A stretch of 64,000 nucleotides of DNA from assembly GCA_965248925.1 (NCBI GenBank), contig CBDFLE010000006.1, positions 2,080,001 through 2,144,000 of the forward strand, written 5' to 3'. Positions 1 to 64,000 of the stretch are shown one piece after another. The notes under the pieces are model-generated. The model worked only from the letters and a program-made list of their open reading frames with translations, was not told where the DNA came from and did not search any database. Positions within the stretch are counted from its first letter, which is position 1. Every line of letters starts with the position of its first letter. A program made the translations under genes and the position numbers. Origin of the DNA: Candidatus Multivoradales bacterium (GTDB lineage: Bacteria > Acidobacteriota > Thermoanaerobaculia > Multivoradales > J023).

Positions 1-282
1 ATGCACGGTGAGGCGATGTCGCGGCGAAGTCACCCACACGGTGAGGCCACTCTGCTCAATGGGTTCGAGCTGCGAGGCGAGATCGCGATAGGTGCCGGTG
101 AGAAAAGACAGCTCGATACCGTCATCCGCCACCAGAGGTGCCGCCAGCGCCATCAGCGCCGCCCAGGCCAGCAGCGAGAGGGCAACGACCGCTAACGAGC
201 AGCATCGCTGGGAGGCTGAGCGGGGGCTGACCAATTTCCGAAATTCCGCCGCACGGGTGTAGGACTGAGTCGGGGAGAGCAT
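1..282 (-). CDS. Exported hypothetical protein, N-terminal part only (runs off the left window edge)
   Basis: ATG at 282-280 directly follows the TAG of the VWA gene (TAGATG). The frame is open to base 1: MLSPTQSYTRAAEFRKLVSPRSASQRCCSLAVVALSLLAWAALMALAAPLVADDGIELSF..., with a hydrophobic signal-like stretch. Not in the supplied ORF track. Confidence 0.6.
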   Translation of the reverse strand, partial: MLSPTQSYTRAAEFRKLVSPRSASQRCCSLAVVALSLLAWAALMALAAPLVADDGIELSFLTGTYRDLASQLEPIEQSGLTVWVTSPRHRLTVH

Positions 283-2868
283 CTACGGATAATAGCCGCG
301 GATGGTCCGCGCCTTCAACTTGCCGCCGCGCACTCTGACTTCGACCCGGCGATACTCTTCGTTCTGAGAAGCGCTCTGGTCGGAGTTGTAGGCCACCAGA
401 TACTGGCTCCGCAGCTCTTCCTCGATCTCCGCGTAAGTCTCGACCAGCTCGGCGGCCTGCTTGATGTAGAAGGCCCGGCCACCGGTCTCGCTGGACAAGG
501 CCTCCAACTTGCGCCGTACTCCGACCTGCGATTTGCCGATGCCGAGACCGATGGAGTAGATCGCCACCCCGCTGCGGCGGGCATATTCCAAGGCATCCTT
601 GAACTCGATCGAACTCGCGGTGTCCTCACCGTCAGAGAGCAGAACCAGCGCCCGCCGACCGCGAATTCCACGGTAGTAATACAGGCTGGTCACCACCGCA
701 TCGTGCAACGACGTGGCGCCATAGGCGATCAGGTCTTGGAGGCGTTCGGCCACCGCGCCGACATCCGAAGTACGAGGCATCAGCAGCACCGGTCGATCGG
801 CGAAAGCCATGGCAAAGGTCCGGTCCTTGGGGGTGATTATGTTCTCCAAGAAACCGATCGCGGCGCGCTGTGCCTCGCCGAGAGAGCTGAACATTGAGCC
901 ACTGGTGTCAATCACGATGCCGAGGGTCATCGGCAGATCCTCGACCAGCTCGAACTTGGCGATCTTCTGCGGCCGATCGTCTTCAAAAACCTCGAATTGC
1001 GCTGGGGTCACACCCCTGGCCAAACGACCCGAGCGATCGGTGACCGTGGTGTAGAGCTCGACCAGATGGACATCGACTTCGTCGAGAAATTGGGGCGAGT
1101 GCAGAAAGCGCACCTCCTCGGCTCGGCGACCGTCATCGAGTTCGGCCACCACCGTCAGGTAGGTCAGGTCACCTCCCACCTGGACCTCGACCTCGGCCTG
1201 CCAGGGTGGCGCGGTCACCGTCGCTTGCAGCTCCTCGTTGAGGCTGAACTCGACTTTCACTACCTTGCGCTCCTCAGGCACCACCACCTCGGCCTTGGCC
1301 AGCGTCTTGCCCCGCGGCTTTGCTCCCCTGGCCGGTTCCAAGATGCGTACTTGCAGCTCGCCTCGGGGTTGGTTGAGCACCACCTCATCGGCAGCCACCA
1401 ACTCACCGGCGTCGTCGTAGCCTTCGACCCGCACGGTCTGCTCAGCGGGATAGGTTTGGAGCCGCAGCTCAGCGGTAAACGGCGGTCGCCGACGGCTGAG
1501 TTCTTTCTTGGCATCGAGTAGAAAGTCGACCCTGGTGATGCGCTCGCCGGTGACCAGCACCTCGGCCCGCCATAGGCCAAACACCAAGTCCGTTTCTGGT
1601 GGCACCAAGATCAGGCTATCGAAACCTTCGAGGCGTAGTTCTTTGAGCTGATCACCGAGGGCCAGTAGAGCGCTCTCGGGCACCGGTGGCAGAGAGGTTG
1701 GGTCCGCCGCACTGGGCACCACAAAACCACGGCTGACCACCCGCTGGCGGCCGGTGGTTTCTTCCTTCAAGCGCATCCTGAGGAGGAATTCCTGGCCCGG
1801 CCGTAGCCGCCGATCGAATTGCAGCGCCACCACCTGGTCAGCCTCTGGCGGTGACAGCAAGTAGCGCACCCGGAAGGTCTCGAAGATCTCGCCTTCGTGT
1901 TCTAAATGCCCTTCGACCACCAGTCGCACTTCGAGCTTCTCGCCCTCCTCGACCGGCTCGAGTTCAATCCCCGCCGGCAGCAGCATGATGATCCGGGTCA
2001 CCAAGCGCTGACCCTTGCGCTCCGGAAAGTAGAACTTGACCTCTTCCACCGGCAGCTGGACCAGCGTTTGCTCCTCAGAGGCCACCCTACGAGCCCAAGC
2101 TGCGAGGTCGGCCGGCGGTTGCAGATAGACTTCGACATCCGCATTCAGCGGTCGATCCTTGAGGAAACCGAACAAGCCGTCGACCCCGGTAATCTCATCG
2201 ACCCGCTTCGATTCCTCGCAGATCGCCCGATCGAAGCGGCGACCGCCCGAAATACGCGACTTGAGTTCCTCCCACTGCTCGAGCCAATACTCCATCTCTG
2301 AGTTGTAGAGCACCCGCTTGGAGTCGATCGGCCGCCACAGCTGGTAGGGCTGCTTGGGCTTGGGGCGGTAGAGCACCAGGTGCTCGACCAAACCCGGCAC
2401 TGTGCCCGGCGGATAGGTCCACAGCTCGAGGGGCTGGAAGGCCTCGGCACAATCCACCAGCAAGCGCTCGCTCGGCGGGCCGTGCAAGAAGAGCAGTTGG
2501 GCGCGGGCATCCAACAGCGAGAGTGCCTCCGCTTGGGCCAGGGCGCGGCGCGTCCGGATCGCCAACAGCAGCTCGTTCTGAGGCGTTTCTGGCAGCGGGT
2601 CGGCGGCCAGAAACTGGTCGATGAAGAGGGCCCGAGCCACCGTGTCGCCGGACAGCAGCTGCTCCAGCTGCTCAGGGTCGAGCAACAAGCCCGGTCCGTC
2701 CTGAACAAAGGCCCTTTGCTCCTCGGTCCATAACAGAGGAAGGGCAAAGGGAACATTCTGGGCGGATAGAGGGAACACCGCGACTGCAACTAGCAGCCAC
2801 AGCGAGAGGGGTCTGATCTTGAACGCAATTCGTCGCATGCTCGCAACCTCGTGCACGGGTGATGCCAT
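283..2868 (-). CDS. GWxTD-like domain + Ig-like (Big) domains + C-terminal von Willebrand factor A domain protein (acidobacterial VWFA type)
   Basis: Signal peptide; 'DPLPETPQNE...DARAQLLFLHGPP...LELWTY' resembles a GWxTD domain; VWA MIDAS 'IDTSGSM', 'TSLHDAV', 'LLSDGED'; C-terminal 'ETGGRAF...ELRSQY...ARTIRGYY'. Confidence 0.85.
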   Translation of the reverse strand: MASPVHEVASMRRIAFKIRPLSLWLLVAVAVFPLSAQNVPFALPLLWTEEQRAFVQDGPGLLLDPEQLEQLLSGDTVARALFIDQFLAADPLPETPQNELLLAIRTRRALAQAEALSLLDARAQLLFLHGPPSERLLVDCAEAFQPLELWTYPPGTVPGLVEHLVLYRPKPKQPYQLWRPIDSKRVLYNSEMEYWLEQWEELKSRISGGRRFDRAICEESKRVDEITGVDGLFGFLKDRPLNADVEVYLQPPADLAAWARRVASEEQTLVQLPVEEVKFYFPERKGQRLVTRIIMLLPAGIELEPVEEGEKLEVRLVVEGHLEHEGEIFETFRVRYLLSPPEADQVVALQFDRRLRPGQEFLLRMRLKEETTGRQRVVSRGFVVPSAADPTSLPPVPESALLALGDQLKELRLEGFDSLILVPPETDLVFGLWRAEVLVTGERITRVDFLLDAKKELSRRRPPFTAELRLQTYPAEQTVRVEGYDDAGELVAADEVVLNQPRGELQVRILEPARGAKPRGKTLAKAEVVVPEERKVVKVEFSLNEELQATVTAPPWQAEVEVQVGGDLTYLTVVAELDDGRRAEEVRFLHSPQFLDEVDVHLVELYTTVTDRSGRLARGVTPAQFEVFEDDRPQKIAKFELVEDLPMTLGIVIDTSGSMFSSLGEAQRAAIGFLENIITPKDRTFAMAFADRPVLLMPRTSDVGAVAERLQDLIAYGATSLHDAVVTSLYYYRGIRGRRALVLLSDGEDTASSIEFKDALEYARRSGVAIYSIGLGIGKSQVGVRRKLEALSSETGGRAFYIKQAAELVETYAEIEEELRSQYLVAYNSDQSASQNEEYRRVEVRVRGGKLKARTIRGYYP

Positions 2869-2900
2869 CCTTGCTAGGGGCTCATTGGGCGTCTCACCGC

Positions 2901-2988
2901 TGGCCTATTTACGGCCTGCGGCCAGCCTATCTGCGGCCTGCGGCCGGCACATCTGCGGCCTGTGGCCGGCACATCTGCGGCCTGTGGC
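2901..2988. repeat. Four degenerate 22-bp tandem repeats in a divergent intergenic region
   Basis: tggcctatttacggcctgcggc / cagcctatctgcggcctgcggc / cggcacatctgcggcctgtggc / cggcacatctgcggcctgtggc. Confidence 0.85.
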
Positions 2989-3137
2989 CGTGGCAGGACG
3001 CTCTGGCGGGCTGATCTACCGCCCTTTATACTTACCGCGCCTCGTCGCCGGCCGGTTTGTCACTCGGCCGAAATCAAGTCGACACCCTATCTTGACGACG
3101 AAAACGACCACAGCTTTAACAACCCTGGAATTATCCG

Positions 3138-4136
3138 ATGCCTATCGTACGACGCAACGAACCGATTTCGAGCTGGCAAGAGGGCGATTTCGTCCAGGGA
3201 TTCGCCCTGCTCGGCAAAAAAGAAATGCGCCAGGATCGCAACGGGCGCGACTACCTCGATCTCGAGCTATGCGACTCCAGCGGCCGCGTATCGGCCAAAG
3301 TCTGGTCCGACAGCCCGGCTCTAAAGGGTGACTACGAGGCCAAGAACTTCGTCGCCTTCAAAGGCGTAGCCCGCAGCTATCGCGATCAACTACAGATCAA
3401 CATCGACCACTGCCGTCGAGTCTGCGACGACGATAAAGAGCATGGATTCGACGAATCAGCGCTGATCCCGTCGACCAAGGAAGACATCGACGACCTCTGG
3501 CAGCGGCTCACCGCCCTGGTGCCGGGGCTGATCGAGCGGCCACTGCTGCGCCGCCTCAGCGAAGTGGCGATCGAACGTTACGGCGAGCGGCTCAAGTACC
3601 ACCCCGCGGCCAAGACCATTCATCACGCCTATCGCGGCGGCTTGTTAGAGCATGTGGTGTCGATGGCCGAGCTGGCCCGCCTAGTGGTCGATCACTACGG
3701 AGATGTTGATCGCGACCTGGTGTTGATCGGCGTGCTGTTCCACGATCTCGGCAAATTGCGTGAACTCGGCGCCATGCCGGCCAACGACTACACCCTCGAA
3801 GGCCATCTGGTGGGTCACGTGGTGATCGGCCGCGACATGCTGCTCGAATGCTGCGCCGCGCTCGACGACTTTCCCGAAGAGCTGCGCCTGCACCTCGAAC
3901 ACCTGGTGCTATCGCACCAAGGCCGGCGTGAATACGGCACGCCGATCGAGCCGATGACCCTCGAAGCCTTCATCCTCCACTTCATCGACGATCTGGACTC
4001 GAAGCTCAACCAACTGCGCCAGGCACGCGAGAGCGGCGAGGCGATGCAGTACATCCGTGGCCTCGGGCGCTACACCTATCTGAAGCCACCGCCTACCGCA
4101 GACGTAGAGTCTAGCGACGACTCAGGTAACGACTGA
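3138..4136 (+). CDS. yhaM: OB-fold + HD-domain 3'-5' exoribonuclease, YhaM/Cbf1 family
   Basis: N-terminal OB fold ('YLDLELCDSSGRVSAKVW'); 'PAAKTIHHAYRGGLLEH', 'FHDLGK', 'GHLVGH', 'SHQG', 'IDDLDSK'. Confidence 0.85.
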   Translation: MPIVRRNEPISSWQEGDFVQGFALLGKKEMRQDRNGRDYLDLELCDSSGRVSAKVWSDSPALKGDYEAKNFVAFKGVARSYRDQLQINIDHCRRVCDDDKEHGFDESALIPSTKEDIDDLWQRLTALVPGLIERPLLRRLSEVAIERYGERLKYHPAAKTIHHAYRGGLLEHVVSMAELARLVVDHYGDVDRDLVLIGVLFHDLGKLRELGAMPANDYTLEGHLVGHVVIGRDMLLECCAALDDFPEELRLHLEHLVLSHQGRREYGTPIEPMTLEAFILHFIDDLDSKLNQLRQARESGEAMQYIRGLGRYTYLKPPPTADVESSDDSGND

Positions 4137-4251
4137 GCCGTCCTCCACGTCGAGCGCCGCGTCCTCCACTCAGGACGCGGCGGAAGTGGTTTCAGACCCG
4201 CGATCTTGTCGCCTCGCGGCGACCCTCGCGATGCTTGCAGGGAGATACACA

Positions 4252-4941
4252 ATGGGATTCCTCGAACGCATGATGTCCGATCTGGTCAAGGACGCCACCG
4301 GGTTCAACCCGCGGCGGGCGATCCGCATGATCGGCGGCAAGAACATCTTGATGATGGGCGGGGCCGCACTGGCGGGTACCCTCGCGGCCAAGAAGATCCA
4401 AGGCCCGCCGGACACCTTCGGCGGCGGCGCAGCGGTACCACCGCTACCCAGCACTCCGGCGACCACGCCATCCTTGCCGCCGATTCCCGGTTCCCAAGCT
4501 CAACCACCTCCTCCACCGGGGGCGACCCCACCTCTGCCGCCAATTCCACCCGCGACAGCCGCAGCCAGCGATGAACTTGCCACCGAGCTGACTTACCCCG
4601 TGGTGCGCACCATGGTGGCCGCCGCCCTGGCCGACGGCAAACTAGATCCGCGCGAGAAAGAGATCATCCACCGCCACCTCGGCGAATCGGGACTGGCTAC
4701 CGAGCAGGTGGCGCAGGTGCACCGTGACTTGGTGCTCCCTCCTTCGCCCGGCGAGCTCGCCAGCCTGGCCACCGAGCCGGCCACTGGCGAAACCATGTAC
4801 CGCTGTGCGCTGGTGATTGTCCGCGCCGACCAAGAGGTGGACCCGCTGGAACTTGCCTGGCTCGACCGCCTAGCCGCGGCCCTCGAACTCGACGCCGAAC
4901 GCCGCCAGCAACTCGACGACCAACTGCTCGGCGACGATTGA
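4252..4941 (+). CDS. DUF533/YebE (TerB-like) family protein with a Pro-rich linker
   Basis: GGAG RBS before ATG 4252; 'RTMVAAALADGKLDPREKEII', 'WLDRLAAALEL'. Confidence 0.75.
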   Translation: MGFLERMMSDLVKDATGFNPRRAIRMIGGKNILMMGGAALAGTLAAKKIQGPPDTFGGGAAVPPLPSTPATTPSLPPIPGSQAQPPPPPGATPPLPPIPPATAAASDELATELTYPVVRTMVAAALADGKLDPREKEIIHRHLGESGLATEQVAQVHRDLVLPPSPGELASLATEPATGETMYRCALVIVRADQEVDPLELAWLDRLAAALELDAERRQQLDDQLLGDD

Positions 4942-5081
4942 CGCCCAGCCGCCTTGCCGAGGGGCGGCAGAGTGTGATGACATCCTGGGACTAGCAACAA
5001 CAACCAACCCATGCCCGTTTTCAGCTGAGCACAGGGTTACATCCGCTGTCCAGCGGATAGCCGAGCCTGCGAGGAGAACCG

Positions 5082-6878
5082 ATGAGCGACTCGAGATACA
5101 GCGACCTGGTGGACGTGCTAACCCGCTCAGTGGCCGACTACGGCAGCAGCAATCTCTTTGGCACCAAGATCAAGGGGCAGTGGAGTTGGATCACTTACCG
5201 CGACTTCGGCCAGCGGGTCGACCACTTCCGCGGCGGCCTGCAGCAGATCGGCATCGGCGCCGGCGACACGGTGGGGGTGATCTCGGCCAACCGCGTCGAG
5301 TGGGCCATGGCGGCCTACGCCACCTATGGTCTCGGCGCCCGACTGTGTCCGATGTACGAGTCCCAGCAAGAAAAAGACTGGCGCTACATCCTCGAGGATT
5401 CGGGTGCCAAAGTGCTCATTGCCTCGACCTATGCGATCTACGAAACCGTGCGCGACTGGGCCGGCAAGCTCGGTGCCGTCGAGAGGGTCTTCTGCATGGC
5501 TCTGCCGGCGGAAGATGCAGCTTCGACCGCCGCCCTCGAAGCGATCGGCCGGGAGCATCCAACACCGGTGATCGACATCGATCCCAACGCGGTCTGCGGC
5601 TTTATCTACACCTCGGGCACCACCGGCAAGCCAAAAGGCGTCTTGTTGTCACACGCCAACATCTGCGCCAACATCAACAGCGTGAGCCAATTCTTCGACA
5701 TTGGTACTGGTGATCTGTCGGTCTCCTTCCTACCCTGGGCCCACTCCTTCGGCCAGACCTGCGAGCTGCACGTCATGGTGTCGCACGGTTCGGCGGTGGC
5801 GATCGCCGAGTCGGTCGAGAAATTGATCGAAAACTTCGCCGAAGTGCGCCCAACGGTGCTGTTCAGCGTGCCGCGAATCTTCAACAAGATCTACGACGGC
5901 TTGCAGAAAAAGATGGCCGCAGATGGTGGCTTGAAGAAGAAGCTGTTCGACGCCGCGATGGTCAATGCTGAGAAGCTCAAGCAGCTGCAAGCGTCCGGTC
6001 GCAGCTCAATAGTCGTCAGCCTCAAACAAAGCTTCTTCGACAAGCTCGTGTTCTCCAAGGTTCGGGAACGCTTCGGCGGCCGGCTGCGCTACGCTTGTTC
6101 CGGCGGCGCCGCCCTATCCCCCGAAGTCGGCGACTTCATCAACAAGCTCGGCATCATGGTCTGCGAAGGCTACGGTCTGACCGAAACCAGCCCGATCGTC
6201 ACCACCAACCGGCCCGGCGACCTGCGCCTGGGTTCGGTCGGCAAACCGGTGCCGGATGTCGAGGTGATCATCGACACCAGCGTGGTCGAGAACAAAGATT
6301 CCAAGGATGGCGAGATCCTGGTCAAAGGCCCCAACGTGATGCTCGGCTACCATGGCCTGCCTGAGGAGACCGCCGCCGTGATGCGCGAAGACGGCGCCTT
6401 CCGCACCGGTGACCTTGGACACTTAGACGCCGACGGCTACCTCTACATCACCGGCCGGATCAAAGAGCAGTACAAGCTTGAGAATGGCAAATACGTCGTG
6501 CCGGCACCGCTCGAAGAGCTGCTCCAGCTCAGCCCCTTCATCATCCAAGCCTTCATCCACGGCTTCAACAAGCCCTTCAACGTCGTGCTGCTAGTGCCCG
6601 ACCGCCCGGCGCTCGAAAAATGGGCCACGGAGCAAGGGATCACCGGCGACTACGCGGCCCTACTCGCCGACTCGCGCACCCAGCAGCTGGTCGAAGAACA
6701 GATCGAAAAATACGGCAAGGGCTTCAAGCGCTACGAGCTACCGCGCAAGTTCCATCTGCTGGCCGATGAGTTCACGGTCGAGAACGGCATGCTGACCCCC
6801 AAGCTGAGCGTCAAACGACAAGTGGTCCATGATCACTACCAAGCCGAGCTGACAGAACTGCACGGGGCGCCGGTTTAG
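5082..6878 (+). CDS. Long-chain fatty acid--CoA ligase (AMP-dependent synthetase)
   Basis: 'YTSGTTGKPKG', 'GYGLTET', 'FRTGDLG', 'ITGRIKE', 'LTPKLSVKR'; GAGGAG RBS. Confidence 0.92.
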   Translation: MSDSRYSDLVDVLTRSVADYGSSNLFGTKIKGQWSWITYRDFGQRVDHFRGGLQQIGIGAGDTVGVISANRVEWAMAAYATYGLGARLCPMYESQQEKDWRYILEDSGAKVLIASTYAIYETVRDWAGKLGAVERVFCMALPAEDAASTAALEAIGREHPTPVIDIDPNAVCGFIYTSGTTGKPKGVLLSHANICANINSVSQFFDIGTGDLSVSFLPWAHSFGQTCELHVMVSHGSAVAIAESVEKLIENFAEVRPTVLFSVPRIFNKIYDGLQKKMAADGGLKKKLFDAAMVNAEKLKQLQASGRSSIVVSLKQSFFDKLVFSKVRERFGGRLRYACSGGAALSPEVGDFINKLGIMVCEGYGLTETSPIVTTNRPGDLRLGSVGKPVPDVEVIIDTSVVENKDSKDGEILVKGPNVMLGYHGLPEETAAVMREDGAFRTGDLGHLDADGYLYITGRIKEQYKLENGKYVVPAPLEELLQLSPFIIQAFIHGFNKPFNVVLLVPDRPALEKWATEQGITGDYAALLADSRTQQLVEEQIEKYGKGFKRYELPRKFHLLADEFTVENGMLTPKLSVKRQVVHDHYQAELTELHGAPV

Positions 6879-6941
6879 GCTTCGCTGGGATTGCGACCGG
6901 ACGACAGTGCCAGGCATCTTTGTCCTGAAGCGAGGCAGACC

Positions 6942-7193
6942 ATGGTCACCGTGAATGTCAACGAGCTAGAAACCCGGCTTTCCAGTTTGCTGGCTGCCAT
7001 TGAAGGAAAAGACGAGACGATCGTGATCTGTCGAGCCGGGCGGCCGATCGCCGAGTTGCGGCCGCTATCGAAAATTTGTGATCCGCTCCGAGTCCATCCC
7101 GAGCTGTCGCAAATCGAGTTCTATGAAGATCCGATGGCGCCGCTAGAGCCAGAAGACTGTCCGAACTCAGATCCCTCTGGCATCATCGACTGA
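6942..7193 (+). CDS. Phd/YefM family antitoxin, orphan (no toxin follows)
   Basis: 'MVTVNVNELETRLSSLLAAIE...IVICRAGRPIAELRP'; its 3' end overlaps the convergent sulfatase-like gene. Confidence 0.7.
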   Translation: MVTVNVNELETRLSSLLAAIEGKDETIVICRAGRPIAELRPLSKICDPLRVHPELSQIEFYEDPMAPLEPEDCPNSDPSGIID

Positions 7194-9053
7194 CCGCAAC
7201 AACGGCGCCAACTGCGGATCGGCTGCTACCGCCGAGCGCAGCTCAGGGTTCGCGGCCAGTGCCTCATTCACACTTTGGCGGGCTGCCTTGGTGTCACCGG
7301 CTTGCTGCTGGTAGCGAGCCAGGGTGAGACGGAGGCGAGCGTCGTTCGGCTCAAGGTCGACCGCTTGACGTAGGGCGCCGGCGGCGTCGGCTGGGCGCTT
7401 GCTGGCGGCCAGCGAGGCGGCCAGATTGACCCAGGCTTCGATGCGGCGAGGCTGGAGTTGGGCGAGTTCTAACCAGTGAGGCAGAGCGTCGCCGGGGCGA
7501 CCGAGACGCTGCAACGCGTCGGCCAGGGCGAATCGGGCCTCGGCGCGGCTCGGATCCAAAAGAACGGCTTTCTGCAAGCGTGGCGCGGCGGCCTCAAGGT
7601 TGCCGGCCTTGAGCAAGGCGATGCCACTGCGCAACATAGCAAAGTGATTTTCGGGCTCTTGGGCCAACACCTGGTCGAATGCGGCTACGGCTTCGGCAAA
7701 CCGGCCCCTCCCCATCAAGGCTTCGGCAGCCAGCAAGACACGCCGTTCGGCGATCCGGTCTTTGGGGTCGGGCAGGTTTGGCGGCGGCTCGGGATCAGCA
7801 CCCCCGGAACCGACGTAGCCCAGGGCGCGCAGACGCGACAAGGTTTCGGCATCGGCCGACTTGGCGCTTCCGACCGCGGCTGCCGCTTCGATGTGGCGCA
7901 ATGTACTGAGCAGAACATGGGTCTGGCGGCGCTGATCGTCGATCCGGTTGTGCTGTTCGCCCGCGTCTTGGCGCAAGTTGTAGAGCTCGGGGCGCGGGGC
8001 GACGATCATCTTCCAACCGTCGTGCCGGAGGGCCTTTAAGGGCGCCCAACCGAAGTAGACCCACGGCAACCGGGTCTCAAGATAGGCCGGCGCGGGAGGC
8101 AGCGCCTGGCCATTCAGCAGCGGCACAATGCTGCGACCGTCCAGATTCGCCATCTCGGCCTGGCCGAGGAGTTCGAGCACTGTCGGGACGATGTCGATCA
8201 GGCGCACCGCTTGGGCACTGGCGCCGGGCCGTACTTTGCCCAGTTGGTGAAAAATCATCGGCACTAGCATCGTGCTGTCGTAGAGGAAGTAGCCGTGAGT
8301 GTCCTCTTGGTGCTCGCCCAGGGCCTCGGCGTGGTCGGCGGTCAGCACGGTCAGAACAGGGCCCGCCGCGATCTCGCCAATGCCGCGCCGTAGCTCGCCG
8401 ATGGCGTGGTCGACATAGGCAACTTCGCCGTCATAGCTACCCCGTGGACCGGGTTGCCAAAAAGACCTCGGGGGCAGGTAAGGATCGTGAGGATCGTAAA
8501 AATGTAGCCACAGAAACCACGGCGGCTCGGCTTTGGCCAACCACTCCAATGCCGCCTCGACGGTGCCGCCAGCGCGCCTCTCGACCCAACCTTCGACCCC
8601 CTCGGGCATGGTGTCGTCGTAGTGCTCGAAGCCACGGTCGAGTCCGAAGGCGCGCTGCAACGGGAAACCGCTGACAAAGGCGCCCGTGCTGTAGCCCCGC
8701 GCGCGCAAATGCTCGGACAACAACGGCACACCCGCGGCCAGCAAGCGACCGTTATCGCGTACTCCGTGGCGCCGAGGCAATAAGCCAGAGAGGATCGAGG
8801 CATGGGCCGGCAGGGTCAGCGGCACCGGCGACACCGCGCCGGGTAGACGAAAACCAGCGGCTGCCAGGCGGTCTATCTCCGGCGTATCGCCGCGACCCGA
8901 AACCCAACCCAAAGCATCGGGACGAAGAGTATCGACAGTGATCAATAGCAGGTTCGCGGGAGCAGCAGGCAGGTCAGCTGAACCGGCTACCGCGCCCGGC
9001 CCACCGAGGGCTACGGAAAGTAGCCAGCAAACTGCGGTCGAGCGAATGCTCAC
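7167..9053 (-). CDS. Sulfatase-like hydrolase/transferase (alkaline phosphatase superfamily) with C-terminal TPR repeats
   Basis: 'LITVDTLRPD', 'PLTLPAHASILSG', 'HFYDPHDPY', 'YDGEVAYVD', 'TADHAE', 'ELYNL', 'LRALGYV', then TPR helices; signal peptide. Confidence 0.88.
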   Translation of the reverse strand: MSIRSTAVCWLLSVALGGPGAVAGSADLPAAPANLLLITVDTLRPDALGWVSGRGDTPEIDRLAAAGFRLPGAVSPVPLTLPAHASILSGLLPRRHGVRDNGRLLAAGVPLLSEHLRARGYSTGAFVSGFPLQRAFGLDRGFEHYDDTMPEGVEGWVERRAGGTVEAALEWLAKAEPPWFLWLHFYDPHDPYLPPRSFWQPGPRGSYDGEVAYVDHAIGELRRGIGEIAAGPVLTVLTADHAEALGEHQEDTHGYFLYDSTMLVPMIFHQLGKVRPGASAQAVRLIDIVPTVLELLGQAEMANLDGRSIVPLLNGQALPPAPAYLETRLPWVYFGWAPLKALRHDGWKMIVAPRPELYNLRQDAGEQHNRIDDQRRQTHVLLSTLRHIEAAAAVGSAKSADAETLSRLRALGYVGSGGADPEPPPNLPDPKDRIAERRVLLAAEALMGRGRFAEAVAAFDQVLAQEPENHFAMLRSGIALLKAGNLEAAAPRLQKAVLLDPSRAEARFALADALQRLGRPGDALPHWLELAQLQPRRIEAWVNLAASLAASKRPADAAGALRQAVDLEPNDARLRLTLARYQQQAGDTKAARQSVNEALAANPELRSAVAADPQLAPLLRSVDDARGI

Positions 9054-9499
9054 CGAGCCTCTGCGGGCTCTGAGGATTGTGCCTCACCAGCAGCCTCGAC
9101 CTTCTGGGTCTGCACGCCCGAGAAGCGCACTTTCAAACCGGTGTTGGTAACGTAGTCGAGGTAGTAATAATAAGTCTCGCCGGCTTTGACTTCGCAGTCG
9201 ACAAAGAGGTAGCGGCCGACATCTTTTTCGTCGACTCCCTCGGCGCGGACGATAGCGGCATTGCGGCGCACGAAAGGCCCCTGGCGGGTGGCGGCACGGT
9301 AGACCAAATAGCCGTAAACACCGGCCTCGGTCTTGGCCTGCCAAGCCAGCCTGGCAGATGGCTGGCAAGCGGTCACCAGCGGTTCCGCGAGCGAAGCTTG
9401 TGCGGCCAACAACCAGGGGGCCAGTACCAGCCCAACGGCCAGCAAGAAACCCCGGCAGGTGGCCTTCGTCATCAGCAGTCTGGTTCTAATCTTGGCCAT
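9050..9499 (-). CDS. Small secreted FN3/Ig-like beta-sandwich protein
   Basis: AAGGAG RBS before ATG 9499; signal peptide; 'ARLAWQAKTEAGVYGYLVYRA...GPFVRRN...YLFVDCEVKAGETYYYYL'; GTGA overlap with the next gene. Confidence 0.75.
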   Translation of the reverse strand: MAKIRTRLLMTKATCRGFLLAVGLVLAPWLLAAQASLAEPLVTACQPSARLAWQAKTEAGVYGYLVYRAATRQGPFVRRNAAIVRAEGVDEKDVGRYLFVDCEVKAGETYYYYLDYVTNTGLKVRFSGVQTQKVEAAGEAQSSEPAEAR

Positions 9500-10616
9500 C
9501 GCTGACAGCCTCCTTGATAGGGGCGGTGGCGTCAATCTGCCGTATCTCCACGCCAGCCGGCAAAACCCAACCACGATAGGCCACCGGCAGCGGCGACGAC
9601 TGCCCCTGCAGGCGGATCTCCAAAGATCCCACGACGGGTCCGGTAGCCGTCGGCTGGGCGCGTAAGAGCAGCCGACGACAGGCCCCTTCGGTGTCTGCAC
9701 ACGGCTCCTCGCCGAGCCATTCAAAGAGGCCGGCGGGGTCTTCGACGGCGACAATGTGAAAAGGCGTCTGGCTGCGACTGCGCAGTTCGAGCGACTCGGT
9801 GACGGTCTCAAAAACTCGGCCGCCGCTTAGCTTGAGCGGGTTGCGGTCCGGCCGCACGTCGCCAAAAACATTGGCCCAATACCGCAGCACCATCAACGGC
9901 TGGTTGACAACGTTGGTTTCGAGCAGCAAACGCCCTTCTTGCAAACCGAGCGCACCGCCCGCAGCCAGGGAGATTTCGAGCCTACGGCCCTCGCCGGGCA
10001 GGCCCACCGCACCGATATCGCGCAGCGCCGCGCCCGCCGGTGCGTCTCGAACGCCGAGTAGGGAAAGCTGTGGCACTTCGCGGCTAGCTAGCTCGACCAC
10101 CGCCCGACCACCCGTCGCCGGATCGACCCAGCCGAAACCTATCGACAAGGTCTCAGGATCATAGGCCGATTGGACGAAGCCGCTGAGGCTGAGTTTGTAA
10201 TGAGCGCTGCCAGGGCCAACGTCGAAGCCGTCGCGTTCGTCGGTGTAGACGCCCACCCGCATCCCGGTTCTGCCGAGGTGCTCGACCAAAGGCTGGTGAA
10301 CGGTCAGCTCGGCTCGGGCTCCAGGGGCCAGGTCGACTGGCAGGCCTCCTACCCAACCTTCCGGCGAACGCGGCAAGACCGAGACAATACGCACCGGATG
10401 GTCAGACGGGTTCTCGACCCGGAAAACATGCACCACCGTTTGGTGCTGATAGCGTTCGCCGAACTCGGCGTGCGGGGTCGCGAAAACGAGTGCGAGCGGC
10501 GCCTCTCCGGCACCGCTCGCGGTTGCGCAGGCGATGGTCAGAACCATCGCGGCGATCGTTTTCACCCAGCTCGCCAAGCCGACCCCGCCGCCTGAAACGG
10601 CCAGATCGATCCGCAT
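9486..10616 (-). CDS. Secreted protein with tandem Ig-like domains (DUF1573/PapD-like)
   Basis: Signal peptide; 'AEFGERYQHQTVVHVFRVENPSDHPVRI...LAPGARAELTV' is DUF1573-like, followed by two further all-beta repeats. Confidence 0.7.
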   Translation of the reverse strand: MRIDLAVSGGGVGLASWVKTIAAMVLTIACATASGAGEAPLALVFATPHAEFGERYQHQTVVHVFRVENPSDHPVRIVSVLPRSPEGWVGGLPVDLAPGARAELTVHQPLVEHLGRTGMRVGVYTDERDGFDVGPGSAHYKLSLSGFVQSAYDPETLSIGFGWVDPATGGRAVVELASREVPQLSLLGVRDAPAGAALRDIGAVGLPGEGRRLEISLAAGGALGLQEGRLLLETNVVNQPLMVLRYWANVFGDVRPDRNPLKLSGGRVFETVTESLELRSRSQTPFHIVAVEDPAGLFEWLGEEPCADTEGACRRLLLRAQPTATGPVVGSLEIRLQGQSSPLPVAYRGWVLPAGVEIRQIDATAPIKEAVSDGQD

Positions 10617-10629
10617 CCGGTGACTCCGA

Positions 10630-11217
10630 TCAGTCGATCTCGAAGCTCAACAGCTCGACCGGCAAGGTGCCGGTGATGTCGAGGGTGAAGCCGCCGCAAG
10701 AAGCTGCGCCCGCGGCGTAGTACGAGTCGATGTAGATGAAGTAGCTGGCCGGGGTCAGCGGTGCCGGAATCATGTCCGCGCCGGCCGGGTTGGTCTGTGA
10801 GATGTCGGAAGGCACACCACCGCCGATCGCGTCATTGAACGCGATGCAGCTAGTGCCCAGCCCACAGGTGCCGACGAGGAAGATCCCTAGGTCCGCCGCG
10901 GCGGGGGTCAAGGTCATGGTGATCGCAGAGTTGCCGGCACCGACAAGAATCTCGTAGACCAACTCAGGTCCTGGGTACAGCAGGCTGTTGCAAGTGGCGC
11001 TAGCGTAGTCGCTGATCGCCGCCACGCCCGCGCAAGTGTCCAGGGTGGCATCGGTGAAGGGCAGCGCCGAGATTGTAGCCACGGTCGCGCAGGGGCCGGA
11101 GCTATCACCGGGAGGGGCCGGGGCGCCGATGCGCTCGCGCTGAGTTTGCGCGCTGACCGCGCTGCCTACCAGGAGCACCGCCATCACGATGCAGACGAAA
11201 ATGCGAGATCTGTTCAA
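10630..11217 (-). CDS. Secreted Cys-containing PPC-like beta-sandwich protein ending in the motif LPVELLSFEID
   Basis: Strong GGAGGAG RBS, TTG start, signal peptide; 'GPELVY', 'DLGIFLVGTC', 'YFIYIDSY', 'CGGFTLDI'. Confidence 0.8.
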   Translation of the reverse strand: MNRSRIFVCIVMAVLLVGSAVSAQTQRERIGAPAPPGDSSGPCATVATISALPFTDATLDTCAGVAAISDYASATCNSLLYPGPELVYEILVGAGNSAITMTLTPAAADLGIFLVGTCGLGTSCIAFNDAIGGGVPSDISQTNPAGADMIPAPLTPASYFIYIDSYYAAGAASCGGFTLDITGTLPVELLSFEID

Positions 11218-11400
11218 GGGCTTCTCCTCCCTTTCGGGCTTAGAGAGATCTTAGGGACGGCGCCAAACGCCAGGCTCTAGATTGCAGAGAAGGCCACTAT
11301 ACAACCAATCTGGCAACTCTGTCGATGGTAGGAACACCACCGCACCCCATTTCTCCGAACGGTTTGCAAGTTCTGCAAGGACAAGGATAATAGGCGACCC

Positions 11401-12345
11401 ATGCCGCCCTTGATCCTTCTCGGACCTCAGCGTTCGCACCCCACCGTCGCCGAGGAGATCGCGCGTCTCGGCATCGCCGGCCCGGTGGCGGTGATCACCG
11501 CCGGCTGGCAAGAGCGTGAGGCGGAAGACGCGGAATTGGAGGAGCACCTTGGCCGGCCGCTGGTCGATCTGCGGCTCTACCGTCGGGCGGAGCGGGTGTT
11601 CGAGCAAGACCAAGACCTTTTCTTCGGCCTCAGACAGCGCCAGGATGATCTGCGTGAGCTACAGCGACTGTACCGCTATCGCCTCGACTTTGTTCTCGAA
11701 CCGGCCCGTGAGTTGCTCGCCAGCAGCAACGAGTCACCGTTCTTGGAGGAGCAGCGGCAAGCAGCGGTAGCAGCCGTGCGGCGACTCGACAAGCAACACC
11801 TGGAGCGCATTTACGCCATCCACGCCGACCACGATTCGACTTGGCGTCTGAACCAGCGGCCGGCGATTCGCCGTCAGTGCCAGCGGTTGGCCGAGCTGCT
11901 CGAGCCTTGCTCCGCGCTGTTGATCGCTGGCGGTCATGTGGCGATCTTGGTCAACCGGCTGCGCCTTTTCGGCCTGCTGGAGCTAGCCGCCAAATTGCCA
12001 GTGATCGCCTGGTCGGCTGGCGCAATGGCACTTACTGAGCGCATTGTTCTGTTCCACGACACCCCTCCTCAAGGTGCCGGCAACGCGGAGATTCTCGATG
12101 CTGGTCTGGGCCTGCTCAGCGATTGGCTGGTGATGCCGCACGCGGCGCAACGATTGCGCCTGCACGACCAGGTCCGCGTTGCCCTCTTTGCCCAACGCTT
12201 CAGCCCGGCCCGCTGCATACCCTTCGACGATGGCGACCGGCTGCGTTTCGCCTCCCGCCGCGACAGCTCGACCCCCGAGCCCGATGCCAACACCCGCGTT
12301 CTGACCCCACAAGGCACGGTGGCGACGCTCCGGAGCAGCGCATGA
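11401..12345 (+). CDS. Peptidase S51 (peptidase E/cyanophycinase-like, class I glutamine amidotransferase fold)
   Basis: 'LLIAGGHVAIL', nucleophile elbow 'WSAGAMA', 'GLGLL...VMPHA'. Confidence 0.78.
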   Translation: MPPLILLGPQRSHPTVAEEIARLGIAGPVAVITAGWQEREAEDAELEEHLGRPLVDLRLYRRAERVFEQDQDLFFGLRQRQDDLRELQRLYRYRLDFVLEPARELLASSNESPFLEEQRQAAVAAVRRLDKQHLERIYAIHADHDSTWRLNQRPAIRRQCQRLAELLEPCSALLIAGGHVAILVNRLRLFGLLELAAKLPVIAWSAGAMALTERIVLFHDTPPQGAGNAEILDAGLGLLSDWLVMPHAAQRLRLHDQVRVALFAQRFSPARCIPFDDGDRLRFASRRDSSTPEPDANTRVLTPQGTVATLRSSA

Positions 12346-13478
12346 GCGGCGCCCTCGATCAGCTGCTCAAGGACGGCACGCCGAGCCCCGAGGCTCTCGA
12401 CGCGTTCATCGCCGGGAACAGCTTTCCGATCATCGAAGGCCAGCAGCTGACCTTTGTCTATCGCGGCGAGACGGATGCCGTGCTGCTGCAGCACTTCATC
12501 TATGGCCTGCCCACCTCGCAGCCCTTTCACCGGCTCGCCGGCACCGACCTCTGGTATCTGGAGCAAGAGCTGCCGCGCAACTCGCGCATGCAGTACAAGT
12601 TCAATCTGGTGCGGGGCGACGACCACGGCTGGATTCTCGACCCGCTAAATCCACGCCTGGCGCGCGACCCTTTCGGCGCCAATTCGGTGTGTCATTCAGC
12701 CGGCGCCAAACGTCCCGAGTGGACCCATCCCAACGACGACACTCGGCCGGGCAAGATCGAGCTGCTGGACCTGCACAGCGACGCCTTCGGTGGAGACCGT
12801 CAGATCAAGGTCTACCTGCCGGCGCGCTATCGGCCGCATCGACGTTATCCCCTCTTGGTAGTCCACGACGGCAGCGATTACTTGCGCTACTCGGACCTGC
12901 AAACCGTACTCGACAATCTGATTCACCGCTTGGAGGTAGCGCCGATGATCGTCGCCCTGACCGACGCCACCGAGCGCCTCGACGAGTACCCGGACAACCC
13001 GCTGCAAACCCGCTTCTTGGTCGACGAGCTGGTGCCGCTGCTCGAGCAGACCTACCCGCTGCGCGCCGAGCCGGCGGCCCGCTGTTTGATGGGCGCTAGT
13101 TTCGGTGGCGTTGCCACCCTGTCCTGCGCTTGGCGGCGGCCGGGTTTCTGGGGCCGGCTGTTGCTGCAATCGGGTTCGTTCGCCTTCACCGACATCGGCG
13201 CTCACCAACGGGGGCCGCTCTTCGATCCGGTGGTGAACTTCGTTAATGCCTTCCGCCGCGCTCCGGGCCGACCCAGCGAAAAGGTCTTCATGTCCTGCGG
13301 CACCTACGAGTCGCTGATCTACGAGAACCGCTCACTGGTACCGCTGCTGCAATCCACCGGCATGGACGTGCGCTGGGTCGAAGCTCGCGACGGCCACAAC
13401 TGGGAGAACTGGCGCGACCGGCTGCGCGAAGGACTGTCGTGGCTTTTTCCAGGCCCACTGTGGATGGTCTACGAGTAG
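12342..13478 (+). CDS. Enterochelin esterase (Fes)-like alpha/beta hydrolase with an N-terminal E-set domain
   Basis: ATGA overlap with the upstream gene; 'YKF...WILDPLNP', 'VYLP...YPLLVVHDG', 'GASFGG', 'GHNWENWR'. Confidence 0.85.
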   Translation: MSGALDQLLKDGTPSPEALDAFIAGNSFPIIEGQQLTFVYRGETDAVLLQHFIYGLPTSQPFHRLAGTDLWYLEQELPRNSRMQYKFNLVRGDDHGWILDPLNPRLARDPFGANSVCHSAGAKRPEWTHPNDDTRPGKIELLDLHSDAFGGDRQIKVYLPARYRPHRRYPLLVVHDGSDYLRYSDLQTVLDNLIHRLEVAPMIVALTDATERLDEYPDNPLQTRFLVDELVPLLEQTYPLRAEPAARCLMGASFGGVATLSCAWRRPGFWGRLLLQSGSFAFTDIGAHQRGPLFDPVVNFVNAFRRAPGRPSEKVFMSCGTYESLIYENRSLVPLLQSTGMDVRWVEARDGHNWENWRDRLREGLSWLFPGPLWMVYE

Positions 13479-13613
13479 CGGTTCCCGTGGCCCCACCGAG
13501 GGTGCTATTAATAGCCTGGCTGGCTATGAGAAGCTGCTTACCGGAGCCCGTGATGGGCTGCAACCAATCTCTGTATCGGAGGCTCGCGCTCTGCCTCCAG
13601 GAAGGACCTTGCC

Positions 13614-14879
13614 GTGGCCCATACCAAACGTCTGATCGGCCTCTCGCTGGGAGCCGACCTGTGTTGGCCGATTTGCTTCGAGGAACTCATCGAACGCCTC
13701 GACCTGCGCATTCCGCACAACGGCGACACCGTCGAGATCGGCGTCGAGAGGCTGACCATTGAGCCCTACGATTTGCAGCAGCCTTGTCGCTACTCGGTGG
13801 TACTCGACCGCCTGACCCACTGGTACCACACCAGTCGCGAATGGATCAAGAAGGCGGTAGTTCTCGACGATCTCTATGTGCTCAACAATCCGTGGTCGGT
13901 GCAGTCGATGGAGAAGCAAACTAGCTACTGCGCCATGCAGCGCCTGGGCATGCCGGTGCCGCGCACCTGGATGGTGCCGCCCAAAGCCTACGCAGACCAC
14001 GATGACCTCGACACCACCTTGCGGCGCTACGCCAAGCTCTTCGACATCGGCGAGGTGGGCGAGAATCTGGGCTACCCGCTGTTCATGAAGCCCTACGACG
14101 GCGGCGGCTGGCGCGGGGTCAATAAGATCGACGATGCCGACAAGCTGCGCCAGACCTACAACGACAGCGGCACCTTCGTCATGCACTTACAGCGAGCGGT
14201 GGAAGATTGGGATCTATTCATTCGCTGCATCGGCATCGGCCCGCAGGTCAACGCCGTGCGCTACGACCCGGAAGCAGCACTGCACGACCGCTACAAAGTC
14301 GAGTTCAACTTCCTCGATCCGACCGAGTATCAGCATCTGCGCAACATGACCCTGACCATCAACAGCTTCTTCGGCTGGGACTTCAACTCTTGCGAGGCCT
14401 TGCGCTCGGGCGGCGTGTTCTACCCCATCGACTTCGCCAACGCTTGCCCGGACTCGCAGGTCACCTCGCTGCACTACCACTTCCCGTGGTTGATCAAGGC
14501 TCTGGTGCGCTGGTCGGTGTTTTGTGCCGTCACCGGTCGCAAGATGCGCCAGAACGTCGATTGGCAGCCCTTCTACGACATTCAAAAACGCGGCCTGCCT
14601 TTCGCCGAAGCACTGGTCGAATACGGCAAGATCGCCGACCAGCGGTTCGAGACCGAGCGCTTCGAAGAATTCTGCGAGCAGCACCTCTCCCATCTCGACG
14701 AAGTGGCGATGGAACTATTCTCTAGTGAGCGAGCCCGCCAAGCGGTGCAGCTCAAAGTCGAATCCCTCTTCCCCAAGCACGAAATCGAGCAGTTCACCGA
14801 CCATTTCTGGGGCCTGATCCAATTCTGGCGTCAGACCGAAGGCGACCGCATGGCAGCGGCGAGCAAGACCTCAGACTAG
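13614..14879 (+). CDS. ATP-grasp ligase (RimK/glutathione-synthetase-like)
   Basis: 'GMPVPRTWMVP', 'GYPLFMKPYDGGGWRGV', 'MHLQRAV', 'DFNSCE...YPIDFANACPD'; AGGAAGG before the GTG start. Confidence 0.85.
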   Translation: MAHTKRLIGLSLGADLCWPICFEELIERLDLRIPHNGDTVEIGVERLTIEPYDLQQPCRYSVVLDRLTHWYHTSREWIKKAVVLDDLYVLNNPWSVQSMEKQTSYCAMQRLGMPVPRTWMVPPKAYADHDDLDTTLRRYAKLFDIGEVGENLGYPLFMKPYDGGGWRGVNKIDDADKLRQTYNDSGTFVMHLQRAVEDWDLFIRCIGIGPQVNAVRYDPEAALHDRYKVEFNFLDPTEYQHLRNMTLTINSFFGWDFNSCEALRSGGVFYPIDFANACPDSQVTSLHYHFPWLIKALVRWSVFCAVTGRKMRQNVDWQPFYDIQKRGLPFAEALVEYGKIADQRFETERFEEFCEQHLSHLDEVAMELFSSERARQAVQLKVESLFPKHEIEQFTDHFWGLIQFWRQTEGDRMAAASKTSD

Positions 14880-14918
14880 CTACCTGGGGGGAGAGGGTAA
14901 ACCACCCTTCCGGGGTAG
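14880..14918 (+). terminator. Hairpin just downstream of the ATP-grasp gene (possible terminator)
   Basis: ctacc..gga.agggt-aaacc-accct.tcc..ggtag pairing; no U-tract. Confidence 0.3.
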
Positions 14919-15649
14919 TGCGGGCCGCCTCGCTGCTAGCTATCCTCAGACTGTCAACTCTTGGGACCGTTCGTCCTAAAGCCACCCGAAGGTCTCGGTC
15001 TCCAGGTCGGTAATGGCGCGGTTCTTGCGGGAGCTATCCCGTTCTTTTGCGCTGTGTTTTTGGGGAAGGCTGTGCCTTCCGGAAGCTGTCAGGGAGAGCA
15101 AGATGACGACGTAGCACCGCCATGCGTCGAAGGAGCAGGTGTGTTGTCCCACTGGACAAATGCTTGAGAATTACCGCCAACCAACCCTCTCAACCCTGGT
15201 AGTGCCAGCCGCACTCTCAGCCACTCTTGGCTACCCCACCGAGAGTTCCGCCCAAGCTAATGTGAGCTCGGCCAAAGTGGACTCGGTCAGTAGCGTCAGG
15301 GCCTTTATCAGGACCGGCCTGCTGCGGGTTCGCGGCCAGCTCGCGCCCGACCAGGACGGCATCTATGCCGACTCAGTGGGCATCTTCCGTGGTGGCGCCA
15401 ACACTGGCGTTGCAGCGGTGCTCTGCTGGCCACCGCCCCCGCCAATCCCACCCACGGCCGCTTTTTCTTCCGCTGCAACGACAGTGTTTGCATCGCACCC
15501 GAGGCAGCGTCGATGGCGCAGCCCGATCCGGCACCGCTGAGCAAGGCCGGCAACCCCGCCAACGGCTCGCCGTTCTGCATTCAATCATCTCTGGGGGCCT
15601 TCATCGTCGTCGACATCGACCCGATGCCCGATTCTTCGGACCCGTCGCG

Positions 15650-16875
15650 TTTCACGGCTGCCCGGACAGCTGCCCGCTGGAGACCGCGCGGCTGGCGAAA
15701 GCGCAGAAGATCCTCGGCGACCGGGTCGGCCAGGACATCTTCATGTACTCGATCACCATCGATCCGGAGAACGACACCCCGGAGGTGCTGGCGAAGTACG
15801 CCGAGCGCTACCGAGCCCAACCGGGCTGGTGGTTTCTGACCGGCAAAGAGGCCGACATCACCCTGCTGCGGCAGAAGCTGGGACTCTACATGGAGGAGAT
15901 CCAGGACGGCTCCAACAACCACAACCTGAGCCTGATCATCGGCAACCAGGCCACCGGCCAGTGGATGCGGCGCTCGCCATTCGAGAATCCCTACGTCCTG
16001 GCAACCCAGATCGGCAGCTGGCTGAGCGGCTGGAAGGCTCCTGCCGAAGCCGCCCCGGACTATGCCACCGCCCCCAAAGTGCGCAACATCTCGCAGGGCG
16101 AGCAGCTCTTTCGCACCCGTTGCGCGACGTGCCACACCATCGGCCGCGGCGAAGAAGGGCTGGCCCCCGGACTGATCGGCCCCGATCTGCTGGAAGTTGC
16201 CAAGCGACGAGAACGGGCCTGGCTCGAACGCTGGCTGGCAGTTCCAGACCAGATGTTGGCGGAGGGAGATCCCATCGCCCTGGGCCCTATGCCAAGTACA
16301 ACAATGTACCGATGCTCAACATGCGCCTGAGCGAGGTCGATGTGGAGGATCTGCTGCTCTAGGTGAGCACCGAGAGCAACCGGATGCTGATGCAGCGGGC
16401 ACGGGAGAAGAAGCGGGCCAGGAAAATGAAGGCAGCCACCCAAACCGACACCGCAGCGAGCGACACCGCAGCGAGCGACACCGCAGCGCCAACCCTCACC
16501 GCGGCCAGCGACGACGTCGTGGCGATCATGAACGCCTGGATTCGCGAAGCACACCCCGAGGCGGCCACCAACGCCGGCTACATGACGCTGGTTAACAGCG
16601 GCACTGAAGAGCTGACCCTGACCCACCTCGATAGCCCGGCCTTCGACAAGGTCGAGCTGCATGAGATGACGATGCACAGCGGATTGATGAAGATGCGCCA
16701 GCTAGCCGAGATGGTCGTGCCGGCGGGTGGCCTGGTGCGCTTCGCGCCCGGCGGCCGGCACCTCATGCTGCACGGCCCACACCAACACCTCGAGGCAGGT
16801 CAGACAGTAGAGCTAATCTTGACTTTCCGCTGTGGTAGAAAGCAACGAGTGACGGTTAAAGTGGCCACTCCCTAG
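15650..16875 (+). pseudogene. Disrupted SCO/SenC - cytochrome c - PCu(A)C copper chaperone fusion
   Basis: SCO 'CPDSCP...SITIDPENDTPEVL' with its N-terminus missing; haem motif CATCH; frameshift near 16286; in-frame TAG at 16360-16362; then the PCuAC motif 'ELHEM...MKMR...PGGRHLML' (16363-16875, which may still be translated alone). Confidence 0.75.
16446..16488 (+). repeat. About three copies of a 15-bp tandem repeat encoding a DTAAS linker
   Basis: cgacaccgcagcgag repeated. Confidence 0.7.
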
Positions 16876-16920
16876 CCGCGGCCAGCTCTTGGGCGACAAT
16901 CGGCCAACACCACCCTGCCT

Positions 16921-16963
16921 CATGACCCGTGTCATAGGGAAGGGTAGAATGCTTCGCTACGCT
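16921..16963 (+). promoter_or_regulatory. CRP/FNR-family box (cATGAC-ccgt-GTCATa) with a -10 element TACGCT
   Basis: Palindrome at 16922-16935; TAnnnT hexamer starts 29.5 bp from the box centre, as at three other sites in the window. Confidence 0.6.
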
Positions 16964-17047
16964 ATTCTTGGGCTTGGTCTTTCGGCGCTCGGGTGCGACC
17001 GCGGCGAGTAAGCCTGCTCCATTCACCATTCACCAGGCGAGACCAGC

Positions 17048-19324
17048 ATGAAAGTCAGCTGCATCGGCGGTGGCCCTGGCGGCCTCTATTCGGCAATCCT
17101 GATCAAGGCGCGCTTCCCCGCGGCGGAGGTCGAGGTTTTCGAACGCCAGAAGCCGGGCGAGACCTTTGGCTTCGGCGTGGTGTTCTCCGACGCCACCCTG
17201 GACAAGCTGGCGGCGGCGGACGCCGAGACCTACGCCGACATTCGCGCCCATTTTGCCCATTGGGACGATATCGACATCCACCGTGCTGGTCTTTCCGGTG
17301 CGGCGGAGGTCTGGACCTCCACCGGCCACGGTTTCTGCGGCTTCTCCCGCCAGACCTTGCTCGACATCCTCCAGCGCCGCTGCCGCGAACTTGGCGTCAA
17401 GCTACACTTCGAGCATCAAGTCGACTCCCTGGAAGCGTTCGCCGAGGCCGATCTGATCGTCGCCGCCGATGGCATCAACAGCCCGATTCGCGAGCGCTTC
17501 AAGGAGCACTTCCAGCCCGATCTCGACCATCGTCCGAACTATTTCATCTGGCTCGGCACCACCAAGGCGCTCGATGCTTTCACCTTCTATTTTAAAGAGA
17601 ATGATGCTGGGTTGTGGCGGGTCCACGCCTATCAGTACGAGCAGAATCACGCCACATTCATCATCGAATGTACCCCTCGGACTTTCGCCCGCTGCGGCTT
17701 GGCGATCGATGATGAGAAAGCAACGATCGCCTACCTCGAACAGCTCTTCGCAGAGCAGCTCGAGGGCCACCGGCTGATTGGCAACCGTTCTTTCTGGCGT
17801 CAATTCCCCACCGTGCGCTGTGGCAAATGGTCGCACCGCAACATCGTGCTGCTCGGCGATGCTGTCCACACGGCGCATTTCTCGATCGGCTCCGGCACCA
17901 AGTTGGCGATGGAAGACTCGATCGCCCTGGTCGATGCGCTCGCCGCCGAGGCGGATATTCCCACCGCCCTCGAAGCCTACGAAGGTGCTTGGCGCCCCGA
18001 GGTCGAGAGCCTGCAACGGGCCGCTCAGGTCAGCCTCGAATGGTTCGAGAACGTGGAACGCTATTACGGCAGATTCACCGGGCTGCAATTCGCCTTCAGC
18101 CTGCTCAGCCGCTCGTTGCGAGTCAGCCACGCCAATCTGCGCCTGCGCGACCCGAGCTTCGTCGAGCGGGTCGATCGCGACTTCGCCAGCCGTGCTCACG
18201 CCGCCATCGACCTCGCACCGCCGGATGAGAATCAACCGCCACCGCCGCCGATGTTCACCCCCTTCAAATTGCGCGACCTAGTGCTTGAGAACCGGGTGGT
18301 GGTCTCGCCCATGTGCCAATACTCGGCCAGCGACGGCACCGTCGACGATTGGCACCTAGTCCATCTCGGCAGCCGGGCGGTCGGCGGCGCCGGCTTGGTG
18401 ATGACCGAGATGACCGCGATCAGCGCTAGCGCCCGCATCTCGCCGGGATGTGCCGGCCTCTACCAGGCGAGCCAGGTGGCAGCCTGGAGGCGGGTGACGG
18501 ATTTCGTCCACCAGCATTCCGCGGCCAAGATCGGCATCCAGATCGGCCACGCCGGACGCAAGGGCTCGACCCAAGTCCCATGGCAGCAGGCCGACGCACC
18601 GCTGGCGGAGGGCAATTGGCCCTTGCTGGCGCCGTCGGCGATCGCCTACCGCGAGCCCAATCAAGTGCCGCGCGAAATGACCCGCCAAGATCTGGACGCG
18701 GTGCTCGCCGACCACGTGCAGGCCACCGAGCTGGCCGTGGAAGCGGATTTCGACATCCTCGAGCTGCACATGGCTCACGGCTACTTGCTGTCGAGCTTCC
18801 TGTCGCCGCTGACCAACCTGCGCCGTGACGAATTTGGTGGTTCGATCGAGCAACGCATGAAGTACCCGCTCGAGGTCTTCGCGGCAGTGCGCCGGGCCTG
18901 GCCCGAGGACAAACCGATCTCGGTGCGAATCTCGGCCACCGATTGGCTCGCTGGGGGACAATCGGCCGCCGACTCAGTGGCGGTGGCCCGCGCTCTGCAC
19001 CTGGCCGGCTGCGACCTAGTCGACGTCTCCACCGGCCAGGTGGTCGCCGAGCAAGAGCCCGACTATGGGCGCCTCTACCAGACTCCATACGCCGAGCAGA
19101 TCCGCCTCGAAGTCGGCATCCCGACCCTGGCGGTGGGCAATATCTCTACCGCCGAGGATGCCAACTCAGTGCTCGCCGGTGGCCGGGCCGACCTGATAGC
19201 CATCGCCCGCGCCCATCTCTGGGATCCCTACTGGACACGCCATGCCGCCCACCGCGAAAAGCAGGCGCTGGCCTGGCCGGATCCCTACGCCACGATGAAT
19301 CAATACACCCCCCGCAAACCGTGA
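17048..19324 (+). CDS. Bifunctional anthraniloyl-CoA monooxygenase/reductase (salicylyl-CoA 5-hydroxylase family): FAD monooxygenase fused to an Old Yellow Enzyme domain
   Basis: 'IGGGPGGLY', '[10 protein letters not shown]', '[21 protein letters not shown]'; OYE part '[10 protein letters not shown]', 'HAGRKGS', '[28 protein letters not shown]'. Confidence 0.92.
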
Positions 19325-19358
19325 AACAGGCGGGCGAACCGATGACGAGGTATGGCTG

Positions 19359-20477
19359 ATGAGCGACGGACCAGTTTCCTACTGGGACTACATCAAGACG
19401 GAAGAATTGCTCGCGCTACAGGGTGGAGTTGACGAGCAGGAATCCGGCCTGGTGAATGACGAGGTCATGTTCATCGTCATTCACCAGATCCAGGAGCTGT
19501 GGTTCAAGCTGGCCTTGCGCGAGGTGGTCGCGGCCCGCGATCTCTTCGCTCAAGACCATGTGCCCGAGACCGCCCTGGCGGCGGCGGTGCGCGGCATCGA
19601 TCGTACCGCCGAGACCTTGCAGCACGCGGCGAGTCACTTCTCTTTGATGGAGACCATGACCACCCGCGACTACCTCTCCTTCCGCGACCGGCTCTATCCC
19701 GCCAGTGGATTCCAATCCTCCCAGCTGCGCGAGCTAGAGATCTTGCTCGGCCTGAAGACCGAGCAGCGGATCCCCCTGGGCCATGAGTCCTACCTCGACG
19801 CTCTCAAACACCACGACGGCTCCGAATCGCCCGCCTTCCAGCGGGTCATCGCTCGCCTCGAAGACCTACCGACCCTGCACGACGCCGTCGAAGGCTGGGC
19901 CTACCGCACTCCCATCGCCGGCTCTCGCCCCGAGGACCCAGGTGATGGACAGGTGGTGAGTGATTTCATCGAGCGCTACTGCGCGGCTGCTGAACAAGAG
20001 ACCTTAGCCCTCGGCGAGCGCGCCGTTTCCTTCGCCCTGACCGCGGCGGATCAGAATCGCTTGCGCGACCGCTACCAGCGCGAAGCCAGCAGCATCCGTG
20101 TTCATCTGATGGCTGAGGAGATCGAGCCCGCCGAACGCCTGCGAATCCGCCGCGTCCGGGCAGCCCTGCTGTTCATCGAAAGCTACCGCGAACTGCCCCT
20201 GCTGGCCTGGCCAAGGGCGGTGCTCGACTCGATAGTCGCCCTCGAACAGTCCTTCCTCATCTTCCGCCAGCGCCACGCCCGCATGGTCGAGCGGGTGATC
20301 GGCAACCGCACTGGCACCGGCGGCTCCGCCGGTGTTGCCTACCTCGACCGCACCGCCCTCGAATACCGCATCTTCCGCGACCTCTGGGCCACTCGCACCC
20401 TAATGATCCGCAAGGCGGCCCTACCGCCAATCGAGGGGGTTACCGGCTACGGATTTGAAGACCCGCAGAGCAAGTGA
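19359..20477 (+). CDS. kynA: Tryptophan 2,3-dioxygenase
   Basis: 'YWDYIKTEELLALQ', 'DEVMFIVIHQIQELWFK', 'PASGFQSSQLRELE', 'RHARMVERVIGNRTGTGGSAGVAYL'. Confidence 0.92.
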   Translation: MSDGPVSYWDYIKTEELLALQGGVDEQESGLVNDEVMFIVIHQIQELWFKLALREVVAARDLFAQDHVPETALAAAVRGIDRTAETLQHAASHFSLMETMTTRDYLSFRDRLYPASGFQSSQLRELEILLGLKTEQRIPLGHESYLDALKHHDGSESPAFQRVIARLEDLPTLHDAVEGWAYRTPIAGSRPEDPGDGQVVSDFIERYCAAAEQETLALGERAVSFALTAADQNRLRDRYQREASSIRVHLMAEEIEPAERLRIRRVRAALLFIESYRELPLLAWPRAVLDSIVALEQSFLIFRQRHARMVERVIGNRTGTGGSAGVAYLDRTALEYRIFRDLWATRTLMIRKAALPPIEGVTGYGFEDPQSK

Positions 20478-20531
20478 CGCCCCTCGGCCAGCGACGAGCG
20501 GCCCCTGATTTTCGGCACTGACAGTTACCCA

Positions 20532-20578
20532 TGATGTCACTTCAGCGACTTGACGTCACCCAGTGACTGACATAGGCT
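20532..20578 (+). promoter_or_regulatory. Sigma-70 promoter TTGACG-17-TAGGCT with TGAYGTCAC repeats (probable autoregulatory operator); near-leaderless transcript
   Basis: -35 at 20550-20555 and -10 at 20573-20578; the ATG follows 9 nt later with no RBS; tgatgtcac at 20532 and tgacgtcac at 20551. Confidence 0.6.
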
Positions 20579-20587
20579 GGTTGAATC

Positions 20588-20932
20588 ATGAGCGAAATTG
20601 AACCACGGCGCCCGGCCTTCACCCTTCGTTTTCACAATGAGGCCACCCATCGGACGCTGCGTTTAACGGCCCACACCCTCGGCGTTTCGATGAATGAGCT
20701 GGCCGAAGCAGCGATCGAGCGCGAGTTACTATTCCTCGGTGCCGATCTCGAGAAAAAGCTGAAGCGCACTGCCGATCTTCTCCGCTCCTACCGAGACGAT
20801 GAGGTCGAGTCGGATATCCAGGCCTTCGCCAAGGCGGAAATCACCGAGGATGACCCCTTGCAATCGCGCCAAGCAACCCTCGAAGATTGCTACGGCATAG
20901 GGGCCTTCTTTGCCCGTTCCCTGGAACGATGA
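20588..20932 (+). CDS. Ribbon-helix-helix (HicB-like) putative antitoxin
   Basis: 'PAFTLRFHNEATHRTLRLTAHTLGVSMNELAEAAIERE'; overlaps the downstream Fic gene. Confidence 0.7.
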   Translation: MSEIEPRRPAFTLRFHNEATHRTLRLTAHTLGVSMNELAEAAIERELLFLGADLEKKLKRTADLLRSYRDDEVESDIQAFAKAEITEDDPLQSRQATLEDCYGIGAFFARSLER

Positions 20933-21551
20933 CGACCCCGCTGCTCTGAAGGTCATCACCGAGAACCTGCGCGCCATTCTCCGCCAGATCGTCCTTCAGG
21001 CTCGCCACCGCAAGCCACCCAGTGTGACTATGGCGAAGCATTGGCATCGTCAGATCTATCAGGGTGTTCAACTTCCAGTTCCCTACTACCGTGGGGAGAT
21101 CCGGAACAGCGATCCAGCCTTGCCCGAGCTATACGGCTACGAAGTCGCTATTGGCACCCGCCCGGGTGTGCCATCTCGCGATGTACCAGCACAGTTGGAG
21201 AACTTCGAAGGCTTCATGGTGCAGGCCGTCGAGAGGCTCGATCGCGGCATCCGATCTGGCGAGAAGCCCGACGGCCCGGGTGAGATTCACTCCGTGCTCA
21301 CCCTCTGTGCAATTGCCCATGGAGAGTGGGTCCGGATCCACCCTTTCGCCAATGGTAACGGCCGAACAGCCCGTTTGTGGGCCAACTGGTGCGCTCTTCG
21401 CTATGGTCTGCCGCCTTTCATTCGCTTGCGGCCACGGCCAGCTGGCGATGCCTATGGCCAGGCGGCGATAGACTCGATGCGCGGTGACCATCGGGCGATG
21501 GTTACTATATTCCTGGATCTGCTGATGTATCGCCTGGCGGCCGGAGATTGA
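20910..21551 (+). CDS. Fic family protein
   Basis: Canonical Fic motif HPFANGNGRTAR. Confidence 0.88.
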   Translation: MPVPWNDDDPAALKVITENLRAILRQIVLQARHRKPPSVTMAKHWHRQIYQGVQLPVPYYRGEIRNSDPALPELYGYEVAIGTRPGVPSRDVPAQLENFEGFMVQAVERLDRGIRSGEKPDGPGEIHSVLTLCAIAHGEWVRIHPFANGNGRTARLWANWCALRYGLPPFIRLRPRPAGDAYGQAAIDSMRGDHRAMVTIFLDLLMYRLAAGD

Positions 21552-21601
21552 GGACAAGTCAGCCGTCTTCAAAGACGAAAGTAGGACTTCCAGCTCCCCA
21601 A

Positions 21602-22257
21602 CTAGCGACGGCGCCAACCACGGAATCGTCGCCGACCACCGACGACCAGGACCCCAAGCAGCGTGGCTAGGGAAATTCCATAGCCCAGCTTCATCGCCCA
21701 GGTCCGTCGGTAGCGGAGAATCATCTCTCCATTGCCAACACCGATCATCGAACCCAGAGCATCGTAGAGCGGTAGCCGCTCACCCCAGTCTCCCTCCTGA
21801 ACCAGCTCGAACCCCGGAAAGTAGCTCAGCTTGATGCGGAACAACACCGGTTCTTCGGCCGCGACCCGCAACGCGTAGGTGGCCTTACCGATCTTGCGAA
21901 AAGAAACCTGCACCGTGTCTGGGGCAGGATCAAACTCCTGCCGTGGGCGCTGATCCACCTCATCCCGCAACCGCTCGTAGCTGTCCTCGAGCAAGAAGAT
22001 CTCAGGACTCGTGACATCCCCGTGGCAGGCTTCGAGAACCGCTGTCATCGGACGGACAAAGAATTCACGCTCCTCTTCTTCGATCGACCGCAGGTCCGAC
22101 AATGCCAGGGTCTCGATAGTCCGGTTGCTCATCGTCCGACCACCACCTGGGCGAGGACTAAGGACATAAAGATCGTACACCCGCCCCGCTACCGATCCGC
22201 TCGCTTGCCGAGTGAGGTCGAAGGCCGGGGTCCCACCCCCCAGCAGCTCATCGAAAC
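21602..22257 (-). pseudogene. C-terminal remnant of a YfhO-like membrane protein, truncated at the ISL3 end
   Basis: Frame is open from the IS boundary; 'IKLSYFPGF...MILRYRRTWAMKLGYGISLATLL' resembles YfhO-type C-termini. Confidence 0.55.
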
Positions 22258-23368
22258 GGCGCTACGACACTTTGAGTGGGTAGCGTTCACCGCCCGAGGC
22301 ATTCCGAGTAGAGATCAAGACCCCCGAGATGGAAGTAGATCGCGTTACGAAAGCGCTCCCGGTTACGGAATCCCCTGGCCGTGTACTTGACCCACTGGAT
22401 CTTCGCATTGATACCTTCGGAACGAGCAATCGTGACGTATTGGACAATGGCGGTGAGGATACCCTCCAGGTGGCGTTTTACCATCCTGGCAACCTTCTTG
22501 ATGGGTTCAAGCTGGGAGCGGATCGCCCAGGCGTACCTCTTGTTCCAGGCTTTGCGAGCATTGCCTCGGTAAGTGTAGTGCCACAGACTCATTGCGAGTT
22601 CTTTGATCGCCCATGCGCGGGCGGTCTTGAGGCTGCTTTCGCGCAGCTCCTCGAATCCCGCCCAGCGCTCAGCGCTCATGTTTCCAGGGTTCTGGAGCCA
22701 GAGGTACTTGCTGCCCTTCAGGAACTCATCACCTTGGCTGATGAGAATCTTGTTCTCCTGTCGGCGGATCTTGTCCACCGCCTTGGACAGGTGCTGGGCC
22801 ACATGGAACTTGTCGAAGGCGATCTTTGTCTCGGCCCCAGGAATGTACTGCTCGGTCGAGCCGATGTACGCTGGCCACATGTCCATCGAGACGGACTCGA
22901 CGGCCTCTCTGTCCTCTTCGTCGAATGCTTTGTAGAAGTCGTCGAGGCAGTCTCGGCCCCGACCGTCGGCCACATGAATGACGACACCTTGCTGCTGGTC
23001 ACAGACCACGGTCACGTACTCATGGCGCTTCTGGAAGGAGGTCTCATCCACACCGAGACGCTGAGGGAGTTTGCGCTCTCGCCGAGCCAGACCTCTGGCT
23101 ACTGCTCGGGGGTACTGGCAGGTATCCAGATGCCGCCAGCGACGGGAGCGGGTGTCGTCGCCGCTGCACGGCTTGCCGCATTCAGGACAGGGTGGGCGCT
23201 TCTCGCCGTTGATCAGATGCACCAAGACTTCACCCTCTTCCAAGGCCAGGTCTACTTCAGTGACACGCCACGGCGATTCGATGCCCAGGATCTTCGCGTA
23301 CAGGTCTTTGTCTCGCATCCAGACAGCCTTTCCGCTGGTCCATGGCCCACACAAGATACGGTAGAGCC
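22258..23368 (-). mobile_element. ISL3 family insertion sequence, internally deleted, no target-site duplication
   Basis: Imperfect terminal inverted repeats ggcgctacgacactttgagtggg (22258) and ggctctaccgtatcttgtgtggg (reverse complement of 23346-23368); the flanks atcgaaac and aaatcatc differ. Confidence 0.85.
22287..23318 (-). CDS. ISL3 transposase, probably non-functional (in-frame internal deletion)
   Basis: 'CPECG...RRWRHLD', 'LGVDETSF', 'SMDMWPAY', 'FDKFHV', 'SEGINAKIQ...ARGFRN'; the segment between the zinc finger and the DDE domain appears to be missing. Confidence 0.85.
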   Translation of the reverse strand: MRDKDLYAKILGIESPWRVTEVDLALEEGEVLVHLINGEKRPPCPECGKPCSGDDTRSRRWRHLDTCQYPRAVARGLARRERKLPQRLGVDETSFQKRHEYVTVVCDQQQGVVIHVADGRGRDCLDDFYKAFDEEDREAVESVSMDMWPAYIGSTEQYIPGAETKIAFDKFHVAQHLSKAVDKIRRQENKILISQGDEFLKGSKYLWLQNPGNMSAERWAGFEELRESSLKTARAWAIKELAMSLWHYTYRGNARKAWNKRYAWAIRSQLEPIKKVARMVKRHLEGILTAIVQYVTIARSEGINAKIQWVKYTARGFRNRERFRNAIYFHLGGLDLYSECLGR

Positions 23369-23440
23369 AAATCATCAAGCCACATTGGCCAACAGGGAAA
23401 ACACTGCTAAAGAGAAGAGATCACTGCAAAGTATTGACCA

Positions 23441-24590
23441 CTAGACTGTGTTGCTGGCCGCGACTCGCAAATCCTGGTCGCGGGCTTCGGTTCCGTTGAC
23501 CACCATGGCGATCAGGATCCAGCAACAGCAGGCAAGGGATGCTACCAGCTGGGTGTAGTCGAATAGCGATTGCACCCAAGTTGCTAGCAGAGCCAAATAA
23601 GCGCCCGCCAGGAGCGAACGACGCAGCAACAACACTCGACCGTGATGCAGCACCCGGAAAAACACCATCAGCAGCAAGCCGGTGGCCGCCAATCCCTGTT
23701 CCGCGGCAACTTGCAGCATCATGTTATGAGCATGCTCGTGGGGCTCGCGGGGAACTATCCAGTCCGGGTAGTAGAGATGCAGGTCGCGAAAGAAGCTACC
23801 GAGGCCGATACCGGTAACCGGCTCGGCAGGTTTGCCGGCGACGGCCGCGACCCAGACCAGCGGTTGGCCGAAGAGCAAAAACCCGGCGAGCACATTGGAT
23901 CCGGTAAACAGTCCAACGGCCCGTTCGACACTATAGATAGCCTCGGTTCCACCGCGCAAGAAGGATGCAATTCCCGCGACCGCCGCCAAACCCAGGGAAC
24001 AGACCATCGCCAAGACGGCCCATTCTGCCCCTCGACCCCGCAGCCGATGGCGGGCAAAAGCATAGCAGAGCAGGGCTTCGAGCCAAGTCAACAAGGGTCG
24101 TAAGCCCTCCTCTCGCAGCGGCCCTAGCCAACAAAACGACACCTGGCCACCGTTGAAAAAAAAGGTCTGGTGGCCAATGCCACGGGCCATTCCAGGGACG
24201 CAGGATAAGCGCCGAAACACAGCTGGCCACGGTCAGACCAAACAACACCAACAATAGGCGGTCTTCGACACTCCACCGCCAGCCCGGCTCCTGGTGCCAA
24301 AACTGCCGGGCGAGCCAGATGAGCAAAAGCAGCAGTAAGAACGCTTCGAAAACCGGCGCCGATACATATAACGACGAACGGCGAAAGGGCAGAACCAGCA
24401 GTGGCAGAACCGCCAGCAAGCCAACGAAGGCCCGCGTTTCGTCGATCAACACCCGGCCCAAGAACCCGACGAGGGCGATCCCCAGCCACCCGTTGATCCT
24501 CGGCGCCAGCAGCGACCAGAGGGCCAGAGCACAGAATACCCACGCCAAGCCCCAGCCCAGCCTCTCAAAGAAATTGCGAAATCTACTCAC
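23441..24590 (-). pseudogene. O-antigen ligase/Wzy-like membrane protein, frameshifted
   Basis: Two overlapping hydrophobic ORFs (23931-24590 and 23441-24220); 'GIGLGSF...HEHAHNMMLQVAAEQGL' motif; an A8 run near 24156. Confidence 0.7.
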
Positions 24591-24681
24591 CTGCCTTCCA
24601 AGCGGAGTGGAGTCTTCAACGGTTAGCGATCCAGCCGATAAACTAGGCAGCAGCTCGACCGCCCGTGACCATCGACAGTGG

Positions 24682-24724
24682 CATGACGACGGTCATACAG
24701 CCCGCAGCAACTCCTGGTTATTCT
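24682..24724 (+). promoter_or_regulatory. CRP/FNR-family box (cATGAC-gacg-GTCATa) with a -10 element TATTCT
   Basis: Palindrome at 24683-24696; -10 at 24719-24724, 29.5 bp from the box centre. Confidence 0.65.
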
Positions 24725-24737
24725 CGGAGATCCTGAC

Positions 24738-26171
24738 ATGACAGATGGCGCCCCACTCCTCGAGCGGCTATTCACCCTCGATTTCTCCGAACAGTCCTAT
24801 CCCATCGAGAGAATCGACGGTCAGGTGCCGGACTTCGTCCGCGGCACTTACTACGTCAACGGCCCAGCCCGCTTCGGCCGTGGTGAGCTGCGCTACCGCC
24901 ACTGGCTCGATGGCGACGGCATGGTGGCGGCGCTGGCCTTCAGCGAGGGCGGCGTGCGCTTCACCAATCGCTTCGTCCGTGGTACCAAGCTAGTGCAAGA
25001 AGAGGAGGCTGGACGAGCGCTCTACCGGACCTTCGGCACCGCTTTCACCGGCGACCGGCTCAAGCACGGTGTCGGTATCGAATCGCCACTCAACGTCAGC
25101 ATCTGGAAATTCGCCGGCAAGCTGCTAGCCTTCGGCGAACAGGGGCTGCCGTACGAGATCGATCCCGTCACTCTCGAGACCCTTGGCGAGTACACCTTCG
25201 GCGGACGGCTCAACGGCATCAGCCCATTCTCCGCCCATCCCTGCTTTGACGATTCGAGCGGCGAGATGTTCAATTTCGGCATCTCCTTCTCGGCCATGCA
25301 CCCGCTGATCAACCTCTACCGCTTTGCCGCCGACGGCCAGATGATCTACCGACGGCGGCTGCCCATCCCCTATCCCTGCTCGGTCCACGACTTCTGCCTC
25401 AGCCCTCGCTACGCGGTGGTCTACCTGAGTCCACATCTGCTCGACATGGAAGCCATCAGGGACGACGGCAAGACCATCATGGAAGCTCTCGACTGGCAGC
25501 CCGAGCGCGGTAGCCAGCTGCTCATAGCCAGCCGCGAAACCGGCGAGACGGTCGCCTCGGTCGAACTCGGCTCGCGTTACTGCCTGCACCTGATCAACAG
25601 CTTCGAAGAAGGCGGGCGACTGACCGTCGACGTGGTCGAACTCGACCGGCCGGTCTACGATCAATACCAAGTGATCCCCAACCTCTTCACCGACCTCCTG
25701 GCCGGGCGACCGGTGCGTTACGTCATCGACCCAGCAACTTGGAAAGTCCTGGAGACTCGCGAACTCAAATACGACCGCGAGCCCGACTTCCCGGCCATCG
25801 ACCCCCGCCACTGGGCCCAGCCCTACGACCACTTCTGGATGCTCGGCATGTCCAAAGCCGGCCAGCGGGGACGCAAGTTCTTCGACCAATTGGTGCATCT
25901 CAGCTGGTCCCAAGAGAGCACTAGCGATATCTACCAGGCCCCTGCCGGCCACTACCTTGGATGCGAACCGATCTTCATTGCTGATCCTGAAGATCCCACT
26001 GGTGGCCTGGTGATCTGCAAGCAGTTCGACGCCGAGAGGCTGCGGGATGCCTTCCTGCTCTTCGATGCCCACAACGTCGCCGCTGGCCCGGTGGCGACCC
26101 TGCACCTCAAGGAACCGACCCCGCCGGGGTTTCATGCTTTATTTCACCCGGCAGGGGCGAGTGATGGGTAG
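24738..26171 (+). CDS. Carotenoid oxygenase/RPE65 family dioxygenase (lignostilbene/apocarotenoid-cleaving type)
   Basis: 'GTYYVNGP', 'HWLDGDGMV', and four Fe-ligand His in 'SAHP', 'SVHDF', 'LHLINSFE', 'GFHALF'. Confidence 0.9.
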   Translation: MTDGAPLLERLFTLDFSEQSYPIERIDGQVPDFVRGTYYVNGPARFGRGELRYRHWLDGDGMVAALAFSEGGVRFTNRFVRGTKLVQEEEAGRALYRTFGTAFTGDRLKHGVGIESPLNVSIWKFAGKLLAFGEQGLPYEIDPVTLETLGEYTFGGRLNGISPFSAHPCFDDSSGEMFNFGISFSAMHPLINLYRFAADGQMIYRRRLPIPYPCSVHDFCLSPRYAVVYLSPHLLDMEAIRDDGKTIMEALDWQPERGSQLLIASRETGETVASVELGSRYCLHLINSFEEGGRLTVDVVELDRPVYDQYQVIPNLFTDLLAGRPVRYVIDPATWKVLETRELKYDREPDFPAIDPRHWAQPYDHFWMLGMSKAGQRGRKFFDQLVHLSWSQESTSDIYQAPAGHYLGCEPIFIADPEDPTGGLVICKQFDAERLRDAFLLFDAHNVAAGPVATLHLKEPTPPGFHALFHPAGASDG

Positions 26172-26287
26172 AGGCGATCTTGATAAATTGCCATCAAAAG
26201 TTTAAGGAGACTTTAGGCTAGCTCACAGTGCTAGCGCTCAAGTTCAGCCACTTGCCAAGGACAGGTTCCGTTACCGACTCATGCCGA

Positions 26288-27436
26288 TCAGATTTCCCCG
26301 GGAAGGTTCCTTGAGATCAACACTTGCATGATTTGGCTACTGCCTTCGATAATCTCCATCGCCCTGGAGTCGCGCAGATAGCGGGCCACCGGATAATCGG
26401 CGGAGAGACCGTTGGCACCGTGCAGCTGCACCGCCGCCGCCGCCGCCGCCGTACAGGTTCGGGAGGCAAAATATTTGGCTATCTGGATTTCTCCAGTGGC
26501 GCCCGGATCGCCAAGCTGCCGCAGATAGCCGGCCCGGTAGCACAGCAGGCGGGCGGCACGGGTGCTGACCACCATCTCGGTGAGCTTTCGCTGGACCAGT
26601 TGATGCTCGCTCAGCAGCTTGCCGAACTGCTGCCGCTCAGAGGTGTAGTCGAGACTGGCGTCGAGGCTGGCCTGGGCGATCCCAACCGACCCCCAAGCGA
26701 CGCTGTAGCGACCCAGGTCGAGACCAGCGGAGGCCACATGGGAAAAGCCGAAGCCCGGCCTCCCGACCATATTCTCGCGTGGAATGCGGCAACCATCGAA
26801 GGTGAGTTCGGCCAGCATGGAGGCCGCTGTACCCATCAGGCCATGGATCGGCTGGCGCGAGAAACCGGCGGCGTCGGCAGGCACCAGAAAGGCCGCGGGG
26901 CCCTCCTCACACTGCGCCAGCACCAAGATGATGTCGGCCACCTGACCATAGGTGATCCACTTCTTACGCCCATCAAGGATCACTTCATCACCCTCAAACC
27001 GAGCCCGCGTCGTGATGTGGCGAGCATCGCTACCCACCTCGGGCTCGGTGAGGGCAAAGGCTCCGAGAAGCTCGGCGCTGGCCATCCTGGGTAGCACCGT
27101 CTCCTTGAGGTGTTTGCTGCCCCAGCGAAAGACGCAGAAGGTCGTCATGTCATGCACGGTCAGCAACGAGCGGACCGACGAACAGGCGCGACCGATCTCC
27201 TCTGTCAGAATGCCGTAGGTGATCGCATCCAAGCCGCCCCCGCCTACCTCCTCGGGGAAAGGCGTGCCGAGGTAACCCCGCTGGACCAGCTTGCGAACGA
27301 ACTCGCTGGGCACTTTCTCTTGCCGCTCCCAAAGTCCGGCATGAGGAGCGACTTCCGCCGCCGCGAAGCGTCTGAATTCCTCTCTCTTGGCGACCTGCTC
27401 GGCCGACAGTTCAATACGTATGCCCTCTTCGTTCAT
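26288..27436 (-). CDS. Acyl-CoA/acyl-ACP dehydrogenase
   Basis: 'FALTEPEVGSDA', 'GRKKWIT', 'RQQFGK', 'AVQLHGANG', 'EIIEGSSQI'. Confidence 0.92.
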   Translation of the reverse strand: MNEEGIRIELSAEQVAKREEFRRFAAAEVAPHAGLWERQEKVPSEFVRKLVQRGYLGTPFPEEVGGGGLDAITYGILTEEIGRACSSVRSLLTVHDMTTFCVFRWGSKHLKETVLPRMASAELLGAFALTEPEVGSDARHITTRARFEGDEVILDGRKKWITYGQVADIILVLAQCEEGPAAFLVPADAAGFSRQPIHGLMGTAASMLAELTFDGCRIPRENMVGRPGFGFSHVASAGLDLGRYSVAWGSVGIAQASLDASLDYTSERQQFGKLLSEHQLVQRKLTEMVVSTRAARLLCYRAGYLRQLGDPGATGEIQIAKYFASRTCTAAAAAAVQLHGANGLSADYPVARYLRDSRAMEIIEGSSQIMQVLISRNLPGEI

Positions 27437-27836
27437 TGTGTTGTCTCCTAGTTGTGAAAAGGACTCGTCTTTCGCCTCATCTCATCCAAGTCTACAGCTT
27501 TCCAGAGCCGCCGGGTGCCGCGGCCAAGTTACCCCGAGCTTGCTGCACACTTGACCAAAGCGCGGGAGAGCACCCAGAGGATCCCCGGCCGGCGCGGGTC
27601 GTTCCACCCGGTCTTGTTCGGGCGACGAGCCACCTTAGACTTGGGTGTGGAGGGCCGTCTCGGGTGACTTCCGTCCTTGCAGAAAGTCGCAGCCTCCTGC
27701 CTGACCATCTGCAGGATTTGGGAGACTTCTCCTGTGTCGGCATCTGACGCTGCTGAAGAACCCGTTGGTGCTCGGCAACTCTTTGGGCCTGCACGAAGCC
27801 GCACTGGGCACACCAGTCGACCTTCGGTTGGAGCCG

Positions 27837-27879
27837 CATGACAACGGTCATAGTGCACATCCTGGCGACTGGATAGGCT
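27837..27879 (+). promoter_or_regulatory. CRP/FNR-family box (cATGAC-aacg-GTCATa) with a -10 element TAGGCT, upstream of the porin gene
   Basis: Palindrome at 27838-27851; -10 at 27874-27879, 29.5 bp from the box centre. Confidence 0.6.
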
Positions 27880-28039
27880 AATTCGCAGATCATTTCGGGC
27901 CAGTAGTTCCCGGTGACGGAGTTGACCCATCGAGATGCACTGTGCTGCGAGCCCTGCTCGCCCTGTGTAGTCGCCAAGACGTACCGCTGATCGAATCTCT
28001 TCAGCTCCGAATAGTCTTTAAGATGAACCGGCCGGGCAA

Positions 28040-29182
28040 ATGAAGAAAGCCAAGCGTCGCAACCTCACGCGGGTGCTCTCGGCGATGGCGCTGGGTGCAC
28101 TGCTCGCCCAGGCCAGTCAGGGGGCAATCTTCTCCCGCGAAAGGCTGAGGATCCTCGGCGACTTCCGCACCAGGTTGGAAAGTGATTTCGACTCCCAGCG
28201 GGCTGACGGCAGGGCACGGGAAGATCGCACCCGCCTGCGGGTTCGGGCCCGGCTGGGACTCGATTACGCTGCCAGCGATCGCTGGTCATTCGCCCTTCGC
28301 TGGCGCTCTGGAACCGCCGACAGCCATCAATCGCCACACATCACAGTGCTCGACTTCGACCACAACGACACCGGCGACGCTGATTTCAACCTCGACCGCT
28401 GGTACCTGAAGCGGCAGGGAAAGAAAGCTTGGGCCTGGATCGGACGCAACAATTTGCCCTTCTGGAAGCAGAACGAACTCTTCTGGGATAGCGATGTCAC
28501 CCCCGCCGGCCTCGGTTTCGGTTTCGAGACCACCGTCGGTAACAGCCAGAATCTCGCTCTCAATGCCGGTTATTTCTCACTACCGGTGGGCCTGCGCGAT
28601 TTTGCCGGCAACCTGGGCGTCGCGCAGCTGGTGTACGCATCGAGTCGTCTGACCGCCGCGGGGAGCCTGTTGTTGTTCGACGCCAATAGCGGTGACGCGA
28701 ATGCCGCCAGGCTGCTGCGCGGCAATGGCCTCCGCGACTACACTCTCTGGGTAGGATGTCTGCAGTTAAAGCTCAAAGCCGGCAGCCGACAGCTCACCCT
28801 GGGAATCGACGGGGTATACAACAGCAAAGACTACTCGGCCGCCGATACCGATCCGATAACCGCTGCCAACCATGACCAGACCACCGGCTTCGTCCTTTCG
28901 GCCAAGCTCGGCGGCACTCGCGAACAAGGGGATTGGCTGGCGGCGTATTACTACGCCGAAATCGAAGCCCTGGCGGTCAATGCCTCTTTCTCCCAGGACG
29001 ACTGGCTGCGCTGGGGCTCCGCCAACGAGACCCGATCGAGTGATTTCAACGGTCACGAGCTGCGCTTTGCCTACGCCCTGGAGAAAAACGTCAAGTTGGT
29101 TGCTCGACTCTACTTGGTGGAAGCCATCACTAGCAGCGAAGACGGTGGTCGCTTTCGGCTGGATCTCAACTACACTTTCTAA
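28040..29182 (+). CDS. Putative outer-membrane beta-barrel porin
   Basis: Signal peptide; 'GDFRTRLE...RTRLRVRARLG', 'LFWDSDVTPAG'; C-terminal beta-signal 'RFRLDLNYTF'. Confidence 0.8.
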   Translation: MKKAKRRNLTRVLSAMALGALLAQASQGAIFSRERLRILGDFRTRLESDFDSQRADGRAREDRTRLRVRARLGLDYAASDRWSFALRWRSGTADSHQSPHITVLDFDHNDTGDADFNLDRWYLKRQGKKAWAWIGRNNLPFWKQNELFWDSDVTPAGLGFGFETTVGNSQNLALNAGYFSLPVGLRDFAGNLGVAQLVYASSRLTAAGSLLLFDANSGDANAARLLRGNGLRDYTLWVGCLQLKLKAGSRQLTLGIDGVYNSKDYSAADTDPITAANHDQTTGFVLSAKLGGTREQGDWLAAYYYAEIEALAVNASFSQDDWLRWGSANETRSSDFNGHELRFAYALEKNVKLVARLYLVEAITSSEDGGRFRLDLNYTF

Positions 29183-29275
29183 GGAGCAAAAAACGCCTAT
29201 CGCTCCGCTCTCGACCGTTGTCTCTTCTCCTTTGAAGTGGTGCGGGTCCCTAGGCTTTCTTGATAGTGTGAATTC

Positions 29276-32110
29276 ATGAGTCTCAGAGCGCCATTTCACT
29301 GCCACTGGCACTTGCTGACGATCCTCGCAACGATCGTCGGACTGCTGGCCATTGCTTGCACCGAGCGCTCGCCAGCCACGGATCCAGCAGTCGACTCGCT
29401 GGCCGAGGGTTCCTGGCCCACCGAGTCACTAAACTCCGCCGCCGGTGCGACCAAGAAGCTCTTTCTCGATTCGATCCAAGGCGGCGCTTTGGACCCCGAG
29501 GCGGCGGCACAAATCTTCACCCAGGGCTTTCGCGGCGAGGACTTTCACCAGCGCCCGACCGACGACCCTCGAGTCGAGTCGGGGATCTCCCTGGCCGAAT
29601 GGCAGGCAACGGCGGCCGAGCTCGACGCGGCGACCTTCCACCAACGCTGGAATGCCTATCTCGCCAACCTCGGTGAAGTGCAGAGCGTCGAGATCCACAC
29701 CTGGGAGATCCAGCTGCGACCGCAAGCCGACGGCCAGGCTGGCCTGGAAACCCGAGAAGCGGTGTGGATCCTCAGTCAGTTGCCGGATGGCCGACTGCGC
29801 GAAGAGCGGCTCTACCTGATCATCGACCTGATTGAGCTGGCTGGCGATAGCGGCTGGCGAATCGCTAGCCTGCGCAGTGCCGATGGCCGCACCAGCATCG
29901 CCGCGGGGCCGTTCTTCCACGATGTCACCCACCGAGTGCTGCCTCCTGGTTTCGACCAGATCGGCGCCCAGATCTACACCGACGGCGGACCGGTGCTGGC
30001 CGACTTCGACGGCGACCACGATGTCGACCTCTTCATGCCCCGCCTGCACGCCCCGGCGAGGCTGTACGAAAACGACGGTTCGGGCCACTTCGAGGACGTC
30101 ACCACCCGCCGCGGCCTGGAACTCAACCTCCTGCGGCAGGGATCCAACAGCGGTCTGTTTCTCGATCTTGACCGCGATGGCCTGCTGGACTTGGTGATCG
30201 GCTCCAAAGAACATGGCCTGCTCCTACTGCGCAATGATGGCAACCGTTTCCACGACGCCACCGGCAGCGAGCCGCTGGCCGAGGCCGGTGATTGGGAGTC
30301 GCTGGCGGCGGCGGACTACGATGGCGACGGTTGGATCGATATCTACCTCACCCAATACAATCTGATCGATGCCGACCATCAACCCGAGAGCTACATCGAC
30401 GCCCAAGATGGCCGCCCCAACGTGCTGCTGCGCAATCTCGGAGGTGAAGGCACTACCTTCACTTTCGCAGATGTCACCACCGCCGCTGGCCTCAAACCGC
30501 AGAGCGAGCGCTGGAGCTATGCCGCCTCGTGGGCCGATTACGACCGCGATGGTGACCTCGATCTTTTCGTCGCCAACGACTACGGCCGCAACAGTCTGTA
30601 CCGCAACCGCGGCGGGGCCGCCGGTTTCGACGAAGTGGCTAGTGAGGTAGGCGCCGACGACCTGGGCAATGGCATGGGCGCCTCGTGGGCCGATCTCGAC
30701 GGCGATCTGTGGCTCGATCTCTACATCTCCAACATGCAGTCCTTCGCCGGCAACCGCATCACCCGGCTCGAGAACTTCCCCGGCTCGGACGCCGAACGCA
30801 CCCTCTACCGCCGCTTTTCCCAGGGCAACACCTTGCTGCACAATCTTGGCGACGGCACCTTTGAGGACGCCACTGAAGGCGCTGGCCTCCGCGGCGCCTT
30901 CTGGGCCTGGGGCAACTTGGCTTTCGACTACGACGCCGACGCCGACCTCGATATCTTCGTCTGCGGCGGTTTCTACACCGGTGTTTCGGCGAAAGACACG
31001 TGAAGCACCTTTTGGCGCCAGGTCATGGCGTCCGAGAGCAGCGGCCAGAGTCAGAACCGTGAGCAAGGCCATCGCAACCACTTCCGGATGTTGCAAGAAG
31101 AGGGTCTGTCGTGGAGCGGCCGCGAACCCAACACCCTGTTCCAGAACCGTGGTGTGGGTGCGGACGGCAACACCACTTTCGACGAGGTGGGCAACGTCCT
31201 CGGGGTCTACCTGCGTCTTGATAGCCGCGGCGCAGCGGTCGCCGATCTCGACGGCGATGGTGATCTCGACCTGGTGGTCTACAACCGCAACAACCCGACT
31301 TTGAAGATCTACCGCAACGACACCCACGGACAGGGCAATTTGGTGCTGGTCGATCTGCGTGGCAATGCTAGCGGCACGCTGGCGGCCGGCGCCCAAGCCG
31401 TACTTACCTGTGCCGGCGAGCAGCAACTCAGACAGGTGGAGATCGGCTCGGGCTTCCTTTCGCAGGGCCCACCGACGCTGCATTTCGGCCTCGCCGCTTG
31501 CCCGCAGATCTCCTCCATCGAGGTGCGCTGGCCCTCGGGCGAAGAGCAGCGCTGGCAGGACTTACCGGTCAATCAGCGGCTCACCCTGACCGAAGGCAGC
31601 GACGGTTTCACCGCCACACCTCTCGAACGACGCAACTATAATCGCAACGAGCTGGCGGTGGCGGCAGGGGAACTATCAGCACCTCGCCCCGACCTCAGCT
31701 TCGACCCCGTCGCTGGCGGCGAGTCGATCGCCCTGGCCGATCTCGACAACACTACCGTCGTGCTCAACTTCTGGGCCACCTGGTGTACCGCCTGCGTCGC
31801 CGAGATGCCCGAACTCGAGGAACTGCACCAGCGGTTCGGGCGGCGAGGAGTGCGCTTCTTCGGCATCTCCTTCGACGAAGGGCGGCCGCAAGCGGCGGTG
31901 CGTGAGTTTCTGGCCGAGCACGGCATCACCTACGAGCAGGTGTGGGGTAGTGTCGAGCAGCAGCAGCCCTTCGCCTCCCTCGGCGCCTCTCCACCGGGGG
32001 CCATCCCGCTGACCGCGATCCTCCATCGCGGCACCGTGCGCGACGTGCAGGTAGGGTCCTTCGATGGGCAAGCTATGGCCGAGTTGTTAGACAGATTGCT
32101 AGAAGAGTAG
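29276..32110 (+). CDS. FG-GAP/CRTAC1-ASPIC-UnbV lipoprotein with a C-terminal TlpA-like redoxin domain; probable selenoprotein (UGA at 31001-31003). Otherwise two ORFs, 29276-31003 and 31025-32110
   Basis: Lipobox LAIA-C; many DxDxDGxxD repeats; the TGA is in frame with the downstream ORF (KDT-U-STFWRQVM); ASPIC/UnbV 'GSGFLSQ...LHFGL...IEVRWPSG'; 'NFWATWCTAC'. Confidence 0.75.
31001..31038 (+). promoter_or_regulatory. Candidate bacterial SECIS element
   Basis: UGA, 10 nt, then stem GGCGCCA / loop GGUCA / UGGCGUC, extendable by UUUU:GAGA pairs; loop GGUC lies at +18..+21 after the UGA. Confidence 0.7.
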
Positions 32111-32155
32111 CTCACAGAACACCACCCCGATCCAAGCACTGAGGAAGCCACCGCC

Positions 32156-35100
32156 GTGCAGCCAACCCCTAACGCTGGCCACTGGCCATCCTTGACTTCC
32201 TTCAGCAGGGCTGCCTGCGCCACCCTGCTGCTGGTGTTCGTCGCCTGCGCCCCGCCCGAGCCACAAACCGATCTCGCCTCGGTGCGCGCCCTACTGGCCC
32301 GCGGCGTGGCCCATGCTGAGATCGACCAGTGGGCCAAGGCCCTGGAACTCTTCCAGCAAGCCGCCGAGCTGGCTCCCGAAGAACCGGTTGCCGCCTACGA
32401 TTTGGGATTGGCCCTGTTCCGCACCGGCGACCGGCAAGCGGCCCGAGAATGGCTCGACCGCGCCCAGGCGAACGCCCCAGCCGACCTCGGGGCACGTATC
32501 GAGCTACTGCGAGGCAAGCTGGCCTACGAAGACGGTAACGACCCGCAAGAACTCGAAGCCCACCGCCGCGCCAGCAGTCTTGATCCGGAAGAAGCTGCCT
32601 ACGCCCACGCTTTGGCGCAGCTCTATCTGCGACTCGGCGCAGAGGAAAAATATGGCGTACAGGTCGAGCAAGCACATCGCCTGTGGCCCAACAACGCTTA
32701 CCTGGCCACTGAGGCCGCGCTCTGGCGCCTCGACCAAAGCGACCTCAGGGTCCGTCGCCAAGGGATGGCGCTACTAGAAACACTGGCTGCCCGCAGTCCC
32801 CGCGATGAGATCAACGCCTACCTGGAGAAGGGGCGCCTTCAGCTCGAAGCGAAGCCGACCCCCGCCAAGGTGCCCACGCCACTGCGCATCGTGGCCAACC
32901 TGCTGCGTCCCACCAAGTCTTTCCGGAGCGACGCGGCGGAGCTTCAGGCCCGCCTTGAGCCCACCCCGCTGAGCGACCCGACACAGCCCGCGACCGTCAC
33001 CGAGGTTTCGCCAGCCCTCTCTCCGGAGGTGAGCTTCGCCACCGCGGCCCTGGTCCCGGCTCTGCCCTTGGCGGCCGGCGAGAAGATACTGGCGGCAGTG
33101 CTGGTCGACGACTCGACCGCCCACCGCCCCAGCGCGGCGCGCGACGCCGGCATCGCCATCGTCGGTGACCGCGGGCTCTACATGCTGGCTCGAGGTGCCG
33201 CGGCTTTCCAAACACTGGCCGAGATTCCCGGCGAAGTTCACCAGCTGCTCGCTGGTGATGTCAACGACGACGAACGCATGGAGTTGCTGCTGCTCACCGC
33301 TAGTGGTCCGCGGCTGTGGGGCCGCGACGACGCTGGCGAATGGGCCGAGGTCCCCCTCGACGAACAGCTCAGCAGCACCGTCCTGCAACGTGGTTTATTG
33401 GTTGACTTCGAGCACGATGGCGACCTCGACCTGCTGGCCACCGACCCGGCAGGCGCTCTAGTGCTCGTGACCCACCGAGGCGAAGCCGGATTCGGCCCGC
33501 CCACCCCCGCACCCTTGCCAGTCACCACCCCGATTCGGCGTTTGACCTCAACTGACCTTGACGGCGATGCCGACCAAGATTTGGTGCTGGCGAGCGCCAC
33601 AGAGTTGTTGATCCTGCGCAATTGGCGCCAGGGTGAGTTCGCTCTCCAGAGCCGTTTGCCGCTAGCCGAGAATGGACTTCCCCAACAGCTGCTGGCACTC
33701 GACTACAACGCCGACAGCCACCTGGACATCATCGCGCTGCTCACCGAGGGTGTCACCTGCTGGCGCGGCGACGGCCAAGCCGGCCTGCACGCCGATCCGC
33801 AAGCAATGGGGGCCACGACCGATCTTGCCGACCAAGGACAGCCGGCGCACCTCACGGTTGCCGACCTCGACCTCGACGGCGATCTAGACCTACTGCTCGC
33901 CGGCCTCTCGACAACATCACGAGACTCTGCCCTGATGGCATTGATCAACGACGGCCAAGGGCGGTTCACAGCGCGCAGCGACTTGGTCGCAGAACACGAG
34001 ACAGGCAGCAGCGGCGCCATCGTCCTCGACCTCGACGGCGACCACGATCCAGATCTACTCTCCTGGAGCGACTCTGGATCGCTGCAAGCTCTGCGCGGCA
34101 GCGGCGCCGAGGGGCAGCGGTGGTTGCGGCTGCGGCTCCGCGCGCCGGGCCGCAAAGTACCTCGCGACGGGCGCGGTGTCCGCATCCAAGTGGTGGCCGG
34201 CGACCGCATCCAATGGCTAGAGCCACAGCGCCCCAACCTCACTTTGGGACTCGGCCAAGCCCGGCCCGCGCTGATCAAGGCGACCTGGCCCAACGGCATC
34301 AGCGAATACCTCTTCGAACCCGAACCGGAGACCGAGCACATCTTGGAGTTGTCACTGCGAGTCGAAGGCTCGTGCCCCTTCCTCTATGCCTCCGACGGCC
34401 AAGAACTACGCTTCATCACCGACATTCTGGGCCTCGCTCCAGTCGGCATGCTGGCCACCGCCGACACCTACGTACCAGCCGATCCCGAAGAGTATCTGCG
34501 CCTTCCGAGGTGGGTGGCACCTCAGAATGGGGTACTCGAACTAGTGATCACCGAAGAGCTGCGCGAGGTCCTGATTCTTGACCAGGCTGAGCTGGTGGCG
34601 GTCGACGCCAAGCCCCAGGTCGAGGTCTACAACGGCGAGAAATGGCTGATGGACTCGGTGCGCGGCCTTGAGCTGCGCCTGATGAGCCCTTTCGCCGCCC
34701 CGGCCTCGGTCCGTGATGACCGCGGCCGCGAAGTGCTCGAGATAGTGCGCCAGCGCGACGAGCGATACCTGACCAACCATCGCGGCCCCAACCGCTACCA
34801 GGGCGCGGTGACACCGCACCAGCTGACCATTGAACTGCCAACGGCCACCGCCGCCGCCGAACACCCAGCGCTGGTGCTGGTCGGCTGGCTGCATTGGGCC
34901 AACACCAGCACCAACGTGGCCCGCTCCCAAGACCCGCAGGGGGCGCCAATCTTCCCCTACCTCGAAGTACCCGACGGCGCCGGTGGTTGGCGGCGGACGA
35001 CGGTACCGGTCGGCCTACCGGCGGGCAAAACCAAGCCGGTGGTGGTCGATCTCAGCGGCATGCTCGACCCCGCGGACCCACGGCTGCGCATCACCACCGA

Positions 35101-35722
35101 CTTCGAGGTCTACTGGGACCTGATCGCCAGCGCTTCCCTATTGTCGCCGGAGGCAACCCCCCATCACCTCCACCGCCTGGCGCCGAGCAGTGCCGAGCTA
35201 CGTTGGAGCGGTTTCTCGCGCTGGTTCAGGACCGCCGCCAACGGTCCCTACCTCTTCGACTACCAAGACCGCCGCCCCTACCCCTGGCGCACCGACGCCG
35301 CCGGCCAGGAAGTAGTGCTCTCGTGGCAAGAGCACGAGGGCTACTACACCGCCTTCGGACCGGTCGATAGGTTACTGGCCCGAGCCGACGATTCCAGTGT
35401 CGTTCTGGGATCCGGCGAAGAACTCAGACTGAGCTTCGATGTGGCCTCCCTGCCACCCCTGCCCACCGGCTGGCAGCGTACTTACTTCCTACACTCCGAA
35501 GGCTGGGAAAAAGACGGTGATCCCAACGTCTCCTGCTCCCAAACCGTCGAGCCCTTGCCCTACCGCGGCATGACCCGAGATCCTTGCTCCGGCCGCTCGG
35601 TAGCGTCTGATGTGGCCGGTGCGCCGCGGACCCGCTGGGTCGGGCGGGATCGCTTGCAGCGGCGGGTGGGGGCGTGGGGGGACCGGGCCACGCTGCCCGG
35701 ACAAACCAACGCCGGGCGGTAG
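32156..35722 (+). CDS. TPR + FG-GAP repeat + ASPIC/UnbV-like large lipoprotein
   Basis: Lipobox FVA-C; N-terminal TPRs; repeated 'DLDLDGDLDL'; 'GSCPFLY', 'ITEELRE...DQ', 'PAGKTK', 'GWEKDGDPN'. Confidence 0.88.
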   Translation: MQPTPNAGHWPSLTSFSRAACATLLLVFVACAPPEPQTDLASVRALLARGVAHAEIDQWAKALELFQQAAELAPEEPVAAYDLGLALFRTGDRQAAREWLDRAQANAPADLGARIELLRGKLAYEDGNDPQELEAHRRASSLDPEEAAYAHALAQLYLRLGAEEKYGVQVEQAHRLWPNNAYLATEAALWRLDQSDLRVRRQGMALLETLAARSPRDEINAYLEKGRLQLEAKPTPAKVPTPLRIVANLLRPTKSFRSDAAELQARLEPTPLSDPTQPATVTEVSPALSPEVSFATAALVPALPLAAGEKILAAVLVDDSTAHRPSAARDAGIAIVGDRGLYMLARGAAAFQTLAEIPGEVHQLLAGDVNDDERMELLLLTASGPRLWGRDDAGEWAEVPLDEQLSSTVLQRGLLVDFEHDGDLDLLATDPAGALVLVTHRGEAGFGPPTPAPLPVTTPIRRLTSTDLDGDADQDLVLASATELLILRNWRQGEFALQSRLPLAENGLPQQLLALDYNADSHLDIIALLTEGVTCWRGDGQAGLHADPQAMGATTDLADQGQPAHLTVADLDLDGDLDLLLAGLSTTSRDSALMALINDGQGRFTARSDLVAEHETGSSGAIVLDLDGDHDPDLLSWSDSGSLQALRGSGAEGQRWLRLRLRAPGRKVPRDGRGVRIQVVAGDRIQWLEPQRPNLTLGLGQARPALIKATWPNGISEYLFEPEPETEHILELSLRVEGSCPFLYASDGQELRFITDILGLAPVGMLATADTYVPADPEEYLRLPRWVAPQNGVLELVITEELREVLILDQAELVAVDAKPQVEVYNGEKWLMDSVRGLELRLMSPFAAPASVRDDRGREVLEIVRQRDERYLTNHRGPNRYQGAVTPHQLTIELPTATAAAEHPALVLVGWLHWANTSTNVARSQDPQGAPIFPYLEVPDGAGGWRRTTVPVGLPAGKTKPVVVDLSGMLDPADPRLRITTDFEVYWDLIASASLLSPEATPHHLHRLAPSSAELRWSGFSRWFRTAANGPYLFDYQDRRPYPWRTDAAGQEVVLSWQEHEGYYTAFGPVDRLLARADDSSVVLGSGEELRLSFDVASLPPLPTGWQRTYFLHSEGWEKDGDPNVSCSQTVEPLPYRGMTRDPCSGRSVASDVAGAPRTRWVGRDRLQRRVGAWGDRATLPGQTNAGR
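35432..35690 (+). repeat. Copy 1 of a ~260-bp diverged direct repeat (3' end of the TPR/FG-GAP gene)
   Basis: Aligns with 38077-38335, e.g. agcttcgatgtggcctccctgcc...cactccgaaggctggg...gggcgggatcgcttgcagcg. Confidence 0.85.
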
Positions 35723-35827
35723 GCGCCGTCACTGCAGCTTTGTTCGAGTGCGGTACGCTATACTGAAGTCTGTGGTTTGCAGCCGCCGTAGGAACGGGAT
35801 TCCACGGATCAAACCGGAAAGATTACG

Positions 35828-36109
35828 ATGAAGAAAGAGACGATCTCATTCGAAGTATCCCAAGATCTGCTGGCTTCTTTGAAGCTCGGCTCCACCGCCC
35901 TTGCTCGGAGTATCCGTCTGCTCGCCGCCATCGCCTACTTTCGCAACAAGAAGCTGTCCCTGGGCAAAGCCGCACAGCTCGCGGGCCTCAACCGGCTGCA
36001 CTTCATGGACGTGCTGGCCAAGGAAGGCGTCGTGGTCTTCGACTATGACGAATCAGTGCTGGCCAGCGATCTCGAAGGGATCACTCGACTGAGACCTGAC
36101 TCGGCGTGA
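35828..36109 (+). CDS. UPF0175 family putative antitoxin
   Basis: 'LSLGKAAQLAGLNRLHFMDVLAKEGV'; GTGA overlap with the PIN gene. Confidence 0.8.
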   Translation: MKKETISFEVSQDLLASLKLGSTALARSIRLLAAIAYFRNKKLSLGKAAQLAGLNRLHFMDVLAKEGVVVFDYDESVLASDLEGITRLRPDSA

Positions 36110-36588
36110 TCATCAGTAACGCAACGCCCCTGATTGCCTTCTCGCGCATCGGTCGACTCGACTTGCTTCGTGAGACGCTCGCGGAGCCGCTAGTGATTCC
36201 GGCGGCGGTAGCCAGTGAGATCTCGGACTATGAGAAGGGTGAACCAGGTAGCATCGACCTGACACCTGAGACCTGGATCCAGACGCGGTCCGTCCAGGAC
36301 GAGCTGCAGGTGAGCTTGCTACTGCCAACTCTAGATCGTGGAGAGGCCGAGGTGATCGCGCTGGGCCTGGAGCAGCAGGCCAGACTGGTGCTCCTTGACG
36401 AGCTGGCCGGCCGCAAGGTAGCCGAGTCCCTGGGATTGAGGATAACCGGCTCGGTCGGAGTCTTGATCAGGGCCAAGCAACTCGGCGAGATTACGACGAT
36501 CAAGCCACTGCTCGAGCACATGGTGCGCGAGGGCCTGTACTTCAGCCAAAGATTCCTCGATGCCGTGCTCCATCAGGTTGGGGAGTGA
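36106..36588 (+). CDS. DUF3368-type PIN domain toxin
   Basis: 'IISNATPLIAFSRIGRLDLL', 'LDRGEAEVIAL', 'LLDELAGRKVA...TGSVGVL'. Confidence 0.85.
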   Translation: MIISNATPLIAFSRIGRLDLLRETLAEPLVIPAAVASEISDYEKGEPGSIDLTPETWIQTRSVQDELQVSLLLPTLDRGEAEVIALGLEQQARLVLLDELAGRKVAESLGLRITGSVGVLIRAKQLGEITTIKPLLEHMVREGLYFSQRFLDAVLHQVGE

Positions 36589-37166
36589 ATCACTATTTGG
36601 GCCGCCACGTACTAGTACAGGCACCGAGATCCCTGGTGCTCGCTGGCTGTTGGACTGGGGCGGCAGAGCGGCTGGACGCAAACGCCGCGCCGTTGCAGCC
36701 GTTGCCGCAGGGGAAGTCATGAGAAACGACTGGTCCTGCCGGCCGTGGGCAGATCTCGCGCGACACCAGTCTCAGAGACGATCTCGTTCGCCGGGCTCTA
36801 CATCAAGCACTTCCTTGAGGACCGCCAGCAGCTGGACGCGGCTGCAGCGCCCAAGGAAGCGGACGCAGGGACTAGAGAAGGAACGGGGCGAGGGCTGAAC
36901 CCTCGCCCCTAGAGATATGTGCGACCGGGGCAAGCAAGGACGCAGTATCTCTGCGCGTTGCCTATCGGCCGCTGGTAACTTTAGGTGGGGTTTCATGAGT
37001 GAACCCCTTGCACTTGCTTCGGAGTGTTAAACGCCGTAAGCTGCAAGCGCAATTTGCCCAACGGCGCGCTCGCGCGCCCTCCGGGCCGCCAAAGCCTGAA
37101 ACCGTTGAAAAGTTCTTCAGGCTGGCATAGTTAGCAGGACTGGGTCGGCCTCAGGGCCGGCCCTCT

Positions 37167-37676
37167 TCACGTCTTCCACATGCTGATCTCCTCGGTCGAA
37201 GACAGGCGGTATTGGTGTGCAACCCCGCCTTGATCTACCTCCATGACTTCATCCCGAACTAGGCGCCCGATTACCGTCTTGATCGAGTTCTTATGTACAT
37301 CCCTGCCTACTTCTTCGCTGACCGCATTTCGCATATCAGTGCGGGTGAACCATCTACCTTCGAAGCGCTGTTGTGCTATCTCGGGAATCAGCCGACTCAA
37401 ATACCCACGCGGGAGAGTACCTTTCGGCGTTAGCTCCAGCTTCACCCGCCCAGATATTGGCCCGGCAGATGAGGAGGACTTCGTCTCGAAGCCTTCTTCG
37501 AAGGCGTCGGTCTGGCCAAGGCCGAGCGCCCGCCGAACATCGGCGTCTCGTTCAAGCTCCTACAACTCCGCCTCCAGCTCGCGGTACCGCCGATCCACGT
37601 CCGCATACCTGGCTAGCTTCTCTGTGATATTCCGGGCTCTCTTGAAGCGTTCATCACGGGTTCCAAAGTCGGTCAT
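37167..37676 (-). pseudogene. Coiled-coil + winged-helix-like DNA-binding protein interrupted by an in-frame TAG
   Basis: GGAGGA RBS before ATG 37676; MTDFGTRDERF...ELEAEL*ELERDAD (TAG at 37562-37560), continuing in frame into the 37167-37445 ORF ('FTRTDMRNAVSEE...KNSIKTVIGRLVRDE'). Confidence 0.55.
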
Positions 37677-38076
37677 GATGTCCTCCATTTTTTAGCGAGC
37701 CCAAAGTGTCATGTCCCCCTTACGTACCGCAAGTAGAGCTACGATTGGTGTACTAGAAGGGGGTCACAAGACACGAGCCCCTGTGGGTGGGTAGGGGGGG
37801 GTACCCATCGGGAGCCTTCACGAGGGATTGAAATCCCTCGCTAGGGTGTGACGTCGCTGACGGGACGAAGAGCAAGGCACCTGTTTTCAGGTGTTTGTGG
37901 ATTCTCCGAGACATCGCAGAGGTAACGAGACACCGCAAGCGAAGCTGGCGGCAGTCGGCACCAAGCTCAAAGTCAAGGGTGTCAATGTCGAGCACCGGCT
38001 GAGTGATCCGCTGCTCGACCTGCTCTTGCCCCGGCTATGCCTCTTCGCTATCCCACCTCGGACCACCACGGCTGTA

Positions 38077-38335
38077 AGCTTCGACGTGGCCTCCCTGCCG
38101 CCGCTATCCACCGGCTGTTAGCGCACCTACATCCTGCACTCCGAAGGCTGGGTGAAAGAAGGCGGCCCTAACGTGTCCTGCTCCCGCACCCTCGAGCCCC
38201 TGCCCTACTGCGGCACGGTCGACGCCCCCTGCTCAGACTACGAGGCTGCACCTGGCTCGACACCGTCGGCTCGGACGCGCTGGGTTGGGCGGGATCGCTT
38301 GCAGCGACGGGTGGGGGGCGTGGGTGGACAAAGCC
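38077..38335 (+). pseudogene. Degenerate duplicate of the 3' end of the TPR/FG-GAP gene (copy 2 of the repeat)
   Basis: SFDVASLPPLSTGC*RTYILHSEGWVKEGGPNVSCSRTLEPLPY...RTRWVGRDRLQRRVG. Confidence 0.85.
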
Positions 38336-38402
38336 GCGGTGGCCGGACACGTCAAGGCCGAGCGACAGAAGCCGTCACGGCCCGCGGCTCTCGCAGGGGC
38401 GG

Positions 38403-38732
38403 CTAATCCGAGTCGCCGAGACCAGAGCGTCGTTCAACTTTCCACAACGCCACGAGATCGCGGGCGCCGTGAATCAGACCCAGGATGTAGATCTTCTTTT
38501 CGCGAATCTCATAGAGCAACCGGTAGTTGCCAACCAGAAGTTCTCGAACGCTGGGCTCCCGGAGTTCAGGAACCACTCGACAGCGATGTGCCAGCTCATC
38601 GAGCGAGCGAGCCTGGCTGCGGATGCTCTCGACAAAGGCCGCGGCCTAGCCTGGCGAATCCTCGGCGATGTAGTCGGCGGTGTGCTCGAGATCCCGCCAA
38701 GCTGTCTCGGTCCAGACTACTTGTCGAGCCAT
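38403..38732 (-). pseudogene. RelE/ParE family toxin with an internal TAG
   Basis: MARQVVWTETAWRDLEHTADYIAEDSPG*AAAFV...RVVPELREPSVRELLVGNYRLLYEI...ILGLIHGARD; stop at 38648-38646. Not in the ORF track. Confidence 0.8.
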
Positions 38733-38905
38733 CGAGCCATCCGGCGCTCGACATCAACCTGTGGGATCACCCGCCCAGCTTTGACGTCTTGGCGGCCCCG
38801 CTCAATGCGCTGGAGGACGTAGAGGTGGTACTGGATGTCTTCTAGCGAAGTCTCCTCGGGCAAAGTGTCGAGGATCTTCTGAGTTGCCTGTTTCGCGCTC
38901 GCCAT
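38717..38905 (-). CDS. Putative antitoxin (ParD-like addiction-module component)
   Basis: 'LDTLPEETSLEDIQYHLYVLQRIERGRQDVKAGRVIP'; overlaps the ParE gene; TATGAT -10 element 7 nt before the ATG (leaderless). Confidence 0.78.
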   Translation of the reverse strand: MASAKQATQKILDTLPEETSLEDIQYHLYVLQRIERGRQDVKAGRVIPQVDVERRMARWLDK

Positions 38906-38994
38906 AGGTTTCATCATACCGCCAATTCAGCAGCCCCTCAGGGTTGTCTCCGGTTGAATTCTGATCAACCGCGATCTGTGCCAGCAGACCTCCG

Positions 38995-40483
38995 TCAGAG
39001 TTCTGAACACCGACAACAGCAGGTCCTCTCACCACCGCAGACGCCCCCCCAGCCCTCCTCCAGCGCCAGCCGGAAGGCGGCCATCTCTTCGCCGTTGCGC
39101 ACTAGCAAGAGGTCGCCGACCAACACCGGGTGATTCCAGGTCTTGCCCTTGATGGCCGGGAATCGCGCTAGCTCGATGAAGCGACCGGGCTTGGCCGCCA
39201 CCAGCACGAGCTCGCCTTTCTCTGACAACACCAGTAGGCAGGTCGCCGTTCGCCATCAGGGCCGGCTGCACGATGCCGCTCGGCCACGAGTGCTCCCAGA
39301 GCGGCGTGCCGCCAGCCAGGGTGACACTGGTCGCACCGGCACCGCTCAGCACTACGATCTGCACGACCCCGTCGAGGATCAGAAGATGTGGCGAGCTGTA
39401 GCTCCCGGCGGTGGTGAGGTCGTAGGCGACCAGCCCGCCAGCGTAGACGATAACGACGTCGCCAATCACCAAGGGCGAGTTCGTGAAGCCCCAGTCCGGC
39501 ACCTCGGCACCGGTGTCGGCGGCCGCGTTGCGCGACCATACGACACTGCCGTCTCCGGCGACCAGAGCGTTGAGGATTCCAGTCGCACCGAGGGTGTAGA
39601 CGCGGTCACCGCTCAGGGAGGGTGTTGCCCGCGGACCGGCGCCGGCATTGGACTCCCAAAAGCGGGTCGGGTCCCGATGTCTCCACAGCGGCTCGCCGGT
39701 GGTCGCGTCGTAGCAGGAGACGACCTCGTCGTCACCGCGCTGCTCCTGGGTGAAGAGGAGGTTACCGCTCACCGCAAAGGACGACCAACCCGGTCCGATC
39801 GGCCGGCGCCACAGCTCGGCCGGCGGCGACCGAGACCAATCGGTCTCGATGCGCACATCGTGGATGATGCTATCGCGGTCGGGACCGCGAAAGCCGGGTC
39901 ATTCGACCTCGGCTTGCGCTGCTGCTAGTAGCTGGGCCTGCGCGACCGGCTCGTCATCGGCTCGAGCGAGGAGCTTCGGCTCAGCGGTCTGCGACCATCG
40001 CCAGGCCAAATCCGATCCTGTGGCGGAAACACCATCGGTCCGCAAGAGAGTCCAGACTCCGCCAGCCAGCAGGATGGCGGCGACCATCGTGGCGCGCCGC
40101 GGTCCCGGGGCGAGGTGACGGCTGAGCACCGCCCAAGCGACCAGGGCGAGACACAGGACCGGGATGGCGAGAATGTAGAACATCATCCCCATCCCGCCGG
40201 TGGCAATCGACACATGGAGGAGGCGCGAATTCACCGCCAGGAAGATGATCATCAAGGCGATGGCGGCCCAGCGCTCAAACCGAGGCGCCCGGCTGAAGAA
40301 GGCCCACCAGACGACGATAGCCAAGCCGCCGAGCAAGGCACCAATCGCCCCGTAGAGCTCGGCCTCGGGTACGATCCAGGGAATGCCAAATCTGCCCAGC
40401 CATTGCAGCAGAACAATCGTCACGCCGGGCCACAGTCGGAGCGATCTTTGCCGAGTTGCACCGTCGGTCTGCTCGATGGCCAT
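38995..40483 (-). pseudogene. PQQ-like beta-propeller (BamB-like) membrane protein, fragmented
   Basis: Three consecutive frames: a TM N-terminus (39899-40483), 'ELWRRPIGPGWSSF...GPRATP...SYSSP' (39029-39856) and '[25 protein letters not shown]' (38995-39231). Confidence 0.8.
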
Positions 40484-40913
40484 CTCCAACTCTCCCATGG
40501 GTCTGTTGCTTCTTGCCGCCGGTTCCTTCGGTGATTCCGAGGTGCGGCGACGCTCAACCCTACGCCTTGGAGACCGCGAAGTTTTCGATGCGAGACGAGT
40601 TGGCTGAGACGGCCAGGAGGCAGTCGCCAGCTCCTCCCGCGACCTCTGATCTGGGGACCAGCGCCCCATCCCCGGCAGGGTGGGCCTGGTGTGCGGGTGC
40701 TGTTTGCAGATTGCCGCCGCGCCCAAGGGTACGGTGCTACGACCCAGGTGGCACCTTTCTAGACCCTCACCGGCACCGTGGGGTGGTCCACGCCCTCAAC
40801 CTCCGGCGCCACCGCCCCGGTGAGCTACTCGAGGTGTTCGGGGACCGCCGAGCGGCGGCCGCCCGGCGGTGAGAAGAAGCCTCCTCGTCGAGCCGGGCGG
40901 CAGATATCGGTAC

Positions 40914-42008
40914 TCAGCTCGGAGAGGAGCTCGCGCTGGGAGAAAGGGGCGCCGGGTTCTTACGTTCCTGTTTGGCCCGAGTGAGCAAGACACCTTGTCC
41001 CATCTCCACCCTGCCCGGTCCGATCCGGGCTTTCAGACGCAGGGGAAAGCGAGTCGACGCCACCGCGTCGGCGAGCTCGAGTCCCAGGCTGTCCCCTTGA
41101 AACTCCACCTCGCCGGCATAGGTCGGCTGGCCGGTCGTGGAGAAGAAGCTGAGATGGGCGGTGCCATCTTTCCCGGGATCGCAGCAGATCAGATGATCCA
41201 CCGAGTAGGTCCCTGCCTCTTGCGAACGCAAGGTGAGCAATCCCAGCAGGAGGCGGCGCCGGATCAGGGGCTCGAAGCTACCTCCGAGAAACGCCTCCCG
41301 ATTCAGCAGCAGCGGTTGATCGTCGCCTCCGATCTTGATTCGGAAAGCCACGCCTGGATCGATCTCGATACCGTGGAAGGTATCGTCGAAGCTCTCCAGA
41401 ACCTCTTCGATCTCTCCCGGCCCCATGGGCTCGAGGCCAACGGGGACCAACCCTGCGCTCGGCGGTAGATCACCGCGGCTGGGCTCCACCGGCGGGATGT
41501 CCCCCTGGAGGTCAAGACGAGCCGCGATTAAAGTCCGGGCGAGGTCGGCCTGGGAGCCGACACCGGCCGGACTCCCACGCAAGGCAGCGAGGCTCTCCAG
41601 GGCCTCCTGGTCGCCAATGCGCCCCAAGGACTTGGCGATCTTGGCTTCGAGAAGACGGCTCTTGGTCGCCCGTAGAGCACGCAGCAAGACCTCTTGGACA
41701 CGAGCTCTGGGTCGGCAATGGCTGATGGCGACGGCGGCCACCGCCCGCAAGCCCTTGTCCTCGTCCTGGTTCAAGAGAACCTCCGCGAGCAATTCGCAAG
41801 CTCCCTGCGGATCGATCTTCGCCAAGAGGGCCAAGGCCTTGACCCTGGCCGCGTCCCGGATGTCCCCCTGGACCAGGCGACGCAGGAGGTCGAGGTCACT
41901 CTGGGGAAGCTCGGGAATGCGCCGTGGAGGCGTTCCATGCTTGGCGTCGATCAATGACATGAGCTCCTTGGTAGCGCCCAACTCCACTAGCAGTTTTTCT
42001 TTGGCCAT
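40914..42008 (-). CDS. HEAT-repeat domain protein with an unknown beta-rich C-terminal domain
   Basis: 'RVKALALLAKI', 'LRAVAAVAISH', 'KIAKSLGRIGDQEALESL'; AGGAGG RBS. Confidence 0.75.
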   Translation of the reverse strand: MAKEKLLVELGATKELMSLIDAKHGTPPRRIPELPQSDLDLLRRLVQGDIRDAARVKALALLAKIDPQGACELLAEVLLNQDEDKGLRAVAAVAISHCRPRARVQEVLLRALRATKSRLLEAKIAKSLGRIGDQEALESLAALRGSPAGVGSQADLARTLIAARLDLQGDIPPVEPSRGDLPPSAGLVPVGLEPMGPGEIEEVLESFDDTFHGIEIDPGVAFRIKIGGDDQPLLLNREAFLGGSFEPLIRRRLLLGLLTLRSQEAGTYSVDHLICCDPGKDGTAHLSFFSTTGQPTYAGEVEFQGDSLGLELADAVASTRFPLRLKARIGPGRVEMGQGVLLTRAKQERKNPAPLSPSASSSPS

Positions 42009-42016
42009 GATGCCTC

Positions 42017-42688
42017 CTAGCAGACGTCGCGGACGTATCCGTGCTGTTTCATGGTGTTGCCCTGGCCACTGGAAATTCCAGTATTGCTATTGGAGCTGCC
42101 GTTGCCACCGATGAAGTTGGTATTCGAGGAGACATGCTCCAGGCCCAGGTAGTGGGCGATCTCGTGGGCCATGGTGTTCCCCGAGTTGTTGAACGAGCCG
42201 TTCAGGGAGACCACTGAGCCGGTCATGTTCTTGGCGTCCTTGTCGGGGTCGCCATCGACCGCCGACCAGCCGTCGGCACCGTTCATGTTGCGCACCACGA
42301 AGACGTCGAGAAAGCTGTTGTTGACCGTCCAATCGTGGGTGAGGTCCCTGGCCTCACCTACAGAATCGATGGTGCGGTGGCTGCCCGCCTGGGCGTTGGT
42401 GATGTGCCACCAGAGGACCCGGCGGATGCCAATATCCACATCGTCGTAGATCTCCCGGGCGAATTGAATCGCGTTTTCGATCTCATTGTTGTTGGTATCC
42501 GTGAAGTCCTCCAGCCCTACTTTGATGATGTTGATACCCAAGCTCTCCCCCTGGCAGAGTTCGAGCTGACGTTTCAGAGAGAGGTCGCGACCCGGCCCGC
42601 CGTGGGCGAAGCCGAAGAAATCTCTTCGTACCCTGAACGGGGTCGAGGCCCCGACGCAGCTAGCGATGGATTTGAGACTCAGAGCCAT
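42017..42688 (-). CDS. Metzincin-type zinc metalloprotease with no signal peptide
   Basis: HExxHxxGxxH motif 'AHEIAHYLGLEH'; AAGGAG RBS. Confidence 0.8.
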   Translation of the reverse strand: MALSLKSIASCVGASTPFRVRRDFFGFAHGGPGRDLSLKRQLELCQGESLGINIIKVGLEDFTDTNNNEIENAIQFAREIYDDVDIGIRRVLWWHITNAQAGSHRTIDSVGEARDLTHDWTVNNSFLDVFVVRNMNGADGWSAVDGDPDKDAKNMTGSVVSLNGSFNNSGNTMAHEIAHYLGLEHVSSNTNFIGGNGSSNSNTGISSGQGNTMKQHGYVRDVC

Positions 42689-42706
42689 GGTTGTTCTCCT
42701 TTAGTC

Positions 42707-43684
42707 CTATTGCAGGCCGACGAGGAGGGGAACCATGCCCTTGCCGGCAGCGAGCGGCCGAAGGGCCTTGCCGAGTACCGCGCCAAATGCCTTGGCGGGA
42801 TCCTCGGCACGCATGGCATACCCGGCGGTGGGAGACGTGGTCAGCAGATCTCCCACCCGAATGGGGCAGAGGTCGGCATCGACCTGGCAGAAAACCTTGC
42901 CGACCAAGGCGATGGGCAGGCGCCCCTCCCTGCTGGCCTGGCGATCGAGCACCAGACCCGGCTGATAGTCGCCAGCACCCGAGATCACTCCGGCGACCCG
43001 GCGATCGTAGGCCTTCGTACAAAGATCCATCCGCCCTTCGTCGTCGATTACCATGACGGCTCCGGCAGCGGTCTGCGCAATGTTGGCGATATCAAAGTCC
43101 TCGGCGCAGTCGGCATTGCGCAAGGTGATGTCGCCGGCCTGACCGTCGAGATGGATGGTCGCCTCGCTGAAACCGTCGTCATTGGACTTGTTGGTCGGGT
43201 AGAGGGCGATGTCGCCGTCCGTGCCGTTTCCTCCCAGGCGCAGGTTGCCTTCCTCACCGTTCAGATGCACGGTGGCCTGGGACTCGTTGCGGGCCGTGGC
43301 CTCCCTGGCAAAGAGAAAGATATCGCCGTCGGTGCCGTTGGCGCCCATCCACAGGTTGGCTTCGTCACCGTCGATGTGGACCGAATCGCTTCCGGTGGAT
43401 CTACGCAGGATGATGTCGCCGTCTTTGCCTCCGCCGCCCGCCACTAGATTACCATTGCGGCCGAGCTCGATGATCACGTCGCCCGTGGCGCTCTTGATCT
43501 TGAGATTTCCTTCGTCGGCCCCCAACTCGACGCGGGTGTTCCCGGAACCGTCTTTGAGAATGAGATCTCCATCGACGCCATTGCCTCCCAGAATGGCGTT
43601 ACCGTTGTGGCTTTCTAGCTTGAGGGTGATTTGGTTGGTGCCGGTCTTCTCGATATTTACCGTGCCTTCGAACGTTTCGGACAT
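42707..43684 (-). CDS. Tail-fibre-like Gly-rich repeat protein with a C-terminal intramolecular-chaperone (peptidase G2-like) domain
   Basis: Repeats of 'HLNGEEGNLRLGGNGTDGDI'; C-terminal 'ADCAEDF...AYDRRVAGVIS...PIALVGKVFCQVDA..PIRVGDLLTTS..GYAM..GAVLGKAL'. Confidence 0.72.
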   Translation of the reverse strand: MSETFEGTVNIEKTGTNQITLKLESHNGNAILGGNGVDGDLILKDGSGNTRVELGADEGNLKIKSATGDVIIELGRNGNLVAGGGGKDGDIILRRSTGSDSVHIDGDEANLWMGANGTDGDIFLFAREATARNESQATVHLNGEEGNLRLGGNGTDGDIALYPTNKSNDDGFSEATIHLDGQAGDITLRNADCAEDFDIANIAQTAAGAVMVIDDEGRMDLCTKAYDRRVAGVISGAGDYQPGLVLDRQASREGRLPIALVGKVFCQVDADLCPIRVGDLLTTSPTAGYAMRAEDPAKAFGAVLGKALRPLAAGKGMVPLLVGLQ

Positions 43685-43740
43685 AGGACATGACTCCTTG
43701 GTGGTACTTGTCCAGTGATTAGTTGCGTGCTTGCCTCTAG

Positions 43741-43757
43741 AGCAACGCTTGTGCCAA
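43741..43757 (-). promoter_or_regulatory. Sigma-54 -24/-12 promoter
   Basis: The minus strand reads TTGGCAC-AAGCG-TTGCT, matching the TGGCAC-N5-TTGC consensus, about 57 bp upstream of ATG 43684. Confidence 0.8.
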
Positions 43758-44059
43758 ACCGGGTCCCGAGACCCGCGCTCGACCTTCTTGTATCTTCCAA
43801 ACTGAACAAAACAATAGCCTCAAATGTCCTGTTCCCGCGCCGAGCCATCCTGCATCAGCGGCTGCAAGTGTCCCAGCTGAGCACGGGGAACTGGGAACGG
43901 GCTGCCAACCCCGCCCACTTTGTTGGCTGTCCTTCGCCAACAACCTTCTCCACCCGCTGTTTCGGCGATCTACGGCCCATTCACCAGCCCTATCCTCTCG
44001 ACCGGCACAACCGACGGTAAGCCAGCGCGATCACCTGGCTGGCGGCGTTGGTCGACAGA

Positions 44060-44182
44060 GCAGTAGCGCGCGCAGAGCTCAGCCAACGCCGCCCGGGAAC
44101 CCTCCGAGCCGCCTTCGCCGGAGGCCGGCATCAGGCCCCACCGGGTGGTAGCAAAGGCCGACGACCGCAGCGATGAGCCATC
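44060..44182 (-). pseudogene. N-terminal remnant of an ECF-type sigma factor
   Basis: 'SSAFATTRWGLM...SRAALAELCARY' resembles the FxTTxWS...ALxxLCxxYW start of a planctomycete-type ECF group. Confidence 0.5.
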
Positions 44183-44211
44183 TTTCTCGGTGCCAGACAC
44201 TTGTCGAACGG
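44183..44211 (+). repeat. 29-bp direct repeat of 49083-49111 (1 mismatch)
   Basis: tttctcggtgccagacacttgtcgaacgg versus tttctcggtgccagacacttatcgaacgg. Confidence 0.85.
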
Positions 44212-44460
44212 AACTATTCGGAATTTCCGAATAGTTGCCTCCGGATCGACCTCACCCTCAGCGTAAATACCAGCTATATGTTGGTTTACGGTCGATACTG
44301 CGATCTGGAACAGCTCTGCCATGTGTCGCTGTGACAGCCAGGCACTGTGCCCTACCAGACGAACCTGGAGGCGCAGGGAGTCCTCGTGGTAGATGACGAT
44401 TTGACCCGCGGACTCCCCACCCACCGGGGTTGCCCCAGGGCTGCTCGGGTCAGTTGGCAT
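44212..44460 (-). pseudogene. Truncated RhuM/virulence-protein family gene
   Basis: 'GQIVIY...WLSQRHMAELFQIAVSTVNQHIAGIYAEGEV.PEATIRKFRIV' followed by an abrupt junction. Confidence 0.72.
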
Positions 44461-44626
44461 AGTCGAGCCCTCCCGGAGCTTCGCGGATCCCCTTATTGAG
44501 GCGCTCGGACTCATCGAAGTGCTGCTCAAACTCCACCAGCGAGATTGGCCACTCCTCCGCCAGCGGAGCCCGGCTCTTCTCAGCCGGGGTCAGCCGGGAT
44601 TTGCTGGTCAAGGTGGCCATCGACAT
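44450..44626 (-). pseudogene. Chimeric 58-aa ORF: AbrB-type N-terminus fused to an HsdM-like C-terminal tail
   Basis: MSMATLTSKSRLTP-AEKSRAPLAEEWPISLVEFEQHFDESERLNKGIREAPGGLDYAN*. Confidence 0.45.
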
Positions 44627-44677
44627 GTCCTCCCGGTACCACCTCCACTCCTACTGGTCTCCGGGGGCTGAAGCTCG
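44588..44677 (+). repeat. 90-bp diverged direct repeat, with its partner at 47898-47987
   Basis: Gapless alignment at offset 3310, 72/90 identical by manual count; covers the abrB-like start and its upstream region. Confidence 0.85.
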
Positions 44678-45003
44678 GCCGTCAACAAAAACAGCCCGCT
44701 GAGGGAATCCTGAACCTGTGGAAAACCAGCCCCCCTCTTCCCCCAACCGCTGGCGGCGAGCCTGCACATTTCTAATTGTCGCCTGTGCACAGAAGTAGTT
44801 GACGTCAGGGGACTACCCCTGTCGCAAGCGGCTCACCGCTTGACGATACGCCTTGGCAAAAAGGCAATAGGCATCCTACTAAGCGGGGCGCTCCTAGTGC
44901 TTGTGGGAAAACGCGGCGGCTGGCTGGTCAAGACTTTCCGGCAGACTATCGATGCCGAAGAGGGTGGCACCACGGTCGGCCAGTTCGGCGTCGCAGATGG
45001 CTC

Positions 45004-46236
45004 CTAACATACGACATCGACCTGGCAATTCGGGGCTTCACCACTGAGCCTAAGAATTGACCAGCCAAAACGATGGTACCTATCCGCGAGGCGCGGTTCA
45101 ACGGTAGAGAATACGACTTGAAAATTCACCTCTCGCGAAAGAAAGAAACTCACATACTTCTCTAGGTTAGTCGAATCAAAATGTAGAACTGCCAGATTGA
45201 TCAATAAGAGCGTGGGCATCACTTTTGCGGTCAAACTCGCCATGGCAATTTGCATTTCCAATACGGATCGCGAGGCCATGCTGCCGGAAATCATATGGAT
45301 GGAAACTCCATCTTTCCAATTAAGATCATCACCCAATATTCGACGGGTAGCGCCATGAGAATCCACTCGCAGTCGAACATAAGTGCTAGAAACATATCTT
45401 CCGACTTGCGGCAGCAACCTGGGGACTACCAGAGGATTGACGTCCATATACTCAGCCAGCAGGTCAACATCGTCTAGCTCATCTTCCCACGAACTACCGG
45501 CCTCATCTCTTTTCCGTTTCAGAAACGACTCAAACATCTGAAGCATCAAGTGCCTCTCGTAATTGACAATCTCCATTGGTATCGGATTGAAGAGCACGTC
45601 TTCCCCATTCAAGAAGAACCTAAGCTCCTCAGAGTCGCGATACACGCGAACCATCTTTCTTGCGTATGCGTAAAAGGAAGCTGAGTATTCAACAGGCGCC
45701 GTCTTGCTCTTGTGAGCAGAGTCGTATGGCTGACTGCTCACGCCGAGCTGATCGACCCAGCGGAAGATTGTACTCTTGCCCGTTGCATTCTTGCCCACCA
45801 GCAACGTTACCTTACTTAGAGGGACAACCGTGTTGGTCACGAATACCGGATTCTCTCCGATTTCGAGCTTCTCGAGGCGATGAAGGGGAAGCCCTTCATT
45901 CTCAGCTGCGATCCGGGCCTCATGCTCATCGCGGAAGCTGCGTAGCAATCTGGCTGGGAACTTGTCGCCCCGATTGGCATCAACGACTCGGGCATGCAGG
46001 GCACATAGCCATATCCCGTTCTCTACGGATTGTCGCTCGTCCCCTGACAAGCCTCCCGCACCACGGGGGCCATCTGCAGATGCGCTAAAAATATGAGACG
46101 CTGACCCGGTCATCGACGAATCACCAGAGCCTGCTCCAGGGCCAATAGTAATCTTATCGCAACCCGAGAATGCGCAACGGTAGCCCGAGCGGGCGGCTAT
46201 CTTGCGCCTCGTTCCTGCGTCGAATTTTGCGGCCAT
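45004..46236 (-). CDS. HNH endonuclease fused to an ABC/SMC-like P-loop ATPase domain
   Basis: 'RSGYRCAFSGC...ASHI...GPRG...ENGIWLCALHARVVD'; Walker A 'LLVGKNATGKST'; composition visibly more AT-rich than the flanks. Confidence 0.78.
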   Translation of the reverse strand: MAAKFDAGTRRKIAARSGYRCAFSGCDKITIGPGAGSGDSSMTGSASHIFSASADGPRGAGGLSGDERQSVENGIWLCALHARVVDANRGDKFPARLLRSFRDEHEARIAAENEGLPLHRLEKLEIGENPVFVTNTVVPLSKVTLLVGKNATGKSTIFRWVDQLGVSSQPYDSAHKSKTAPVEYSASFYAYARKMVRVYRDSEELRFFLNGEDVLFNPIPMEIVNYERHLMLQMFESFLKRKRDEAGSSWEDELDDVDLLAEYMDVNPLVVPRLLPQVGRYVSSTYVRLRVDSHGATRRILGDDLNWKDGVSIHMISGSMASRSVLEMQIAMASLTAKVMPTLLLINLAVLHFDSTNLEKYVSFFLSREVNFQVVFSTVEPRLADRYHRFGWSILRLSGEAPNCQVDVVC

Positions 46237-46267
46237 TACCTATTCCCGTTCTCACGGACGGCGGATA

Positions 46268-46807
46268 TCAGGTAACCAGATCACTCAAGAGACGGTAGAC
46301 AGCCCACAGAAGTACGGCAGCCTGAACAACCACGACGAAGCCCTGAATCTGAGCCCACTTCACAAAGCTACGTGCTGACGCAGCAAAGTCACCCGACTGA
46401 GCCTTCGCCAAGCTACGCCTTACAAACCACTTGAGCGGTGGAAACATTGCCTTCTCCAACTCTCCAAAAACTATCTTGAAGTCGAGATCGAACTCAGCAA
46501 ACTTCTCACCGATCTCACGCCCAGCGGCGGAAGCTTCGGCTGCGCCTCGAAGTACTGTGGCAATGTACTTCTCGACAAGTCCAAGCACCACTGCGATCAA
46601 GAACAGCCTACCGGCTGCCCTCAAGGCAATGACGGGCAAGTGTGCCTGAAGCGAGCCCACATTGCTGATAAGGAATACCAGGGCCGCCGCGAATCCCCCC
46701 AGCAGCCAACTTGAGAAGCTATCCAGCGAAGCACTGCACTTGCCTGCCGCCTCCGATAGGAGTGCGCTCGCCAAGACCTTCTCGTGTACGTCCTCAGTGT
46801 CGCTCAT
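46268..46807 (-). CDS. Hypothetical membrane protein (about 3 TM helices)
   Basis: Hydrophobic segments 'WLLGGFAAALVFLI', 'LFLIAVVLGLV', 'GFVVVVQAAVLLWAV'; GGAG RBS. Confidence 0.7.
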   Translation of the reverse strand: MSDTEDVHEKVLASALLSEAAGKCSASLDSFSSWLLGGFAAALVFLISNVGSLQAHLPVIALRAAGRLFLIAVVLGLVEKYIATVLRGAAEASAAGREIGEKFAEFDLDFKIVFGELEKAMFPPLKWFVRRSLAKAQSGDFAASARSFVKWAQIQGFVVVVQAAVLLWAVYRLLSDLVT

Positions 46808-46966
46808 GGTTCAGATGCCCTTTCTCCGCCCAACGTCGAGTTCCGCTCCTGAAGGCACCAGCCGCTTGGTACCGAGTACGAGGTGAGTGGTACCCTACCC
46901 CCTTCTTCTGGTGCCGGACTGGCGGCTCGGAGTGTGGTTCACACGAGAGAACAGGCTGCGCCAGGA

Positions 46967-47203
46967 TCAGAGACAATCCCGTTTATCGGGCTCCACGTCA
47001 GGAGCCTTCTCTAGAACCGCCAACAACTTTTCTCGGCTGCCGCGCTTGGCCCGCTCCCTCAGGTAGTCAACCGTCCTGAGCGTCGCAACTTTCTCCGCCA
47101 CCGCCATAGTGACGAAATGGTCCATCGAGACGCCCTCCTGTGTTGCGACAGTCGCCGCTTGCTCGTGGAGTGACTCGGAGAGGTGTACGCTAATTCTGCT
47201 CAT
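46967..47203 (-). CDS. CopG/HicB-like ribbon-helix-helix antitoxin
   Basis: 'ISVHLSESLHEQAATVATQEGVSMDHFVTMAVAEK'; ATGA overlap with the PIN gene. Confidence 0.82.
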   Translation of the reverse strand: MSRISVHLSESLHEQAATVATQEGVSMDHFVTMAVAEKVATLRTVDYLRERAKRGSREKLLAVLEKAPDVEPDKRDCL

Positions 47204-47636
47204 GGGACGACTCCTATTGTGTGCAGCAGCTGCCCAGGTGTGACGATAGCGACCCCGAACTTCTCGGAGCCCCTGAAGTCACGTTGATTGTATGTCACGA
47301 CGTAACCACACTGGGCCTTTACGGCCAGTTCCAGAAGAAGCTCGTCTTTGGGGTCGCGGAGGAAGGGGCGCCAGAGGAAGAAGATCTCGTGAGGCGCCGC
47401 GAGCGCGCAAATGGCGTCGATCAAGTCGCCGACATCCTCTGGCGTGAGGCCAAGCTCCGGTGCTGCCGCAGTAGCACGTCTTCGTATTCGAGAACCAGCG
47501 GCACTGACATGTGGACCTCGAATAGGCCGGTACCGATCAGGGAGAGCAGCTTCGATGCCGCGCCTCGGCGAGAGCGCTGGGCCGAGATGATGACATTGGT
47601 ATCGATAACGATCTGAGGTGTGGACACCTTGGACAT
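47200..47636 (-). pseudogene. PIN-family toxin, frameshifted
   Basis: 'IVIDTNVIISA...SVPLVLEYEDVL' and 'WRPFLRDPKDELLLELAV...VVTYNQRDF' are in different frames. Confidence 0.8.
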
Positions 47637-47663
47637 CTTGGTCAGCCTCAGCTTCGGAAGCAT

Positions 47664-47936
47664 TCAGTCAACCAACTCGCAGGGGGCGCCCAGCTGGTGA
47701 TTCGCCGGCAGCACCCCGGCGAATCGCCTCGTCGAGTTCTTCCTCGCTCCGCGCCCGCTCCTCGGGGCCGAAAAGACCCCGTGCGTCGCAAGATCAAGGG
47801 TGGCAGCCTCTACCCACACCCGGCCGGATGGGCCTTTGCGGAATTCCAGCCGGTCCCCCCGATGCACTCCGAGATGTTCCCGGATCTCTTTGGGCAAGGT
47901 CAGCTGGGCTTTGCTGGTCAAGGTAGCTATCGACAT
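47664..47936 (-). CDS. AbrB/MazE/SpoVT family antitoxin-like protein; C-terminus probably damaged, no toxin
   Basis: 'ATLTSKAQLTLPKEIREHLGVHRGDRLEF'. Confidence 0.72.
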   Translation of the reverse strand: MSIATLTSKAQLTLPKEIREHLGVHRGDRLEFRKGPSGRVWVEAATLDLATHGVFSAPRSGRGARKNSTRRFAGVLPANHQLGAPCELVD

Positions 47937-48068
47937 CTCCCTACGATATCACCTCCATCCTTACCTGTCGCCGGGAGCTGAAGCCCGAGACTACCGACGA
48001 GATCACCAGCCACCCGGCAGCACTTCTCACGACGCCTGTCGGGGAATCTGCCCTCCATCTGCCGCGGA

Positions 48069-48129
48069 TATGACAGCCGTCATAAGGCCAACTTCGTCCT
48101 CGACCTAATCTCCTTCTAGATCAGGAGAT
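48069..48129 (+). promoter_or_regulatory. nar/act operon promoter: CRP/FNR-family box (tATGAC-agcc-GTCATa), -10 TAATCT, and an overlapping inverted repeat ATCTCCT-N8-AGGAGAT (possible Rrf2 operator)
   Basis: Box at 48070-48083; -10 at 48106-48111; inverted repeat at 48108-48129. Confidence 0.65.
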
Positions 48130-48143
48130 AAGGAAGTCAACAA

Positions 48144-48587
48144 TTGTTTTCGATGACGGCAAGCTATGCCATGAGAGCCCTCAGCCACTTGGCGCAAGCC
48201 TACGGGTGCGGACCCTTGCCGGGTCGTGATCTGGCCGAACAGGCCGAGATCCCGGTGAGCTACCTGGCGAAGATCCTGCTGGTGCTCAAGCGAGCCGGGT
48301 TCGTCAAGACCACCCGCGGTACCGGCGGTGGCTATCGCCTCGCCCAGCCGGCGAAGGGAATCTCCCTGATGCAGATAGTCGAGCAATTCGATTCTCAGAG
48401 CGCCTTCAGCGGTTGCCTGCTCTATGGCGGTCGCCCCTGCTCACCAGACTGTCCCTGCTCCGCTCATAAGCGCTGGAGCAAGGTCAAGGATACGTACTTG
48501 AGCTTTCTCGAAACGACCACTCTCGACCAGATCTCGAACCCGGCCAGCCTGCCATCGCAGCCCGGCGCGGCGCATGAGAGCAAGTAG
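48144..48587 (+). CDS. Rrf2 family transcriptional regulator with a Cys-rich (Fe-S) C-terminus
   Basis: 'SYAMRAL', 'YLAKILLVLKRAGFVKTTRGTGGGYRLA', 'CLLYGGRPCSPDCPCSAH'. Confidence 0.9.
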   Translation: MFSMTASYAMRALSHLAQAYGCGPLPGRDLAEQAEIPVSYLAKILLVLKRAGFVKTTRGTGGGYRLAQPAKGISLMQIVEQFDSQSAFSGCLLYGGRPCSPDCPCSAHKRWSKVKDTYLSFLETTTLDQISNPASLPSQPGAAHESK

Positions 48588-48602
48588 TCGAGCCCCAGGA
48601 GG

Positions 48603-49487
48603 ATGTCGATGGTCGGCCATCACGCCAACAGCTTAGAAACCGGGAATAGAGCGGCCCGGTGGCGCTTTCTCGCTTTCGGTCTTGCCGTCGTCTTGGCGGC
48701 TGCAATTCCGGCCCATGTGGCGGCGCAGGAAGCTGCCGAAATCTTCCGCCAGAGCTGCGTCAGCTGCCACACCATCGGCGGTGGGCGGCTGGTGGGTCCC
48801 GACCTGGCTCAGGTCAGCGAGCGTCAGGAGCGCGAGTGGTTGATCGGCTTCATCGTCGACCCCAAGGGAGTGCTCGACAGCGGCGACTCCTACGCCCTGG
48901 AGCTGAAAAGTCAGGCCGGTGGCGCGCTGATGCCGCCGGTCGCCGGTATGACCCGCCAGCGGGCCGAGGCACTGCTCGACCTGATCCTGGCCGAGTCGGC
49001 CCTGCCGGAGTCTGAATTCGCCGGTCTCGACATCGGCGACGAGCCCTTCAGCACGGTCGATATCGAACAAGGCCGGCGCATTTTTCTCGGTGCCAGACAC
49101 TTATCGAACGGTGGCCCGCCCTGCCTCTCATGCCACACCGTGGGCAGCCTCGGAGCCCTCGGCGGCGGCCGCCTCGGTCCCGACCTGACCCGGGTTTACG
49201 AGCGTCTGCAAGGGCGCAAGGGCCTGGCCTCCTGGCTGTTGGCACCAGCCACCGAAGTCATGCGGCCGGTCTATGCCGAGCAGCGCTTAACCAACGAGGA
49301 GATCCTGCCGCTGGTGGCCTTCCTCGAAGACCAGGCGCGCCATGGTAGCGAGGATCCCGGTACTTCCCAAATCACATTCCTGCTGTTGGGCTTGGCTGGC
49401 GCGGCGATCGCTTTGGTCCTCGCCGATGCCATTTGGCGGCGGCGTTTCCGCGGCGTACGCCGGCAATTGGTCCGAGGTGAGCGATGA
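48603..49487 (+). CDS. Membrane-anchored dihaem cytochrome c (NarC-like)
   Basis: Signal peptide; CVSCH and CLSCH, each followed by 'GPDL'; C-terminal TM helix; ATGA overlap with narG. Start site uncertain. Confidence 0.85.
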
Positions 49488-52400
49488 AGATAAAGACTAA
49501 CAACCCATGGATCCAAGACGAGGTGGACCCTCAGTCCCGCGGCTGGGAGGAGTTCTACCGCAATCGCTGGCAGCACGACAAAGTGGTGCGTTCCACCCAT
49601 GGCGTCAATTGCACCGGCGGCTGTACCTGGCAGATCTACGTCAAGAACGGCATCGTCACCTGGGAGATGCAGGGGCTCGATTACCCCCTCTTGGAGCCCA
49701 GCCTGCCGCCCTATGAGCCGCGCGGTTGCCAGCGGGGCATCTCTTTCTCCTGGTACCTCTACAGTCCGCTGCGGGTAAAGTATCCCTACGCCCGCGGCGC
49801 CCTGCTCGACCTCTGGCGGGCGGCGCGGCAGCGCCACGAGGACCCGGTGGACGCCTGGAAGAGCTTGGTTTCTGACCCTGAGTCGCGGCGCCGCTACCAG
49901 CAGGCGCGGGGCAAGGGGGGCTTCCGCCGCACCGATTGGGACACGGTGCTCGAGCTGATGGCGGCGGCCAATGTCCACACCATCAAGGAGCATGGACCCG
50001 ATCGGGTGACCGGTTTCTCGCCGATCCCGGCGATGTCGATGATCAGCTACGCCGGTGGCTCGCGCTTCTTGCAGCTGTCGGGTGGCACCTCGCTGTCGTT
50101 CTACGACTGGTACTGCGACCTACCCAACGCCTCGCCTGAAACCTGGGGCGAACAGACCGATGTGCAGGAATCAGCCGATTGGTACAACGCCAAGTTGCTG
50201 GCGGTGATGGGCTCGAACCTCAACATGACCCGCACTCCGGATTGTCACTTCGCCGCCGAGGCGCGGCACAACGGCACCAAGATGTGGGTGTTCTCACCGG
50301 ACTTCTCGCAGGTCGCCAAATTCGCCGATGAATGGGTGTCGATCAACGCCGGCCAGGACGGCGCTTGGTGGATGGCGGTCAATCATGTGCTGCTCAAAGA
50401 GTTCCATCACGAACGCCAAGAAGAGAGCTTCCTCGACTACACCAAGCGCTTCACCGACTCCCCCTACTTGGTGGAACTGAAGGCCGAGAATGGCCCTTCC
50501 GGCAAGATACTGCGGGCTGGCCAGATGCTGCGCGCCAATCGCCTGGCACCCTACAAAGAGGTCGAAAATGGCGACTGGAAGTTCCTCATGTGGGATACGT
50601 CCGGTGAGCCACGGATGCCGATGGGCAGCTCGGGTTTTCGCTGGGGCAAGAAAGGGCAGTGGAATCTCAAGCTCGAAGATGGACTGACCGGCAAACCCAT
50701 CGACCCAGAGCTGAGCTTCCTGGAGCAGCCCGAAGACGTGCTGCAAGTCCGCTTCGATGATTTCGGCCAGGGCGAGAACTTGTTGCGCGGCGTGCCGGTG
50801 CGCTACCTCGAAACCGCCGACGGCGGCAAGGTCGCTGTGACCACCGCCTACGACCTGCTGATGGCCCAATACGGCGTCTCTCGCGGTCTCGAAGGTGCCT
50901 ACCCGGCGGACTACGACGACGACGCTCCCTACACCCCGGCCTGGGCCGAGAAGTACACCGGCATGAGCCGCGCCATGCTGCTGCGCTTCGCCCGTGAGTG
51001 GGGCGAGACGGCGCTCAGGACCGGCGGCAAATGCACCATTATCATCGGCGCCGGCATCAACCACTGGTACCACGCCAACCTGATGTATCGCGCCGGCATC
51101 CACGCCCTGATGCTGTGCGGCTGCATCGGCAAGAACGGTGGCGGTCTGGCACACTATGTTGGCCAGGAAAAGCTGGCCCCCGGCGAGTCCTGGGGCGCGC
51201 TGGCCATGGGCAAGGATTGGTACGGGCCCTCGCGGCTGCAGAACGCGCCGAGCTGGCACTACGTCCACACTGACCAATGGCGCTACGAGAAGTCCTTCAC
51301 CGACTACCACACGGTGCCTGAGGGCAACACCCAGGCAGGCGGCCACACCATGGACCATCAGGTCAGGGCGGTGCGCAACGGCTGGCTGCCCTTCTACCCG
51401 CAATTCAACGTCAACAGCCTCGACCTGGTCAAGCAAGCCGAAGCAGACGGAGCAAAGACCGAGGAAGAGATCTCCCAATGGTTGGTCGGGAAGCTAAAGT
51501 CGGAGGAGATTCGTTTCTCGGTAGAGGATCCCGACGCCCCTGAGAACTGGCCACGGGTTTGGTACATCTGGCGCGGCAATGCGCTGATGGCCAGCGCCAA
51601 GGGGCATGAGTACTTCCTCAAGCACTACCTCGGCACGCACACCAACACCATCGCCGAGGATATGGCCGAAGATTCGGTGACGGAGGTCAAGTGGCGCGAC
51701 GCACCGGAAGGCAAGATGGACCTGGTGGTCGATCTCAACTTCCGCATGGACACCTCGGCCTTGTACTCGGACATCGTCCTGCCAGCGGCCACCTGGTACG
51801 AGAAAGCAGATCTCAACACGACCGACATGCACAGCTTTATCCACCCCCTGTCGAAGGCGGTGCCACCCTGCTGGGAGTCGAAGAGTGACTGGCAGATCTT
51901 CCGCGAGCTGGCCAAGAAGCAGTCCGAGGTCGCGGCGCCGCACTTCCCCGAGCCGGTTAAGGACTTGGTGGCGGTGCCCCTGGCCCACGACTCAGCGGCC
52001 GAGATCGCCCAAACGCATATCGCCGATTGGAAGAGCGGCGAGGTCGAGGCCATTCCGGGTAAGACCATGCCGGCCTTCAAGATCGTCGAGCGCGACTATA
52101 AAAACCTTTACAAGCAATTCTGTGCTTTCGGTCCGCTACCGCGCAAGGGCGGCCTCGGTGCCCACGGCACCCATTACCCGATCAAGGACTTCTACGACGA
52201 ACTGGCCGCCCGGCAGCCCTGCCGCGAATGGCCCGAGGAAAACTACCCGTCGATCAAGGAGGACGAAGAGGTCTGCAACCTGATCCTGCAATTGGCCTCG
52301 GTCACCAATGGTGAGCTGGCCTACCGCTCCTACCGCGACATGGAGGAGAAGACCGGTCTGCCGCTGGTCCACCTGGCAGAGAAGAACCGTGGCACCAGGG

Positions 52401-53119
52401 TGACCTACAAGGATTTGCAGAGCCGGGTTCAAAGGCTGATCAACAGCCCCATGTGGTCCGGGCTGACCGAGAATGGCCGCGCCTACTCTCCATTCACTTA
52501 CAACGTCGAGAACCTGGTGCCATGGCGCACCCTCACCGGACGTCAGCACTTCTATCTCGACCACGAGCTCTACCTTGAGTTTGGCGAGCACCTGCCGACC
52601 TACAAGCCGAAACCACTGCCCGCGCAATACGCCGACCTGACCTTCACCGAGGAGGAGCAGGCGTCGATGATGCTCAACTACTTGACCCCGCACGGCAAAT
52701 GGCACATCCACTCGACTTACGGTGACAATCAACGGATGACCACGTTGTCGCGCGGCTGCGAGCCCCTGTGGCTCAATCATCAGGATGCCGCTCGGTTGCA
52801 GATCGAAGATAACGATTGGGTGGAGGTCTACAACGATCACGGCGTGGTGGTCACCCGCGCGGTGGTCTCGGCACGGATCCCGCCGGGCATCTGCATTCAA
52901 TATCATTCACCGGAACGCACCCTCGGGGTGCCCAAGTCACCGCTGCGCGGCAACCGCCGTGCCGGTGGCCACAACAGCCTCACCCGGACGCGCCTGAAGC
53001 CCAACCTGATGGCTGGCGGCTATGGCCAGTTCACGTTCCATTTCAACTATTGGGGTCCCACCGGCTGCAATAGAGACACCCACATCTTGGTACGCAAGCT
53101 GCCTGAGCTGAACTGGTAA
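49484..53119 (+). CDS. narG: Respiratory nitrate reductase alpha subunit
   Basis: '[27 protein letters not shown]', 'EPRGCQRG', '[10 protein letters not shown]', '[12 protein letters not shown]'; no Tat signal. Confidence 0.95.
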
Positions 53120-53139
53120 AGAGCGCGGAGGAAGTAAAG

Positions 53140-54626
<1,487 letters not shown>

Positions 54627-54630
<4 letters not shown>

Positions 54631-55295
54631 ATCACCGCGAGCTGAATACCACCGGCTGGCAAGGGCTCAACACTCTCGGCCGGCTATTGATCTATCCCGT
54701 GGGCGACTTTACCGAGCGAACCGCCAAATGCCGGCAACAGTTGGCATGCCAGGGCGAGAGCAAGGTGCTAGAGCTGCTCGCGCCGGCCCTCGAGGCGCTT
54801 GAGCAGTTCTCGCTGCACGAACACGAAGAGCTCTACACCCAGACCTTTGACCTCAACCCGGTATGTACGCTGGAGGTCGGCTGGCACCTCTACGGCGAGC
54901 AGTACGAGCGCGGCCGCTTCCTGGTCCGCGCTCGCGAGTTGCTCACCGCTGTCGGTCAGGACGAAGGCGGCGAGTTGCCCGACTTCCTACCCTCACTACT
55001 TGGCGCGCTACCTCGCCAAGGGGAGAGTGAGGCGATCGACCTGGCCGCCTACCTGGTGCCGGCAGTGAGGAAAATGTGTGAAGCACTGACCGACAAAGAT
55101 CCTGAAAACCCCTACAACACCATTCTCCTCGCCGTCCTCCAAGGGCTCGAAACACGGGTGCCCGGCGACGCGGTAGAGAAAGTCGAGGACCGCTATCGGC
55201 CGCATTTGCGCGCACGGAAGCAGGATCTCGTACAGCTAGGCTCTTTTGCTCAAGGCTCCGCCAACGGGTGCTCTGCCAACCGGGGACCGCAATGA
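54627..55295 (+). CDS. narJ: Nitrate reductase molybdenum cofactor assembly chaperone
   Basis: 'ELYTQTFDL', 'GEQYERGRFL', 'GELPDFLP'; lies between narH and narI. Confidence 0.88.
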
Positions 55296-55999
55296 GCTGG
55301 ACTAGCCAAATGGATACTTTCTGCTTCGCCATCCTGCCCTACCTGGCACTGGCGCTTTTCTTTGGCGGCACCATCTTCCGCTACCGGACGCAGGCGTTTT
55401 CGTATTCGAGCCTGTCGTCGCAGTTTCTTGAGAATCGCCATCACTTCTGGGCGATGGTGCCCTTTCACTACGGCATTCTCACCGTGTTGATCGGCCACAT
55501 CGTCGCTTTCCTGATCCCGCGGCAGATCTTGCTGTGGAATGCCAAACCGCTACGGCTCTACATCCTGGAGGTCTCGGCGCTAGTCTGTGGCCTGTTGTCG
55601 GTCGTCGGCCTGCTAGCCATCGTCCAGCGGCGGCTGAGTGCCAAGAAGGTGCGGATCATCACCACCCCGGCCGACTGGATGCTCTATCTGCTACTGGCGA
55701 TGCAGCTGGCCTCCGGGGTCTACGTCGCCCTCTTCTATCCCTGGGGCTCCTCATGGTTCGCCGCCTCGGCAGCGCCCTACCTGTGGTCGGTGGTGCGATT
55801 GCAACCCGACATCAGCTATCTGGTGGCCATGCCTTGGGCGGTCAAGCTACACATCATCAACGCTTTCGTAGTAGTCGGATTCTTCCCCTTCACCCGCCTG
55901 GTGCATGTGCTGGTAGTACCCAATCCCTATCTGTGGCGTAAACGCCAAGTGGTGCGGTGGAATGCTGATCCGCGAGCGCTGGCGAGGAAAAGAGGATGA
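55292..55999 (+). CDS. narI: Respiratory nitrate reductase gamma subunit (cytochrome b)
   Basis: 'SSLSSQFLE', 'FHYGIL...GH', 'KLHI...FPFTRLVH'; ATGA overlaps at both ends. Confidence 0.93.
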   Translation: MSWTSQMDTFCFAILPYLALALFFGGTIFRYRTQAFSYSSLSSQFLENRHHFWAMVPFHYGILTVLIGHIVAFLIPRQILLWNAKPLRLYILEVSALVCGLLSVVGLLAIVQRRLSAKKVRIITTPADWMLYLLLAMQLASGVYVALFYPWGSSWFAASAAPYLWSVVRLQPDISYLVAMPWAVKLHIINAFVVVGFFPFTRLVHVLVVPNPYLWRKRQVVRWNADPRALARKRG

Positions 56000-57522
56000 G
56001 CGAGAACAAGGGCGCAATCAGAGTGCTGATCCTCAACACTCTGGCCTTCACGGTCTGCTTCGCTTGTTGGATGACCAACGGCGTGCTGATCACATTCTTG
56101 ATCGAGAACGGCATGTTCAGCTGGAGCCAATCGCAGATTGGCTGGCTGATCGGTATCCCGGTCCTGACCGGCGCCATCACCCGGTTGCCGGTGGGCATCC
56201 TGACCGACAAATACGGCGGGCGCATCGTCTACACCGTGCTGATGCTGGTGGCAGCAGTGCCGATGTACTTGCTGAGCGAGGCTTCCACCTACGGCCACTT
56301 TGTCGCCGCCAGTCTCGGCTTTGGCCTCACCGGTGCTTCCTTTGCCGTCGGCATCGCCTACACCTCGGTGTGGTTCTCGAGGGAACGCCAAGGCACTGCG
56401 CTGGGTATCTTCGGCGCTGGCAACGCCGGTGCCGCCTTGACCAGCATGGGAGCTCCTTTCCTGCTCCGCCGGCTGACCGCGGACGGCGAAAATATCGACG
56501 GCTGGCGCACCATGCCGAAGCTCTACGCCGGCGCCTTGGTAATCACCGCGATTATTTTCTTCCTGCTAACCGTGTCGAAGAAAGTTGACGACAGCCACAT
56601 CACCAGCTTCAGCCAGCGGCTGGCACCGCTCAAGCACCTGCGGGTGTGGCGCTTTGGTCTCTATTACTTTCTAGTCTTCGGTGGCTTCGTCGCTTTGGCC
56701 CAGTGGCTGATCCCCTACTACGTCAACGTCTACCTGATGCCGGTCACCGTAGCTGGCCTGATGGCCGCGATCTTCACTCTGCCCTCGGGCGTGATCCGCG
56801 CCTTGGGGGGCTGGATGTCCGACCACTGGGGTGGCCGAGTGGTGATGTTCTGGGTGCTCGGCATCTGTCTCGGCGCTTTCCTGCTGCTCAATGTGCCACG
56901 GATGGACATCGAGTCACCGGGCAAAGGGGTGATGGCTCGCAGTAGCGGGGTGGTGACCAGCGTCACCACTGAGGAGATCGTCGTCGATGACAAGTCTTAT
57001 GCCATGCGGGCGATGCCCGAGGGCTGGATCGATCAGCGTGATAGCGGCGTGGCGGTCCTACCCACCGCCGCATTCTGGCAAGAGCCGGTGGTCGAACTAG
57101 GTGAGATGGTCAACAAGAAACAGCTGTTGGCCAAGGGGGTCACCCACATTTTTTTCCAGGCCAATGTGTGGATCTTCACCGGCCTTGTGTTCATCGTCGG
57201 CATCATGATGGGGATCGGCAAGGCCGCGGTCTACCGGCTGATTCCGGACTACTTCCCTAACGATGTCGGAGTGGTGGGAGGCATCGTCGGGGTGATGGGG
57301 GGCCTGGGGGGCTTCGTCTGCCCGATCCTTTTCGGCTACATGCTGCAGTGGACCGGCATCTGGACTACTTGCTGGATCTTCTTCACCGTTCTTGCCACCA
57401 TCTGCTTCTTCTGGATGCAGTGGGTGGTACGAGAGATCCTGCGCGACCAGGCACCAACTCTGCACCGTGAGATCGAACATCCCGACGCCCGCGACCAAGA
57501 TTACGGTTGGCAGAGGGGCTAG
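55996..57522 (+). CDS. narK: NarK/NasA family nitrate/nitrite MFS transporter
   Basis: 'GILTDKYGGR', 'QGTALGIFGAGNAG', 'YFLVFGGFVA', 'GIVGVMGGLGGF'. Confidence 0.92.
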   Translation: MSENKGAIRVLILNTLAFTVCFACWMTNGVLITFLIENGMFSWSQSQIGWLIGIPVLTGAITRLPVGILTDKYGGRIVYTVLMLVAAVPMYLLSEASTYGHFVAASLGFGLTGASFAVGIAYTSVWFSRERQGTALGIFGAGNAGAALTSMGAPFLLRRLTADGENIDGWRTMPKLYAGALVITAIIFFLLTVSKKVDDSHITSFSQRLAPLKHLRVWRFGLYYFLVFGGFVALAQWLIPYYVNVYLMPVTVAGLMAAIFTLPSGVIRALGGWMSDHWGGRVVMFWVLGICLGAFLLLNVPRMDIESPGKGVMARSSGVVTSVTTEEIVVDDKSYAMRAMPEGWIDQRDSGVAVLPTAAFWQEPVVELGEMVNKKQLLAKGVTHIFFQANVWIFTGLVFIVGIMMGIGKAAVYRLIPDYFPNDVGVVGGIVGVMGGLGGFVCPILFGYMLQWTGIWTTCWIFFTVLATICFFWMQWVVREILRDQAPTLHREIEHPDARDQDYGWQRG

Positions 57523-57530
57523 GAGAGGTC

Positions 57531-58184
57531 ATGGGTCACCGCATCACCACTCTCTTGTTGCTGGTCGGCGTCGCCTTGGCCGGTCTCACTTTGGTGCCCC
57601 GGTTAGGCGGCTTGCGCCTGCCCGGCAATCATCAAGGATTCGAGCCAGTGCAGCCGATCGCCTACTCCCACCGGCTGCACGCCGGGGAACTGTCGATCGA
57701 CTGCACCTACTGCCACTCCGGGGCAGAGCGCAGCCGTCACGCCGGCATCCCGCCGGCCGACACTTGCATGAACTGCCACCGCCTGGTCACTTCCTCGCGC
57801 AGTGCCGTGCGGGCAGAGGAAACACTGGCCGAAAAGGAGGGCCGTCAGCCCAATCGGGTCATCAGCCCCGAGCTGGCCAAGCTCTACACCGCCCTTGGCT
57901 TGGGCGAGGACCTGGAGCCGCGATCGGACCTCGAACCGCGGCCGATCGAGTGGCAGCGAATCCACCAGCTGCCCGATTTCGCCATCTTCGACCATCGCCC
58001 GCACCTGGCCGCCAACCTAGAGTGCCAGAGCTGCCACGGGCCGATCGAGGCCATGGAGCGGGTGCGCCAGGTCGAGAGCCTGTCGATGGGTTGGTGCCTC
58101 GATTGCCACCGCGACCCCACCGCCACCGGCCTCGGCGCCAAGGTCGAGGCGGCGTCGGTCGATTGCGTGACTTGTCACTACTAG
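57531..58184 (+). CDS. actA: Alternative complex III pentahaem cytochrome c subunit
   Basis: 'PVQPIAYSHRLHAG'; five CxxCH motifs (CTYCH, CMNCH, CQSCH, CLDCH, CVTCH); AGGAG RBS. Confidence 0.85.
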   Translation: MGHRITTLLLLVGVALAGLTLVPRLGGLRLPGNHQGFEPVQPIAYSHRLHAGELSIDCTYCHSGAERSRHAGIPPADTCMNCHRLVTSSRSAVRAEETLAEKEGRQPNRVISPELAKLYTALGLGEDLEPRSDLEPRPIEWQRIHQLPDFAIFDHRPHLAANLECQSCHGPIEAMERVRQVESLSMGWCLDCHRDPTATGLGAKVEAASVDCVTCHY

Positions 58185-58220
58185 CGCCCATGACTCGTGA
58201 AGGAACGTGAAGGATACGAT

Positions 58221-61200
58221 ATGTCGCACCGAGATCCATCCACCCCAAGCAGCTGGCAAAACCTGGATGAGCTGCGCCCTGAGTCGCTGGCGGTCGACCC
58301 TGCCGAGCGCCCCAAGGCGGCGGCCCTGGCGGTCGACCGGCGTGATTTTCTCAAGGCCAGCGGCTTCTCGCTGGCGATGAGTCTGGCCGCCGGCTGTCAG
58401 CGGACGCCGGTCGAGAAGGCGATCCCTTTCCTGGTCCAACCCGAGGAAGTCGTTCCCGGGCGGCCACTGTTCTATGCTTCGACCTGCGCCGGCTGTACTG
58501 CTGGTTGTGGGGTGTTGGTGAAATGCCGCGACGGGCGACCGATCAAGATCGAAGGAAATGCCGAACATCCGCTATCCAAGGGCGGCCTGTGCGCCGTCGG
58601 CCAGGCCGCGCCGCTCGGCCTCTACGATGCTCATCGCCTCAGCGGCCCACTTAAAGGCGGAGCGCCAGCAGACTGGGACGAGGTCGACCGGCAAATCAGT
58701 CAACAGCTCGATCGCCTGGCGGCGACCGGTGGCAGAGTCCGCCTGCTGACCGAGACCCTCAACGGTCCTACCGAACAGGGGGCGACCGACCGCTTTCTGA
58801 GTCGCTTCGCCGATGCCGAACATGTGGTCTACGACCCGCTGTCGCGGTCGGCGATCGCCCAGGCCCACCGCTACTCTGACGGCAAGGCGCTGTTACCGCG
58901 ATATCGGTTTGATCGGGCTGAGGTGATCGTCAGCTTCGCCGCAGACTTCCTTGGCACCTGGATCTCACCGGTGGAGCACACCGCCGGCTACCGTTCTGGA
59001 CGCGATCTGCAAGGCAAGCCACCACGGCTCTCCCATCATGTGCAGATCGAAGGCCGTCTGTCGCTGACCGGCAGCAACGCTGACCGGCGCATGGTCAAAT
59101 CACCGGCGGAGATCAGCGCCCTGTTGCAAGCGCTCGCCACGGCGGTCGAGCAGCATTCTGGAGGAGGCCATGGCACGCGCGACAGTCACAGCAGCGGCGC
59201 AGGTCATGCTGAGCTGGCCAGCGAGCTGGCGGACCGCCTTTGGCAGGCAGCTGGAAAGTCATTGGTGGTCTGTGGCAGTCAGCACCTGGCCGACCAGGTG
59301 GCAACGCGACGGATCAACCAGCTGCTGGGCAACTACGGCTCGACCCTCGATATCGAACAGCCTTCGCGGCAAAAGCTGGGCGACGACCTACGGCTCACCG
59401 AACTGATCCGAGATCTCACCGTTGGCGCCATTGACGCTCTGCTGATCCGCGGTGTCAACCCGGTCTACGATTTGGCTGGCGACCCACGGCTGGCCACTGC
59501 CATCGCCGAGGTGCCGCTGGTGGTGTCGTTCGCCACCCACCGCGACGAGACCGCCCGCCTGGCGGCCTTCGTCTGTCCCGAACTTCACCCGCTTGAAAGC
59601 TGGCGCGACGCCGAGCCGGTAGCTGGCTTGGTGAGTGTCACCCAACCCACGATCCGGCCCTTGGGAGAAAGTCGCGATTTCATCGCCAGCCTGGCCCGGT
59701 GGACAGGCGAACCGGCCACCGCCCGCGAACAGATGCGCCGCACCTGGCAGCAGCAGATCTTCCCGCGGCGGCGGGCTGAGGCGGCGAGTGATTTTGAACG
59801 CTTCTGGGATCAATCAGTTCACGATGGTTTCGTCAAACTCGAGGCGGCGCTCGCGCCGACCGCCGTGGCCGAGCTGGTAGCGAACCCGGAGCTTGCCAGC
59901 AGCCCGCTAGCCCCCAGCTCGACCGAGGCCGGTGTCTTCACCTTGCTGCTTTACCCCAAGGTGGCGCTGTTGGATGGCCGCCACGCTGAGAATCCCTTCC
60001 TGCAAGAGCTGCCCGACCCGATCACCAAGGTGGTATGGGACAACTACGCCAGTCTGTCTCCCCGTGCCGCCGACGAGCTGGGGGTTGCCCAAGGCGATGT
60101 GGTGCGGCTGCGAGCCGAGGACGAGAACGGAGACGAGGCGGCGGAATTGGAGCTGCCGGTGTTGGTGCAGCCGGGGCAGCACGACCGGGTGGTGGCGGTG
60201 GCCCTGGGCTACGGCCGGGTCGGCACCGAGCGCTTTTCCGACGTGGGCCCGCGCTGGCTAGAGGGCCGGCCGACGGTAGCCCCCGGCGAGCAGGTCGGCG
60301 GCAATGCCGCCACCCTGGCGACCCCCACCATGGGTCAGCGCCTGAGCCACCGCGAGGGGGTTCGCCTGGAGTCCACCGGCGGTCGTCATCCGCTGGCCTC
60401 TACCCAGAGCTACCACTCGCTGGACATGCCGAGCGGCCTCGAACCGGCCTCCGGGGAACCACGGCCAATCGTCCAAGAGACCGTGCTGGCGGCCTACCAG
60501 GCCGACCCCGGCGCCGGTGCCCCCCACGCTCACCACATCGAAGGCGATCTGTGGCCCGAGCACGAGTACGAGGGTCACCACTGGGGCATGGCGATCGACC
60601 TCAACGCCTGCACTGGCTGCTCGGCCTGCACCCTCGCCTGCCAGTTGGAAAACAACGTGCCGGTGGTGGGTAAGGACGAGGTGGCCCGGCGCCGCGACAT
60701 GCATTGGCTGCGGCTCGACCGCTACTACCGCGGCGATCCCGAGGCGAGTGAATCGCTCAACATCGTCCATCAGCCGATGCTCTGCCATCACTGCGACAAC
60801 GCCCCCTGCGAGACGGTCTGTCCGGTGCTGGCCACGGTACACAGCTCAGAGGGGCTCAACCAGCAGGTCTACAACCGCTGTGTCGGCACCCGCTACTGCG
60901 CCAACAACTGTCCCTACAAAGTGCGGCGCTTCAATTGGTTCAATTATCCGCATACCGACTTGATGCAGAACCTGGCTCTCAATCCCGATGTGGTGGTGCG
61001 CTCGCGCGGGGTGATGGAGAAGTGCTCCTTCTGCGTGCAACGCATCCAGGCGGCCAAGCAGGAAGCCAAACAGCAGCGCCGTGAGCTGCTCGATGGCGAT
61101 ATCCAGCCGGCCTGTCAGCAGAGCTGCCCGGCGCAAGCCATTACTTTTGGCGATCTCGCCGACCCGCAGAGCCAGGTGGCTCAGCAGGTGGCGGATCCGC

Positions 61201-61301
61201 GCCACTACCGGCTGCTCGAAGAGCTCAATGTGCGGCCCTCCGTGGGCTATTTGCGGCGAGTCCGACATCGCCACCAGGATCAGGAGACTCACCATGGCTG
61301 A
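58221..61301 (+). CDS. actB: Alternative complex III subunit B (molybdopterin-oxidoreductase-like domain fused to Fe-S domains, Tat-exported)
   Basis: 'RRDFLK'; 'GRPIKIEGN', 'LQELPDPITKVVWDNY'; Fe-S motifs 'CTGCSACTLAC', 'CHHCDNAPCETVCP', 'CVGTRYCANNCPY', 'MEKCSFC'. Confidence 0.88.
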   Translation: MSHRDPSTPSSWQNLDELRPESLAVDPAERPKAAALAVDRRDFLKASGFSLAMSLAAGCQRTPVEKAIPFLVQPEEVVPGRPLFYASTCAGCTAGCGVLVKCRDGRPIKIEGNAEHPLSKGGLCAVGQAAPLGLYDAHRLSGPLKGGAPADWDEVDRQISQQLDRLAATGGRVRLLTETLNGPTEQGATDRFLSRFADAEHVVYDPLSRSAIAQAHRYSDGKALLPRYRFDRAEVIVSFAADFLGTWISPVEHTAGYRSGRDLQGKPPRLSHHVQIEGRLSLTGSNADRRMVKSPAEISALLQALATAVEQHSGGGHGTRDSHSSGAGHAELASELADRLWQAAGKSLVVCGSQHLADQVATRRINQLLGNYGSTLDIEQPSRQKLGDDLRLTELIRDLTVGAIDALLIRGVNPVYDLAGDPRLATAIAEVPLVVSFATHRDETARLAAFVCPELHPLESWRDAEPVAGLVSVTQPTIRPLGESRDFIASLARWTGEPATAREQMRRTWQQQIFPRRRAEAASDFERFWDQSVHDGFVKLEAALAPTAVAELVANPELASSPLAPSSTEAGVFTLLLYPKVALLDGRHAENPFLQELPDPITKVVWDNYASLSPRAADELGVAQGDVVRLRAEDENGDEAAELELPVLVQPGQHDRVVAVALGYGRVGTERFSDVGPRWLEGRPTVAPGEQVGGNAATLATPTMGQRLSHREGVRLESTGGRHPLASTQSYHSLDMPSGLEPASGEPRPIVQETVLAAYQADPGAGAPHAHHIEGDLWPEHEYEGHHWGMAIDLNACTGCSACTLACQLENNVPVVGKDEVARRRDMHWLRLDRYYRGDPEASESLNIVHQPMLCHHCDNAPCETVCPVLATVHSSEGLNQQVYNRCVGTRYCANNCPYKVRRFNWFNYPHTDLMQNLALNPDVVVRSRGVMEKCSFCVQRIQAAKQEAKQQRRELLDGDIQPACQQSCPAQAITFGDLADPQSQVAQQVADPRHYRLLEELNVRPSVGYLRRVRHRHQDQETHHG

Positions 61302-62682
61302 TCATTCCGGCGCCATTGTGTCGACACCCGGCGTGGCAGTACCCGGCGCGGCAAGGCTGCGCCCGCCGCTGATCGCCGGCGGCAAGTCGCTGGCGGAGGT
61401 GACCGCTGATATCAGCCGGCCCCTAGAACGCCGCGCCGGTCCCCTGTGGTGGGCCGCTTTCTTGCCCTCCCTGGCTTTCTTGTTGCTCGGCGCGGTGGCG
61501 GTGACCTACCAGATCCGCACCGGCATCGGCACTTGGGGGCTCAACAAGACCGTCGGCTGGGCTTTCGACATCACTAACTTCGTTTTCTGGGTCGGCATTG
61601 GCCATGCCGGTACGCTGATCTCGGCGGTGCTCTTCCTGCTCCGCCAGCGCTGGCGTACCTCGGTCAATCGTTCCGCCGAAGCGATGACCCTCTTTGCCGT
61701 GATGTGCGCCGGGCTGTTCCCGATCATCCACATGGGCCGACCCTGGCTAGCCTTCTGGATGCTGCCTTACCCGAACGCGCGGGGTTCCTTGTGGGTCAAC
61801 TTCCGCTCGCCGTTGCTGTGGGATGTGTTCGCCATTAGCGTCTACTTCATCATCTCAGCGACGTTCTGGTACCTCGGCCTGATCCCCGACCTGGCAACCT
61901 TGCGCGATCGCCTGAAGAAGGGCCGGCGGCAGCGCTTGTTCGCCTTCGCCAGCATGGGCTGGAGTGGTTCGTTCAAAACCTGGCAGCGCTACGAGCTGGT
62001 CTATCTCCTGCTCGCCGGGCTGGCAACGCCGCTGGTGTTGTCGGTGCACTCGATTGTCAGCTTCGACTTTGCCACCTCGATCTTGCCCGGTTGGCATACC
62101 ACCATCTTGCCGCCTTACTTTGTCGCCGGGGCGATCTTCTCCGGCATGTCGATGGTGCTGACTTTGATGATCATCGCCCGCAAGACGATGCGTCTCGACG
62201 ATTACTTGACCGACAACCACATCGACTCGATGACCAAGCTGGTGCTGGTGACTTCGCTGATGGTCGGCCTGGCCTACACCACCGAATTCTTCACCGCTCT
62301 GTTCTCGGGCAACGAGTACGAGCGCTTCGCCTTCCTCAACCGTGCCCTGGGCCCCTTCGCCTGGGCCTACTGGATCATGGTGAGTTGCAACGTGCTGGTA
62401 CCGCAACTGTTCTGGTTCCGCCGGCTGCGGCGCAACTTGCTGGTGGTGTTCATCGCTTCGATCTTGATCAACGTCGGCATGTGGTTCGAACGCTTTGTGA
62501 TTATCGTCATCTCCCTGTCGCGAGATTTCCTGCCCTCGAGTTGGGCCAGCTATTCACCGACCTGGGTCGAGCTTGCCACCCTGGCCGGTAGCTTCGGCCT
62601 GTTCTTCACCTGCTTCCTGCTCTTCTGTCGCTTCCTGCCAATGATCGCCATGGCGGAAGTCAAAGGAGTGTTGAAGTCATGA
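61294..62682 (+). CDS. actC: Alternative complex III subunit C (NrfD/PsrC family)
   Basis: 'WAFDITNFVFWVGIGHAGTLISA', 'NFRSPLLWDVFA', 'SVHSIVSFDFA', 'MWFERFVI'; AGGAG RBS before ATG 61294. Confidence 0.9.
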   Translation: MADHSGAIVSTPGVAVPGAARLRPPLIAGGKSLAEVTADISRPLERRAGPLWWAAFLPSLAFLLLGAVAVTYQIRTGIGTWGLNKTVGWAFDITNFVFWVGIGHAGTLISAVLFLLRQRWRTSVNRSAEAMTLFAVMCAGLFPIIHMGRPWLAFWMLPYPNARGSLWVNFRSPLLWDVFAISVYFIISATFWYLGLIPDLATLRDRLKKGRRQRLFAFASMGWSGSFKTWQRYELVYLLLAGLATPLVLSVHSIVSFDFATSILPGWHTTILPPYFVAGAIFSGMSMVLTLMIIARKTMRLDDYLTDNHIDSMTKLVLVTSLMVGLAYTTEFFTALFSGNEYERFAFLNRALGPFAWAYWIMVSCNVLVPQLFWFRRLRRNLLVVFIASILINVGMWFERFVIIVISLSRDFLPSSWASYSPTWVELATLAGSFGLFFTCFLLFCRFLPMIAMAEVKGVLKS

Positions 62683-63242
62683 GTAAAGAAGTCATGTTTC
62701 ATCCCCATCCTTTACATCGGCATCTCGTCAGTATCTTCGACAACGAGACTGATCTGCTGGCGGCGGTGGACCACCTGCACCGCGAGGGGCTCACCATCGC
62801 CGATATTCAGACCCCCTACCCGGTTCACGGCTTGGAGCGGGCAGCTGGCCTGCGCCGCAGCCGCCTGGGCTGGGTGTGCGCTATCGCCGGTCTGTCGGCG
62901 GCAGTGGCCATGCTCGGCTTCCAGACCTGGGTGTCGGCGGTTTCCTGGCCAATCAATGTGGGCGGCAAACCATTCGCCTCGACCCCGGCCTTCGTGCCGG
63001 TGATGTTCGAAGTCGGCGTGCTGGTGGGCGGACTCAGTTCGGTGCTGGCCCTATTCATCTCCAGCCGCATGTTCCCCGGCAAGAAAGCCAAACTGGCGGC
63101 GCCGGGAGTCACCGACGACCGCTTCGTGGTGGTGCTTGAGCTGGCCAATGTTGAACACACCCGCGCTCGGGCGGTGGAACTCTGCCACCAGCACAACGCG
63201 GTGCGAGTGGAAGACCCAGCACCGCTGGGAGGTCAGCGATGA
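62679..63242 (+). CDS. actD: Alternative complex III subunit D (DUF3341)
   Basis: 'TPYPVHGL', 'WPINVGGKP...PAFVPVMFE', 'TDDRF'. Confidence 0.88.
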   Translation: MSKEVMFHPHPLHRHLVSIFDNETDLLAAVDHLHREGLTIADIQTPYPVHGLERAAGLRRSRLGWVCAIAGLSAAVAMLGFQTWVSAVSWPINVGGKPFASTPAFVPVMFEVGVLVGGLSSVLALFISSRMFPGKKAKLAAPGVTDDRFVVVLELANVEHTRARAVELCHQHNAVRVEDPAPLGGQR

Positions 63243-63880
63243 GTGGCACAATAGCGCTCAACCGCCTTCTGGTGATCGTGCTCGCGGCGCTGATCGCCCT
63301 GAACTGGGGGCTGGCCAGGGATAGCAGCGAACGGGGGGTGGAGTTCATGCCCGAGATGGCGCGAGCGATCCCCGCCGAGTCCTACGCCGCCAACGCGGTC
63401 TTGGCCAACTCGATGACCTTGCAGCAACCGCCGGCTGGAGCCATCGCCAGGGGCTGGCTGCCGCTGCATTTGACCGCGTCGCCAGCAGACGCCCTGCGCG
63501 CCAGCCAGGAACTCAGCAACCCGTTCACAGGCGATGACCCAGCTGGCGTAGAGCGTGGTGAGTCAATCTTCGCCCGCTATTGCGTGCTATGCCACGGACC
63601 CAGCGGCGAGGGAGACGGACCGGTGGCCCAACGCGGCTTTCCGGCGCCACCCTCATTGCTCGACGCCCACGCCCAAGCGATGGGCGATGGCCAGCTCTTC
63701 CACATCATCACCTTCGGTCAAGGCAACATGCCGGGCCACGCCGCGCAACTCGACCGCGCCGACCGCTGGCGGGCGGTGCTCAGGATTCGCCAGCTGCAAG
63801 CCGCCGCCGGCCCGGCACCGGATGCCACCGTCAATATCGCCGCCACGACCGACGAAACCGTCTCTGGAGACCAGCCATGA
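63239..63880 (+). CDS. actE: Alternative complex III monohaem cytochrome c subunit E
   Basis: 'FMPEM', 'PPAGAIARG', CVLCH, 'DGQLFHIITFGQGNMP', 'DRWRAV'. Confidence 0.86.
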   Translation: MSGTIALNRLLVIVLAALIALNWGLARDSSERGVEFMPEMARAIPAESYAANAVLANSMTLQQPPAGAIARGWLPLHLTASPADALRASQELSNPFTGDDPAGVERGESIFARYCVLCHGPSGEGDGPVAQRGFPAPPSLLDAHAQAMGDGQLFHIITFGQGNMPGHAAQLDRADRWRAVLRIRQLQAAAGPAPDATVNIAATTDETVSGDQP

Positions 63881-64000
63881 TCGCCGAGTCTCGACTCGTC
63901 ACGGCGAGCCGTACCGAGCGCTCCTTGTGGCAGCCGCTCACCATCGCCGGCCTGGTGTTGTTCATCGGTGGTGCCATCCTGACTCCGGATCGCCTCGGGC
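63877..64000 (+). CDS. Probable alternative complex III subunit F, start only (runs off the window)
   Basis: ATGA overlap; MIAESRLVTASRTERSLWQPLTIAGLVLFIGGAILTPDR...; expected position after actE. Confidence 0.6.
   Translation, partial: MIAESRLVTASRTERSLWQPLTIAGLVLFIGGAILTPDRLG

Follow-up and report, generated by a model that had tools for sequence, protein, structure and literature searches.

An 11-residue tag at the C-terminus of exported proteins, an FN3-like domain that apparently lacks its first strand and a PorU-like C25 cysteine peptidase occur together in bacteria of three phyla, pointing to an undescribed tethering or sorting route for exported proteins. In the reading that we favor, with a probability of roughly 60%, the tag borne by the first gene of an operon described here would insert in trans into the FN3-like acceptor encoded by the third, completing its fold and docking the tagged protein. 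Strand insertion is favored by the existence of a tag family, the homology of tag and acceptor to one undivided domain, the predicted absence of strand A from the acceptor, and the co-occurrence of the components. The operon lies in a 64,000-nucleotide stretch of the genome of Candidatus Multivoradales bacterium (Acidobacteriota), hereafter the window.

The open reading frame coordinates of the window place four translationally coupled genes on the minus strand between 7167 and 11217 (Table 1). Gene i starts with TTG and carries GGGAGGAG six bases upstream, gene ii starts 13 nt downstream of the gene i stop codon, gene iii overlaps gene ii by 14 nt, and the GTG start of gene iv overlaps the stop codon of gene iii by 4 nt. 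A hydrophobic, signal-like stretch can be read by eye at the N-termini of all four proteins, and the original prediction of four tightly coupled genes for exported proteins is thus borne out by the reading frames and, as to export, by this reading. Of the labels given to the products, sulfatase-like with TPR repeats was confirmed for gene iv, which matched Pfam Sulfatase (E 6.4e-30) and TPR families. The DUF1573 label of gene ii corresponds to a weak match (E 0.0022, 18.4 bits) below the Pfam cut-off of 26.1, as does that of its Tahibacter orthologue (E 3.2e-5, 24.3 bits), while the PPC-like label of gene i rests on one homologue with a precomputed PF04151 match. Neither gene i nor gene iii matched any Pfam family at E ≤ 1 in the search of the four operon proteins. 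In gene iv the sulfatase nucleophile motif C/S-x-P-x-R is replaced by T-L-P-A-H; the form T-L-P-[AS]-H was present in 18 of 23 orthologue rows, whereas the pattern found nothing in three and was misplaced in two. The original proposal that gene iv acts as a modifying enzyme gained no support.

Table 1 Features of the operon and its upstream region (positions in the window).
Feature	Position	Strand	Basis or remark
Promoter-like site upstream of gene i	11296..11325	-	TCGACA-18-TATAGT, 10/12 matches; consensus match only
Gene i: exported Cys-rich PPC-like tag bearer, 195 aa	10630..11217	-	ORF, TTG start
C-terminal tag LPVELLSFEID plus stop codon, putative detached strand A	10630..10665	-	Resembles IPVELSSFTAV opening the undivided domains of P0078
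Gene ii: exported tandem Ig-like protein, weakly DUF1573-like, 376 aa	9486..10616	-	Pfam search
Gene iii: putative FN3-like acceptor, 149 aa, beginning at strand B (ARLAWQ)	9050..9499	-	PDB 3mpc match, hhalign
Gene iv: exported alkaline-phosphatase/sulfatase-fold enzyme with C-terminal TPR repeats, 628 aa	7167..9053	-	Pfam search

The end of gene i is shared by proteins across the genome. A proteome scan for PVELxxF-type ends, which had been proposed as a check, recovered six intact, unrelated exported proteins and one chimeric fragment ending in PVEL..F.[VI][DE]-stop. With the looser pattern E[LIVM]..[FYW].[VILMA][DEN], only six of 48,536 open frames of at least 80 aa matched at their ends, and all six were the PVEL-tail proteins, a frequency far beyond chance. 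Among 41 related genomes, 130 tag ends were found in 29, against a single match to the reversed-pattern control, and in a phylum sample of 251 genomes there were 31 tag ends in 5 genomes and no control match. The final residue was D or E in all but five of the 130 ends, though the pattern left that position free. The bearers have little in common: 21 tagged proteins from three genomes were mutually different, and the five of them with Pfam matches belong to unrelated families. The six tagged proteins of this genome gave no match to a sorting-signal model in NCBIfam; P0002 gave one unrelated match at E 0.35 and the other five no family at E ≤ 0.01. Unrelated proteins throughout the genome thus share the tag as a signal, a point that the original prediction had missed. 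A literature search, with supplements outside its scope, turned up no description of this tag or of a split FN3 domain.

The tail is also stable within the gene i family. Of the 22 homologues found, 21 keep it, down to 40% identity, and stop at the same position, three residues past an aromatic residue. EEVD tails are read by TPR carboxylate clamps, and the free acidic C-terminus of the tag might be bound in the same way by the TPR repeats of gene iv or by a neighboring TPR protein. Such a clamp would account for the ending x-[VI]-[DE]-COOH at a fixed distance from Phe, for the TPR repeats in the best conserved gene of the module, and for the TPR proteins that flank several tagged genes. However, TPR proteins are very common in this genome, the module carrying gene iv occurs in 6 of the 41 relatives whereas tags occur in 29, and the last residue of distant gene i homologues is N, H, R or G. 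We consider TPR binding improbable.

The tag resembles the opening of a domain that exists elsewhere in one piece. P0078, a type IX cargo protein, contains four tandem undivided domains, each resembling the tail followed by gene iii, ahead of its Por_Secre_tail domain. These copies open with [LI]P[VT]ELSSF, one of them reading INVELSSF, so that the continuous "LPVELxxF...VxLxW...YYY" domain named in the original prediction does exist. In an hhalign comparison, the acceptor profile matched P0078 with 96.4% probability (E 1.5e-9), with the alignment beginning after PVELSS. PDB entry 3mpc, named "Fn3-like protein", matched gene iii at E 2e-4 from its residue 18, and no match to Pfam fn3 was obtained at E ≤ 1. 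The FN3-type similarity of gene iii is carried by the 3mpc match, by hhalign and by profile matches to many multi-FN3 proteins; the profile is generic for FN3-like domains, with 29,234 library matches. We found no solved structure of the undivided domain.

Members of the gene iii family open with strand B, which often follows a lipoprotein cysteine by a few residues. Mature N-termini lie 5-8 residues ahead of strand B in three acceptors (L014, L019 and L036), in a fourth (L195) the lipobox Cys is only six residues away from strand B, and the other acceptors have a low-complexity linker alone ahead of strand B. Most acceptors show a lipobox when read by eye, and gene iii has a possible one, VTAC, just ahead of strand B; a signal peptidase I cut after AQA in gene iii would instead leave SLAEPLVTAC, which might serve as a weak strand of its own. 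A lipoprotein acceptor of this genome lies at C6:1014942-1015421. From its sequences the family is predicted to be without strand A and hence not to form a complete seven-strand sandwich. The proposal that the tail corresponds to strand A and gene iii to the rest of the domain is supported by PVELSS remaining unmatched in the 96% hhalign alignment and by acceptor N-termini that leave no room for another strand.

The undivided domain, which occurs in other phyla, makes it conceivable that the tails are inert remnants of longer proteins that lost the rest of the domain. We regard this as extremely improbable: the stop falls at an identical position in all 130 genes of the 29 genomes, the D/E end is foreign to the undivided domain, the tail is retained by gene i homologues as described above, and it co-occurs strictly with two other gene families. 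Two findings on the pairing count against docking. Tags outnumber acceptors in this genome (six versus two or three), and the tag of gammaproteobacterial gene i varies at Glu and Phe, reading LPV[STA]L.S[YF].ID. For covariation, 16 tag-acceptor pairs were compiled; their differences track the two lineages, so that no independent covariation signal can be claimed.

Gene ii had been proposed to be a PapD-like chaperone. This assignment found no support: genes ii and iii are fused in 11 gammaproteobacterial loci, and gene ii occurs in only 6 of the 41 relatives. A further alternative is a pilus or fiber akin to chaperone-usher or type V pili, with gene ii acting as chaperone and subunits polymerizing by strand exchange. 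The Ig-like nature of gene ii would suit a pilus, as would a C-terminal donor strand, lipoprotein acceptors and a C25 protease, all of which recall type V pili (PMC5954841). The four operon proteins, however, gave no usher, PapD or FimA family match (Pfam, E ≤ 1), gene ii is covalently fused to the acceptor in Gammaproteobacteria, and the clients are unrelated globular proteins. Moreover, across the operon proteins and the acceptor and tagged sets, acceptors never end in the tag and tagged proteins are without the acceptor domain; with no protein bearing both groove and tag, no chain could grow. A pilus is therefore very improbable.

The third component is a PorU-like C25 peptidase of 800-1100 aa, encoded away from the window operon and adjoining acceptors of the lipoprotein type; in 19 of 28 genomes, no more than 2 kb separates the C25 gene from an acceptor gene. 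It matched Pfam Peptidase_C25 at E 1e-67 to 1e-82. The His of GHGG and the Cys of TC..SAPFD, which we take to be the catalytic dyad, were invariant in 15 of 15 aligned members. The best NCBIfam match was the T9SS sortase PorU (NF033707), with 163-224 bits in all three C25 proteins tested, below the cut-off of 420 bits. SprA_N and Por_Secre_tail gave no match in this genome, and the control genomes were likewise silent. The idea that the tag mimics a strand within the peptidase itself was rejected, since a tag-like stretch was present in none of the 15 C25 proteins.

Strong acceptor matches (E < 1e-20) were present in 28 of 29 tag-bearing relatives and in none of 12 tag-less ones, and the non-catalytic N-terminal part of the C25 peptidase (E ≤ 1e-30) was found in the same 28 and again in none of the 12, counts that come from related, non-independent genomes and from E-value limits chosen after the data had been seen. 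The original prediction would have been endangered by tails occurring without the acceptor, and these counts speak for it. The single exception (G015) is an 81% complete genome in which the C25 gene is cut by a contig end. In families of mixed content (f1, f2, f4 and f7), tag, acceptor and C25 peptidase are lost together. In the phylum sample, all five tag-bearing genomes gave a C25 match (E ≤ 3.5e-42), whereas the best score among the 246 tag-less genomes was no better than 3e-21. The C25 peptidase is the component that tracks the tag best. The docking reading does not account for the association of a peptidase with a pair that would dock non-covalently.

This association raises the possibility that the tag serves as a sorting signal of the sortase type, which the C25 peptidase would recognize and cleave, with the FN3-like protein as accessory, substrate or anchor rather than strand acceptor. 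The C25 subfamily tracks the tag as closely as the acceptor does, its His and Cys motifs are intact, its best NCBIfam match is PorU, and there is a precedent in PorU, which is reported to cut a C-terminal signal and transfer the cargo (PMC4560394). We nevertheless judge a signal of this kind unlikely. It leaves unexplained that the tag equals strand A of the very domain type carried, minus strand A, by the neighboring protein; no conserved small-residue cleavage motif precedes the tag; and tags and acceptors cluster away from the C25 gene, as in the window operon and the Tahibacter loci. The sortase reading can be combined with strand insertion. Ligation of the tag C-terminus to the acceptor N-terminus was rejected, since the tag offers no leaving group and the N-terminus of most acceptors carries a lipid.

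Within this wider system, the window operon represents an accessory module. At 23 loci of gene i homologues, gene ii was next to gene i in 21 and gene iii was present in 18, and gene iv orthologues (49-63% identity) stood beside the module in 19. The homologues at two loci (L023 and L026) are without genes ii-iv, and the tag end is degenerate in the latter. Five gammaproteobacterial genomes with the module each encode 3-9 tags, counted with a looser pattern because the gene i tags there lack Glu or Phe, and one C25 peptidase of 920-1015 aa. In Tahibacter aquaticus a second module has three tagged paralogues around one fused ii-iii protein. Tag, C25 peptidase and acceptor were also found in four Sumerlaeota genomes and one Alcanivoracaceae genome.

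In the strand-insertion reading, the end of gene i would be a detached strand A, and gene iii, together with its lipoprotein paralogues elsewhere in the genome, would represent the remainder of the domain. After Sec export the tag would insert beside strand B of the acceptor, completing the sandwich in trans, and the tagged protein would thereby be docked. Outside the window operon the acceptor would usually be anchored by a lipid and carried on a long flexible linker. The operon itself would form a self-contained accessory module of client, tandem-Ig scaffold, acceptor and phosphoester-type enzyme. The constant companions in the wider system are the tag, an acceptor and the C25 cysteine peptidase with its intact His/Cys pair. 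The peptidase might act by processing the pair once docked or by freeing the groove. Tentatively, and at somewhat short of even odds, we propose a tethering and sorting system that forms a kind by itself: an FN3-like domain has been split at the A-B loop, the 11-residue tag and the lipid-anchored remainder reassemble in the envelope, the C25 peptidase acts on the resulting T9SS-CTD-like sandwich to fix, transfer or release the cargo, and the system has spread horizontally among Acidobacteriota, Gammaproteobacteria and Sumerlaeota.

If this is true, bacteria of at least three phyla place diverse exported proteins by means of a tiny label that completes the fold of another protein. To our knowledge, this principle has so far been seen in pilus assembly and in engineered tag/catcher pairs rather than as a docking signal of general use. 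The system would also give a PorU-like peptidase family a function outside type IX secretion, allow annotators to recognize a class of envelope proteins that family libraries leave unflagged, and provide protein engineering with a natural tag/catcher pair of 11 and 90 residues. The carriers include cultured strains (Tahibacter aquaticus DSM 21667, Tahibacter caeni BUT-6 and Dokdonella soli JCM 15421), which makes a bench test possible.

Several known systems resemble this arrangement in part. As in chaperone-usher pili (Pap/Fim), an incomplete Ig-like fold would be completed by a strand of another chain. In those pili it is the C-terminal G strand that is lacking, and an N-terminal extension or the chaperone supplies it; here the missing strand would be A and the donor a C-terminal tail, and the operon has no usher or PapD match. 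Cohesin-dockerin pairs likewise join an anchored receptor domain to a short module at the C-terminus of diverse secreted proteins. The dockerin, however, is a calcium-binding module with a fold of its own, and the cohesin to which it binds is complete, whereas the tag would supply a part that the fold of the receptor itself lacks. The T9SS CTD with PorU is similar in that many unrelated exported proteins bear a C-terminal signal and that a C25 peptidase is dedicated to the system; the signal is part of an Ig-like sandwich in both, and the undivided form sits in a T9SS cargo protein. The CTD is a domain of about 75 residues, whereas the signal here has 11 and the remainder of the sandwich is a separate lipoprotein, and the peptidase scores 224 bits against the PorU cut-off of 420. 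The type V pili of Bacteroidia (FimA/Mfa1; PMC5954841) share a lipoprotein partner with an open groove (here predicted), a C-terminal donor strand and a C25-family protease partner, Rgp processing being needed there for Mfa1 polymerization. Here, in contrast, the fold is FN3-like rather than FimA-like, the strand is missing already at the gene level instead of being cut off, and the donors are unrelated globular proteins without a groove, which suggests docking rather than polymerization.

Gene i, the first gene of a minus-strand operon in the window, encodes a protein that ends in LPVELLSFEID-stop, and this type of C-terminal peptide (PVEL..F.[VI][DE]-stop, hereafter the tag) was read as the detached strand A of an FN3-like domain whose remainder is encoded by gene iii of the same operon. 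ORF reading placed the four genes head to tail in the order i to iv, and a signal-like hydrophobic N-terminal stretch was seen by eye in all four products. In the Pfam search, gene iv matched Sulfatase (E 6.4e-30) and TPR families, gene ii gave a sub-threshold DUF1573 match to its tandem-Ig product, and no family was returned for gene i or gene iii; NCBIfam added nothing further for genes i-iii. The closest homologues of the operon came from Thermoanaerobaculia / Candidatus Multivoradales, Acidobacteriota, making the phylum assumed in the original prediction plausible. A 100-aa ORF runs convergently into gene iv at its 3' end; the N-terminal half of this ORF presumably resembles a Phd/YefM-type antitoxin, as judged by eye.

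Coordinates of the operon and of related features (plain numbers, window; C6, whole genome contig, outside the window; L, extracted loci)
Feature	Position	Strand	Details
Gene i	10630-11217	-	195 aa; start TTG; GGGAGGAG 6 bases upstream of start
Gene ii	9486-10616	-	376 aa; begins 13 nt past gene i stop
Gene iii	9050-9499	-	149 aa; 14-nt overlap with gene ii
Gene iv	7167-9053	-	628 aa; GTG start overlapping gene iii stop
Promoter-like site	11325-11296	-	upstream of gene i
Convergent ORF	6891-7193	+	27-nt overlap with gene iv
Peptidase_C25 gene	C6:1003257-1006592
Chimeric tag fragment	C6:1001087-1001283 (L002 ~9087-9283)		65 aa
STAS-type protein	C6:993067-993444
Tagged gene	C6:999621-1000304
Sulfatase-plus-TPR paralogue	C6:4707381-4709516		~2 kb from another tagged gene
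Gene i homologue without genes ii-iv	L026:8731-9354
Acceptor-PPIase fusion	L031:6285-8309
PMT_2-type glycosyltransferase genes	L003:4955-6937, 6999-8900; L036:6414-7901, 11117-12961; L035:824-2227; L039:2351-3673

The family profile of gene iii was FN3-like, matching the PDB entry 3mpc 'Fn3-like protein' (E 2e-4) from chain residue 18. It also matched 29,234 library proteins, among them the T9SS cargo protein P0078, which bears a Por_Secre_tail domain. The continuous 'LPVELxxF...YYRL'-type domain that the original prediction had described was found here in four tandem copies, each consisting of IPVELSSFTA or a close variant followed by VNLQWTTESE...YYYWL. The hhalign alignment of the profile with P0078 (96.4% probability, E 1.5e-9) begins at the F of PVELSSF, so nothing in gene iii corresponds to PVELSS of P0078. 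No undivided copy of the domain exists in the genome.

As far as can be read from their sequences, proteins of the gene iii family (acceptors) appear to leave no room for a strand A ahead of strand B. The predicted mature start lies 5-8 residues ahead of the V.L.W strand in the L014 and L019 acceptors, the two L036 acceptors have ~12 residues after the lipobox Cys and ~8 after the signal peptide, respectively, and an Alcanivoracaceae acceptor has just six residues between lipobox Cys and strand B. The remaining acceptors carry nothing but an acidic or Pro/Ser/Thr-rich linker there. Gene iii has a candidate lipobox, VTAC, 5 residues ahead of ARLAWQ, with an alternative candidate cut after AQA, and most acceptor paralogues outside the module were judged by eye to be lipoproteins by lipobox. 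In two relatives the acceptor domain is part of a fusion: in L031 it forms the C-terminal end of a PPIase protein, and in L033 it is attached to a protein that by eye resembles a metallo-beta-lactamase.

Scanning all six frames of the 8.0-Mb genome gave 7 frames ending PVEL..F.[VI][DE], exactly 3 residues past the Phe; six are intact tagged proteins and one is a fragment. The looser ending E[LIVM]..[FYW].[VILMA][DEN] occurred in 6 of 48,536 frames of at least 80 aa, all of them PVEL-tail proteins. The six are mutually unrelated outside the tail, two carry a P-domain immediately before it, and none matched an NCBIfam sorting-signal model; a literature search for the tag found no paper. Homologues of gene i, down to ~40% identity, end at the same column in 21 of 22 cases. 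In the fragment, an N-terminal part resembling the STAS-type protein runs into the final residues encoded by the tagged gene at C6:999621-1000304; it is probably a recombination scar. Other genomes were searched with a degenerate DNA pattern for tag plus stop, the last codon being left free, and with a reversed-pattern control. Of 41 related genomes, 29 contained such sites, 130 in all versus 1 for the control, the free codon being D/E in all but five; an even 251-genome sample of the phylum gave 31 sites (control 0) in 5 genomes. Twenty-one tagged proteins sampled from three genomes were all different, and just 5 had Pfam matches (DUF4082, Kelch, a propeller and two lamin-tail domains, one with Chlam_PMP repeats).

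Tail-bearing genomes had been predicted to hold the acceptor gene, and this was borne out among the 41 relatives, where an acceptor match (E<1e-20) occurred in 28/29 tag-bearing and 0/12 tag-less genomes (best 1.9e-13). The N-terminal part of a PorU-like Peptidase_C25 protein (C25) followed the same division (E<=1e-30; 28/29 and 0/12, best 4.9e-17), as it did in the phylum sample (E<=3.5e-42; 5/5 and 0/246, best 3e-21 and 4.6e-17), the acceptor and C25 thresholds having been set after the scores had been seen. G015, the one tag-bearing relative without matches at these thresholds, has an 81% complete genome in which the C25 gene begins at the end of a contig. In the phylum sample, both tag-bearing genomes beyond those covered among relatives had strong acceptor matches, and both tag-less genomes with weaker C25 matches had none. 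Families f1, f2, f4 and f7 contain members with and without tag, acceptor and C25, indicating that the three were gained or lost jointly several times. All three were also present in Sumerlaeota (4 genomes) and Alcanivoracaceae (1 genome).

The four genes of the window form an accessory module, with gene ii found in just 6 of 41 relatives. Across 23 gene i loci from Acidobacteriota, Dokdonella, Rhodanobacter and Tahibacter, gene i is followed by gene ii in 21 and by gene iii in 18 (the misses being 3 short contigs and 2 loci without the module), and 19 have a gene iv orthologue (49-63% identity) close by. Genes ii and iii form a single ORF via a low-complexity linker in 11 gammaproteobacterial loci; five genomes with this fusion each have one C25 (920-1015 aa) and 3-9 tags (control 0). 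In a second module of Tahibacter aquaticus, three tagged paralogues of gene i surround a single fused ii-iii gene. The gammaproteobacterial gene i tag reads LPV[STA]L.S[YF].ID (L006-L009, L015, L018, L025, L028), so these modules do not require the Glu and Phe seen in the acidobacterial tag. Acceptors of these lineages differ in step, with GP[VA].L.W and SPV versus V.L.W and SGV, a split that runs only along two lineages. The gene i homologue in L026 has LPVELL followed by 14 unrelated residues, the tag end being lost, as would fit retention of the tag only where a partner is present.

Gene iv has T-L-P-A-H, conserved among orthologues from two phyla, at the position of the sulfatase C/S-x-P-x-R motif; gene iv therefore does not encode a formylglycine sulfatase, and we infer that the Thr may serve as nucleophile. 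The genome has three further full-length sulfatase-plus-TPR paralogues.

In 19 of the 28 tag-bearing relatives that have both, the C25 gene (800-1100-aa product) has an acceptor gene no more than 2 kb away. The best NCBIfam match of C25 was the T9SS sortase PorU, far below cut-off, and the His of GHGG and the Cys of TC..SAPFD are invariant in 15/15 members. In the genome studied here, a tagged gene is directly downstream of the C25 gene and a lipoprotein acceptor is 8 kb away. Genes for PMT_2-type (GT-C) membrane glycosyltransferases, often TPR-tailed, recur near C25 and acceptor genes, and the Ser/Thr/Pro-rich acceptor linkers would be plausible targets of O-glycosylation. Four of the six tagged genes (L001, L002, L003, L005) are flanked by FG-GAP/UnbV_ASPIC plus TPR lipoprotein-like pairs and PPIase-domain proteins.

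The best-supported reading of these sequence data is that the tag would complete the acceptor's sandwich in trans and so dock its client protein on the acceptor, which is linked to the tandem-Ig protein genetically in the window operon and covalently in other phyla. With the domain divided in its A-B loop, the C-terminus of the client would adjoin the anchored N-terminus of the acceptor. For the role of C25, the nearest precedents are PorU of the T9SS, which acts on an Ig-like C-terminal domain, and the Rgp-dependent strand exchange of type V pili (PMC5954841).

Follow-up and report, generated by a model that had tools for sequence, protein, structure and literature searches.

A TGA codon at positions 31001–31003 of the forward strand of the window (the whole 64,000-nucleotide stretch of DNA analysed here) is almost certainly read as selenocysteine (Sec), to judge from sequence comparison, and the reading frames on its two sides belong to one gene (29276–32110, forward strand; true stop at 32108–32110) for a 944-residue selenoprotein. 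The explanation as a whole, in which a single Sec-decoded gene yields an exported 944-residue CRTAC1-like protein whose Sec576 takes part in a redox relay via a CxxC motif, is very probably correct. Comparison of homologous sequences shows a recoding signal and its conservation as well as the Sec machinery and a Sec/Cys pair; it also shows that Sec and CxxC are either kept or lost together. ORF calling placed two open reading frames here, 29276–31003 (575 aa) and 31025–32110 (361 aa), which share one frame and are joined at the TGA (codons AAA GAC ACG TGA AGC ACC TTT TGG CGC CAG GTC ATG GCG TCC). The sequence-only reading had proposed that the frame continues past this codon in the middle of a propeller; read-through translation does so, giving 944 residues with a single recoded codon, U576. 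Its further claim that the downstream ORF holds the rest of the FG-GAP propeller, an ASPIC/UnbV domain and a WCTAC redoxin domain is borne out by Pfam matches and by WCTAC at residues 836–840. The same reading had anticipated that gene callers would split such genes, and annotation bears this out: of the 120 best database relatives, 69 stop exactly before the TGA column as fragments of about 540–710 aa.

Across 74 loci, which come from two phyla, the TGA stands in one and the same alignment column, in line with the expectation that homologues carry it at the aligned codon. These loci share 31–100% identity with the window's protein over residues 501–680, and the named relatives with the TGA form belong to Acidobacteriota and Planctomycetota. 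TGA occupied the column in 25 of 36 loci (L022–L057), and in 15 of 20 further regions, together with one divergent copy. A sample of 401 genomes from one phylum gave 27 loci, 20 of them with TGA at the column, and a 201-genome sample of the second phylum gave 14, all with TGA; TGA forms were common in the planctomycete (Planctomycetota) sampling. Exactly one in-frame TGA was present in 74 of 108 and 57 of 68 rows of the two phylum tables, and also in orthologues with 63–75% identity whose alignment spans residues 13–944. Four other rows had an in-frame stop without a stop at the column: in two of them it was a terminal TGA, and the other two (one with TAG) had none in the aligned region. Since the TGA is conserved across two phyla, a read error and a fresh nonsense mutation are ruled out.

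A true stop at this codon would mean two genes, one for 575 aa and one for 361 aa starting from ATG 31025, or else a recent pseudogene or sequencing error. Standard ORF calling does return two ORFs, public annotation of the relatives does likewise, and TGA is a common terminator in the window, where it ends 17 of the 34 long open frames. We give this explanation almost no credence, however, not only because of the shared column but also because homologues conserve the protein sequence encoded by the seven codons that separate the TGA from the ATG (the linking peptide S-x-F-W-R-Q-V), and the ATG itself is not kept as a start, being CTG or TTG (Leu) in orthologues and GTG (Val) in remoter homologues. 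Moreover, the second product would have no export signal and would yet complete an exported propeller, and full-length homologues without the TGA continue straight past the column.

The proposed recoding signal is a SECIS-like hairpin (31009–31038, forward strand), assessed by its fold, covariation, a contrast between TGA and non-TGA flanks, and compensatory variants. It begins 10 nt 3' of the TGA and consists of GGCGCCA (31014–31020), a GGUCA loop (31021–31025) and UGGCGUC (31026–31032); the core stem pairs 31014–31020 with 31026–31032, and the lower-stem extension has a bulged U31031. The energy of the hairpin taken alone is only mildly unusual: the 60-nt fold has a minimum free energy (MFE) of -20.9 kcal/mol (z -1.8), and 8 of 200 shuffles were equally stable. 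It is instead the rarity of a TGA with a GGTC-loop hairpin that sets the element beyond chance. On both strands of the 7.98-Mb genome, 39 TGAs have such a hairpin of at least 5 bp at the same spacing, and just three have open frames on both sides, those flanking TGA 31001–31003 being much the longest (578 and 368 codons). This genome-wide scan revealed no convincing second selenoprotein gene, the two other candidates having short open frames and low-complexity peptides.

The hairpin with a GGUC loop 10 nt downstream is present as originally described, and the G-U of its loop is invariant across 36 distinct TGA flanks despite differing encoded peptides (WRQV, WRHV, GAV and LTVV). The hairpins of homologues fall into two loop registers and sit at either of two spacings (+21 or +24). 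Stem pair 18–28 occurs as CG (11), GU (4), GC (3) and AU (2), with 83% of cells paired compared with 35–64% in slid controls, and in the second register pair 21–30 occurs as UA (7) and CG (6), with 94% of cells paired. Further double changes in the stem include GGCGUCAC/GUGACGUC and GGAGCC/GGCUUC. Among homologues with the FWR(Q/H)V peptide, with related sequences counted as independent, a stem of at least 5 bp was kept in 40 of 41 TGA flanks and mostly lost in the non-TGA flanks (9 of 24), which ties the hairpin to the TGA copies, as had been predicted. The mean stem was 7.0 bp in TGA and 4.25 bp in non-TGA flanks, and the mean MFE was -12.0 and -8.0 kcal/mol, respectively. The Val codon in the loop was GUC in 34 of the 41 TGA flanks; the loop codon of the non-TGA flanks was GUG (10), GUC (8), GUU (3), GUA (2) or GAC (1). 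GC-rich codons for WRQVVA can by themselves encode part of the hairpin, since those nine non-TGA flanks still form a stem of at least 5 bp.

According to the explanation favoured here, SelB and tRNA-Sec would decode the UGA, steered by the hairpin as a bacterial SECIS element within the ORF. The E. coli fdhF SECIS is comparable in its loop sequence and its spacing from the UGA. Like other genes that depend on SelB and SECIS, fdhF among them, the window's gene has an in-frame UGA, a hairpin inside the ORF within about 10 nt and a loop G-U about 20 nt downstream, whereas its protein family is unrelated to formate dehydrogenase. PMC1794560 includes the statement that the apical-loop G of bacterial SECIS elements is conserved. 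Alternatively, the UGA could be read without Sec, with the hairpin stimulating near-cognate decoding (as Trp or Cys) or pausing, to give a mixture of short and long products. Such a role is compatible with the variable base after the TGA (A in 26, C in 13 and G in 1 of 40 loci) and with an Rfam scan of 30900–31150, in which no SECIS or other model matched at E values up to 10. We nonetheless regard it as highly improbable, in view of the distribution of the Sec machinery and of Cys at the column.

As in other genomes with selenoproteins of the SelB/SECIS type, selA, selB, selC and selD all occur in the genome that carries the window, so that the suggested search for them had a positive outcome: selA (515.6 bits), selB (352.9 bits), selD (282.3 bits) and tRNA-Sec (70.8 bits; called as SeC with anticodon tca by ARAGORN) all exceed curated cut-offs. 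The Sec trait was found in all 27 TGA-form genomes tested, with selB in 24 and selA plus tRNA-Sec in the remaining three, whereas two near-complete genomes with neither selB nor tRNA-Sec have only non-TGA forms. A Sec-containing formate dehydrogenase, intended as an internal SECIS control, was sought in the window's own genome; no match above cut-off and no in-frame stops were obtained.

The residue at the Sec column divides the relatives without TGA into two kinds. All 120 proteins of a sister clade, named 'CRTAC1 family protein' by NCBI, have Cys at the column, and among the 108 full-length members of this clade no other Cys reaches 30% conservation. This fixation of the sulphur analogue of Sec further opposes read-through without Sec. 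The 50 nearest full-length non-Sec paralogues, by comparison, have M (21), A (9), S (6), N (5), D (4), E (2), F, G and Y (1 each) and not a single Cys, and Cys occupied the column in 1 of 27 non-TGA loci (sets of 7 and 20). The expectation that homologues would carry either TGA or Cys therefore held for the TGA loci and the sister clade but failed for the nearest paralogues, where M, A, S, N, D or E prevails. Because the residues there are varied and never Cys, the column is dispensable for whatever these paralogues do.

The 944-residue product is predicted to comprise an N-terminal alpha+beta domain, a CRTAC1-like FG-GAP propeller, a UnbV_ASPIC domain and a TlpA/ResA-like thioredoxin-fold domain. 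Its AF2 model has a mean pLDDT of 86.2 and a pTM of 0.82. A putative signal peptide with a lipobox-like L-A-I-A-C (29276–29359, forward strand; Cys28) overlaps a helix modelled at residues 13–27; a Cys follows the N-terminal hydrophobic stretch in seven close orthologues, and lipobox position -3 here is Ala rather than Leu. By these features the protein is probably exported and lipid-anchored. The alpha+beta domain (29408–29920, forward strand; residues ~45–215) was delimited from AF2 secondary structure, mostly with pLDDT above 90, and no family was matched over it in the Pfam search. It precedes the FG-GAP beta-propeller (29963–31345, forward strand; residues ~230–690), supported by seven FG-GAP_3 stretches in Pfam (E 3.5e-39), whose annotation is broken by the TGA. 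In the model, Sec576 opens a helical insert located between the final propeller blades, and the pLDDT of this insert is only 58–74. The UnbV_ASPIC domain (31382–31585, forward strand; residues 703–770; PF07593, E 1.5e-21) is followed by the Redoxin/AhpC-TSA domain (31688–32026, forward strand; residues 805–917; Pfam E 1e-14, above cut-off), within which the sequence W836-C-T-A-C840 contains the CxxC redox motif C837-T-A-C840 (31784–31795, forward strand).

The nearest solved structures, by PDB sequence and Foldseek comparison, are murine CRTAC1 and ResA/TlpA. Murine CRTAC1 (9etn_A) was matched with a Foldseek E of 5.6e-29, a TM of 0.75 normalised to the target and a sequence E of 3.6e-19. Like CRTAC1 (PDB 9etn) and bacterial proteins annotated as 'CRTAC1 family protein' or ASPIC-UnbV, the window's protein has an FG-GAP propeller followed by a UnbV_ASPIC domain; unlike CRTAC1, it carries the predicted Sec within a helical insert and possesses two further domains, one N-terminal and the other a fused redoxin domain. 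To our knowledge, CRTAC1 has not been assigned a catalytic role. The redoxin tail matches PDB chains of the ResA/TlpA/thioredoxin family both by sequence and by fold (TM ~0.8). It is classed as TlpA/ResA-like, and not as ResA or TlpA, because it scores far below the NCBIfam cut-offs for both (54.6 against 170 bits for ResA NF002854 and 54 against 230 bits for TlpA NF047696). TlpA/ResA/DsbE-type thiol-disulfide oxidoreductases are extracytoplasmic reductants; the tail has the same fold and the WCxxC motif, and differs from them in being fused to its presumed client.

The pairing of Sec with the CxxC domain suggested by the sequence-only reading gains strong comparative support. Wherever a redoxin tail could be detected in a TGA form, its CxxC was intact (56 of 56; 45/45 and 11/11), whereas none of 20 non-TGA forms had an intact CxxC; in the 15 non-TGA forms whose tail was detectable the motif was always degenerate, and no CxxC occurred anywhere in the 14 non-TGA proteins with a Pfam AhpC-TSA match. 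This joint presence and loss argues for a redox site at which the fused thioredoxin-like domain would recycle selenium. Sec576 may then be the lone redox-active or nucleophilic residue, which in the redoxin-tailed subfamily would lose electrons during turnover and regain them from the fused CxxC (C837/C840), itself presumably recharged from the membrane as in proteins of the TlpA/ResA type. We infer export, the redox relay and any specific chemistry, whether reduction of peroxide, sulfoxide or disulfide. In its logic this scheme resembles Neisseria PilB/MsrAB, an exported methionine sulfoxide reductase in which the catalytic Cys or Sec is recycled by a fused TlpA-like domain, but the catalytic domains are unrelated and Pfam found no Msr domain in the window's protein. 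A relay through CxxC cannot be general for the family, because one Sec subfamily (13 loci) has neither a redoxin tail nor a conserved Cys, and one of its full-length members has no Cys at all. Within the loci examined, a search for a thioredoxin-like gene beside this tail-less subfamily gave two matches only (E 0.23 and 0.40).

These tail-less proteins and the Cys clade, each with a single chalcogen and no partner Cys, are also compatible with another role, in which Sec576 is inserted but acts as a ligand of a metal or cofactor, or as a cross-link partner, on the propeller face, while the CxxC domain serves some other client. Several of the residues found at the column in paralogues (Met, Asp, Glu, Asn and Ser) can ligate metals, and galactose oxidase, whose propeller carries a Cys-Tyr cofactor, is among the weak Foldseek matches (TM 0.27–0.40). 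We consider this role unlikely: the column can also hold Ala or Gly, the resemblance to galactose oxidase is weak, and a dedicated reductant for Sec would predict just the strict co-occurrence observed between Sec and the first Cys of the fused CxxC.

The family appears to be widespread in bacteria and missing from lists of selenoproteins. The earlier statement that CRTAC1/ASPIC-UnbV proteins are not known as an established family of selenoproteins is in keeping with our literature searches: judged from search listings and main-text passages, no paper describing a CRTAC1/ASPIC-UnbV/FG-GAP selenoprotein family came up. Passages of the main text of the 2016 PLoS One paper (PMC4807772) contain neither 'ASPIC' nor 'FG-GAP' and no characterisation of the family. 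The deep-Sep paper (PMC12013277) includes the remark that such methods depend on Sec/Cys pairs and may miss families without Cys homologues, a limitation that fits the present family, in which Cys is missing from the column in the nearest relatives without Sec. If the Sec reading is true, thousands of database entries for the family are wrongly split into two 'genes', and current counts of selenoproteins in Acidobacteriota and Planctomycetota are too low. That Sec and CxxC are so strictly kept or lost together also offers a testable handle on the biochemical function of CRTAC1/ASPIC-UnbV proteins. More tentatively, and with somewhat less than even confidence, bacterial CRTAC1-like propellers might form a large class of extracytoplasmic redox enzymes with a single Sec or Cys as active site on a helical insert of the propeller, often with a TlpA-like reductase module of its own and repeatedly inactivated when Sec and CxxC were lost together; it would have been overlooked because search methods lean on Sec/Cys pairs in close homologues. 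Were this so, it would provide the first catalytic function for the CRTAC1/ASPIC-UnbV fold and would place the family among the most widespread exported selenoprotein families of soil and marine bacteria. The CRTAC1/ASPIC-UnbV fold is found in vertebrates as well.

UGA 31001 is very probably recoded as selenocysteine (Sec), by a SECIS-type hairpin signal, within one 944-aa product. The window sequence around this codon (TGA 31001-31003) reads GAC ACG TGA AGC ACC TTT TGG CGC CAG GTC ATG, and the flanking ORFs, 29276..31003 (575 aa) and 31025..32110 (361 aa), share one frame. Read-through yields a 944-residue protein, with U576 as the recoded residue, in which Pfam detects FG-GAP_3 in seven stretches, UnbV_ASPIC at residues 703-770 and AhpC-TSA/Redoxin at residues 805-917; its sequence has a WCTAC motif at residues 836-840. 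An AF2 prediction from a 46-row alignment (mean pLDDT 86.2, pTM 0.82) places U576 at the opening of helix 575-588, in a helical insert (575-608; pLDDT 58-74) located between strands 559-564 and 620-627. Foldseek matched the model to murine CRTAC1 (9etn_A; E 5.6e-29, TM 0.75 on target) and its tail to ResA/TlpA-type proteins (TM about 0.8), and sequence search agrees with both fold matches. The tail scores far below the cut-offs of the ResA and TlpA NCBIfam models and is therefore only ResA/TlpA-'like', not a member. The split ORFs, in-frame TGA and hairpin described by the sequence-only reading are confirmed. The N-terminus consists of a hydrophobic helix followed by L-A-I-A-C28, with a Cys at the place of C28 in seven close orthologues, and suggests a lipoprotein.

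A six-frame search of 40 relatives and the organism's own genome returned orthologues (63-75% identity) and paralogue-like homologues (33-42%), with one in-frame TGA apiece. Locating the aligned codon (the column) by tblastn with residues 501-680 revealed TGA in 25 of 36 loci (L022-L057) and 15 of 20 further regions; the other five comprised one divergent TGA copy, two with TGA as their own terminal stop and two without a stop in the aligned region. The divergent copy (L147; G013:C44:45556-47947, minus strand) reads DG-TGA-SCVWRVAV, then has a 7-bp hairpin (GGGUUGC/GCAACCC, loop CGUGUC) and ends its frame 68 codons on; possibly this Sec form is decaying or has been frameshifted. Named relatives were Acidobacteriota and Thermoanaerobaculia MAGs, which makes this the most likely placement of the window's organism. 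Matches at E 1e-55 or better were present in 90 genomes of a 401-genome sample of the organism's phylum; the 108 rows listed had exactly one TGA in 74, none in 33 and TAA in one, and the column was TGA in 20 of 27 loci from this sample. A second-phylum sample of 201 genomes, centred on a Planctomycetota genome, yielded matches in 39 genomes (68 rows: one TGA in 57, two in four, none in seven) and TGA at the column in 14/14 loci examined. TGA at the column, one of the two outcomes predicted, was observed in homologues from both phyla sampled: 74 loci in total, with 31-100% identity over the query segment. Three of these duplicate sequences already counted by another route, and one (L154) belongs to a genome marked unpublished (G088), the result being the same without it. 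The anticipated splitting by ordinary gene callers was also seen: 69 of the 120 best protein-database matches are fragments ending at ...DT exactly before the column, indicating that gene callers split the whole family. Five genomes of the second-phylum sample (G634, G505, G617, G562 and G631) had up to four separate matches each, with in-frame TGA in three of four in G505 and in all four in the others, which indicates that the Sec form expanded by duplication in some Planctomycetota.

The organism's own genome (6 contigs, 96.9% complete) encodes the machinery that the sequence-only reading had listed for checking: tRNA-Sec (70.8 bits; called SeC, anticodon tca, by ARAGORN), selA (515.6 bits), selB (352.9 bits) and selD (282.3 bits) each exceed their curated cut-offs, and by this gene content the organism uses Sec. 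No Sec-containing formate dehydrogenase was found in the genome (no FDH above cut-off), so the gene may be among few users of this machinery. Two large window ORFs (~49484-53119 and 58197-61301, forward strand) weakly match models of formate dehydrogenase alpha (molybdopterin oxidoreductase-like) and contain no in-frame stops. Because selB is common in the phylum (37 of 41 relatives), it discriminates weakly. It was detected in 24 of 27 TGA-form genomes tested, the remaining three having selA and tRNA-Sec, and in 21 of 26 genomes restricted to non-TGA forms. The five selB-negative genomes (G206, G253, G138 and G243, of one genus, and G340) are near-complete, and tRNA-Sec at E 1e-8 or better is absent in two of them (3 and 9 contigs, 99% complete); the pattern suggests that a lineage lost the Sec trait but kept 'dead' paralogues.

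The hairpin GGCGCCA-GGUCA-UGGCGUC (31014-31032) starts ten nucleotides past the TGA, is extended further in the predicted fold with a bulged U, and has a loop like that of the E. coli fdhF SECIS. Its energy alone is mildly unusual (z -1.8; 8 of 200 shuffles fold as well). Only 39 TGAs in the whole 7.98-Mb genome have a GGTC-loop hairpin of at least 5 bp at this spacing; three lie between open frames on both sides, TGA 31001 having by far the longest (578 + 368 codons). Neither the TGA nor the G-U of the loop varies among 36 distinct TGA flanks; GGUC occupies +21..24 or +24..27 counted from the U of UGA, and loop registers are 3, 4 or 5 nt. [quoted passage not shown] In a first set of 23 sequences, 83% of cells were paired (four sequences in the other loop register being scored as unpaired) compared with 35-64% when the 3' arm was slid, pair 18-28 was CG in 11, GU in 4, GC in 3 and AU in 2, and the covariation score was reached by 0/500 shuffles. 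A second set (13 sequences) had 94% of cells paired, with pair 21-30 being UA in 7 and CG in 6, and later loci showed clean double changes, such as GGCGUCAC-GUG-GUGACGUC, GCGUC/GACGC and GGAGCC/GGCUUC. Synonymous co-variation links base three of the Arg codon to base one of the Ala/Ser/Pro/Thr codon nine residues past Sec, a pattern that protein selection does not readily explain.

Full-length non-TGA homologues serve as a natural control since they retain the same peptide (SFFWRQVV). The comparison set comprised 81 distinct flanks (54 TGA, 27 non-TGA), of which 41 TGA and 24 non-TGA flanks encode an FWR-type peptide. Within this subset, the mean stem was 7.0 bp in TGA versus 4.25 bp in non-TGA flanks and the mean MFE -12.0 versus -8.0 kcal/mol, a Mann-Whitney comparison that ignores kinship and whose P values are not usable as probabilities. 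The loop Val codon is GUC in 34 of 41 TGA flanks; the same position in non-TGA flanks is GUG in 10, GUC in 8, GUU in 3, GUA in 2 and GAC in 1. The hairpin had been expected in TGA copies only: a stem of at least 5 bp around the G-U is indeed found in 40 of 41 TGA flanks, but it persists in 9 of 24 non-TGA flanks. The few non-TGA copies retaining the hairpin include L189, and GC-rich WRQVVA codons alone can yield one.

Cys was likewise expected in homologues, and here the nearest full-length proteins did not conform: the column in the 50 spanning it in the first protein search was M (21), A (9), S (6), N (5), D (4), E (2), F, G or Y (1 each), and Cys in none. Selenoproteins do not usually have such a Cys-free set of homologues, and it initially counted against a catalytic role. 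However, one of 27 non-TGA loci (L197) has TGC at the column, and a search with its protein retrieved a clade of 'CRTAC1 family proteins' (~760 aa) from several phyla (Vicinamibacterales, Arenicella/Gammaproteobacteria, Planctomycetota) with Cys at the column in 120 of 120 members (P0122-P0241; 52-100% identity; motif DY-C-TTFWRHDIY). No other Cys reaches 30% conservation among 108 full-length members; thus, there is a Sec/Cys pair, and a single essential chalcogen occupies the site.

The guessed pairing of Sec with the CxxC (C837/C840) gained comparative support. All TGA forms with a detectable redoxin tail (45/45 and 11/11, together 56/56) have an intact motif (WCxxC, [FY]CGPC or xCxxC), versus none of 20 non-TGA forms (6 loci and 14 proteins annotated AhpC-TSA, the latter without CxxC anywhere). 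The motif is degenerate in 15/15 non-TGA forms with a detectable tail, the first Cys always being lost (SAAES, TSLLC, KAPLC, QSATC, QSASC, TAPLC, SSPSS, TATPS, AAPAC, ASPQC, ALPPC, AAPRG, WAPPS, ESPAS). Whether or not the redox residues are present, Pfam gives the same architecture (propeller, UnbV, redoxin, C-terminal TPR), as a comparison of L156 with L160 illustrates. The redoxin tail is absent from a third Sec subfamily (13 loci, ~815-830 aa, peptide LPYILSAVA), and one full-length member has no Cys anywhere, implying that Sec there works alone or with a separate partner. For the subfamily of the window protein, these patterns make a Sec-CxxC relay somewhat probable: the presumably exported CRTAC1-like propeller would bear a single reactive Sec, which the fused TlpA-like CxxC would reduce after every turnover, itself being recharged from the membrane, an arrangement analogous to that of Neisseria PilB. 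Confidence in any particular chemistry (peroxide, sulfoxide, disulfide or other substrate) is low.

Full-text literature searches, judged from their listings, found no paper describing the CRTAC1-like selenoprotein family, in line with the earlier statement that it is not an established one. A supplementary table of Kim et al. 2016 (PMC4807772) gives selenoprotein candidates from two planctomycetes; neither 'ASPIC' nor 'FG-GAP' occurs in the main-text passages matched by the term search. In the passages retrieved, the deep-Sep paper (PMC12013277) presents nine new families, none of CRTAC1-like kind, and notes that Sec/Cys-pair methods may overlook families without Cys homologues. The feature is judged real: a Sec codon and the SECIS that goes with it, in a widespread but uncatalogued family of bacterial selenoproteins that has an informative redox signature.

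Directly behind the selenoprotein gene lies a gene (32156-35722, forward strand) for a 1188-aa protein that combines an N-terminal TPR region with FG-GAP repeats. This protein has neither the FW motif nor a CxxC and is thus a different propeller paralogue. An RPE65/carotenoid-oxygenase family gene (24738-26171, forward strand; E 1.5e-97) and an acyl-CoA dehydrogenase gene (26288-27436, reverse strand) nearby have no apparent connection to the selenoprotein. The 380-aa product of the gene immediately upstream (28040-29182, forward strand) matches Porin_5 (E 1.3e-14) and may be an outer-membrane partner for the putative exported lipoprotein.
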